In this document: positions 1 to 64,000 of the stretch, piece after piece
Position numbering within the stretch: the first letter of the stretch is position 1
How the letters are laid out: the number at the start of each line of letters is the position of its first letter
Assembly: GCF_964204865.1 (NCBI RefSeq)
Contig: NC_135264.1
Span: forward strand, 3,968,001 to 4,032,000
From: Styela clava
Lineage: Eukaryota
Direction of reading: 5' to 3'
Length of the DNA: 64,000 nt
Made by a program: the position numbers and the translations under genes
Notes under the pieces: model-generated
The model's input: only the letters and a program-made list of their open reading frames with translations
Databases searched by the model: none
What the model was told of the DNA's origin: nothing

Positions 1-1321
1 TTTATGTTCAGAAAAATCAACTCAATGATAATACATTCTCCTGAGTATTTATTACAAAAATCGAATCAATTTCCAATGTGTCGAAAACAAGATTATGACA
101 TTCCAATGACTCCATGTAATATAGTGGCAATAATGAAACATTATAATGTGAACAACAAACAAAAATGTATTAAATGAAATGCGGTGACAGCTTTGGATTC
201 TCTTCAAAATATGGCCTACTATTTTTTCTGTTAGTTCCCATTTGAGGATGATCAGAAGTCAAATACGGTCTTCTTGATAGGATTTGGTATTTGTCTTTCG
301 GTTATTCGAAAGAGTTTATTTCATCGATGGCGTCTATATGTCACTTGTAAAATATGGATAACAAATATATTGAGTGAGAATGAGATTCTACAGGACTCAT
401 AACCACCAAAGTTGTATCAACCACCACTTAGTCTACTGAATAGTTTAAATTTCCGCAAATACTGTCTGATCCAGATTGTTTCACTCCCAGATCCATCTAT
501 TTTGTCAACATATAGATAATACTGATGTTCTCAAACTACTGCTTTGGTTTTAGTTTTTTCGTGGTTTTTCACTAATTTTCGGAGATAAACATGATCTCCA
601 ACTTGAAGAGGTGGTAGTAGGACATTCTACCATGCTCTAATTCTTGCTGTCTGCCATGTCTTCGGGCGAAATTTTTTTCATGATGATCATTTATTTTCAC
701 TACTTTCTTTTGCTTCTAGTGATGATTTGACACCGCCAACATTGTACTAACAGCAAACTTTGTTGTTTTGCCCTGTTCCTTTTGAGCTATGAACTTGAAA
801 GTTTCATCAGGATTGTCAGTCTTATTATCCTCCACGATTTCATCTTAGCAATTCCTCAAACTAGGTTATCTTTGATTCTGAATTACATCAGTCTCAATTT
901 TGTAATGGGTGATTCCACATACTTAGTTTAATTAATATATATTACATACAGTAGGCTTTTTGTAGAAATGATGACTCCGTATCATACACAATAACACCAT
1001 TATTTCTACAAAGCCATCTCAAATTTACAGAATTGCTGATAATTTGAGCCATGTCTCATTTCAACTTGACATGCATCCCAAGGTTTAATGGTACTATTTT
1101 CAGTAACAAGGATTTTTTTAATATTCTTGCGAAACAATTTCTGAATAATTAGTGACATTCATATCATTTGAAATTAAATTATCATTTACTTACCGGTATG
1201 TACACTTTGCTATAATAAATTGGGTTTTTATTGAAACATTGAAAAGCATGCTAATTTGTGAACAGAAATTTAGAATCCCATTTCAGCCCAAAGTTATAAT
1301 AAACTTCAATTTTTTTTTCAG

Positions 1322-4300
1322 GAAATTTCTAAAGGAATAAATAATAGCAAAATCAACAGACCTATAGCATCAGATTTATTAGGAGGTTCAAATCCACCAG
1401 GTTTAATATCTCCTGTCTCTCAGAACAAACAACAACAATCAAATCAATTGATAAACAATTCATCGAGTTCTACAGGTTTTTCAGATGGATTTGCAGATTT
1501 TGATTCTGCCTTTGGTGGATTTTCACCACCGGCTGGTATGTACATTTTTTAATTGGGCATGGTTCACCATATGATTAAGTCGTCTCATCGACCTTCCTCA
1601 CCTTGGAATAAATATGTAAATCTTATCCTTATAATAATTTAAACTGTGGAGTTATGCTGGTCAGTTGCAATGGTCACTGTTTCCAACTTCTAACATTTTT
1701 AAACGATTTGTTGGGTTCCGAATTCTAATATGACTTTTCTTTTGCATAGCTTCATCTGCAAGCACTCAAAATGCTTTTCCGGCATTCAATCAAGTCAATA
1801 CGCAGCCAATTGCATTTACCAACAATGCAACAGGAAATTCTACAAATTTAATGTCAAGTACTGAACCTACGAAAAACAGTTCTGTTGATAAATACGCAGC
1901 ACTTGCTGACTTAGATCTTGTTTTTGGAGCTCAACCGCTCCCACAAGCTACAGAAAAGTAAGAATTTTATTCTACTGTGGGGTAGTTGTATTTGTATGTT
2001 CCATGGACTATTCAATAACTTGATGTTATTCTTATCAATCAATGTAATGAGACTATAGGCTAATTAAAAATCTGCCGAACAAATACAGGCCAGCCAAAAT
2101 TATTTACCGGTAAGTTATATTGTCAAATGTTTATAATTCTGAATCAGAATAGTGTGCTGATAATTTATTAAAAAGATGCAGTTTGACAAAGCTTTAGAAT
2201 TTAGAACAAAATTAGAGAAAACTGGAAATTGTATTTAAAAGTTTCTTTAAAGTTGGCCAAAAAGACCAGCAAAAACATCATAATAAAGTATTACTTTATG
2301 AAAATTTCCAGATGGCAAAAAATAGATAAGTTTTTATAGAAATACCTTCAACACAAACTACTAACTATTAAAATATTTCTAGATGATATCAAGGCTCATG
2401 TTTGATAATTTACTTTATTCATGTATTTATCTATTTAGGTGCTATTTGTTCAATGAAAATTTTGTTCGGCTTTTTTGCCTAATTTCAGTATTTTATATTT
2501 TGCCACCAATGACTAATCTTTGCAGCACTTATCATAATTATCAAGCAAACTCAAATATAAGCCAATGATGTTATGTTTTAGTTAAACTGTTACATTTTTA
2601 TCATATCAGACCTACTGATTTCATGTGGTCATCGCCGGTGAAGCCAGTTCAGCAAACTACTAACAACATAATGATGCAGCAACAACCCACACAACAAAGC
2701 CTTTTTGGTGTGTCAGCTCAACCACAGCAGCAACAAAATAATCTATTTGGTTCATCGCCCATGAGTAATGGTACGTTTATTTTTATGTTGTTGCTAATGT
2801 ATGTTATGCCAACTTTGTGTGAGCTTGAATATCTTGCTTATGAATAGGTTGCCAAGATATTACTCATTACTAAATACATGGTTGGATGATTGGTCAATAT
2901 TATTAATAGATTATGGTTCACTTATTCAAATTGCAATCTTTACTGATTTATACCTGTTATCACAGCACGTAGGATTATAACTCAAATTTTATTTGTGATT
3001 CAGATTCTAAAATTACTTATAATTATTGCTTGAATTTTGTAATTCTGCGCCAATAAATCTGGCTTAATTTAAATGCTTGGTATTTCACTCCTGGTTACTC
3101 CACATGGCTTTGAACCCAGTGAGGAATAATTATGTGCTAGGTATTTGCCCATCGGGGTTCATGTAATCAACTTAACCATTGGCCAGTTTCGGCTTCCTCT
3201 GTCACCATCTACATGCCAGTCTGGAATAACTGGTGGGGTACTCACTAAGTATGTGAACCAAGATGGTGGACACCAGATCGTAGTATGTGTACCAGGTTAG
3301 GGTTAGGTCAGACTCATAATTTTATTCCTATTTTTCTTATTTTAGTTCTATTACGAGTTCGGGGACTAGCCAACCACTCCCATAGTATTTGTATCTGAAA
3401 TTACGGCCTAACCCTAATCTGGTACACATACTACATTCCGGTGTCCGCCATCTTGGCTCACATTCTTCGGGAGTAATACTCGTGGAACATAGAATCGTAA
3501 TCGGGCAAAAGGTTGTGGTTCGCCGTATAATTAAATTGTCCCATCAATTTTTTTTCCGGGACGCTGGGCTAAATATGAAAACCCCACTTTATCAAATTTT
3601 AATTTTACCCAAAAATTAACTGTGAAGAAAATTTTACAGTTCTTCGAATTTGTTAACAATTTTCAGTGAACGCACAACCAACATCACAATCTTCATGGAT
3701 GACGACGCCTGCGGCTCCTGCTGCAGTTCCAGCTCAGACTTTCCCATCATCTTCAGCTAGCAATAATTGGAATCCATGGAACGCGTCATTTCAACAGCAA
3801 CCGCAGCAACAAGCTTCTGCCCCAGTTACAAGTAATCCATTTTTTAATCCAACTCCAGTGACAAATTCCCAAGTTGCGTCATCTGGGAATGAATATGGGG
3901 GATGGATACAACCGCAAACTCAAATGCAGAATATGACAGCAAATACAGCAGGCATGTCATCAACAAATCCTTTTGCAGTAAGTATAGTATTTATAATATA
4001 TTTTATAATCTTTCTCTATTTTGTTTCTTTTCCCCACAAATCTTCTTCAAAAGGTAACTATGCTTATTTTACCATCTGTAAAGCGTTTCTGACCCTAAAA
4101 CACTCCAAGCTCCAAGTGAAAAAGTCTTTAGAATATTCGAACTTTTTGTTGAAATTTTTTTGTTAGCTTCATGCTCCTTTAGTTTCTGTCTAAAGTTTTG
4201 ACTTGTACCAGACTTTATAGCAGAGCACAAGAATTTTAAACATACAGAAGTTTATTTATGTATGATTATTTATTGATTTTCACCTATCTTTATTCTTTAC

Positions 4301-4711
4301 TACACGTTTCAAATCTTCATCCTATGGATTCAAACCCAATTCTTCAAATTTGAAGATCATTAATGAGATATTTTAATTACTCTTATTATAGGACAAATTT
4401 TTTTTAAAAGACCCATTTATTTATGTGTACCTCCACTATTTTGCTCAATAATTATTTTGAACTCGAAAAGAATGAAATTGAGATCATCAAAATACTGGGG
4501 CCTCTGTATTTCTTTCTTGTATTTCTGGATCTAATGGCAAAAGCTTGAATTGTTTTTAAATTGTAATATTTGAATATTTTGATATTACCAATTTGTATGA
4601 TCATTTTTTCAGATGGGAGGTGCACCACCTGCGCAGCCTTCATTCTATCAACAGCAACCTCTAAATATGCAGCCAACAGTCAATAATCCAAGTAATCCTT
4701 TCATGTTTTGA
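1322..4711 (+). CDS. AGFG1: Arf-GAP domain and FG repeat-containing protein (HRB/drongo-like), 3' part; the ArfGAP domain lies upstream of the window
   Basis: Phase-consistent GT-AG exons 1322-1535, 1750-1957, 2610-2770, 3667-3977 and 4613-4711 (993 nt, ending TGA). The translation contains DGFADFDSAFGG, the family motif VDKYAALADLDLVFG, FG dipeptides, Q/S/N-rich low complexity and NPF motifs (SNPFF, TNPFA, C-terminal SNPFMF*). Confidence 0.85.
1555..1630 (+). mobile_element. 3' fragment of the tRNA-derived SINE family
   Basis: ggttcaccatatgattaag...aaatatgtaaatc resembles the 3' parts of the SINE copies at ~3515-3590 and ~30195-30230 (ggttcgccatgtgatt on the minus strand). Confidence 0.4.
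3060..3590 (+). mobile_element. Degenerate SINE copy in an AGFG1 intron, split by a MITE
   Basis: Shares ataattatgtg, cggcttcctc, catgc and gtggttcgcc blocks, in the same order, with the SINE at 30195-30455. Ends are approximate. Confidence 0.5.
3241..3473. mobile_element. Palindromic MITE with ~65-bp terminal inverted repeats containing TTAGGG units
   Basis: Left arm aagtatgtgaaccaagatggtggacaccagatcgtagtatgtgtaccaggttagggttagg is the near reverse complement of right arm cctaaccctaatctggtacacatactacattccggtgtccgccatcttggctcacattctt. TA lies on both flanks (3239-3240 and 3474-3475). Confidence 0.8.
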
Positions 4712-6251
4712 ACAATTGGAAGAATGTTCGATCGCTTGTGAATGCCATTTTCCCAATTTCTCTGTTAGTTGTGTTTGCGGGAAAGGAGGTCACTATTTCA
4801 TTGGAATGAAGAGCTTGAACACTCCTAAAATAGTGCTATTGGAAAGTATCACAGAAAGTTTGCTGTTTGTAATTAGAGTACAAATTGAGATTTAGTTAAA
4901 TAACTGTTAGTTTCTAATCAAACTTTTCTATCGAACAGCTTAGAAAATCGTACAATAACTTAATATTAATAACAAGCATATAACTAACATACTCAAGCCT
5001 CAGATTTCATATATTATTTTTTATTGATTACCCTGATGGGGTGAACGTAGATATTATTAGGGTACTGTGAGTCTGGCGAAATTTATACATGGCTCAAAAC
5101 TCTTATCCATTTAGGCAAAAAATGTGACTTGACCTCTGACTCCAGATTTATGGAAATTTGGATTCTCAATACAAATAGTCATAACAAAAACTTAAGCATA
5201 ACCAAGCATAATTGCCTTCTACGAATGATCGCAACTTTAGGCTTTTGAATTTTTGAATTTGATTATCACCATCAGAAGTTTGAAATATAGACTCTGACAA
5301 ATTTAAAAGTTTCAAATTTGATTATGAACTCGTGGAAATACCACACGAAAAACACACGAAACTTACTAGACAATGAGCGTGATATTGAAAATCAGATTGA
5401 AACTTGAGGTAGTTACTAGTTGTTAATAGTGTTGAATATAAACAGTTGTTTGCTAAATATTTTTTGTTATTGGGAATGTAATTATATTATTTTGTCTCGT
5501 AAACTAAGTGGATATTTAGTAATATAACTACTTGAGCTGGGGTTATTGAAGTTTTCTGCTTAACAGACTGCTATACTCCTCATTGATCTTGTTCTGGACA
5601 CAAGATGTCAGGCATCTTTAGCACAATATTTATTTTACATCTTGTTAATTATTTTGGAATTCTTGAAGCCGCTGTTCCGGTGTGAAGCGTTTTGATCATC
5701 GCCATCACCATATCTGGTTCTAATGTATTTTGTTGAATGTGGTCTAGGATAAAATGTATTCTTGTTGAGTTTGTATTCCATGTAATCTTATATTGAATAT
5801 TTTGAAGCCAATTTTTAGGAAATGATATTTTGGAAGATGTTTAATATAAGAATGTACGATTATTCAAAATTGTTCATTTTCAAATTTAGTTGATTCAATT
5901 TTCACATGTCCTGGTTTAAATTTGACTTGTACACAAGCCCATTTAGGACTGTGTGGCAAGTAAGCAGATGCATAGACATTTAATTAGCAAGTTCTAGCGT
6001 GTGTAGCTATATTTGTTATGCAATGTACAATTCTCTTCCTTGTCCAGTCTGTAAGTATATTTGAGTGTGGCCAGTGATTTACAGTAATTTACAAGCCATG
6101 TTTTATGTTCTTATTACTACTTTGTAACTGTCAGATATTTGAAGAATGTGAATGTTTCTTATGGATTAATAATAATAATGTTATGCTACTATTTCTAATC
6201 GCTTTGTTATTTCATGTTTGCGCTATTTCATTATTCTATTATCCTACTCAA

Positions 6252-6257
6252 AATAAA
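6252..6257 (+). terminator. Candidate AATAAA polyadenylation signal closing a ~1.5-kb AGFG1 3' UTR
   Basis: AATAAA follows a long T-rich UTR-like tract after the 4711 stop and precedes an A-run near 6273. Position is inferred, with no transcript evidence. Confidence 0.4.
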
Positions 6258-6524
6258 GTTTATGTCAAAAGTAAAAAAAAAATTCAATTTACCCAAGCCG
6301 TACTCATTGTGCACTCTTTATCAATATTCGCTGGCTTGAGGTGTGGGGAAACAAATAACAACATACCTCATACTTAGTGTATATTATCTTACAGTTATCT
6401 ATTCTTCTTTACTGTGTGGCACGGAAACAATGATGAATCATCTATTCATTCGTAACGTGATAACGAGATATGCATAATGGCCATTGTTGTCGCACTGTTA
6501 AATTATATCGGAGTCGAAAAAATG

Positions 6525-7240
6525 AATCGAATGATGAACCACGGCTTTTTGCCCGGATTTCATGTCTGATATGGGAATAGTTGGCAAGCTTGTTTCAGAT
6601 GCATGGGAATAATGGTGGAGTAAATCTAGTGTTGCCAACTATGAAAAGTTTCCATAAAGGACATAGATTACCGTCATCGTGTATTTTGTAACTTGAAGGA
6701 AAGGACAATATAAAACAATGAAAAATATATCTATACAAGCTAAAATGATATATTAAAACAATCATCATGTGTTTATCATTTAATGTTTATTTAACATTGA
6801 CCCAAGCAATGTTAAAAAAGTTGTTAGTTCTTTGGCTATTTGAGCCGGGCCAAAGCGAAATTAAAAGAAATAATTAAAAGCTTGCAGATACATAAACGAA
6901 GGCGATTTTTTAAGAACGGAACAATATCAAACGCACTACTATAACTATCCGGCCAAATTACGTTGGAAAGAAAGGACAATTAGCATCTTTTCTGAATGCT
7001 AAAAAGGACAAAAAAAGCTTAATTAAAGGATTGTCTATTGAAATAAAGGACGGTTGGCAACCCTAAGTAAATCGCAACCGAACAGCGGGTACGTGAACCG
7101 CTTTACGGCGGTCCAGCACTGCCTTCGTACATAATTATATCAATCGGGATTCGAGCCTGGGAGTTCACTCCGGGTAATTGCGGGTTCGATAGCCAGCGTG
7201 TTCCTAAGAGTCTGAGCAATGCGCCAAACGCGGAGCCATA
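6525..7240 (-). mobile_element. tRNA-derived SINE, interrupted by a hAT-type MITE
   Basis: The minus strand reads ...aattacccggagtg...ggctcgaatcccgattgatataattatgt...gctggac...cggttgcgatttact|ccacc...catgcatctgaaa...gccgtggttc. This is collinear with the copy at 30195-30455 and has a B-box-like GGCTCGAATCCC. Confidence 0.65.
6627..7065. mobile_element. Non-autonomous hAT-type MITE
   Basis: TIRs tagtgttgccaac / gttggcaacccta, a perfect 8-bp target-site duplication agtaaatc (6619-6626 and 7066-7073), and internal aaaggac repeats. Confidence 0.85.
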
Positions 7241-8505
7241 TCTTGTTTTTCTCAAGTCTGGTTGACAACGTTGACATATTTGTAAACTGAACTTGCAATC
7301 GAGCAAAAATATTTAAGAAAAAGTACAGCAAGCTTTAAACTCTAAGTAAATTATGTTGTTAGTTCACATAATGCCGCTGCTGAATTCTTCTACTTGTGAT
7401 TTATGCACCCACCCCTCAGCTATCTTGTCACATTTGCACATCGTTGCTACGGCAACGCATCGGATATTACGCGATTAATTTATGGTGGTGAGAGTGCTTT
7501 TGATGCTAGTAGTAAAAGGGTACATAATACCACAAAATAATTATACGCAAGTCTCGATGACGACGGTCCATTGGTATTCTCACCAGACCATATTTGAAAA
7601 AATACTACACCCCTTCCCCGCCCTGCCTACCCAAAAATGAACAGTGGCAGTTTACTAACATACTAGAGGATGTATTTAATCTACTTTATTGTATCTATTT
7701 AATGTATCTACTTTTAGCAAATAAACAAAATAAACTCGAGTTCACATACTTCTTGAAATAAAATTTCTACCTCGTAACGATAAGATTCTATTATACGTTG
7801 TTTTTCTGCCCCTGCTAAAACATCTCTTTCTCCAAACCAGTCGTGTCGCTAATGAAAGGATTTTGATTTGCCTGTCCATCATACGAACCCCTGCGGTCCG
7901 AATTACCCCGACCTGCTACATCAGGTTAAATTTGCTATTTATTGAAAAGAGAAAAAGAACATGATATAAATGAAATAATATGGAACGAAATGATATCGAA
8001 AAAAGATTAATAAAACTAATATGCAACAATAAAACAGTAAATTAGTGTTTAATAAATAAGGTAAAATCATAAACGTGATAGTGGATATCGATTGGCAATA
8101 AGTCTCTGGTTTGGGCAGCCATGTGCTGCAAACTGATTACGCATCAACGCGTGATCTATGTATTTCATCAAGAAATATACATGTGAGTTTCTGTTGCTAT
8201 TTCAGATTTAACCTTCGTTAGGTAAACTAGTCAGTGGAGCCGTCTCCCGATGATGTTGGAGTATTGTCTTCAATCCAGCCTTCTGACTTTCCTGCAAAAA
8301 TATAACCGAAAAATGTAACCATAGCGATAAAGTTAAGTGAAGTAGGTTTTTAACTAAATTCGCCCAGAATGATAACCACCAAATATTAACCACAGTTATA
8401 TACTGATGAGAGATGATATATGAATACTTTTCTTTAATGTTGCCAGTTAACTGCTTTACAGAAACAGCTTGATATTTTAAATCAAGAGGATTGTGAAATG
8501 CATAA

Positions 8506-19021
<10,516 letters not shown>

Positions 19022-19974
19022 GTTTATGTGTTATGATTCCTATATGAATGCAGTTTTTAATCGTTTATTTATCAGACAAGTCTACATATTCAATACCTGA
19101 CAATAAATCATATAGAAATATTATACCGAGGAAGTTTGCAATTAAAATTCTCATACTCAGGAAAGTAATTATGCGAACCAATCGACAGGAATAACGAATA
19201 ATGAACGTCTGCAGCAAGATTTCGGAAGACGAATCTCTGACGAATGTTTGAGTGCAAAAGAGGGAAATTTATTGACCTTAATCTATACCGCGCTTTTGCC
19301 ATCAGTGTAAAAGTTATTCACGCAAAATACTAGGTGATGACAAGGGCGACCATCAATGGTTGTATCACCCACTTTTAGGTTTCAAGCAAACGGTGGTCAA
19401 TTCTTGATAACACTGAAATATAAACTTTAAATTCGGAACCATTTCGCATGAGTTATCTGTTTCAATTTTGATATCCTCTCATATTCTGCGAATGATGCAC
19501 AATATAATGTTGTTCATTCAACATCTAACTTCTGTCTATTTTTTATCAGAATGCATGACAGTTCTTGATATATATAAATATATATAGTCAACTGAGTCTA
19601 AGAAAAAGTTTTGTGGTGGCCATACCTGATACAGAGCAATTTCGAACTAGCTGAACAGGCTAAACTGACACCATGAGTGTTGTTAGTTAATCTGTTTCTG
19701 GTGCTATATTCATAACCTCATTTGTCTCCGCTGATTACATATGTGAGATGCCTGTAACTAGAAAGCAACAATATTAAGGCTTAATGCACCCGAGGCAAAA
19801 TAGCAGCAAGATTAACCTTATAATCATTGCAACAAAACGTGACTTGTGTGTCGTTTTCCACATTAAGACAAAATAATGATCGACTGGAAACTGTGGCAAG
19901 ACATTGTTTCTTTTTTTTTCTAATTTAAGCAATTATCTTATTTCAACAGTCTGGATAAATCTAACCCATTACGG

Positions 19975-20207
19975 TATTTGTATTTTATAGTCTATTCAAG
20001 CTTGGGACTACTAAATAATTGAACTTCATATTTGAAATTTCTCTGTCTTTCGTGGAAATATGAGGTAAATAGTGAAAAAACTAGTCGAGGTGTCTATTTG
20101 TATTTTATAGTCTATTCAAGCTTGGGACTATTAATTAAACTTCATATTTGAAATTTCTCTGTTTTTCGTGGAAATGTGAGGTAAATAGTGAAAAAACTAG
20201 TCGAGGT
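19975..20207. repeat. Local tandem duplication of a ~120-bp unit
   Basis: tatttgtattttatagtctattcaagcttgggacta...gaaaaaactagtcgaggt occurs at ~19975-20090 and again at ~20095-20207 with few differences. Confidence 0.85.
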
Positions 20208-21859
20208 TTCTCGAATCTTGCTATTTTTTGATCGCATCGAATAAAAGACGAAATATTTGATGCACGTGTATAAATACTTGATTGATTAAAATAAATGATT
20301 AGCCATTCTGATTGAGTAGGCCGACTCAAAAGTATTTACTGTATTTAGTAGATATCGTTTTTATTTCTTGCGATTAAATGTCGTTTTTGTATAATAGAAT
20401 AAAAGACCCATATTTACCCCATCAATGTCCACAATTTTAATTCAAGAGTGACTGTAACCTTCTAATTCGTCAGATCTGATTTGAACTAGTTGCGAATTTC
20501 ACCATGATACCCCCCTCCCCCCCCCCCATATTGTGAAATTTACAAAATCCAGAATTTGGACTTATCCTTGTAAAATATATCTCTAGAAGGTACATAGCTG
20601 CAATTAGACTCACAAGACCGCTCTTCAAAATACCATTGGTCCAGCTTTTGTCCGCGTTCCGGAAATCAGCATCTAGTTCTGCCTGTGTATTTTCATTTCA
20701 GCGGTCGCGTGCGGTGCGAATAAACTGAAACCGAGTTTCATCGAAAGCCCAATCTCACATTGCGGTCTCGTTTTATTATATCAAGTATTGCCGATACCAA
20801 AAAAACAAGATACAATGAACTCTGAGGAACTCATCTGACAAATTATCATTGTAATTGATGTTTTATTGCCAAGCAATACACTTGCCTCGTCTATATATAT
20901 AACTACTCATTCTAGCCTCCCCAATTATAATAATATCAGTATCATATTACTGTAAAATTCAGTGAAATATGTATAACATTACACTTCGGCGATTGTGATA
21001 TTCTGAAATTACTTGTTGACTATAACTTAAACACTTAATTAATACATATATATACAAGGTAAATGAGGATTTCTCATGACAGAACAACGGTCTGAATAGT
21101 TGTCGATACAGCAAGCTGCTCAGCGCTCGTCTAAACGCATCGCGTTAGCCGACCTATTTCCTACGAGCGTGGTCTGAGCTCATCGAATGAAAGAGTCATA
21201 CTTCGTGTGGGAAATGACGTGCGTCGGAAATATGAACGTGCTTACTGAGTATGACATATTCTGTCCCTAATGGTGCTGTGCTCATCCGATCAGTGAGTAC
21301 CAAATCGATGTTCACTACCACTAGCTCCTGCTACATATCTGTGATCTGTTATTTCGTCCATACCAAAAATAAGTCATACAGTATAAAAACATTACTAATG
21401 GACGTATAGGGAAGTAACCAGAATTGATCGATATGCATACTACGGGGCAGTACAATCAATCACTTTAATAAATTTATTTGACGTTTGTCTTTAGATAGGT
21501 TTTCATACTAAAGCGTACTGAAATTGAATTTTGGGTGTGCTACTTTTTGTTGAAGCAGGGAAGAAAATAGTCTCAATAAAATATATCACTCTGACATACA
21601 TCTAATATTAAATATTAAGGTTTACAGCACTGCAGCTCACATGACTTCTGTTCAGATACTGAGAAAAATTAGTGAAACTTGTGTAAATCAGTGCTTATGA
21701 AACGTCTTTACCCTGGTGCGATTTATTTTGCAACTTGTTTTCTATATCGTAAACACTTTCATGACATGTAAAATATAATCTTTCTCAGTACCGATACTCT
21801 ACCGTAGTCTTTCCGACTACGACTGACTACTAAGTCGCAACGAAAGTGGAACCGTCACA

Positions 21860-22015
21860 AAGCGCACAATTTTTAATTTTGATGACGTCATTACACACAC
21901 TCGCGATAGGCACAATCTTTAACCACTGAAAAAACAACTGGTCCAGTGGGTAAAGAGAAAAGTACAACAACAAAATGATAACGAAACAATCCATAGGTCC
22001 ATTTCGTGTCCAATA
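21860..22015 (+). repeat. Short dispersed repeat, related to ~48705-48800 and ~55131-55226
   Basis: Shared gcaca(a/g)tttttaattttgatgacgtca...aatcttta core. Confidence 0.4.
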
Positions 22016-23097
22016 ACTGTGTTATTTTCATAATAGATATTGCTAACGAAATTCCAAGTTTTAATAAATGAAGGTTAAGTATTTGGAAGTTTCAACGCTG
22101 CTTCTCAAATATATTTGCCAGTTGTTATTGTTTTCAAGCAATGCGGTTAAGCCTCCGAGATCGTGAACTGGTTCACAATATGAGGTATTAAATAACGCGG
22201 AAATTCAGGAAATACCAACTGATGACTAGAAAATTGTTTCTGTTCTACAAAACTGTAACTCAATGGAAAGGCTTGCTGATCTTGCAGTTCAGAGTTGCGA
22301 CATGAACATGATGAACAAATGTCAGATAGTTTTTATATTTACATATATATGTGTTTTACGGTTGCCATCGGGTTATGTGTAAGATTACAAACTTCTAGAA
22401 CAATACTATACTATGAGATTCCATGAGAAATAAGTGGAACCACTTTAAACAGCCACTGATCTATCAGCACGGTGATGGCAAATATTAATAATTATGCAAG
22501 TAATCTTAAGCCTTTAAACTCGCATAATTTATGCGAAGACTGGTTATAGCGCAATAGCAGAAAATCCTGATTAGGTATGCCTGATGTTTTGTGAAGAGAC
22601 GCAATTCAGATTAGTTGTATCTAAACGTTAAATAAACTGTTATGAGATGAAATGGGTTGTGAGAATTTCCCCCAAACTCTATATTGTCTGTTCCTCTTAT
22701 AGAATTGAGCAATTCATGACACTGACGAAAAGCAGGACTTTACCTAAACGTTTGTTTCGGTTTGGTATATGCAGACTTGAAATCTTCCCTGTTGTTAGCT
22801 GTTTGCTGGTCTCTTGTAAAAACCTACAACCAGATGTTCATACGGACGCCGAAATATTCGGAATCGTATATATATACTGGTAATATAATATAAGTCCACT
22901 GCATGCACAGGACTGGGATTTCAGTCAGTAATATATAAATATGTGTTAATTCCTATCTCTATCAGTTTGGCAGACCAGTACCACATCGACTCGAGATGGA
23001 AAAAACAAACAAATTCAAATTTAAGGCTACAAATAGTATAAACAAAAGTTTTTTCAACTCTAGCGCTGAACAAAACGTCAAATACTAATACTACTAA

Positions 23098-23727
23098 TAG
23101 GGGAAGGTGGGGTACGTTGGGACATGGGGCACAGGGAAAAACAGCTCTCACACTGATACTATATACGCAATCCTGTCCGCTGTTTGATACAATAAGTGCT
23201 TAGAGACCTAGAGATGCGTTATATTTTGTGCAATATTATGGTTTCTTTCGACCCATGGCCCAATATGGAATATATTCGAAAATCAATAATATTTCCAGAT
23301 TTAGATTCGAGGAAGGAAATACTCAAATTTGTTTGTGAAATTTTCTGTCAAAATATATGACCTATTTCAGTTGAACATTGGTTTTGAAAATATTAAATCT
23401 TCAAATTTGAAGTCTTCCTGTTCTTTAGACGAGTATGCTGATTGATTGCTCATGTTTAGGGGCATACTTCGTTGAATTTTTGACACACTGACCCATTGTG
23501 CTCCAGGGTCTGTCCGAATGTGCCCCACAAGTGGGGTACAGTGGGACACTTGACAGAGGTTTTTCAAAGCATTTTGGTAGTAAGATGTGAGTCGCACGGG
23601 AATTTCTTAGTCGCTGAATAAAAACTACATTCACCCCTCTATGCATTAGTCCCGCAAACTTGAGTGAATATGCAGAATTAACGGCTCAAAATATGCAAAA
23701 GAAAAAAAGTGTCCCAACCTTCCCCTA
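23098..23727. mobile_element. Non-autonomous DNA transposon (MITE)
   Basis: Termini taggggaaggtggggtacgttgggaca / tgtcccaaccttccccta. The gtggggtac...tgggacac motif recurs internally near 23530. TA at both ends, within a (tac)n context. Confidence 0.6.
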
Positions 23728-25749
23728 CTACTACTAGAATTATCTAAGACGGGCAGTAAGTAGCTAAAAATAGCTATGGTCTTAATGTGCTATTTGGTCT
23801 TTAATGCGATTTGCGGAACATCGGTTGAAGATTAATGCATTAAACATTCGCTGTGTACTTTTTTGCATTATTCAACTCTTTTCCCAACTAAAAACAACCA
23901 AATCAACAAATGACAGACGAATACAAATAACATTATGTGAAGTAGAAAACCCCATTAATTATAAGTTAATTAGGGTAATCAAAGTGCTATTAAAGACAGA
24001 ATGCAATAGACATGATTGGATTTAGTTGGACAAACCAAAACATACTGCATGAGGTCTCGAGTCCCTACATTTGAAGACTGATGGATCTCTCTTCCGTGGC
24101 TTAGTCTACTATACTAGGAATCGACGTCTCATTCGTAGACAGAAATTTACATAGCACCGATATTTTTGTGAACCTATACCAATTCCCAAGCATCACCGGA
24201 TAACTTTCAATCTTACAACATTAACTTGACCGCACTCCCAGAATGTCTGGTTTACTCGTTCACATTGAAAATAGCCTTTTGTGTGGTACCGTGTATTGCA
24301 GTGGTATCCAACCGTTCTTCTTTAGTGAATCATTTTGCTGCACAAAAATTATGTGGCGTATCAACTTTCTCGTGCACGGAAAAAAAAAATTACAAGAAAA
24401 ACAAAAATCCTTTTTGCAAAAATAGACACTTTTACTTCAATAATTACGATGTAAATTACCATTCAATAGCAAAAAACAACATCACCATTCATTGCTACTA
24501 CAATCAATATAAATAAATATTTCAAATAGTTTTGTAGCCCACCTGACAATGTTCTTGTTACCCAGAACTATGTATATATGCGCTGCGGCAATACAAAGGT
24601 GCATTTTTTTGAAAATTGAGTTTTGCATGTTCTTGTATGGAATTCTGCCGTGTTCATATATAGCAATTGAAATGGATGTTGTTACCTTGCTGGCCTCTCA
24701 AGGTCAATGCTAACTTTTCTACGTAGGTGAATTGCTTTGACCAGTTATCTAAAAGAATTGAGGTTTGAGCTCGACACAAATTTGAAAGTAATTTCGAATA
24801 TGTTTTATACCATTTACAGAATATGGCCATTTTTACTCTAAATACGAATAAATTTATTGATCAAAATCACTGTTCAATGTTATTACATTCACATACTGGT
24901 GAAAATATATCTGGTAGTATGTAAACATTGCCGAACATAAGTTGTTTTGCATGAGAAAAACAGTCCAACCATGCTCTTCAACTGGATCTTGGAACGTAAT
25001 GCCTCAGCTATTGCACAAAATGAAGGACTACATTCCACACAAAAACGCACGTCATATTCGATACAACCCTACCAAGTTAAAACAAGTAATTGTGACCGGA
25101 AGTCATTCACAGTAGGCTAGTATATAATGAGATACGGATCCGAATTTTAGATGAAGTATATGATAGCGACGCTTAACTTTGACTTGGTGTCCGGTGATTG
25201 GCCGCGTCGTCACGCTGGCTGGTTTCGCTTTGGTTTCAAAATTTTGATTACACACTTTTAGCTGCAGCAAGACACACATCTCAAACGCGAGATCGCGCCT
25301 CAAAAAAGAATTTTTCCTAATCTTTTCCTAGTTTGAGGTCAAGTTAATTTACCGTATTATTTCGATTCGTATATTTGTGTATACTGTATATTTAACTTAA
25401 TGGTATAGTATATGAACAGAGCAATAATTTTACTAGTTATTAACAGAGACTGCGCGGTAGACTTCTGAAGAAACTCAGTGTCGACACAACTCGGACTCCT
25501 TGAGAAGCAACTTCACACTGTATAGCTTAATGTGCTATCAACGTCTATTTGAGTCATGTTCAGCGTCACGATCCTCTTCATTGTCGCAGACGACGGCTGT
25601 GGTATATATATGAAGGTGAGCACAACTGCGGACTGCCGGTCATTTTAAGTTTTTTAATGAAAGAGTCCAATCGTCGTTTGATAAATTAAAACACCATTCG
25701 TGATTAGTGGATAATAGTAAAGTAAATCATGTTCGTGAATAGTGTAGTA

Positions 25750-26395
25750 GTTGTCCAGCATACGGCGTTTATGACGCTTATCGTGCCTTAATACTGTCAT
25801 TTACCATGAAACAACTTTGTGTTTCACGCGATTGTACTCACTCATGGAATGACATGATCTCTAGCTGTCGCTATTGAGATTATAATGTGTCCGTCATACC
25901 TTAGCCTTCCTGCGGATATTTGTATATTGGCTGGGCACGAATAATTCTGTGGTTTAATGTATGAAAATTACATGAATGATACTTGGAGACATGTGTGTGC
26001 AGGGAGTAAAAAATCAAATAGTTTGAAAGTCTATGTGCATGGAAGATGAAATGACTGGACGAATAGGGATGTGTCCTTGTGTATGAGAAGATAGCTCATA
26101 TAAATCTAATGCTCAATACAACATGGTTAAATAATGACACATTACAATTCCATGCTATACGGGGAAGATCATTCTCACTGTTCAAGTATCAGAACTGTGT
26201 ATGCTTTTAAAGTAACACTACATATATCTTCCAATCGATTGCCGGCCACTTTAAATTATTGAAGTGCTTTGAGGATAAGATTTTACTCGCTCAATGCCAC
26301 TTATAAAAGTCAAAATCTCAAATTTTCATGCGAAATTACTGAACAATCTCCTCCATTGGGGGATTAAGTCAATTATCGGTTACAGCTGAATGACA
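25750..26395 (+). pseudogene. Possible decayed pentraxin/LamG-like domain fragment
   Basis: 25960-26049 translates IYMNDTWRHVCAGSKKSNSLKVYVHGR*, which resembles the pentraxin-family W.HVC...lkvYvdG strand. It is bounded by stops, and similarity in the flanks is weak. Confidence 0.3.
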
Positions 26396-29250
26396 ACGAA
26401 ACATTAACAGACTAGTTGTTTGGTTGTAATTGTAAATTTACGTGCACATTTTGTTCAGTAAATTTGTTTTCGTAAACCCTGTAACATGAAACGAGGAGAG
26501 AGTTACACACGTGATAAAATTTCACAAAATACAGTCAAGCTATCCAATGATTTGCCAATGAAAATTGACAAAGATTTGTTTAGGGTATTGCAGTTGGAGC
26601 AATTTCTAATCAATAACAAACAAAATAATTATGTTGTCACCATCCTAGTCAGGTTTTAAATAAATTTGCCCTCATAATGTAATTGTGAGATATAATGCCA
26701 AGTTTTAGGACACATTAAAAAAGGTTCTAAATTTTGAAACTTTTGTATTTTTAAAGGGTAGTTTGCTATCTATGTTTGCATATTATGATTCATAAATTAT
26801 TACAAGATAACATACGTTTGACTAATGGCGCGATATTGTAGATTGATCCATCTTACTCAAGCACCTCACAAGAGAAGAATAGTTATATCATTAGTGCCTG
26901 AAATATATATTTTTTTGTTTCTAAATTAACTATATCTCTACACATAGTGACTACTTCTTCAGAGCTTTGTACATAGTGAAAATGAATATTGCCAGTTGAT
27001 AATCGTTAAAAGAATTTCTCAGATTTATGATTTTTCCACTGTTGCGCGTCCTAATGTATCTATCTGCTGGCAGTGCGGCGCTTAGCTGCATCCCAATGAA
27101 AGTATATTTGAAAGTGAGCCAATTAAACCGGTGTTATCGACTTTTAGGATGAAGCCCATTAACACATGAATGACCTGAAATTACGTAACTTGCTTGAATT
27201 CCCACGTGAAGCATTCATTTTACAACTAATCTATCCGTCTTCTAACATGGCCAGCAAGCTATCCGCGGTGAAAAAAATAGTACGGGAATCCCTCAAAATA
27301 AAAAAATAATTTTTCCAAATTTATCTGATCGGATATGGCCTAAAGCAACAACACATTATGAGGACGCAGATTATATTTGACTCATTTTTGGATTGATATT
27401 CTAATATCGTATTTTTCAATTGAGCGTGATTGAACGGGGCAAAAATGTATATATATATATATATATACTGATGTGCCAGGAACAAGATGTGTATCAGTTG
27501 ACAAAACAATATAAGTGATAGATATGGCGGTGTTACGATTCCCGTGGGAGACAATTCCTGCGAAATGAATTATCCCACCCCATTAAAATTGTCTTTATCA
27601 TAAGCCAGAACAAATTGAATATAAACCATTGTGCAACGACGCAAGAGATATTTTATTATTTTACCTAAATTTAAAATTAGTTGCTTATTATCGCTTGGCG
27701 AGTAGTATAGAGTGAAATCCATTATGACCATCCATTATAAGATGAATTGACCTAATAAAATATTAAAGCAAAACTTATTACTTGAGATTTCTGACTGAAT
27801 CAATTCTCAATTGTTACTTACGTTTACAGAAACGAATGTTTTGTGCTGTGATGTCACAAATAACCATCAAAGTTTCGTGAATTATATTAAAAAGATACTC
27901 ATTATTCTACAAATTAGAGACATCTATCGCTAGGGAAGTGATTGTGATGAATTTTGACTGAAAACTAAGATGACTAATAGCTACAAAAAGTTCTATATAT
28001 TAAAAGTAAAAAGCACTTTTCTAGTAATCGTCAAAGCAATACCGTTGTAATCAATAGTCATTTACTTTGTGATAAATATTTATATAAACAGATTACCACC
28101 ATAAAAAAAGGAAACTACATTCATGGCGCTACGTTCATTAATTCGTAATGAGGCCTGCGCCAGCATGTTAATGCTTGAACATGTTGTTCTTGAACTTGTC
28201 GAAACATACGTTAAAATACACAAGAGGATGAAACGGTATTCACATTTGGGTTTGCATTTGTTCCTAGAGTTATTCGCATATCAGAAAAACCCTAAGAATT
28301 AAATTTAATCTCTTGGTCATTATTTTTGTTTAATAAACGCAAATTTCGGGCAATTTTGTGACTAATATCCGGATGTGACCCACAAATTCAATTTGAAAAG
28401 ATAGATCATTTTCTTGCAAATGTACAATCTTCCGAAAATGTAATAACATATGTATGCATTCAAATTCATTTCACATCAACGTATTTTTTTTGACGATTAT
28501 TAAATTTTTAGTTGCGACATTATTTAATCAGATGCGTCCCATATTATGCTTCCTTATTTTTATGAGAAATCCTGAAATTTCTGAAATTTTTCTGAAAAAT
28601 CTATATAAATTTATTTTTTATATATCATATACTCAATTGCTATACTACGTATTAGCTTACGAATAAGTAATATTACTTTATTTGCATGCTCGTTAAATAG
28701 TACTTTATTGAAAAAAAAATCAAATATGTTTGTAGATAATAAATATACCGAATCAGAATGCATAAATTACAATAGAAACATATATGATAGAACAGACCGA
28801 AAACAACGAAAATATTGAAGGCTAAGGACTTTGAATTTTGAGTCACCAAATGGAATGGCCGAACTACTGATACTTCATATATATATCAAAGAATATCAAG
28901 TCTTAAAAATCATATTCTCCGTCATATTTTAAATTTCTTGCTTACAAGCAGTGTTTTTAAATCATAACAACATTTCAATCATGCAGTAACGTTTATATGT
29001 ATAGGTAAAAGCCAAATAGGATTTTCGAATTTTATATCATTATTGATACATTGTTACGTATTTAAGTCTATATGTTTATGGTGTGCGATACATTTGATTT
29101 ACTAACCTCAAATGAATAATAAAAAGTTAATTTTTTTACAAACAATATAGGCAAGTAATGAAATACAATCAAGAGAGAAAATTTCAATATACGTTTTCTT
29201 TGCTAAAAACATCATTTTATTTTGTTGGAAAAATAATGCAAGTTCTCGGG

Positions 29251-30039
29251 TTATATGATATATAAGGGGGCATCGTATTGAATTCCACCGTCTCTTGTTT
29301 GACGATTTAAGCCGGAAATTAGTTCTTGTAGTCGAACTGAATTTTCCGTTGTGTCATCCTTGTATTGATCTAACTTAGTGTTAGGGTTTTCTGGCATTGA
29401 CGGCATCACACGACGAACGAAGGCGTGTGGAGTACGTGGTCCTAAAATGAAAAAGTGCGTGTTAATAATAAATGGTAACTTGTGAACGAGTAGTAAAACA
29501 ATCGTAGTGAATTACGGTGATTACAATATATAAATTATTTACTCGTGATTGCAAGCGCAATAGTGTTTAAATTATCATGCAAAAAGATGCCCTTAGTGGT
29601 GTATAAAACAGAATGTTCTCATAACGGGTCAAAGCATTTGAACACCCAACGCGTAATATCATAGTCCTGGTGCACAAAACTAAGCCAGTTATAAGCACCA
29701 TCAAAATAAAGAAAAAACATCTGCCCATACTCACCACAAACATGTTTCCACATAGCATACGATAGTCTTGAATACAACTCAACACATCTTCTTTGTGACG
29801 CCATATTTCTTTCACGTATATGGTTTTCATATTCTGGAAAGTAGAGAATAATTCATGAAATTAATTATTATTATCACCTTATTTAACTTTCATAAATTAA
29901 GAAATATATATTGTAGCAGAACATTTTCTCATTTTAGATACGTACCTGAAGATGTTAGTCTCGAAGGTGCAGAATAAGCCTTTGCAAAAATGATATACAA
30001 AACACATAAAGTCATTATGCTGTGTACGGCTCGATACAT
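29251..30039 (-). CDS. Secreted prepropeptide-like protein (candidate neuropeptide/hormone precursor), 127 aa
   Basis: Exons 30039-29946, 29833-29735 and 29441-29251, with canonical phase-1 junctions (|gtacgt, |gtgagt; ccag|, ttag|). Protein: MYRAVHSIMTLCVLYIIFAKAYSAPSRLTSSEYENHIRERNMASQRRCVELYSRLSYAMWKHVCGPRTPHAFVRRVMPSMPENPNTKLDQYKDDTTENSVRLQELISGLNRQTRDGGIQYDAPLYII*. It has a signal peptide, two RR sites and an RQTR site. Confidence 0.75.
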
Positions 30040-30194
30040 TTTAATTACTGTTATCTTCAAATAAAATTTTAATTTATACTGTCGTATTTTACCTGTAAAT
30101 AAAATAACAATTTATTTGATTTGATTGATTATTTTTGAAATTCCCTGTACTGTATATTTACAATTGAAACATAAAACTCTCTAATCATATATAC

Positions 30195-30455
30195 AATCAC
30201 ATGGCGAACCACGCCTCTCGTCCTGTTACCAGTCCATAACGGATAAGGGATTAGTTAGCGAGTTAATTTTAATTTCAAATGCATGGACTTGATGGTGGAG
30301 GAAGTCGTAACCGACCAGCGATTCACCTGCGTGAATCATCCTACGACGGCGAGAAGTCCAGCAATCCTCTCACACATAATTATCTCCCACGGGATTCGAA
30401 CCTGCGAACCCACGCGGGTAATTAGCGGTGCTGTGGCGAGCGTTTATGACTCATT
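30195..30455 (-). mobile_element. tRNA-derived SINE (best-preserved copy in the window)
   Basis: The minus strand contains the Pol III B-box GGTTCGAATCCC, followed by a body shared with the copies at 3060-3590 and 6525-7240. Confidence 0.7.
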
Positions 30456-33400
30456 TTGGTGTTTCTTTGGTTAGGTCATTTAAATCGGGGGGTGTTTAAT
30501 CATACAGATCCACACATGACGAGGCTTAAATCCCCTACTGTAAGCTTACATTGCACAGATTGCAAATTCAATCAGGCAATGCTTGAAAACTCAAGCATGA
30601 AATTATAATACGATCGGGTCGTCTTTCCTATGTGAAAAAGTTTTTGAAATAGTATACATAATATTATACAAAAACATCTATTGGGTAATTTTTTTAATTT
30701 AGATATGCTTATTCCTTAATACACTCATATGAAATATGGCTTATATATATCGTCAAAAATGAATATGACTATGAACGAAATATTACTAAACGTATAATCT
30801 CGAAGCTGCAATTTGATTTCTTCTGTTTGTGATTTGATCAGAATCTAAAGCTATTACAATATCGTATGAGATGTGTCATAAATTAATAATGAAGAAGTAT
30901 TCAAAATAAGCGAAATTGATACTTGAAACGAATAGTCATAGTTCATTAAAACAAAACCATAATTTTGACACATGAAACAAATGTATTATCGTTACGTTGG
31001 ACCTGATTATTTACCTATCTCAGTTTTTGGAGGTATTTATTCTTAACGTTAACAGACTAATCTTTCTACTCTAATAACGATTTTATATTTAGAATCAGGT
31101 ATTTGTATATATAATTCAAATTTATCCGGAACAGTTTACACAAACACTGTTAGAAACCCCTCAACTATTGCCTGTCCAACTTTCTAATTGTATCGCTGAC
31201 CAACTCAACAGAAAATAAGCAATGCGCTTTTTTTCGCAAGGCACATTTGTCAGTAAGTCAGGATTTTTTTTATCTTGACTAAGAGTGAATGTATAATGTC
31301 CTAAACTTTAAACTAATTTTCGCGTTTCATCAAAAATGTTGTAAATGTTTTAAATAACTCTTTGGTGACATGAACAGATGGCTTGAGTAAACAATTTTTT
31401 TTGTAATTAAAAAGTGAAAAAACTTAGTTTAAAGTTTAAACCATAATACAAATAACTGTTAGTTACTTAAATATATCCAGAAACGTATGCCTGATAGTGC
31501 GTTAGTATCTGCGCCGTGAATAATTATCGTCGTATGGTCATGGTATTTTTATTACAGAATACGTCTGCTTTAAATATTTCAACTCGGATGAAGTCAAATC
31601 CAGCAGGATCGTTGCAGCAGATTTTTTTGTTCCATAATTCGACATGTTCTCGAGGGATTGCATTACAGCTATTTTAATGCTACGAATGTCTCAACCGAAC
31701 ATGATATGCTATGCTCGCGTGATCAAAAAGTTTTAAGTAACGGCCTTTTACTATATATATTAAATACGTATGCGTTCGTTTCAAATATCACAATATTTCT
31801 TCCAATATACGGTTGTGAGTATAAAGTTTTTACGATTGTTTAAGAAAATCTAGAGATTATTATCATTTTTTATTTAAGATCGATAAATTAATCGATCTAA
31901 AAAACATCAATCGAAATCGAATAATTCTTAAATGCGTTTCACATCACCTTCAGCATGATCAGAATATCATACAGTGAAGACATAAATAACAACAAGGACA
32001 CATGCTGTAAAACTCGTGTTCCGAATATGTTGAAACAACCATGGCAACCCGACCAGGGCAACCCGATCCGGATTACAGAGAACCCGAGCGCTCTTGTTCA
32101 AAAAATGTCTGCATACTTTATCGCAAAAGTTTTTATGAATCACAAAAGCAATTCTTACACATTTCATCCTACTTATACCATAATTCAACTCACTATATCT
32201 TGCTATCTATGCAGAAAATACCTTGAAATGTTCGTTACCGGAAAGCATTGTTGGAGCTTGTAGAAGTTTCGGTATCATGGCTAGAAAAATACAATAACAG
32301 TCTGGATTTCAAACTACTTTTTTTAACATTTTCTTATTTATTCTAATCATTTGTTCGAAACATTTAACGACTTGCCATCTTTTAAATATAGTACTGAATA
32401 ATACTATTGAAGACATAGGAGCTATTCTTGTAACCGCTAAATCTTAAGACGAACTGATACAAGATCTTCTGGTACGTGTGAAAATCCGAGTTTCCGTTTT
32501 TTATATCTTTTATTTTCCCTGTAAATCCATATCATGCTTAGCATCACATCCGTTTTCACGGCATATTCATTCACAATACCGCAATCTAGATCAGTCTATG
32601 ATTTTGATAAGATAGAAGTCGACAAGGAAATTTATGAATTATTTAGTTGACTTTATTGCTGCGATAATAAAACTTTTGACACATTTGGAGATACATAAAT
32701 CATGAAACAGATTTAATCTATCGAGTCGATCTACAATTTGAAGATCCAAGTTTCCAGAAATAAATGTGTAGTTAAAGTATGCATATTTTATCAGTAATAT
32801 ATAATATATAAGAATCATTTTTTTCTATAACAATATTCCGTAAATTTTATAATTTTATTCCAATTTGAATTGGACAGAAATTGGACGTACAAGAAAGAAA
32901 ACAAATTTGTGGACCTATTATTCTAGTGCTGATGAGTTTTAATTTATACAATGTTGAATTATTTCCCACTTTGACAAAACTGAAATTTTTCTTCGGGATT
33001 TTTTCAATATTATTTTATAACAGTACAAACTTTGTTTCTTTGATCAAAAAGGTGCCGTGAACAAATTTAGTAATGTAACGTCTAGCGTAAATGAGGTACA
33101 GTATCCTGCTATGCTCGCCTGCCTTCAGTGCTTCAAGGCACAATTCATCCACCGAATTACCTGTCTGCTATATATATTTCCATTTTTGGGTTAAGAAAAA
33201 ATTACCAAGGAAATAAAACAAAAATAAAATATAACTTACAATATCAACATAACTAAATATGAAACTACATTCTATATTGAACCTACAAGAACGCTAATAA
33301 TTTTGATTTCACAACTCCAAAATGTGTTTGTTCTATTCTGATAATGTAATAGAGACTCATTTGAATCTCCTAGCTGTTGACAGTCTTTTATATCCAAACC

Positions 33401-36400
33401 TGACCTGCAAAAAATACAAACTTTTTCGCATTTTGTCCACTGAATACAGATTTTAGATGACGTCAACAGCGACTTCGCCTTTGAGACTTTATGACGCCCT
33501 CTGCGGTGCCATGCATCCATTTCTTCCGTTCGAACATATAGGCACCAAACGATTATCGAATACTTAAAAGCACCGGCGGAGGAAACATCAATAAATAAAC
33601 AGAGCGTTGTTAGCGATAAACTATAAAAATAACTTTCGTAACAAGATAGCAAAATAAAAATATCCATCTAATGTTTATAAATCAAAGATGATAAAAGTTT
33701 ACTAATTATGCAACAATAAAACTTGGAATATTTATGATCAATTTTTGTTGCAACTTTACGTCAGTATGTGGTTTTTCTTGTGAAAAGCATTTATTGATTG
33801 CATGGGAATGAATATCGTTTACTGTATTCATATACGCTTTGGCATAAATGAGTTATCAACATAATAAAAACTTCGATATATAGATTTTTTAAATGGACTT
33901 TTGGAAAGGTTATATTGTACTCATTGTTTATGAAAGCACCTTCATTTCCCACTATGTTTAGGTCATGCAATTAGATGGTGTTATCCATATTACATTAAAA
34001 AGGAGTGTCATCTCATTTCAGAAAATATATTTATATTATTAAACCATTAGAATTGGTTTTGACTTGATGAAAATATTTTATTCATTTTTGGATAGTATAA
34101 GATCATATTATTATATTAACTATGTGGTGCGCTCTGATTTGAGATGTAATAAATTAATTTAGGTGCATTAAAATCGAAACATTGTTAAATTTACGTGCAA
34201 CGCAGAGATCGTAAAATGAATTATTACCAAAGCATTTAATTTTTGGTCAAAATGGCAGAAGTCCATAGGGACAGTTGTCGATAGCACTTGGCAAAAATTA
34301 GTCGCCGACCATTCGAAATGATTTCCGTTTCTCCTAAATCCACTCTAAAATCATTAATCGCATCTATTCTTGGTTTCGGAGAATCAACCTTTCAAAATTT
34401 GTGAATCACGAATATTCGATTCTACGATCAATATTACTGTCGCGTTAACAAGTTTTTCCATGGTAAATTACAATGGGCGAACGATTACAATATAAGCATT
34501 TCAAAGTCTTTGTTGTCCCTGGTCTTCTAATTAAAGATTGTTGGAAATTTTTTATATTTTATAAATAGGAATATTTACATTTCATTCTATCTTATCACAC
34601 GTCAGACTTTCATTTCATGTACATCTCTGTATTCATGAGATGAAAAGCGTTTTTTCGTGTCTTAGTTATTTTACTTATGGAAACACATATGACACTATAA
34701 AGTAAAACTATGACAATAAATTTTGGCTGTGGAACTATATGGCCAAATTGAATAATTATATCCAGTCCTGGAAAATCATTAATAAAAAAAATGTGAAAAA
34801 GATATACGTTTTTGTATGGAAGAAAACTATCGATACGCGAAACTGTTTATATATATAGGATGGCACATAAACCACTTATTGCATTTAATTAGATAAGATG
34901 TTATTTGGCGTTATAGGAGGAAGTTGGTAATTGATGCAAATTTACAAATCTACTTTTATGCAAATCTACAGATCGTATGGTAATTTTGAATTAATTTGTG
35001 TTTGTGACTCTGATCAGAGAATACCGTCATGGAAGTGTATTTTATTAATGAACAATTGCGTGTTTATAATATGTGTGGTCCCCGAGAATTGTCCCCTACC
35101 TGTTAGTTAGCTTCTGCAACATTTTAATACAATTTTGCCAGAACAGGAAGGTATTATTGAATATAATAAGATTTATTCACAGCGTCCTGCGTCCAAGGGC
35201 TGGTTATATAAAACATAAAACACAAATTTTCCTCAGGAATTCGAATTGTGGACCTTATTGTTGTGGTTTCTCGTGGAAACAAGATCGTGTAATTCAATTC
35301 ATATTGCGTACATAATCACATTCGCGCGTCTTTTTTCAATATCAATGTGCAGTCTCCATTCGTAACAGAAATACATGAAAACTGCTTTGCATTTAGAAAT
35401 AACTGCCATTAAAATAATGGACATTTATGTGGCTGTGGATCTTATGAGTAATAATGAAAAATCCCTTATGACTGATTTTCAAAGCAATGAAATCTAACTT
35501 TACAAACCTTTCATTGTCTGGCTGCTGTCCAGTGACGTTCGCCCTGCTAAAGGTTTCCAATGCCACAAAACAGAAGTCAATATCTCATTTGGGCCTCTGT
35601 GTAAGTTTTACTTTATGCAAATTATCATGATGAGAATAATAATTTTTTTTAGTGCTTGATCTTTTGTGTGGCCTACGTAAAAATGCTGTAGGACAAGATA
35701 AATTTACAGATAAACTATATATACTATAAACTATATCTTGAAGAAAGATTTTACAACTTTTAGAAGTAGATTCTTTAAGGTACGTTACAAATAACACACC
35801 GCGCCACCATAGATGTACTGTGTTTATTTTGAACCAGAACTGCTTTTACGGTAAATGTCAAGTTTACTGTAAATTTGTCTTAACATGTAAAATGTTCTTA
35901 ATGTGACCAAAAAATTTTGAACCTTTCACAGTTATTAGGCAACAACTAGAATCGACCTTTCTGATGACGCAAATTGCATACTTACAAAGCGAAAATTGAT
36001 CTATTTTCTGTTTCTCATTAAGAGCGGAATTCAGACTAAATTGTAACTCTCTGACTCATTAATTTGATTCATTAAATAGACTAATTGAGCGTGACAATTT
36101 TATTAGATTTGAAATTTGTAGTGTTTTTTCATACGGAACAACGTACTATGGAAGGCAATTCGTCAACATCCTTTGGTATTTGTTACTCAGTTATGTTAGG
36201 AGAATGACAGTATTTAAATCATAAATTGTAATGAATTTCTTATATACGTGTGATTCACAGCAAGTAAAATAAATATTTTCCCGTAACTTAACGTCAAATG
36301 AAACCTTTTTTGTTATTATGCATCGTTATTATTGAACTGTTACAGTGTTTTAGAATATACCATATGTTTTATATATACAATAATCAAACGACTGAAAATG

Positions 36401-39325
36401 TGAAAGGAAATAGTATAGCTTTGTAAGTCATTCATATCAAATATTAAAGAGTTTCTGTTGATGAACAAGTAGTACCGCCGTTGATTGATAAAGCAATCCC
36501 GTTGAAGTAAGTCTAATCGGTCATTCTGAATAAATTTGTTCCGGTACCTCCAGTCGATAATACAAAATGATGATTAGCGATCTCAAAACTAGAATATTCC
36601 TGTTAATGTCGGAAGTACTTAACGAATAATAAAATATTCGACCATGTCGGCCGAAAACTGGAAAATTTACTCCACTCAAGCTCAGAAAATATATTTCAAA
36701 TTTATTCTGAAGTTGTAAGTTGGGGTTTCAACTTATTGATTAATGATTACAAAATTTTGAAGTATCAATCCATTTTGCATTGGTTAAAAAGAGGCGAAGA
36801 AATAAGAACCAAACAAAAATAATATTTTTGATGGCCTGTTTCTTCTCTCGTTCCAATATTAATACACATTTTCAGTTAGAGACTTCGTCATGTCAATCTG
36901 GATTCTGGATTTTTATTTAACCCTCTATTGTCAGATGTTAAAGTTTGGCAACAAGTGGACTTGTTCTTATGCTTGAAATCCCACACATCTGCGATTCACA
37001 ATCAATTATTTTTTGTAGCATAATATATATTTCAAAATTTATCGTTATCTATCGTTTGCTTGTCACTTGGAGCTTTTAAACTTTCAAAAACTTTGGATAT
37101 CGATTATATTTTGCCAGATATAAAAATTTTATGTACCTTTAAGGCGTCGGAAGTTTTGAAATACTGTGTGTTATCTATCCTCCTTATCTTTTGCTGATTT
37201 TGTATAGTGATTGAAATTATGTTAAAATATACAATCAAATTCATTTATTCCGTTCTGTACTTTTTCCTAAATATCTTTTTGTTATGCATGCCGTTGTTGC
37301 TCGACTGGTTGTTGTGAATATTACAAAAAATGTTATGTAGCCCGTGGATAGGTTAACTATTGTTTACGGATCCCCACAATGAATTTATAACAATAAAAAC
37401 AAAAAAACACAAGCTTTACTTAAAATATTCAGAATCAAAATACTAAACTATTCTTGATAAGGTTAATTACAAGCTAAAAATACATCTAAATTTCACAGAT
37501 AATGTTTAACGATGTAATTTTGGCACTTGACAAACATTTAATAAAGTAGTGACAAAATGTGCCAACAAGAGGGTAATTGAAATATGAAATCATCTATTGG
37601 ATAACTTATAGATAATGTAGTATTTGAATTAACGCCTAGTTGGCCGATTTCGACGCTACCGTTGTGAAATTTCATTACTTCCGTTATTGCTTCTTTGGAC
37701 AGTGACAAAATTAGCAAGTCTGTATTTTAAATAAATAAACGAATAGCTTGGGGAGCCTCTAGGTTTGGGGCTCCATATGGAGGACTTTGAGAACCTATGG
37801 TGTATATGGTGTTTCTAATTGATGCATTTTCTTTTTTGAAAATTTACTTCACAAATCAATGCAGCCTACAGATTCAACGTTTATCATGTCTTGGCTACAT
37901 GGCATAACTAATCACGATCAAGATAGAAATTTGAGTTTTATACGCCCAATGCCAAAAGTCCCAGCAGCTTGATAGCTCCCCCAGACTCGGGACGAGGTCA
38001 ATGGTTTTCTATTGAAAAATTCGTAATTGAAATAAGAACTGGGATTATATATTATGAGTACACAAATGGTATTTAGACGTATTTTTGGATTTATTTTTTC
38101 ATCTGTCATTTGTAAGCATACAAAATTTGACATCCGCAAATAAGGCTTATTATAGTCTGGCAGGTAGGTAAATAGCAAAAGTACAAAACAAGACTCTATT
38201 GGAAGTTGTTTCCAAATTAGACGTGAGAATTTTAATTGATACAAGCCGATTTTGTTTGCATGTTCATAAATGATCAACCCACTATTTTACAATTTGTTCC
38301 AATCTCAGGAAACACTCATACAAAACCCGACTACAAAAAGATAATAACAGACCATATGGAGAGTTTGTAATCGTGGGAAACCGTCACACATATTCATTAT
38401 GTTATTTTACGCTGAAACAGATTATGCTTTTATTTAAAAAACAATGAATTCACAGGCAGGTAGAATTGTTTTATCTACATTTGTTATGCACGTTAATCTT
38501 TAGTCATCGCAAAATATGCTTATCAATATTAATGCCAATGGGAAGACCTTTTCTTTACCAAAAACTTTTTATTCGCTTCTTAGGTGATTTATGGTATATT
38601 GTCGAATGTTAGCTAAGTGAATAACGCATCCATAAACATAACAATATTGCTCAACAATATGTATGTGTCGAGGCAAAGTTTTATTATGATAATTTAAGAT
38701 ATAATATTCCCACTAACATTTGACATTCATGAGTGATATAATAATACTGAGATTACCAAGGAATTGCATATCAAAACACTACTTTGGCCGAAACGTGAAT
38801 AATCAGATATCATGCCAGATGGGATGACATGGAATTCGTATTACGAGACTTTTGCGAACATGAAAAATCATGTTTTTCTCAAAATACAATTATACCACGG
38901 CGTCATCGAAGAGAATACTATTTATGCTACGTCATTCATTATCTTGTTTATGCCACTTTTTGTCAATATATAGAAAGATTCTAGTTTGATAAAATAAGGT
39001 GTAAGACTTTCAGAACGCTGACATCGTAAACTTCAAGGATATTAGAGTCCTATATTAACACATAAATGGTGAGATCCTGTTTGATTTGTTTTCGTTTTTT
39101 ATTGAGAAAAATTTTACTTTCAAAATTTCCAATACTGTAGTTTATCGAACCCATCCAACTTCAAACCTCTGCCATCCACGTTGTTCCCACGAGACAGAAA
39201 CCGGAATTTATGAGGAATACGTGACTGTTTTTATCTACAGATTGAATTCCGTGTTGTGTTCATATTCGAGTTTAATTTTTTGACCAACAAATTATATAAA
39301 GGCTCAATATATATGAAAAAATGGT

Positions 39326-39432
39326 GCTCCCGAAGTATTCGTACCAAGATGGCGCACAACCTGAACATAGTATGTGTACCAGGTTAGGGTTGTTCAGGTT
39401 GTGCGTCATCTGGGTAAGAATACTTCCGGAGC
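39326..39432. mobile_element. Short hairpin derivative of the TTAGGG-containing MITE family
   Basis: gctcccgaagtattcgtaccaagatggcgcacaacctgaac...gttcaggttgtgcgtcatctgggtaagaatacttccggagc is an inverted repeat. It shares ccaagatgg and tagtatgtgtaccaggttagggtt with 3241-3473. Confidence 0.7.
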
Positions 39433-40909
39433 GATAAAAAAATTAACTGCGGGACTATTTTGAGAGTTCAGTCATATGTTATGGCAGATTGTTGCTGTCA
39501 TTCAAGCAAACGAAATCCGTCTTTATCCTGTATAACATCCGTCTTTATACCACTATAATATTATGTTTACGCAGTCCTATTTTGTATTGTAGGAGTACTT
39601 TTTTACAGTTTTTATTCATTCAACCTGCTGAAAATAAAATAGTAAGTATCTGAAACATAAGACTTTTACTGAATTGCATTCCGGTGCAAAAATGATAATT
39701 GGGTATTCTGGCAATTCTGACAAAAAAAAAACATACACTAATGTTTTATCACAAACATTAACTTGTTATTTCGTACTCATGCAAAACAAAAGCAACCATT
39801 TCGGATTGAAATTTTTGTTCTGTTTATTTAAAACAGAGCAATTTAATACAGTTCATTTCATCAATATGGCTTTAAATTCACTCAATAATCAAATTTGAAT
39901 TTTGCAGTATCAATTTACATAATCGTATGACGTCAATGGGTATATGTGGAGAACTCATTTAAGTCATCGCTGTCATACGTTGACCGTCTTCTTCATCTAG
40001 TTTCTTGTCACTAACCATATAAATAATGATATCATGTTATAGCGGGTTTATGCAACCGAATTCATATGAAATTTCGTCATATGTTAATATGATATATACA
40101 ACTTTTTTGAAGTTAGGCAAAAAATATCACTAACAAACATACCAACAGTAATCCTATAAAACATGTACATCAATATTGTTAGCTTCGTCGATATAACTAG
40201 GTGAGGCGGAAGAATTTTAGGGCACATGTTGGAAGATGCCTCTCTAGCACCAATTGAAGGTTATTTCAAAATTGGCCATAGTCTTTAGGGGCAAGATATC
40301 GATCATGCTATACATGAAATATGTTTGTTCAAAATGTTACGAATACAAATCTCAAATATATAGACAAATAGTATTCCCGAACACATTTTCTAACAGCGCT
40401 AAGATATATAGCATTTTGCATGTAACATGTCAATAAATATATATATATATATCCAATTGAGAGAACGATACCATTTTACAGCTAATTTGCATATACACAT
40501 TACTAAAAGTAATTAACTTCAGAAAAAATTGGTATATAGTGATATAACAATGAATTCTATGATGTTCAAATTGTAACATCTATGTAGTTACCACCCATAA
40601 ATAAATGTAATGATAACAATAACTTTACAATGAATATGTTGTACATAAGCTATTCTTGAAAAATCTCCTCAGGTGCGGTACAAAAAGTAAATTGCACCCA
40701 ATATTGTCTGCCAGTAACAATATGAAATTCAATACTCCTTTCTGGTAAGAAATGAGCACCCTGCATAAATTAAAGTACCAAAATACGTGCTTAAAACGTC
40801 TCCCCAAATCGCTATTTTGTCTGGTATTAATTTTTAGGGTACATGTATATATTGTGATATTTCCCTCGTCATTTTCGTAGTGCGAGGTCGTCATACAGTA
40901 AGCTGCTGT

Positions 40910-41428
40910 TCATTTCTTAGTTTTTCTGAACCATGAACTCGATCGTTTGGAACTGGTACTTTTTGTGAGAGCTAATTCATCATCGATAGTTGCATAGATT
41001 GGTTCTTTTTTAATCCTTTGTTCTTCTAATTTTCCCCAAGTTTCGGTGCCGGTAGTACACATTTTTACATAACTTCCAGTATGATTCATACTGATATTGG
41101 AACTTGTAGTTTTTGAAATTGGATTCATGAAGTGTTCAATCATTAGATTATTACATTCAGTCGATTTTGTGATAATATCTTCCTTTCTGATTTCAGTTTT
41201 TATATAGTCGGTTGACAATCTATTTAAATCGATTGTTCTGAATAACAGAGGTAGTGCTTCCGATCTTGTAGCCTTGAAGTCATTGTAATTTACCCAGATT
41301 CGAATCGCCTCCCATTTTATTTCTTCTGATGGAAATACAGAATCATGTGTTTTAATGTAAATTAGTATGTCTTTTTCAGAAAAAATTTTGAAACCTTCAG
41401 TGTTGAAAAATCGAACGAAGTCTGCCAT
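40910..41428 (-). CDS. BACK-domain-only protein A1 with Tyr-motif tail (YVKM, EPIYATIDD), 172 aa
   Basis: Uninterrupted ORF. The BACK pattern is visible: EGFKIFS...VFPSEEIKWEAIRIWVNY...LPLLFRTIDLNRLS...ECNNLM. No BTB domain or Kelch repeats in the ORF. Confidence 0.75.
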   Translation of the reverse strand: MADFVRFFNTEGFKIFSEKDILIYIKTHDSVFPSEEIKWEAIRIWVNYNDFKATRSEALPLLFRTIDLNRLSTDYIKTEIRKEDIITKSTECNNLMIEHFMNPISKTTSSNISMNHTGSYVKMCTTGTETWGKLEEQRIKKEPIYATIDDELALTKSTSSKRSSSWFRKTKK

Positions 41429-42175
41429 AGGATTAGTTATATCTTTATCTGTTCAATAATATTAAATGACTAAATAAAAATAAATCAAGTTATTGAATTT
41501 TTTTAATTGAAATTCAAAATTCAAGGTCAAGGGAACTTTCTTCGCAAATACATAGAACTTATTGTCCGTTCATGCAAACTTTCGCATAATTAATCAATTG
41601 TTGATTCTAACGATTTTACAATTTGTAATAAATATAAATCAGAATTTTAACAAATTCAAATTTGACAAATAAAATATTTTAAATTAATCATCGAGAACTG
41701 CTGAACAGATTCATATGCATTATTTAGCACGATTGTAAATTTTGTCGAATATTGGCAAATACTCCAGCGTAATTGTTAAATGCTTGATTATATACTATAT
41801 ATTGGAACATACACTGAGATGTTGCCCTAAAAAAATGGCGTAATCGATGTTGCAAAACCAAGTAAAATAACTCCGTTTATAATATATTCATTCAGATCAA
41901 TCTTTATTATATACAATGAACGTTTTGGAGGAGACATTTTGTAACTGGAAAGAAATCTTTTTTCCATCAGAATTTGATATATTATTGAATAACAAGACAA
42001 ATTATTAGGCAATTGTTTCATAAATCATTCTCTAACATTCGAATTATTACTTGATTAAATAAATTTATGTTTTTTTTATCGAGGTGTCCCAGCAATAAAT
42101 ATGTCATTAAAACATTTTTTGAAATTCGATCATTCAAACAAATGCAACCAATAGAGTTAAATTTTATAAAAATGT

Positions 42176-42628
42176 TTAATTCTTGTCCTTGTTGCGTAGG
42201 CTTGTACGCGCTTCAATTTTAGGGTGACCATTCACGCCGTCGATATCCTCATAAATCCGATCATTACTTTTGCCGTCTTTTGATTTCGCCATTGTATTAG
42301 ATGGAGACATTGGCACATACTGTGAATCCATAACGTGATCAAGTAGCAAATTTGAACATTCAACTGATGTTTTAACCATTATGTCAGATCTGATAGTAAT
42401 TAGGGATTCTCTTGATAATTGACTCAAGTCAATCATTTTGAATAGCGTTGGCAATGTTTCTGACTTATTACTTTTTTGACTTTCGTGGTTGATCCATATT
42501 TGAATGGCCTTCCATCTGATTTCTTCTGATGGAAATACAGCATCGTGTGTTTGAAAATATACCTGGATGTCTTTCTCTGATAAGTTTTTATAACCTTCAG
42601 TATCGAAAAAGTCATTCAAATTCGCCAT
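42176..42628 (-). CDS. BACK-domain-only protein B1 with Tyr-motif tail (YVPM, IYEDID), 150 aa from the ATG
   Basis: Paralog of A1, roughly half identical over the first ~100 aa. Its ATG at 42628 aligns with the A1 start (MANLNDFF / MADFVRFF). The ORF-track start at 42634 is a TTG. Confidence 0.75.
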   Translation of the reverse strand: MANLNDFFDTEGYKNLSEKDIQVYFQTHDAVFPSEEIRWKAIQIWINHESQKSNKSETLPTLFKMIDLSQLSRESLITIRSDIMVKTSVECSNLLLDHVMDSQYVPMSPSNTMAKSKDGKSNDRIYEDIDGVNGHPKIEARTSLRNKDKN

Positions 42629-43002
42629 GATCAAAAAGTTATGAAGCTTTATTTCTGAAGGGAGAAAACTAAACGCAAATTGAAAGACAAATTTTTTTTT
42701 TATAGCAGTTTAGTAGAAGTAGCAATCATGCATGACATTATCAATAAATAGTGTGTGTGGTCATGGGTTGAAATTAAACATGAATTAGCATCACAAATAC
42801 TGAATTTATAAAGTGTTTACATTCAATCATGATTAGTTTACGTTATTTAAATTAGACGCAGTTTAAATCCATGATAGTTCAATTACATACAAAGCTTCCT
42901 TATTTGAAGAATTATGCTTCGTAATAAGCCCTGGCAAATCTTTGAGAGCACTTTTAAGAGCAATCTTAGAAACAATACGAACGAATTTTCAAACATAAAT
43001 TG

Positions 43003-43164
43003 ATTGACTTGGCAATATTTGTACATCACCTTAATGGCTGTACTTGTATATTGATTTGGATATATATACATATGACTTGGCAGTATATGTATATTTGGTT
43101 GACTGTATATGTACCGGTATATGAGTTGGCGGTATATGCATATTCTTGGCAGTATAAGTATGGC
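43003..43164. repeat. Degenerate ~22-bp minisatellite (second copy at ~52764-52925)
   Basis: Recurring tatgacttggcagtatatgta-like units. Confidence 0.55.
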
Positions 43165-43694
43165 TAGGGTTACCATATTTATGCTCCATATATTACCACT
43201 TCAGAGTGCGACGTCTGTAAAGACAACGACCCTTTAGCTGTGATTTTGTAACTTTACATTTTCTGATTTTAATATATAGGCCTATATTCAAAGCTACCCC
43301 GGCTGTCTTCATTGACCATATTGTCATCGAGAATTCATGCGCATATACGCTGTCCAAATCTCGGGTTCAGTTCGAAAAATAGAAATGAATTGACGTTAAC
43401 GATACAGGTACAAATAATTCGTATTTAGACTAGTTAGTATTGGTTTTACATGCAATACGTTTTCCAACAATGTTAGCGGGAAACAAGGAAACCAACGCCT
43501 TCACCTTCAGTAAGTAGGCTAGCGCTGCGCTACAAAGAAACAACAGTAACAAAAACATGTTCGTGTTCTGTATTATGCTGGATAGCTGAACGCCAAAGCG
43601 GGACGGCGGGACAAGACGCTGAAAAGCGGGACGGCGGGACAAGACGCTGAAAAGCGGGACTGTCCCGCCTAAAGCGGGACGTATGATAAACTTA
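43165..43694. mobile_element. hAT-type MITE (duplicate at 52926-53427)
   Basis: Left TIR tagggttaccata, decayed right TIR tatgataaactta, a 7/8-matching TSD agtatggc/tgtatggc, and subterminal gcgggac repeats. Confidence 0.65.
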
Positions 43695-44911
43695 TGTATG
43701 GCACGTTACCAATCCTATCGCCTGTGCTTAGTTTGTGAAAACAAATGACGAAACATCAACCAATTTGCTAATTGACCAATAGGAAAGAATTCGCCTTTGC
43801 AATAATTTTATTGCGCATTCATTTTATGCACAATCTTCATTATTTATATTCTAGTATTACATGTTTCGGATAAATTTATACTTTCCACCGTTTCGTCTAA
43901 ATGTACTTTTAACTACGACATCATATGCCATTCTTGGTATACTGTTGTTTACGTTTGGACATCTTTCTTCTAACTTGATGACAATACGCATTTAAATATT
44001 ACAATACAAATATAGTTATCTAGAATTTGGAAACATTTTATTTCTTGCAAAATCTCACTTTGTTAACTTTGACTTTGTTATTCTTGAACATTATAAGACC
44101 TTTTCATCAAGCACAAGTTTCCGCAATGTTACTGGCTGCTCTTCAACTAAAATTGATTACAACTCTTCAGTAATTATACAGCTGATTGCTCAACTGGTTT
44201 ATTTGTTAAGTCGCGAATATTTTCTTATCAATTGTTGACTTTTATCCGGATTTACTTTTGGGCAAATATCTATCGTATATGTATCGCGCTATCGATGAAG
44301 ATGTTTGACAATATCAAACTGTTTCTTTTTTGTAATGAATATCATCCCCATGCGTTAATAATTACACTTAATGTCTAATTACACTACGCGTTGCAATATG
44401 CTATATGCCAGTGAAGGATTACAAAGTGTCTCCATTAATGTTGAGCTCTGAAACTCGACTACCAGCTGACTGTGTAAAAACACGATTTGCTTGTTATGTG
44501 CCTGAAAGATACATGCGTATCGAGACCCTCTATTAGAGAGCGGTATTAATGTTATAGATATATACTGGCAGTTATAAACAATACAAAATATGCAACTCGA
44601 TGACTATCAAAACTTCAGCATCTAAAACAGCGCGGCATCATGTACGAGCACTGCGTAAAAAGGTCATATGTGATGTCATACAACATAGGTTGTAAGCACA
44701 ATTAAACAATATGCTTCATATGGAAGTTTCCCTGAGCATCGACTTTCTTCTTTGCCTCAGTAACAATTGCTAATCAGCAAGATGCAAAAAGTGAGGGAAC
44801 AATAAACGTTTCAGCAGCCAGAAACTTCTGTTACTTAGGCAGAATTTTAAATGTGGTTTTAAATATTACCTCGTTTTCGTGTTTTTGCGTTAGTTTTTTT
44901 AATCTTATGAA

Positions 44912-47900
44912 TAGGGATGTAAGTTTCGAATATTTTTTTTTTCGAATCGAATACCGAATATTTTTTTTTCGAATCGAATATTTCCGAATCGATTCTGATT
45001 AATACAACATCACTTTTTCTTTGACTTTATTCAACACACACAAGGTTATTTTTCAGTAAACACGCATATTAATACATGCACGCATAATAATGTTCAATTG
45101 AGGTGAACAATAAACTAGCAATCATTCACTGCTGCATCAAACTTCGGTTGCAGTGCAAGAAGTTTAACTCATTTACGTGTGTACCACTGAGTCTGGTTCT
45201 TAATCTGGAAACTGTCAAACCAGCAGAAGAGAAGGCTCTCTCCGCTGGTGCTGACGTACACGGTATAGCCAAGTACCGATTGGCCATTTTGTGTAGGGAT
45301 GGAGAATCAGTTTTTCGGGCATGCCACCACAATAATGGGTTTAACCGCTCTGTATTTCTGTCCAATTTCTCTTTCAAGTACTGTGAAATTTCCTCCGACA
45401 CTTTAGATGCATATCCTTCCGATTCAGACGAGCTTGACTGTTCAATCCCTATCGAAAAGAGTCCTTGGAGAGAATTTTGTTCCACCTCTGGAGCAGTAAC
45501 CGCAGAAGGTTCAACGTGTATTTCATCTTGTATTTCTGGCATTGAAGCTTCAGTGGCTTCCATTTCTAGAGAAACTCTGACCTTGAAACACAAAAAATAT
45601 TATATGGGTTTGTACAAGTCTATAAATGATATGAAAGGGATAATGTTAGTTGAACCACTTGTATAACTCACACAATGAACAACAGAATCCAGAATACTAC
45701 CAACACATGTAAAAGAAAAAATCACAGTTGCAAATTAGGAACATCACAGCCTATGCGTTTGAAAGAGTAATTTTGACCTGACTTCACAAATTTAAGAAAT
45801 ACAATGGTATACCAGATTTTAAGTGAATATTACCTGGACTCTGAAAGAACGATCAAAAAATTTCCCTTTATGACAAGGATGGAGCCATGTTGCTTTTTGG
45901 AACAAGTTGACCTCTTCTTGACTGGGTGTTTCCAGTATAGAACGAAATCGAAGTTTGAGAGAATTTATGAGAGTGTTGCAAAATTCATTCGTAATAGCTG
46001 ATAGTGTCCCACCCTCATTTCTCTTTTCCTCACAATGGCCCAACAGCCCTTTTGTGAGAGGAATCAAAGAGGAAACTGTTACATAGTCACCTTCAAGATG
46101 GTCAGAGGCAGCCTGTCAAAATATGAAACAAATAATTTTATTGCATACATATATGTGCTAACAAATATCAAGAGATATGCAAAGTAATTTACACTACCTT
46201 GAAGGGTTCTAAAATCTCTGCTAGCACTGTAAGCATATTCCATGTTGTTTCACCTAATTCCAGGTGACTTGCTGCTGTTCTAGGAGTAATTGTTGGGTCA
46301 CATAATACAGATCGAATAGTCCATTGATGAGAGATCAAATTTTTTATCATAACATAAGTGGAATTCCATCTTGTAGATACGTCGATTGGCATTTCTATTG
46401 AAGGAGATGTGCCATCCTGAGCATGTCGATGTCTTAAAGTTGTCATAGCTTTCGTTGATCGGCGAAAGTACTGCACCAAATGACGAGCTCCAGCTGCAAA
46501 AACGAAGAAATTATTGCACTTAACAATACAAATGCTTACAATGAAATAATAACCTATGCAGATTAAAAAATATGCATTTTTTCTCTCATAAATTAGGTTT
46601 TTACAAAGACAAGTAATTTTAGTTAATAAACCTTTTCAACATAAATTAAAATCACCTAATGCATGAGATATTTCTTCAATTTTTAAGCCATCTTTGATGC
46701 AGAGCTGAATCGTATGTGCAGCGCATCTAATATGGTACCAACCATATTCTTCGTAAAGTGAACGACAAGCTGACACCACATTTGCTCCATTATCTGTTGT
46801 CACTGAGAGCACCTTTGTCGGGCTGATATCAAACTCACTCAATGATTTTAAAATTTCTGATTTTATATTTTCTGCCGTTTGAGCCTCATCCATCTGTTCT
46901 GTTGTCAATACATACTTGAGTAATTGACCATCGCTCGGATCTACGAAATGGGCAGTGACAGTTATATATGCTTGCATTCTTGCACTGGTCCACATGTCTG
47001 TTGTAAGTGAGACAGATTTTTCTTTTATGGCCCCTAGTATGTTAATAAGCTTTTCTTTACATTCTTTATACCTCCTTTCAATATGTTTAGTTACAGTGTT
47101 ACGCCCGGGTAATACATAGCCTGGCTGTAAGTGATGTATCAGTGAACGAAAATGCTGTCCCTCAACAAGGTTTATTGGCCGGAGGTCTCCAACAATAACT
47201 TCAGTTATCAATCTATCTATTGTCTCACACTGACCCTTAGTTATTGGCTTTAAATAGGCAGTCAAGCTGCTTTGCTGAACTGAAGAAGTTCTGGAATTAA
47301 AAGAACAACAGGTTAACCTCATCTCAAGACTGCAAGAGGACTTGTTGAATAAAGTCCACTATCCAGACTATCTGACTACAGGACTATGTTTCACCAAAAA
47401 CTACAGACAGGCAGAACTACTGACAGACTGAACTAACAGAAATTCATAGCATGTAGCGGCTTAAGCGGACGAAAATTAGAAAACAAAAAGATAAATATAC
47501 GGGTGTACAGGATAAATATGTTAATCCTATCCTAAGCTATTGACTTACCCAGCATGAACAATGTTTCGGGGAGCAAAGGTGTCCTCACATGTAGGCCTAT
47601 CCTTCACGTCCTTAGGCCGGATATGGCTTGAAATGCCAGTTGAGGCGGTCACAAACGTATGCTTCCTCCGTAAATGGTTTAGCAAGTTTCCGGTAGTGTT
47701 TTGATACACAAATTTTTCCTTGCAAACAGAGCACAAGGTGTAAAATGTGCCATTTTCCTCCAGCGGCGTACAGAAATAATTCCACACAACAGACGTCGGC
47801 CGCCTACCCTGTTTTCTGATACCGGGTTTCGACTTCTTATTGATGTTTTGCATCTATCAGTTTATGAAATACACGTTTGAAACATACGATGGCATTACAA

Positions 47901-48210
47901 ATGCACGAAGCGACTAAAATAAACGTGCGGAGCTCGCTCGCAGCCACAATAAACATGTCTAAACCAGTCACTTTGGTCTAAACTTGTCCCGGCGACATAG
48001 ATAAATAGTCGATAAGGCGCAATTTTAACAATTAATCGATTTTATTCGCTGGCCAACGTGACGTTAGTCTTACGACGCGGAGAATGCATTGTTTCAATTG
48101 ATTTTTTTTTAATCAGAATCACGGCTCTTTTTTGAAAATTGCTTCGAATCGATTCGAATCAGATTTGATTCGAATCGATTCGATTCGAAATTCTGAAACT
48201 TACATCCCTA
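44912..48210 (-). mobile_element. Full-length autonomous hAT (Ac/ZBED1-like) DNA transposon, 3299 bp
   Basis: Perfect 16-bp TIRs tagggatgtaagtttc / gaaacttacatcccta, a perfect 8-bp TSD cttatgaa (44904-44911 and 48211-48218), subterminal tcgaat/attcga arrays, and an empty site in the paralogous copy. Confidence 0.97.
45126..47853 (-). CDS. hAT transposase with BED zinc finger, ~656 aa, 5 exons
   Basis: Exons 47853-47549, 47290-46656, 46493-46198, 46112-45834 and 45581-45126 (the last acceptor is AAG and less certain) splice to one open frame. BED finger VWNYF...CSVC...HLRRKH; catalytic TTDMWT, TTDNGAN, CAAH, RWNST and SAPAERAFS; C-terminal dimerisation domain PLLWW. Confidence 0.9.
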
Positions 48211-48899
48211 CTTATGAATCATAATGATGGTTTAAAACATAAAAATAGTTGATAGGCTCTAACTCGCGAAACCGCTCTTAATATAAACACCAAAAATTTT
48301 GAAATGATATATTATGGGAAGAATTTTCCTGGGGTCAAAGGTCGGAGAAACATCCATTGACGGATACGTTACGGCTACGCGGTTGTCCTAGCTCCATAGG
48401 TCTGTGACGATGGCGATTCTTTCATATACACCCAGTCTAAAGGTGAATCAAAATACCAGTACTGTTAAAGCTATTTGAATGTTGGAATCTTACAAATTAT
48501 CCCCAATTTGATTAAAATCATGGATACAAGTTTATTTTCCAATTTTCTAAGAATGAGTTTCATAAGTAACACATTACACAATTCAAGTGTGCGGAAATAT
48601 GTTATTGTTTCAGCGATTATCAACTCATTTGAGATATTCTACGTCGTTAAAAAACTCCCGAATTCGCAAAGCATAAAATCGCGAGTGCGATCGTAGAACA
48701 GCCACACGATGCACAGTTTTTAATTTTGATGACGTCAGCACACAAATCTTTAAAGTAAAAAACGAACCCACAGAAGTAATGGACTTATAGTGACAATAAC
48801 ACCCTTCAACTACCAAACAATTGAAAGCAATTGGCGATTTATTCGAGGTTCATTAATAAAGACTATCTGCGAGGCAGACTTCAATTTGTTGAAGTTGAC

Positions 48900-49720
48900 A
48901 CTAATCGTTCCCAATTTTTTCGAATCGAAACTGGAGTAATTCAAGGATCCTGCCCTGGTCCATTATTATTCATATTTCATTTATAAACGACATCTACATT
49001 CCTCTGATTTTATGAAAAAATTATTTGCTGATGGTGACACTGGTCTTCTCAGCAGTTCCAAATCTTCAACGGACCTCCAAAACATGTTAGTCTAGAAATA
49101 AAAATCGCAACTACAACAAAACACCCCTGAAAATCAAAATCAATGGAATGAAGATTGAGGTGTATCTTCATATAAATATCTAGGATTAAACATAGATTGT
49201 CGTTTAAAGTGGGGAGTACACATCAATGAAACGCTCAGTAGGCATTTCGAGCAAACTTTAACATTACTCAGAAAGAAACACTCTGAGATAGTCTATTATT
49301 TTTACTTTAAAGCCTATGTCCAATATGTAGTTGTTGCTTGGGGATCGGCCTCCAAGTAGAAACATAATCCCTTATAGGCCTACTGCTCATGTTAACATGA
49401 ATATCATGTACTGCATAACTGGTCTCCTCAAATATACCGATATTTATCAGCTGGGAATTTGTAAATTGATGCAACAATTCCCTAATAACTATTTCGCCAA
49501 GCAAATCAGTGTTCACGATTATAACACCAGATCAGCATCACTATCATCATTCCACGTACCCCGTCAGACTTAATCTAATACTCAAAATTCATTTAAATAT
49601 AATAGTGTTACCATGTGGAAACTTGTCGGCTTACTTCGAATGTTTGTAACAACTTGACTGGGAATGATTTCTGTTGGCACCGCATGGCGAAAACGAATGA
49701 AAAAACCATCTTAATGAGTA
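48900..49720 (+). pseudogene. Degenerate non-LTR retrotransposon (CR1/L2-like) reverse-transcriptase 3' fragment
   Basis: Frameshifted motifs TGVIQGSCPGPLLF, IND, KLFADGDT, YKYLGLNIDCRLKWGVHI, VAWGSAS and HDYNTRS. Confidence 0.75.
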
Positions 49721-49974
49721 CTGACCTAGTAAATATTTTATAATTGCGATAATCGATTATTACATTACAAATTTGGGCCACTAACTTTCTCATTTTCATA
49801 TTACTTGTCTCCTTATATATACTCGTATATACAAGCCAACCCAACGATGTGATGTTAATGCAATTATGGACGTACCCAATAGATAACGAACAGGCGTAAA
49901 CAGGGTTCGTCTGATTCAGTATATTTTTTATTCTTAATTTCACTCGAATCTCAAACATGTGCAATATAGTCCTT

Positions 49975-50285
49975 TTCTCAGTGCTACCGTTACCTTCTAT
50001 TTTACTTTTTGAACTCCTTCCGCCTCATATGTTCATTTTCCAGACTCATTTCACCCAATTTTCTTATTTCCTGCCCTCATTCATTGCATTTAAATTTATT
50101 TCACAGACTCATTCTACCATCTGCATTCAAATTCCAGGTTTCTTCCAACTCGTATGTATATTTACTTTACAGACTCCGTTCATCGTATGTATTTTTTACT
50201 AGACTGCTCCCGCCTCATTAGTTTATTTTTGACTCTTCCCACCTCTGATATTTACTTTGCAAACTAATTCAACCACAGATATTTA
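49975..50285. repeat. Degenerate ~33-bp minisatellite, truncated at the duplication junction
   Basis: Units resembling tttactttccagactccttccacctcata. Confidence 0.65.
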
Positions 50286-50670
50286 TAAATTGGTATATAG
50301 TGATATAACAATGAATTCTATGATGTTCAAATTGTAACATCTATGTAGTTACCACCCATAAATAAATGTAATGATAACAATAACTTTACAATGATTATGT
50401 TGTACATAAGCTATTCTTGAAAAATCTCCTCAGGTGCGGTACAAAAAGTAAATTGCACCCAATATTGTCTGCCAGTAACAATATGAAATTCAATACTCCT
50501 TTCTGGTAAGAAATGAGCACCCTGCATAAATTAAAGTACCAAAATACGTGCTTAAAACGTCTCCCCAAATCGCTATTTTGTCTGGTATTAATTTTTAGGG
50601 TACATGTATATATTGTGATATTTCCCTCGTCATTTTCGTAGTGCGAGGTCGTCATACAGTAAGCTGCTGT

Positions 50671-51189
50671 TCATTTCTTAGTTTTTCTGAACCATGAACT
50701 CGATCGTTTGGAACTGGTACTTTTTGTGAAAGCTAATTCATCATCGATAGTTGCATAGATTGGTTCTTTTTTAATCCTTTGTTCTTCTAATTTTCCCCAA
50801 GTTTCGGTGCCGGTAGTACACATTTTTACATAACTTCCAGTATGATTCATACTGATATTGGAACTTGTAGTTTTTGAAATTGGATTCATGAAGTGTTCAA
50901 TCATTAGATTATTACATTCAGTCGATTTTGTGATAATATCTTCCTTTCTGATTTCAGTTTTTATATAGTCGGTTGACAATCTATTTAAATCGATTGTTCT
51001 GAATAACAGAGGTAGTGCTTCCGATCTTGTAGCCTTGAAGTCATTGTAATTTACCCAGATTCGAATCGCCTCCCATTTTATTTCTTCTGATGGAAATACA
51101 GAATCATGTGTTTTAATGTAAATTAGTATGTCTTTTTCAGAAAAAATTTTGAAACCTTCAGTGTTGAAAAATCGAACGAAGTCTGCCAT
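50671..51189 (-). CDS. BACK-domain-only protein A2, 172 aa
   Basis: Identical to A1 except L to F in ELALT/ELAFT, just after EPIYATIDD. Confidence 0.75.
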   Translation of the reverse strand: MADFVRFFNTEGFKIFSEKDILIYIKTHDSVFPSEEIKWEAIRIWVNYNDFKATRSEALPLLFRTIDLNRLSTDYIKTEIRKEDIITKSTECNNLMIEHFMNPISKTTSSNISMNHTGSYVKMCTTGTETWGKLEEQRIKKEPIYATIDDELAFTKSTSSKRSSSWFRKTKK

Positions 51190-51936
51190 AGGATTAGTTA
51201 TATCTTTATCTGTTCAATAATATTAAATGACTAAATAAAAATAAATCAAGTTATTGAATTTTTTTAATTGAAATTCAAAATTCAAGGTCAAGGGAACTTT
51301 CTTCGCAAATACATAGAACTTATTGTCCGTTCATGCAAACTTTCGCATAATTAATCAATTGTTGATTCTAACGATTTTACAATTTGTAATAAATATAAAT
51401 CAGAATTTTAACAAATTCAAATTTGACAAATAAAATATTTTAAATTAATCATCGAGAACTGCTGAACAGATTCATATGCATTATTTAGCACGATTGTAAA
51501 TTTTGTCGAATATTGGCAAATACTCCAGCGTAATTGTTAAATGCTTGATTATATACTATATATTGGAACATACACTGAGATGTTGCCCTAAAAAAATGGC
51601 GTAATCGATGTTGCAAAACCAAGTAAAATAACTCCGTTTATAATATATTCATTCAGATCAATCTTTATTATATACAATGAACGTTTTGGAGGAGACATTT
51701 TGTAACTGGAAAGAAATCTTTTTTCCATCAGAATTTGATATATTATTGAATAACAAGACAAATTATTAGGCAATTGTTTCATAAATCATTCTCTAACATT
51801 CGAATTATTACTTGATTAAATAAATTTATGTTTTTTTTATCGAGGTGTCCCAGCAATAAATATGTCATTAAAACATTTTTTGAAATTCGATCATTCAAAC
51901 AAATGCAACCAATAGAGTTAAATTTTATAAAAATGT

Positions 51937-52389
51937 TTAATTCTTGTCCTTGTTGCGTAGGCTTGTACGCGCTTCAATTTTAGGGTGACCATTCACGCCG
52001 TCGATATCCTCATAAATCCGATCATTACTTTTGCCGTCTTTTGATTTCGCCATTGTATTAGATGGAGACATTGGCACATACTGTGAATCCATAACGTGAT
52101 CAAGTAGCAAATTTGAACATTCAACTGATGTTTTAACCATTATGTCAGATCTGATAGTAATTAGGGATTCTCTTGATAATTGACTCAAGTCAATCATTTT
52201 GAATAGCGTTGGCAATGTTTCTGACTTATTACTTTTTTGACTTTCGTGGTTGATCCATATTTGAATGGCCTTCCATCTGATTTCTTCTGATGGAAATACA
52301 GCATCGTGTGTTTGAAAATATACCTGGATGTCTTTCTCTGATAAGTTTTTATAACCTTCAGTATCGAAAAAGTCATTCAAATTCGCCAT
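51937..52389 (-). CDS. BACK-domain-only protein B2, 150 aa
   Basis: Protein identical to B1. Confidence 0.75.
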   Translation of the reverse strand: MANLNDFFDTEGYKNLSEKDIQVYFQTHDAVFPSEEIRWKAIQIWINHESQKSNKSETLPTLFKMIDLSQLSRESLITIRSDIMVKTSVECSNLLLDHVMDSQYVPMSPSNTMAKSKDGKSNDRIYEDIDGVNGHPKIEARTSLRNKDKN

Positions 52390-52925
52390 GATCAAAAAGT
52401 TATGAAGCTTTATTTCTGAAGGGAGAAAACTAAACGCAAATTGAAAGACAAATTTTTTTTTTATAGCAGTTTAGTAGAAGTAGCAATCATGCATGACATT
52501 ATCAATAAATAGTGTGTGTGGTCATGGGTTGAAATTAAACATGAATTAGCATCACAAATACTGAATTTATAAAGTGTTTACATTCAATCATGATTAGTTT
52601 ACGTTATTTAAATTAGACGCAGTTTAAATCCATGATAGTTCAATTACATACAAAGCTTCCTTATTTGAAGAATTATGCTTCGTAATAAGCCCTGGCAAAT
52701 CTTTGAGAGCACTTTTAAGAGCAATCTTAGAAACAATACGAACGAATTTTCAAACATAAATTGATTGACTTGGCAATATTTGTACATCACCTTAATGGCT
52801 GTACTTGTATATTGATTTGGATATATATACATATGACTTGGCAGTATATGTATATTTGGTTGGCTGTATATGTACCGGTATATGAGTTGGCGGTATATGC
52901 ATATTCTTGGCAGTATAAGTATGGC

Positions 52926-53427
52926 TAGGGTTACCATATTTATGCTCCATATATTACCACTTCAGAGTGCGACGTCTGTAAAGACAACGACCCTTTAGCT
53001 GTGATTTTGTAACTTTACATTTTCTGATTTTAATATATAGGCCTATATTCAAAGCTACCCCGGCTGTCTTCATTGACCATATTGTCATCGAGAATTCATG
53101 CGCATATACGCTGTCCAAATCTCGGGTTCAGTTCGAAAAATAGAAATGAATTGACGTTAACGATACAGGTACAAATAATTCGTATTTAGACTAGTTAGTA
53201 TTGGTTTTACATGCAATACGTTTTCCAACAATGTTAGCGGGAAACAAGGAAACCAACGCCTTCACCTTCAGTAAGTAGGCTAGCGCTGCGCTACAAAGAA
53301 TCAACAGTAACAAAAACATGTTCGTGTTCTGTATTATGCTGGATAGCTGAACGCCAAAGCGAGACGGCGGGACAAGACGCTGAAAAGCGGGACTGTCCCG
53401 CCTAAAGCGGGACGTATGATAAACTTA
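52926..53427. mobile_element. hAT-type MITE, duplicate of 43165-43694
   Basis: Same sequence as copy 1, with one fewer 28-bp aagcgggacggcgggacaagacgctgaa-type unit. Confidence 0.65.
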
Positions 53428-55325
53428 TGTATGGCACGTTACCAATCCTATCGCCTGTGCTTAGTTTGTGAAAACAAATGACGAAACATCAACCAATTTG
53501 CTAATTGACCAATAGGAAAGAATTCGCCTTTGCAATAATTTTATTGCGCATTCATTTTATGCACAATCTTCATTATTTATATTCCAGTATTACATGTTTC
53601 GGATAAATTTATACTTTCCACCGTTTCGTCTAAATGTACTTTTAACTACGACATCATATGCCATTCTTGGTATACTGTTGTTTACGTTTGGACATCTTTC
53701 TTCTAACTTGATGACAATACGCATTTAAATATTACAATACAAATATAGTTATCTAGAATTTGGAAACATTTTATTTCTTGCAAAATCTCACTTTGTTAAC
53801 TTTGACTTTGTTATTCTTGAACATTATAAGACCTTTTCATCAAGCACAAGTTTCCGCAATGTTACTGGCTGCTCTTCAACTAAAATTGATTACAACTCTT
53901 CAGTAATTATACAGCTGATTGCTCAACTGGTTTATTTGTTAAGTCGCGAATATTTTCTTATCAATTGTTGACTTTTATCCGGATTTACTTTTGGGCAAAT
54001 ATCTATCGTATATGTATCGCGCTATCGATGAAGATGTTTGACAATATCAAACTGTTTCTTTTTTGTAATGAATATCATCCCCATGCGTTAATAATTACAC
54101 TTAATGTCTAATTACACTACGCGTTGCAATATGCTATATGCCAGTGAAGGATTACAAAGTGTCTCCATTAATGTTGAGCTCTGAAACTCGACTACCAGCT
54201 GACTGTGTAAAAACACGATTTGCTTGTTATGTGCCTGAAAGATACATGCGTATCGAGACCCTCTATTAGAGAGCGGTATTAATGTTATAGATATATACTG
54301 GCAGTTATAAACAATACAAAATATGCAACTCGATGACTATCAAAACTTCAGCATCTAAAACAGCGCGGCATCATGTACGAGCACTGCGTAAAAAGGTCAT
54401 ATGTGATGTCATACAACATAGGTTGTAAGCACAATTAAACAATATGCTTCATATGGAAGTTTCCCTGAGCATCGACTTTCTTCTTTGCCTCAGTAACAAT
54501 TGCTAATCAGCTAGATGCAAAAAGTGAGGGAACAATAAACGTTTCAGCAGCCAGAAACTTCTGTTACTTAGGCAGAATTTTAAATGTGGTTTTAAATATT
54601 ACCTCGTTTTCGTGTTTTTGCGTTAGTTTTTTTAATCTTATGAATCATAATGATGGTTTAAAACATAAAAATAGTTGATAGGCTCTAACTCGCGAAACCG
54701 CTCTTAATATAAACACCAAAAATTTTGAAATGATATATTATGGGAAGAATTTTCCTGGGGTCAAAGGTCGGAGAAACATCCATTGACGGATACGTTACGG
54801 CTACGCGGTTGTCCTAGCTCCATAGGTCTGTGACGATGGCGATTCTTTCATATACACCCAGTCTAAAGGTGAATCAAAATACCAGTACTGTTAAAGCTAT
54901 TTGAATGTTGGAATCTTACAAATTATCCCCAATTTGATTAAAATCATGGATACAAGTTTATTTTCCAATTTTCTAAGAATGAGTTTCATAAGTAACACAT
55001 TACACAATTCAAGTGTGCGGAAATATGTTATTGTTTCAGCGATTATCAACTCATTTGAGATATTCTACGTCGTTAAAAAACTCCCGAATTCGCAAAGCAT
55101 AAAATCGCGAGTGCGATCGTAGAACAGCCACACGATGCACAGTTTTTAATTTTGATGACGTCAGCACACAAATCTTTAAAGTAAAAAACGAACCCACAGA
55201 AGTAATGGACTTATAGTGACAATAACACCCTTCAACTACCAAACAATTGAAAGCAATTGGCGATTTATTCGAGGTTCATTAATAAAGACTATCTGCGAGG
55301 CAGACTTCAATTTGTTGAAGTTGAC

Positions 55326-56146
55326 ACTAATCGTTCCCAATTTTTTCGAATCGAAACTGGAGTAATTCAAGGATCCTGCCCTGGTCCATTATTATTCATA
55401 TTTCATTTATAAACGACATCTACATTCCTCTGATTTTATGAAAAAATTATTTGCTGATGGTGACACTGGTCTTCTCAGCAGTTCCAAATCTTCAACGGAC
55501 CTCCAAAACATGTTAGTCTAGAAATAAAAATCGCAACTACAACAAAACACCCCTGAAAATCAAAATCAATGGAATGAAGATTGAGGTGTATCTTCATATA
55601 AATATCTAGGATTAAACATAGATTGTCGTTTAAAGTGGGGAGTACACATCAATGAAACGCTCAGTAGGCATTTCGAGCAAACTTTAACATTACTCAGAAA
55701 GAAACACTCTGAGATAGTCTATTATTTTTACTTTAAAGCCTATGTCCAATATGTAGTTGTTGCTTGGGGATCGGCCTCCAAGTAGAAACATAATCCCTTA
55801 TAGGCCTACTGCTCATGTTAACATGAATATCATGTACTGCATAACTGGTCTCCTCAAATATACCGATATTTATCAGCTGGGAATTTGTAAATTGATGCAA
55901 CAATTCCCTAATAACTATTTCGCCAAGCAAATCAGTGTTCACGATTATAACACCAGATCAGCATCACTATCATCATTCCACGTACCCCGTCAGACTTAAT
56001 ATAAGACTCAAAATTCATTTAAATATAATAGTGTTACCATGTGGAAATTTGTCGGCTTACTTCGAATGTTTGTAACAACTTGACTGGGAATGATTTCTGT
56101 TGGCACCGCATGGCGAAAACGAATGAAAAAACCATCTTAATGAGTA
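55326..56146 (+). pseudogene. Duplicate of the degenerate LINE RT fragment
   Basis: Same sequence as 48900-49720 at offset 6426. Confidence 0.75.
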
Positions 56147-56399
56147 CTGACCTAGTAAATATTTTATAATTGCGATAATCGATTATTACATTACAAATTT
56201 GGGCCACTAACTTTCTCATTTTCATATTACTTGTCTCCTTATATATACTCGTATATACAAGCCAACCCAACGATGTGATGTTAATGCAATTATGGACGTA
56301 CCCAATAGATAACGAACAGGCGTAAACAGGGTTCGTCTGATTCAGTATATTTTTTATTCTTAATTTCACTCGAATCTCAAACATGTGCAATATAGTCCT

Positions 56400-56985
56400 T
56401 TTCTCAGTGCTACCGTTACCTTCTATTTTACTTTTTGAACTCCTTCCGCCTCATATGTTCATTTTCCAGACTCATTTCACCCAATTTTCTTATTTCCTGC
56501 CCTCATTCATTGCATTTGAATTTATTTCACAGACTCATTCTACCATCTGCATTCAAATTCCAGGTTTCTTCCAACTCGTATGTATATTTACTTTACAGAC
56601 TCCGTTCATCGTATGTATTTTTTACTAGACTGCTCCCGCCTCATTAGTTTATTTTTGACTCTTCCCACCTCTGATATTTACTTTGCAAACTAATTCAACC
56701 ACAGATATTTACTTTTCAGACTCTTTCCACTACACGTTCTTAGTTTTTCGACTCCTTCCACCTAGTGGGTTTACTTTCCCGACTTCTTCATCCTAATGTA
56801 TTGATTTTCCAGATGACATTAAACTCATAGTTTTCCAGACTCAATTTTACAGACTCGTTATCTCATACATTTACTCTGCAGACTCCTTCTATCTGATTTT
56901 TTTCAAAAATATTCACTTCACTGACTTTGTACCTCGTATTATATCTTTACAGAAACCTTACATCTCATATATTTACTTATCAGTG
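56400..56985. repeat. Degenerate ~33-bp minisatellite, full-length array
   Basis: tttact(t/c)..cagactc units continue ~270 bp beyond the end of the duplicated segment (56711). Confidence 0.65.
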
Positions 56986-57464
56986 TTAAACGATATATAA
57001 CATGTTAATTAATACAATTATAAGAATTTCGAACATATAAACTACAGACAATTATTAGACGCCGTATATATGTAAACACAGGACGACTTTCTACTTCTGC
57101 TTATCTGTTTAATTAGGACAAACGTTCCACTGTTGTTCCATCAATGCTCGAAAACTTGCGGTAAAGCCATTTTCTCAATACACCTGACCAATGAATTATA
57201 TAAATATATTTTTAACTTTTAGGAAATAGATCGAGTACACAAGTTTAAAAGATACATATTACAAAATTTCCGTAGGCCTATATGAAGATCCGCATAGTGT
57301 AAATAAACTTGCAGCCTAAATAGAAAAGCGTGGAATATATCTAACGCAGATTTCCGAACGAAAGCAATAAAAATTATGGTGACTCTAGAAGCCCCCAAAA
57401 TCCAGCAACATTGATTAACAAGCATCTAAAAATTAATCTCTGAAAATTAGCTCTAATGATTTTG

Positions 57465-60400
57465 TTATTCTAAAGCTGTTATCAAATTCTCCTCGTAAAT
57501 TGAAAGTACCAGAAGAATAGCCCAGCCAAGTAATAAGCCCAGATTTTGTAATCCGAATTGTAGAAAAGGTTTTGAAGTTTTTGACTCCACCATCTCATGA
57601 AGCTGTGAAATAGAAGAATTAAATAAATATAATATCCATGTGCAGACAATAAAACAATATGAAGTACATGATAAGTAAAAAGTTCTCTAGATTTGACACT
57701 AAATATTTTCTGAACCAAAATATATCTTACAACATCAACAAGGGAAATGTATAGGAACATTCCGGCGATCACCGCCATAATCCAGTTCCTGACTTCCGAA
57801 TTTTCAGCGATTGCAAGTCCAATGTACAAACCAACGAAAGCCATACACGCGGCCGCAAAATTTGCCAGGAGTGCTTTCCATTTTGATAATCCGTTGTTCA
57901 TATAAATTGCAAAATCGCCTTGGAAAAATAACATGGTAAATAATATTGAAATCCGATGACATATTGTTAGAGATATTGTATATTAGAGATATTGTCATCA
58001 AAATTATGTTGAGTGAAAATGTTTCCAGGTCAATATTTTAAAGCTTACGACCAGACAAAATTTAAACTTTTTTAAACTCAAATATTACTTGAAGCTGAAA
58101 ATTGTTACAAAGTTTAGGTTGAACCAATATTATAACATTTGACTATATTTAGAAAATTACGATAAATGAATCTTGAGTAAGAACTAACCAAACTCATGCG
58201 GTAACTCGTGACAGAATATTGCTATAGATGTCCCAACACCAGAAACCCATCCACTGCTAAACGCAACTCCGATTGCAAGTCCATCTCCGAAGTTGTGTAA
58301 AACATCTCCAATAAGAACCATCGCTGCCACGACTGTCAAATCTGAAACAAAGACGAGAAAAATTCAGAATATAAACAGAGACGAAACTAACACATAAAAA
58401 CATGCTTCATATATATATATTGTTTTCTGATTGAAATTTAGGTAACTCATATCCTTCCCACAAATTGATAAAAAGTGCTATTCTATTTATTCATGCATTT
58501 GACGCATGATTGTTTTACGAACTGATGTATGCCAAAAAAAGTTAGGTCAACAGCAAGGAAAATAAAACGATCAGCACCTCCAATTACTTTCTGAGAAGCA
58601 TGTTCTTCCATTTCTTCCTTCTGAATATTGATAATACAATGTATTAGTTCAAGAATGAAAAGCGCCGCAAAATTATCTATTTGTAATAATCAGTTTATGA
58701 TATTTTTCTACTTGATGTTACATTGCCAACAACAGTTTGTCACTTCCAGAATTTTAAGACTGCCAAATTTCAAAATCAACAATTTTCGTATCACGCACTC
58801 ACGTTATTTGACACAATGCGGACATGCGAAATGTTTTGCTATATTGTTGCTGTTTATGTTGCTATTGTGATAAAAAAAAATACTTTTTAACCATTACTCA
58901 TATAATTTCAGTGGGATTATCGCAAGTCTTTCTGTTAGTCAGGGGTTGGCAACCTACGGCCCGTGGGCCAGATCCGGTCCGCGGAGTACAATAATCCGCC
59001 CGCGACGCTTCACTGAATTATAGAGACAAAACGGCGGTTTCACGAGGAAATAATTTTATAATCCAACCTCGAGGAGTCAAATATTGGACACGTAGTGAAC
59101 ATAGCGATCGTTTCAATATTTTGTTGTTGTTGTTCTTGTTGTTCTTTGACACTTTTTGGACAACTACTGGAAAATCTTAAAAGTCGAAATTTTCCGTGCT
59201 TGAAGATAAAAAATTTCTTTAGAAGGCTATTACTTTCATTTACTTCAAACGTGTCTATTTATTTGAGTATAGCTCTCTTGTAATATCAAGTAACAGAATT
59301 TATTGTGACTTGTGTAGATTAAATTGTAATTTTAAGTAACAGAATTTATTGTGACTTGTGTAGATTAAATTATACTAGGACCTATCAAGCTATTCAACAG
59401 CTACTCGTTTAACGAGCCTACGATTTAATTATAATTAGGCAAATGGCAACACGCAGAAAAGTTGAAGTTGAGTACAGAGAGTTCAATGGCGCAAAAATAT
59501 TCGAATAGAGCTTTTTGAGATGCAATGCAATGAGAAAATAAAATCCATATTTTACTCGAGAGATGTATCAATGCTTGCTTTTTATAAAAAGTATCTTCTT
59601 GAAGTTGTTATAATGTTGGCTTCATTCAGTGTGTCGCCTGATTTCGAAAAGCTGTCAAGCGGGATGCAACAACAAGTGTCACATTAAATATCATTTGTGA
59701 AACTTTTTCTTTTAGTAGGACGAGTTGAATTCACGAGCTGTCGCAGTCTTTGCCCGCTGTTACTTCTGATATGTGTAAAAAAATTGTGTTTCGTCGTCCA
59801 TCTATTCGGTTTTAACTTTCTAAAAATATGTGCGGCCCGCCAAGACTTGCAACTCTTAATTTTGGCCCGCGAGGGATAAAATGTAGCCGACCCCTGCTCT
59901 AGGTGATGATTTTGATATTTTCATATCTTTCGAGGCTTCCGGCAAACTATTGTTTCCCTCCAAATTTTGCGTTGCGAAAATTTCTGGTGGAAAAAAATTT
60001 GTTGGTACCAGTAACATACTGTACAACTATTTGCGCTTGGTTTGTTGTTAAGAAGTAATTTGTCAAATAATCTCCCACAAAAACTTGATATAGATAGCTG
60101 AACTATACCTTTTCATCTTGGGGAAGACTGTCAACATCTTGTGGAGATACGCTCTCTGTTGCAAAACTAGTGACTGATTGAGTTACCGGTATTCCATTTT
60201 CATTTTCTGTTGTGTTATCGTGATCATTTGATGTAAAATCATTTATATGTACAGTGATCTTATTCTGAAATTGAATAAAAGTCGATTGAAAGATTTTCCA
60301 TAAATAGGAATTGAATACAGGTAGTTAGAAGATCACTAAAGATTATTCATTACTTTATGGTTTCATCAGTTTAGATATAGCTAGATGTATTTACGCATGA

Positions 60401-63400
60401 GTGAAACCATTCTTTTTGTTCCATCAAAAATTCGGTCTATTTTATTTACTTATCAATTTTAGTCTAAATACAAAATCCACAAAAATTTTCTGTAACAATA
60501 GTGATTAGGGAGCAAGTTTACATACAAAGTATGTTAAAAAAAGAGCCGAATATGGGCCTTCATTCAAACAACTCACGTTTCTCGTTGCGTTCCATATTCT
60601 GACTATATTTTCAAACAAATAAAACAAATATATTCCCCCAATAACCGTGAGTAACCTCCATATATATGTTTTGTCTTCAGCTTCTGAATGCGTTTCATCC
60701 GAGGCGTGGACGTGTTCATCCTCGTGACCATGCTCATGGAGCCCTACAACCTAAAAGTATGTTTTATGGACTTAAATAACGAAGGCAGTAAATTTCTCCC
60801 CGAACTGTCATGTTTACAATTAATGTCAAATTCAAATATTATATTCTACGCTTCAAATATTGAAAAACACATAAAAGGCGTTCAGATTGGCATTGAAATA
60901 AACATATCATTTTCAAATTCCGTTTTTTTGTATCATCCGATAGTTTGCTGAAATAGTTTGAGCTCACAACACTATTTGTCAGTAATTACGCAATGGCGTA
61001 GTTTTCATAGTGGTACCGGTAAGAAAAATAAAATTCAAATTTGGTATTTGTAAATGCAAATCACTGTGCCTCAGTATTCAATTTTGTTCAACCGCTCTAT
61101 TAGTAAATTCAGTTACACCTCTGGTATTATATGCAAAAGAGCATCTCCAGACATAGTTCCTACTCCAAGAGCGATGAAAAATTGCATTGTCATCTTGTAT
61201 ACGCCAGTTCCAATAGCAGGAAACATTACAAGACCCAGAAACGACAATAAACTGATTATGAAGACCGAAGCTGTTCCATAGCCATATCCTAAGAATAAAA
61301 ATTACAAAACAAAATTTTGATATTGTATTTTCAATATAAAAAATGAAAGGCCATATAATAACACCGAAACGGAAAATTGATCTCGTGGTTTCTTTTACAA
61401 CCAGCTTGAAAATTTGACAAAAAATGATATCTTACATTTCATTGAAAGTATACTGTTTACAAATGCCATTCTGTCTAGTTTTTAAAATTGCTTTTTACCA
61501 GAAATGTTTTTTCAATTAACTTACGCATTGCATCAGTATATTCTGGAGCTTCGTCATTCGGCACATCTTCCGTCTTGGCTGCACAATTATTTGAAGCAGA
61601 TTGTTGTAGAAGTGCAGGTGAGAGATCAGCTAGTTGACTGCTGTTAATGCCATGTGATTCCTCTACGTTGTATATAGCTAACAACTCTTCCGTCGTAAAG
61701 CACTGGAAACATAGACATTTCAGTACAACATCTAAAACGTCACACCTGAAAACGGACTTAACACATGATTCACGGATGGAAAATTAATACTTGGCAGCTT
61801 ATGGACTTTGTTGTGGCTCAATTTCAACATTAAAATGCAAATACGCTTTACTGGTTAATTTCCAAGGCGTTCACTTTTAAGATATTTTTGTCTTATGAAA
61901 ACATCTGACTGATATTATAATCGTCATGACATGTGATAGGCCAGTGTCAAATTTCTTCCAGTAGCACAGGTATTGCAAACCGACAGAATGATATTACAAT
62001 GTTGAATTCTACTACATTGGGAATGAAATTATCCGCCTTAGCAGGAAGCGTTTATTTTTTGTTGTTGTGAATACTTGCATTTGAGTTCGAAAATTTATTC
62101 GAAATACTCAGTCAAATTGTTGTTACCGCGCTATGTGCTTGATTTCCTGTATGGTCATGTTTAGTTTCTCGCTTTCGTCTTTGGTGGTCATGTCCTACAT
62201 GATTGTCAACAACAACTTCAACGCTTCCACCAATATTGAGCGTGTCAAGAAGTACTTGAAAATCTGTGAAAATAAACCAAACCACTTTTACCTTCAGAAA
62301 ATATTTTACTTTTATATTTTATAGCATTAATATGAGCTCTTTATTACAAAGTTTAAACTGGAAGAAAATAATATTTTGGTAATTGTTTTTCAAAAAGAAA
62401 CTAAAAACTAATCAATTGAATCAAAAATTTGGTTTGGAATATTTCCAATATGGTATACCATCAATTGTCATGATTCCATTTTTTGAACCTGCCATCTCCA
62501 TCAACTCTCCAATAAAAAAACTTTGGTTTGGAAGATGACAACGGCATTTCATAATTGACAACAAAACCCCTGTGATGGCTTCTGATTCATCAAGATGATC
62601 GGTGCTCACACAATCTTCCGAAAATGGATTAACCACGCACTAGAGAAACATTTAATCATTTCATATTTTATCATTTGGATAGGACAAAAACTATTTTATT
62701 ATTGAATAGAGAATAGAATCATCGTCGTATTTTAGCAACTTCGCACAATTATGTAAACTGCTCAACTTGAATAAAAAGAATTCGCAATGGATAATATATA
62801 ATAGGCAAAATTCTGATAAAAACCGGTAGATAATATAATTGAACATAGACATATAATATGACTTAATAATGTAAATAAAAACACGGCAATAAATTTAACA
62901 TTTATTATCATTTAGATGTGAGATATGAGATTGTTTTATTAAAATTAGTTTTACCCGAGTTGCTCCTGGACACGTTTGTTCTCTAATTCCGTCAATAACG
63001 TTCGATGAGAAGTTTTCGCTGCAGATTTCGTTGGTGGGAAATATTTTTGACTTTGCTTCGGAAGCGCTGATGAGGTCTTAATATATTAAAATTTGGATTT
63101 TTCTAATAGCATCGATGCATCAGAAATTATGTATCAGTACATAACATACTGTTGCAATAATTTACAAAATATTTCGGCTGCGAATATTTCAAAACGTATC
63201 TCGTTTCACATCGCTTTCAAGTGTGTCTTCATTGACCATAAATTATCTCAAAAATACAAAAAAAACGAATCCAAGGCCTGTATTCACCTTCTCCTCTGTC
63301 ACTGCAACTTGAATCCGTTTCCGTTTTGAGATAATATAGAATTATCCAAGAAACTCTTTCAAACTGCTGTGCGGACAAAACTGAATCACTGACGTCAGCT

Positions 63401-64000
63401 GCTCGTAAAAGGTTTTCAGGAGTAATGCACTAAAAACAAACAAAAACAAAAACTGTAATAAAAAAGACATATGTTCTATATGTTTTTTTTCGATCCTTTT
63501 TTTATTCAACTTTTAAACATAAAATTAACTCAAAAATTAACTCATAACTGTAACTCAAATCTTTTTACTTGCAATTTTTAGTATTGCCCAAAATAATTCC
63601 TTATTTATTTACGCCATAAAAAATTGTCTGCGATCATCATGGAATATAAATAAATAATCATTGCGCACAGTGAAGAGAAATGCTATAAAAAAAACACAAA
63701 TAAGAAACATACTGAACAAATTTTTGTTTCGTCCACAGCAGATTAAGTGGAACAACGTAATAATTTAGGATATACTATTATAGGTATTAAATTGAGGAAT
63801 CCTGGATTCTTACATCGTTCAATATGTTTTCTATTTCTCCTTGATATTGGATGCTTTGCTTCAGTTTTTCCAACACGTTTGCTATACTTTCAGTATTCAT
63901 TTGAGTTCTATCAATCTCGCTCAAGAGTTTGAAAAAATTTTCCATATCATGCTCATGACCAACACCGACTTTATCATCGTGTTCACCAGCGTAACCATCT
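57465..64000 (-). CDS. LIV-1 subfamily ZIP zinc transporter (SLC39A12/SLC39A4-like); the 5' end lies outside the window
   Basis: Exons >64000-63814, 63429-63288, 63076-62955, 62639-62459, 62263-62127, 61702-61525, 61288-61119, 60750-60577, 60264-60109, 58620-58578, 58341-58189, 57918-57731 and 57602-57465 are phase-consistent. Motifs: [17 protein letters not shown], a His-rich loop, [14 protein letters not shown], the LIV-1 signature [24 protein letters not shown] and [10 protein letters not shown]. Confidence 0.93.
58940..59896 (+). mobile_element. Internally deleted hAT element of Buster/SPIN (GTF2IRD2-like) type in a ZIP intron
   Basis: TIRs caggggttggcaac / gtagccgacccctg with ggcccg subterminal motifs. 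It retains the transposase start [15 protein letters not shown] (~59443) and end [16 protein letters not shown] (~59637-59687). The TSD has decayed, and there is an internal ~40-bp direct repeat at 59288-59371. Confidence 0.75.

Follow-up and report, generated by a model that had tools for sequence, protein, structure and literature searches.

A candidate lineage-restricted peptide precursor gene without detectable homologue in the ascidian Styela clava

Peptide systems to which the gene described here can be compared include neurotensin and neuromedin N, in which basic residues precede a C-terminal Pro-Tyr-Ile-Leu, and the ascidian antimicrobial precursors (clavanin, styelin and halocidin), in which a signal peptide is followed by a helical cationic segment and an acidic C-terminal region. 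Clavanins and styelins are described in PMC10817596 as helical peptides of Styela haemocytes, and halocidin as disulfide-linked. The Ciona-specific peptides have hydrophobic ends (PSIL, PSII, GLF, YFV or YFL) with no amide listed in Table S1 of PMC8936170, and that paper reports validated GPCRs for CiLF, CiYFV1, CiYFV3 and CiNTLP2. Precursors of CiLF, CiNTLP-B and CiYFV/L each yield related copies from a single chain (excerpts of PMC12441681). In the three human natriuretic peptides the first Cys is followed by Phe at +1 and by Arg at +7, and orthologues of their receptors extend beyond vertebrates, with ligands that are mostly unknown (passages of PMC6878697). The apelin-receptor ligand ELABELA (ELA, or Toddler) is encoded by three exons and carries R42-R43 directly before Cys44 (PMC6315173, in part), and it needs its C-terminal Phe/Pro (extracts of PMC5363837, PMC13197934 and PMC6731456).

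The gene lies on the minus strand of a 64,000-nt stretch of the Styela clava genome (NC_135264.1, positions 3,968,001 to 4,032,000; hereafter the window). Three coding exons, at 30039-29946 (94 nt, aa 1-31, with the ATG at 30039), 29833-29735 (99 nt, aa 32-64) and 29441-29251 (191 nt, aa 65-127), join into a protein of 127 aa plus stop, and are separated by two GT-AG, phase 1 introns of 112 nt (29834-29945, 22% GC) and 293 nt (29442-29734). Exons have a GC content of 34-42%, versus 22-25% in intron 1 and the UTR. At every residue the product matches RefSeq XP_039257399.2 (LOC120334023), named 'uncharacterized', and an earlier version of that RefSeq protein differs solely at residue 16, inside the signal stretch. 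The exons, intron borders, frame and RefSeq identity together confirm the three-exon, 127-aa structure of the original prediction, which was mistaken in calling the gene unannotated: because its product is identical to the RefSeq model, the gene is annotated, yet unnamed and without function. It is single-copy in the Styela clava genome, where no paralogous or intronless copy was seen. An AT-rich 3′ UTR of about 700 nt (28540-29250) follows the stop and extends to a cluster of polyadenylation-like signals (AATAAA at 28709, 28682 and 28615; ATTAAA at 28528). On the other side, 53 nt upstream of the ATG, the sequence alone offers an acceptor-like pyrimidine tract with AG (30092-30115), which might serve an intron in the 5′ UTR or trans-splicing.

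Twelve sequencing runs without tissue labels were considered, none recorded as RNA and eight presumed to be RNA; contigs of four (X1, X3, X5 and X10) were compared with positions 26000-36000 of the window. Intron 2 is skipped exactly in contigs of two of the four, X1 and X3, both from one study, which also cover exon 2 and the coding part of exon 3. In one X1 contig, exon 2 is followed by 16 letters that are unique in the 10-kb stretch and lie at the end of exon 1, and this single contig supports the removal of intron 1. A check of both introns against transcripts had been called for, and transcript-like contigs thus bear out intron 2 in two runs and intron 1 in one contig. Run X5, from a different study, contributed one 211-nt contig within exon 3, and X10 gave repeat pieces only, among the matches listed; three further runs of the X10 study contained none of the query words, a blank that carries no evidential weight. 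The contigs leave most bins flanking the gene empty. At high depth, contigs extend to 28536 in X1 and to 28554 in X3, although contigs cannot mark the true transcript end. No contig among those listed joins exon 2 to intron 2. The GEYGQMFF frame that read-through at the 29734 donor would enter, which the original prediction had set against its own model, sits in a dispersed repeat of about 100 bp (29610-29719) found at 39 other places (85-96% identical) among 40 scored matches of 114 candidates. All 11 differences in an X3 contig fall in 697 UTR bases, with none in 283 coding bases, a bias (p about 0.02-0.04, or 0.13 once clustered changes are merged) that gives a weak sign of constraint on the coding region.

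The conceptual protein is laid out as a secreted precursor. Its single hydrophobic stretch spans aa 4-20, with a hydropathy peak of 2.45 at aa 7-17, and the remainder is hydrophilic; small residues at -3/-1 fit a signal cut after Ser23. Judged by hydropathy and the -3/-1 rule, a predicted signal peptide (aa 1-23, 29971-30039) without a membrane anchor is present, as in prohormones, and the pro-segment begins after it within exon 1 (29946-30039) and continues in exon 2, which also holds the first RR site and Cys48 to Cys64. Cysteines occur at position 12, in the signal stretch, and at 48 (codon 29784-29786) and 64 (29736-29738), the latter two being the only mature Cys, in a C-x15-C spacing. 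RR46-47 (29787-29792) and RR74-75 (29410-29415, behind the tail of the Cys peptide at the start of exon 3) enclose the 26-residue segment aa 48-73 that holds both. An acidic spacer (pI 4.3) then leads to RQTR111-114 (29293-29304), a 13-mer (aa 115-127, 29254-29292) with the C-terminus ...PLYII and the stop (29251-29253). The three convertase-type sites thus flank short segments, again as in a prohormone, and the layout originally described, from signal peptide to PLYII end, is present in the sequence. The 26-mer has a charge of about +1.9, a pI of 8.9, no amidation Gly and a C-terminal Phe-Val, and is partly amphipathic (moment up to 0.5-0.6), while the 13-mer is acidic (net charge -2.2) and ends in Tyr-Ile-Ile. 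The calculated masses are 1436.72 Da (monoisotopic) for the 13-mer and 3049.49 Da for the reduced 26-mer, which would lose about 2 Da on closing a ring. Among 200,000 shuffles of aa 24-127, 2.0% had the Cys pair between dibasic sites, 8.5% had a basic site that would free a short C-terminal peptide, and 0.24% combined the two features, frequencies to be read with the caveat that the criteria were chosen after the sequence was known.

No relative of the protein was detectable among 5.8 billion proteins. Each of three word-index searches found the protein and nothing else (1 of 9, 1 of 4 and 1 of 1 candidates). When 1.84 billion representative proteins were searched exhaustively, the one match was again the protein itself, and none of the protein searches produced a sequence match to any Ciona protein. 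Nothing in Pfam exceeded its cut-off, and the only entry, DUF7952, came from one allele with an E of 0.19; the PDB sequence search gave no match, an ALKAL profile had none at the locus, and a Foldseek fold search, with a query model of pLDDT 50, returned none at E<=0.001. For the whole protein the ESM Atlas listed ten nearest feature clusters with scores of 0.86-0.89, of which eight represent precursors of neuropeptides or hormones from many different families, and for the part aa 38-76 scores were at most 0.83. Because all scores are below 0.9 and the families disagree, this likeness is a lead that names no family. Neither LOC120334023 / XP_039257399.2 nor its peptide is mentioned in the literature searched, a set that does not extend to the key Ciona surveys. 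Hamada et al. reportedly described a 'natriuretic-like' brain peptide in Ciona in 2011; an ortholog could be that peptide or appear among those that Kawada et al. listed in 2011.

Of the two families hinted at for this gene, neurotensin was suggested by the C-terminal end. Like neurotensin, the 13-mer has 13 residues directly behind a basic site and ends in Tyr-Ile-aliphatic. In contrast to neurotensin, it is net acidic, has no Pro directly before Tyr and has no basic residues in its last six, so that its A-P-L-Y-I-I end departs from the neurotensin C-terminus. The Pfam family Pro-NT_NN (PF07421) did not match the protein, and with neither Pro-Tyr nor basic residues at the end the hint is left unsupported; a genome search with the same profile gave no signal anywhere, controls included, and is uninformative. 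The nearer likeness is to CiNTLP1-6, CiYFV1-3/CiYFL1 and CiLF1-8, which are likewise short ascidian peptides, hydrophobic at the C-terminus and listed without an amide, and the acidic start of the 13-mer recurs in CiYFV3 and CiYFL1 (both as tabulated in PMC8936170). Its Tyr-Ile-Ile may be compared with the Y-F-V/L and P-x-I-I/L of Ciona, and the 26-mer ends in Phe-Val. Unlike the Ciona precursors, the Styela protein has a single copy of each peptide, no repeats and a two-Cys peptide alongside, and its one Y-I-I and one A-F-V ending do not reproduce a shared Y-F-V/L or P-x-I/V-L/I/V ending. A pattern search for tandem YFV/L precursors yielded 81 matches versus 92 in the control and is uninformative. 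The 13-mer resembles the Ciona NTLP, LF and YFV/L peptides in style, not in consensus.

Such comparisons agree best with a precursor of neuropeptides or hormones that is restricted to an ascidian lineage and recalls in style the Ciona NTLP/LF/YFV peptides with their free hydrophobic C-termini, which convertases do not obviously share in sequence; convertases would cut it into two peptides, and on balance this is probably what the gene encodes. The best reading of the evidence is favoured by the spliced single-copy gene, by a layout found in 0.24% of shuffles under post hoc criteria and by the ESM Atlas lead. Of the original proposal of a novel neuropeptide precursor yielding two peptides, the secreted precursor with convertase-type sites therefore stands as the best reading, while the families at which it hinted are unsupported. 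Several features count against the precursor reading, namely the lack of a detectable homologue, a modelled helix over RR46-47 that does not favour a Cys48-Cys64 ring, Atlas scores below 0.9 from families that disagree, and the lack of motif repeats, unlike CiLF, CiNTLP-B and CiYFV/L. The helix comes from single-sequence AlphaFold2 models, made without an alignment, in which the whole protein has low confidence (pLDDT 50) with a helix at aa 30-64, and residues 33-64 form one continuous helix (pLDDT 96.7) that carries both Cys48 and Cys64. RR46-47 lies inside it, and the helix may hinder cleavage there. Because two cysteines in one straight helix cannot bond, the disulfide ring claimed at the outset is a possibility and not a result; Cys48 and Cys64 may close a ring or may link chains.

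The same model suits a different view, in which the product undergoes little processing and acts as a small secreted protein of the matrix or tunic or in a paracrine role, with Cys serving inter-chain links and the basic sites being incidental. This view is unlikely, even though a predicted helix with RR within it and Cys 16 residues apart, and the lack of any peptide family match, are what it would lead one to expect. Three basic sites placed jointly as here are rare in shuffles (post hoc criteria), the ESM Atlas features lean to prohormones, and single-sequence AlphaFold2 tends to favour helices. Rather less plausible is a host-defence peptide precursor of ascidian type, with a signal, a cationic helical peptide and an anionic tail. 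The predicted signal peptide, the cationic, partly amphipathic aa 48-73, modelled as helical, and the acidic C-terminal region do follow the layout of clavanin, styelin and halocidin precursors. Styela haemocytes make helical peptides of this kind, the clavanins and styelins, and halocidin is disulfide-linked (PMC10817596, as above). Unlike the genes for those peptides, the present one is single-copy, weakly charged in its product and without an amidation site; coding differences between samples are few, and the separate short C-terminal peptide behind RQTR is left unexplained.

Two further readings attach the Cys peptide to vertebrate hormone families, and both have little to commend them. 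Residues 45-57 resemble the start of ELA-11, with R-R-C-x-x-L-x-S-R common to both. Together with R46-R47-C48, which parallels R42-R43-C44, and with the three exons of both genes (PMC6315173, in part), this would make the Cys peptide a distant relative of vertebrate ELABELA, a very improbable identification. It is just as doubtful that one ascidian precursor encodes both a neurotensin-like 13-mer and, in the Cys peptide, the first relative of ELABELA-type (apelin-receptor family) ligands from an invertebrate; if true, this would trace a signal of vertebrate heart development to the common ancestor of tunicates and vertebrates. The Styela protein has 127 aa versus 54 aa, a different Cys pairing with no upstream mature Cys equivalent to ELA Cys39, and a chain that runs 79 residues past Cys48; ELA ends 10 residues after its Cys, whereas the Styela peptide continues for 25, and the C-terminal Phe/Pro of ELA has no counterpart. 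The Pfam Toddler profile (PF22050) did not match the protein, the locus was not among six weak matches of 18 candidates in a genome search, and the genome holds 114 instances of an ELA-like motif versus 159 of the reversed control, which is chance frequency. The least credible of these accounts has a 17-residue Cys ring that would bind a membrane guanylyl cyclase in natriuretic fashion. Two Cys enclosing 15 residues, with a putative bond, do recall ANP, BNP and CNP, and receptor orthologues outside vertebrates whose ligands are mostly unknown leave room for one (PMC6878697, in part). In contrast to the natriuretic peptides, the Styela segment has Val49 at +1 and Leu55 at +7, with Arg at +6, has no Gly in the ring and is N-terminal in its precursor instead of C-terminal. 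The Pfam ANP profile (PF00212) matched neither the protein nor an exon, the locus was not among three weak matches of seven candidates genome-wide, and, because no Frizzled or LDLa domain was matched among 22 frames scanned, the adjacent serine protease is not corin-like and offers no corin link. With Phe+1, Arg+7 and a profile match all absent, the natriuretic hint is likewise unsupported.

Returning to the preferred reading, the 127-aa precursor would enter the secretory pathway and lose its signal peptide (aa 1-23), and prohormone convertases would cut it at RR46-47, RR74-75 and RQTR111-114 in secretory granules. Cleavage would release a weakly cationic two-Cys 26-mer (aa 48-73) and a linear acidic 13-mer (aa 115-127) with a free carboxyl. 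At least the 13-mer would most likely be a ligand whose hydrophobic C-terminus engages an ascidian class A GPCR, in the manner of the Ciona NTLP, LF and YFV/L peptides. Alongside what was observed directly (gene structure, intron 2 splicing, RefSeq identity, single copy, no detectable homologue), the verdict is that of a real, unnamed, lineage-restricted peptide precursor of no assignable family, which remains a candidate without homologue. The Ciona-specific peptide table given in PMC8936170 has no precursor that combines a two-Cys peptide with an unrelated linear one, and the gene offers two concrete candidate ligands that could be sought by peptidomics and matched to orphan receptors of Styela.

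Several other features of the window were recorded. The dispersed repeat at 30280-30480, which lies 240 nt upstream of the start codon and is abundant in all four runs compared, has a minus-strand string resembling a B box and looks like a tRNA-derived SINE; no tRNA was found in the window and Rfam gave no match in 27000-32000. Ten kb downstream of the gene, on the minus strand at 8200-19030, lies a type II membrane serine protease gene with a long N-terminal region, a membrane stretch near 18100-18200 and a trypsin domain. Two separate activation-motif-like starts, in frames 15131-15367 and 14211-14423, are possibly alternative or duplicated exons, and the domain content (trypsin, without Frizzled or LDLa) rules out corin. 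NPF-rich frames on the plus strand at 1734-4166, without a Pfam match, recall an endocytic protein of AGFG/ArfGAP type in its C-terminal part. Recent segmental duplications pair 40526-44912 with 50287-54645 (99.2%) and 48211-50285 with 54637-56711 (99.8%); the duplicated segments carry BACK-domain frames, and a hAT transposon lies between copies at about 45100-47850. The minus strand at 57480-63430 holds a ZIP zinc transporter gene with an EF-hand ectodomain match. Elsewhere in the genome, a CNP-like string at C2:14929914 (stretch 1501-1550, E 0.65) that ends in Cys followed by a stop proved to be an off-frame piece of a decayed sequence resembling a transposase, of which C13 carries a 77% copy, and was set aside as chance. 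Also on C2, at about 14926000 (stretch positions 2065-2980), are exons of a homeobox gene that, judging from their sequence, is of NK type.

Follow-up and report, generated by a model that had tools for sequence, protein, structure and literature searches.

The genome of Styela clava holds, within the 64-kb stretch of DNA analysed here (the window), four open reading frames that encode a BACK-type domain followed by a short tail with two tyrosine motifs, among them EPIYATIDD, and the locus raises the question of how many genes these frames represent, where they came from and what their products might do. The frames are of two types, A and B, each present twice on the minus strand. ORF A lies at 40910..41428 (copy 1; 172 amino acids plus stop) and at 50671..51189 (copy 2), with one change, L154F, between the copies, and ORF B lies at 42176..42628 (copy 1; 150 amino acids counted from the first ATG, plus stop) and in identical form at 51937..52389 (copy 2). 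The positions of all four ORFs and of their motifs, as given in the initial annotation, were confirmed. B lies upstream of A on this strand, at a distance of 748 bp. The reading frames of A and B contain no in-frame stops, compared to 6-16 in the two other frames, and they are unbroken in all four copies and in a variant haplotype; these open frames are not due to chance. The best explanation, to which we assign a probability of about 0.6, is that A and B form an old tandem pair of small lineage-specific genes, derived from a 5'-truncated copy of a BTB-BACK-BACK gene and encoding stand-alone proteins.

Tandem duplication of the A/B locus

Self-blastn shows a tandem duplication with 99.2-99.8% identity, in which copy 1 (40526..50285) consists of a 6.4-kb unit plus a hAT insertion and copy 2 spans 50287..56711. 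The hAT transposon in copy 1 (44912..48210, minus strand; 3299 bp) has 16-bp terminal inverted repeats and an 8-bp target-site duplication (CTTATGAA), its minus-strand ORFs encode BED, DUF659 and hAT-dimerisation domains, and the hAT site in copy 2 is empty (54637-54644). Over the 6.4-kb unit, the copies differ by 11 mismatches and 2 indels (0.17% substitutions). The duplication is very recent, and the hAT element entered one copy afterwards. Because two genes lie within this duplication, they appear as four, and the "four-gene cluster" of the initial annotation holds for the ORFs but not for independent genes. Its description of an "expanding family" gave way as well, to just two paralogues and one very young segmental duplication.

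Copy 2 could also be an assembly artefact, with two haplotypes, one filled and one empty at the hAT site, laid in tandem, in which case the animal would carry one A and one B. The copies do differ chiefly by the filled versus empty hAT site and the 0.17% substitutions, the contig of run X1 over A continues into unique sequence flanking copy 1, and the junction at 50286 is spanned by no contig. That junction is precise, however, with a single filler T and neither a gap nor an N, and the reference diverges from another haplotype by about 2%, far above the 0.17% between the duplication copies. A young true duplication fits this heterozygous species better, and we regard an artefact as unlikely.

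The BACK-like domain and its relatives

The Pfam BACK profile (PF07707; gathering cut-off 20.9 bits) matches ORF A with 23.0 bits at profile positions 27-100 of 103 and ORF B with 25.9 bits at positions 23-100 of 103, both weak and partial matches that pass the cut-off narrowly. A full-length BACK (profile positions 1-103) is not reached by A or B, and extension of the ORFs upstream gains nothing. In a PDB profile search, the domain matches KLHL3 residues 178-274 (E 4e-20) and KLHL11 residues 169-267, corresponding to the post-3-box part of KLHL3, KLHL11, KEAP1 and gigaxonin. AlphaFold2 gives a pLDDT of 84-95 across residues 1-106, and the best Foldseek matches are KLHL11 BTB-BACK chains (probability 1.00, rmsd 2.5-3.1 Å, 101-107 columns). 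These predictions support a helical BACK-like fold for the domain and disorder for the tail. In A, Pfam, the PDB profile, AlphaFold2 and Foldseek place the helical domain, the C-terminal three-quarters or so of a BACK, at residues 1-106 (41111..41428, minus strand), and it is followed by a tail of 66 amino acids (40913..41110, minus strand; pLDDT mostly below 50-60) that is predicted to be disordered and has a basic C-terminal end. The initial annotation had proposed a BACK domain with no BTB in front and no Kelch propeller behind, and suggested profile search and structure prediction as checks. Both checks agree with a BACK-like domain, and both absences stand, since no Kelch match was found and the ORFs end after 45-66 disordered residues, but the domain is N-terminally truncated and not a whole BACK.

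Compared to the KLHL/KBTBD family of BTB-BACK-Kelch Cul3 adaptors (KLHL3, KLHL11, KEAP1 and gigaxonin), the A/B domain is homologous to the C-terminal ~100 residues of BACK. Unlike these adaptors, A and B lack the BTB, the Kelch repeats and the Cul3-contacting 3-box or first BACK helices (profile positions 1-22/26; the alignments begin at KLHL3 178 and KLHL11 169), and they comprise only 150-172 amino acids with a disordered tail at the end. Because they have no BTB, A and B would be unable to act as Cul3 substrate adaptors by themselves, and we infer that they are most likely small soluble partner or regulator proteins.

The nearest relatives of A and B in any database belong to a BTB-BACK-BACK(-Kelch or acidic tail) expansion in Styela clava itself, such as a 400-aa ORF at C5:6033462-6034661, a 441-aa cluster on C5 and XP_077966279.1, which has a BTB and at least 4 BACKs. 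There are at least 448 BTB candidates in this genome, mostly intronless BTB-BACK-BACK genes with Kelch repeats or a tail at the end. A is 51% identical to B, and the two share 36% identity or less with the second BACK of the next paralogues in the genome. Their best database relatives show 24-36% identity, and a set of 1.84 billion representative proteins has none above 32%. Neither A, B nor any orthologue was present in the searched protein collections, and A has no protein relative of similar length. These values bear out the earlier view of lineage-specific proteins that reuse a gene fragment, here one from a BTB-BACK gene.

The paralogues, all of which are intronless, carry the BTB and two BACKs in single ORFs, and their BACK matches profile positions 1-102, while the alignment of A and B begins about 27 residues into the second BACK. 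Relative to the expansion proteins, A and B lack everything upstream of approximately residue 286 and have their own Met start and their own tyrosine motifs. The truncation point and the start codon are common to A and B. Short ORFs with a BACK also occur elsewhere in the genome, but these are plainly degraded full-length genes that still have BTB homology upstream, whereas A and B show no such signs. A 5'-truncated copy of an intronless BTB-BACK-BACK(-Kelch or tail) gene would have given rise to the ancestor of A and B, leaving a product in which about 105 helical residues, three-quarters of the second BACK counted from its C-terminal end, lead into a disordered tail 45-66 residues long. A and B would then have split, the coding core being held by purifying selection and the flanks diverging beyond alignment, and the very recent 6.4-kb duplication, which came before the hAT insertion into one copy, accounts for the apparent four genes. 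If A and B are expressed, a fragment of the Cul3-adaptor scaffold freed of BTB and Kelch would have been retained by selection in the form of a small protein that has linear motifs of its own, and new genes would have formed via truncating duplication inside a very large lineage-specific tunicate BTB-BACK expansion.

Selection, contig coverage and the upstream region

The dN/dS between A and B, a comparison proposed in the initial annotation, is 0.19-0.22 (0.42 by LWL85) at a dS of about 1.7. Identity at third codon positions is 52%, versus 69-74% at first and second positions, and nucleotide similarity is limited to the coding core (79% over 117 nt), with unalignable flanks. The 51% protein identity, the dN/dS of about 0.2 and the unalignable flanks together indicate that A and B are an old, constrained pair and not decay fragments; their coding core has been under purifying selection since the split. 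In one haplotype, codons 15-74 of A carry 8 non-synonymous and 4 synonymous differences, which suggests a present relaxation of constraint or gene conversion, and the tail is unchanged. Contigs of runs guessed to be RNA cover A (depth about 7, 1490 nt) and B (depth about 3, 873 nt). Non-coding DNA is covered in patches as well, and no splice joints were seen. Within 1 kb downstream of the stop of A there is no AATAAA or ATTAAA poly(A) signal.

Several of these observations could also be expected if A and B were remnants of a partial gene duplication that are silent or have no function, with the tyrosine motifs and EPIYATIDD present by chance: both ORFs are missing from public protein sets and A lacks a relative of similar length, their coverage comes only from runs guessed to be RNA, a canonical poly(A) signal is missing downstream of A, one haplotype shows 8 non-synonymous to 4 synonymous differences, the tails align at shuffle level (see below), and about 1% of all proteins contain EPIYA-type 5-mers (PMC2999339). 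Such relics are hard to reconcile with a dN/dS of about 0.2 across a dS of about 1.7, with frames that stay open in four copies and a variant haplotype where the other frames have 6-16 stops, or with a coding core that is 79% identical between unrecognisable flanks, and true relics elsewhere in the genome look different; we consider this reading improbable. A and B could instead be (alternative) 3'-terminal exons of a larger spliced gene, in which an upstream exon completes the BACK. Each ATG is preceded, at a distance of 6-9 codons, by an AG site that resembles a splice acceptor and has a pyrimidine tract, the phase being equal in A and B (putative exon starts 41448 and 42654, respectively); a spliced upstream exon is therefore possible. 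In runs X1 and X2 alike, the contig over A stops at 41445, adjoining the putative acceptor site, the Pfam match opens at profile position 23-27 and leaves the domain N-terminally incomplete, and B is close to A (748 bp upstream, same strand). On the other side, contigs run through the putative acceptor of B with no joints seen, the paralogues are all intronless, and A and B both start with Met-Ala at the homologous position, with an in-frame stop 8 codons 5' of the ATG of A. Neither tblastn nor a family-specific HMM at maximum sensitivity revealed a BTB or the N-terminus of a BACK in the 64-kb window, and none was found in 50 kb upstream. The next upstream gene on the strand of A/B is a ZIP zinc transporter, with an exon at 57482..57934 (minus strand; Pfam PF02535, 47.8 bits, profile positions 222-299 of 323), which restricts the space available to 5' exons of A or B. 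A spliced leader at the contig end of A was also rejected. Of the 12 letters beyond that end, 7 agree with the local genome, and they include an in-frame stop; taken as a 15-mer, the sequence turns up a single time in the genome, no more than expected by chance, which argues against a leader. Terminal exons thus seem as improbable to us as relics, and stand-alone genes are the reading that we prefer.

Tyrosine motifs in the tails

The tail of A contains GSYVKM (41060..41077, minus strand) and EPIYATIDD (40979..41005 in copy 1 and 50740-50766 in copy 2, minus strand), and the tail of B contains SQYVPM (42308..42325, minus strand) and RIYEDID (42239..42259, minus strand). YV[KP]M and IYxxID are both kept in the same order in A and B, with a spacing of 25 and 22 residues. 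A generic alignment of the two tails is no better than shuffles (p 0.58 and 0.26), whereas the 5 identities observed within 4 residues of the paired tyrosines are reached by 210 of 100,000 Y-anchored shuffles (p≈0.002, post hoc), in agreement with the initial claim that the tails cannot be aligned except for two ordered tyrosine motifs. The motifs are absent from all other A/B relatives examined, contrary to the conservation in other family members on which the initial annotation had staked its reading.

The tyrosine islands may be short linear binding motifs. YxxM is the p85 SH2 consensus, and YVKM in CTLA-4 and YVPM in PDGFR-beta and Gab1 are known YxxM phosphotyrosine docking sites. A and B carry the same tetrapeptides in a predicted disordered region, but the known sites belong to receptors or large scaffold proteins, while A and B are small BACK fragments with no membrane anchor. 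Phosphotyrosine/SH2 docking is one candidate reading of the islands, and an Atg8/LC3-interacting-type motif (aromatic, two residues, I/L/V, acidic flanks) is another candidate for IYxxID.

EPIYATIDD in A is identical over 9 residues to the core of the EPIYA-C site of Helicobacter pylori CagA, which is phosphorylated by Src (PMC4011759). CagA is a bacterial secreted effector with repeated EPIYA segments, whereas A is an animal gene that has one such site and otherwise shows no resemblance to CagA; the identity is supported by these 9 residues of sequence and nothing beyond. B shares 4 of the 9 residues (I, Y, I and D). Because only 9 residues match and B has just IYxxID, the likeness does not point to transfer. 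On this the initial annotation was right, as it was on the exact identity; where it favoured convergence, a coincidence on top of the conserved IYxxID core appears most likely.

As a sub-case of the stand-alone-gene explanation, A and B may be expressed phosphotyrosine adaptors or decoys, in which Src-type kinases would act on YxxM and IYxxID, to be read by PI3K p85-type and SHP2/Csk-type SH2 domains. This is consistent with the location of both motifs in the predicted disordered tail, with their order and similar spacing in otherwise unalignable tails, with a tail that is invariant in the haplotype with 8 residue changes in the domain, and with the match to a Src-phosphorylated core. However, the case is built on two sequences whose motifs no other relative shares, no orthologue was found, B has only 4 of the 9 residues of EPIYATIDD, and the LC3-interacting-type motif fits IYxxID equally well, which makes such adaptors very doubtful. 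Phosphorylation, SH2 binding and an immune role of A and B are hypotheses suggested by motif resemblance alone, and it is more doubtful still that these BACK-fragment proteins are expressed with tails that act as true phosphotyrosine switches, a CagA-like EPIYA-C site beside a PI3K-type YxxM. Were that so, a chordate would possess an endogenous EPIYA-C-identical site recruiting an SHP2/Csk-type reader on a recycled Cul3-adaptor-family scaffold, and A and B would link tyrosine-kinase signalling to the BTB-BACK repertoire of the species, for example as decoys or bridges. If the tyrosine islands are functional, A and B would make a compact, experimentally tractable adaptor; as found, they are a tidy evolutionary curiosity, and the signalling story is unproven. 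The tail of B also aligns loosely with the tails of the 441-aa C5 cluster.

ORFs A and B, an old constrained pair in a young duplication

ORFs A and B are two sister minus-strand genes, each encoding a partial BACK domain followed by a tail, and each is present twice. ORF A (172 aa) lies at 40910-41428 (copy 1) and 50671-51189 (copy 2), and ORF B (150 aa from the first ATG) lies at 42176-42628 (copy 1) and 51937-52389 (copy 2). Between its two copies, A changes at a single codon (L154F) and B not at all. The reading frames are clearly non-random: those of A and B contain no stops, and the two alternative frames of this DNA contain 6-16. The Met-Ala starts of the two proteins are homologous in position, and an in-frame stop is found 8 codons upstream of the ATG of A. 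An AATAAA signal is present 268 nt past the stop of B, and none occurs within 1 kb after the stop of A.

Self-comparison of the window shows a 6.4-kb unit duplicated in tandem, with copy 1 at 40526-50285 and copy 2 at 50287-56711 joined through one filler T. Because the copies show only 11 mismatches and 2 indels across ~6.4 kb, the "four-gene cluster" of the initial annotation is two genes copied very recently; the four ORFs are real, but they are not four separate genes, and the proposed expanding family of phosphotyrosine adaptors is not supported, there being two genes multiplied by recent duplication. An assembly artefact behind the tandem arrangement is a minor possibility. Within the Styela clava genome, A and B are present only at this locus. 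A 3299-bp hAT element (44912-48210, ORFs on the minus strand) has inserted into copy 1; its terminal inverted repeats are perfect over 16 bp, an 8-bp target-site duplication (CTTATGAA) flanks it, and the corresponding site in copy 2 (54637-54644) is still empty. BED zinc finger, DUF659 and hAT-dimerisation domains are spread across several minus-strand ORFs of the element, which looks complete.

The A and B proteins share 51% identity over ~103 residues. The dN/dS of their domains is 0.19 (NG86), 0.22 (ML) or 0.42 (LWL85) at a dS of ~1.7, and identity at codon positions 1, 2 and 3 is 69%, 74% and 52%. Of the two loci, a stretch of 117 nt (79% identity) is all that still aligns as DNA, with nothing alignable outside the coding core. 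Because dN/dS is low and the flanks have diverged beyond alignment, the pair bears the signature of an old duplication whose protein products have been kept under purifying selection. The locus thus holds an old constrained pair within a young duplication.

A truncated BACK-fold domain and its relatives

The Pfam BACK profile (PF07707, cut-off 20.9 bits) matches A with 23.0 bits over profile positions 27-100 and B with 25.9 bits over positions 23-100 of 103, and the match grows no longer when each ORF is extended back to the preceding stop. A PDB search with a profile built from an alignment of A and B with 14 segments of paralogues, other BTB-BACK genes of the same genome, matches KLHL3 residues 178-274 (E 4e-20) and also KLHL11 169-267, KEAP1 217-310 and gigaxonin 161-253; all these ranges are the BACK portion after the 3-box. 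In the AlphaFold2 model, residues 1-106 form a confidently predicted all-helical domain (pLDDT 84-95) and the tail is disordered, and the best Foldseek matches are KLHL11 BTB-BACK structures (rmsd 2.5-3.1 Å over 101-107 columns). The results show that A and B consist of a truncated BACK-fold domain and a disordered tail. The description of these proteins as BACK-domain-only thus holds for the presence of BACK, but not for a whole domain.

The 377-Mb genome contains at least 448 BTB candidates, mostly in single long ORFs, and A and B share no more than 36% identity with anything else in it. Their relatives are intronless genes encoding BTB, BACK and a second BACK, followed by a Kelch propeller or an acidic tail, and A and B align with the second BACK, starting ~27 residues into it. 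When 1.84 billion representative proteins were scanned in full with HMMER, only 31 matched, all at a paralogue level of 21-32% identity and none an orthologue, and a word-indexed protein homologue search with A gave no matches. These results support the view of A and B as a lineage-specific, recycled BACK fragment.

The two-BACK architecture (BTB-BACK-BACK-Kelch or tail) appears to be the norm in the BTB expansion of this genome. One intronless 935-aa protein, XP_077966279.1 (C2:23231000-23235500, ORF 1493-4297, minus strand), carries one BTB and then four to six tandem BACK repeats without Kelch. Other short BACK ORFs were found at C5:5.66, 5.76 and 5.91 Mb, C19:1.45-1.54 Mb, C4:20.03 Mb and C10:5.76 Mb, and several carry frameshifts or internal stops relative to the full-length BTB-BACK-BACK genes they were copied from; the family is therefore turning over by birth and death. 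They were rejected as members of the A/B family and are taken as decayed full-length copies, with BTB and BACK1 homology still recognisable upstream in other frames; A and B are not of this kind.

Upstream sequence and assembled reads

No BTB or BACK N-terminus was detected in the 64-kb window (C19:3968001-4032000), either by tblastn with 6 paralogue queries or by a family-specific 297-position HMM run at maximum sensitivity on six-frame window segments, and tblastn with the 6 paralogues also found none in C19:4032001-4082000 and 3948001-3958000. A weak upstream tblastn match (E 0.22) was spurious on inspection. The claim that neither BTB nor Kelch accompanies A and B is thus borne out for BTB across the window and, by tblastn, 50 kb upstream. 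The next upstream gene on the same strand encodes a ZIP (SLC39-type) zinc transporter, with an exon at 57482-57934 matching positions 222-299 of 323 of PF02535; its 3' end must adjoin the duplicated unit on the upstream side or extend into it.

A and B might instead be the downstream parts of spliced genes with a 5' exon further upstream, and both ATGs are indeed preceded, at a distance of 6-9 codons, by AG sites with pyrimidine tracts that share the same phase. However, such sites are common in DNA of 30% GC, and assembled contigs continue through the putative acceptor of B without joints. The locus occurs in five sequencing runs from two studies (X1-X5) whose RNA origin is a guess; the runs are available as contigs, which carry neither strand nor ends. 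A 1490-nt contig (depth ~7) spans 39968-41445, covering A and 0.9 kb downstream and continuing into the unique flank of copy 1, and an 873-nt contig (depth ~3) covers B. Because the runs are only guessed to be RNA, low-depth contig patches also lie over non-coding parts and no splice joints are seen in the contigs, A and B may or may not be expressed.

At its 5' end the A contig carries 12 further, unmatched letters; they agree with the local sequence at 7 of 12 positions, contain an in-frame stop and have no upstream match in the window. Spliced-leader trans-splicing was considered and rejected, as the 15-mer formed with the next 3 bases occurs once in the genome, which is the control level; no report of a spliced leader in Styela clava turned up in a search of the literature. 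Relative to the reference, the contig haplotype has 8 non-synonymous and 4 synonymous changes within codons 15-74 of A, and its tail is identical to copy 1 throughout. In X1 and X2 the haplotype is a mosaic, ~9% divergent at 41208-41457 (copy-2 coordinates 50969-51218) and almost unchanged, with 2 differences in ~680 nt, across the tail and the 3' flank. Possible explanations are an old balanced haplotype, a chimeric contig or conversion by an unassembled paralogue. Directly upstream of B lies a high-copy repeat (52800-53600, also 43040-43840), over which contig depth in four runs reaches 35-258, made up of numerous short pieces that are loose at either end.

Tyrosine motifs in the tails

Each tail contains exactly two tyrosines, in GSYVKM and EPIYATIDD of A (spacing 25 residues) and in SQYVPM and RIYEDID of B (spacing 22 residues), and the positions given for these motifs in the initial annotation are all correct. 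Generic local and semi-global alignments of the two tails do not score above shuffles (p 0.58 and 0.26). Around the paired tyrosines, however, counting up to 4 residues in each direction gives 5 identities, a number reached in 210 of 100,000 shuffles in a post hoc test, which suggests two retained islands within otherwise freely drifting tails and agrees with the earlier view that the tails cannot be aligned except for two ordered tyrosine motifs. The motifs are absent from the tails of all 46 relatives examined, in which YxxM occurs at ~1 per 1000 residues and always within folded domains.

Without BTB and 3-box, A and B would not be expected to recruit Cul3 by themselves; most plausibly, they would be small soluble proteins that partner others, and the two islands around the tyrosines would be linear binding motifs. 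The islands may be phosphotyrosine/SH2 docking sites, YxxM for p85-type and IYxxI for Src/Csk/SHP2-type readers. Judged by sequence alone, an LC3-interacting-type motif is an equally good candidate for IYxxID.

EPIYATIDD forms the core of the EPIYA-C peptide of Western CagA (PMC4011759), so the likeness pointed out earlier is real, and nothing suggests a transfer from Helicobacter, in line with the initial reading. EPIYA-type 5-mers occur in ~1% of all proteins (PMC2999339). Since only I, Y, I and D recur in B, the identity of A with CagA over all 9 residues is best read as a coincidence atop a conserved IYxxID core.
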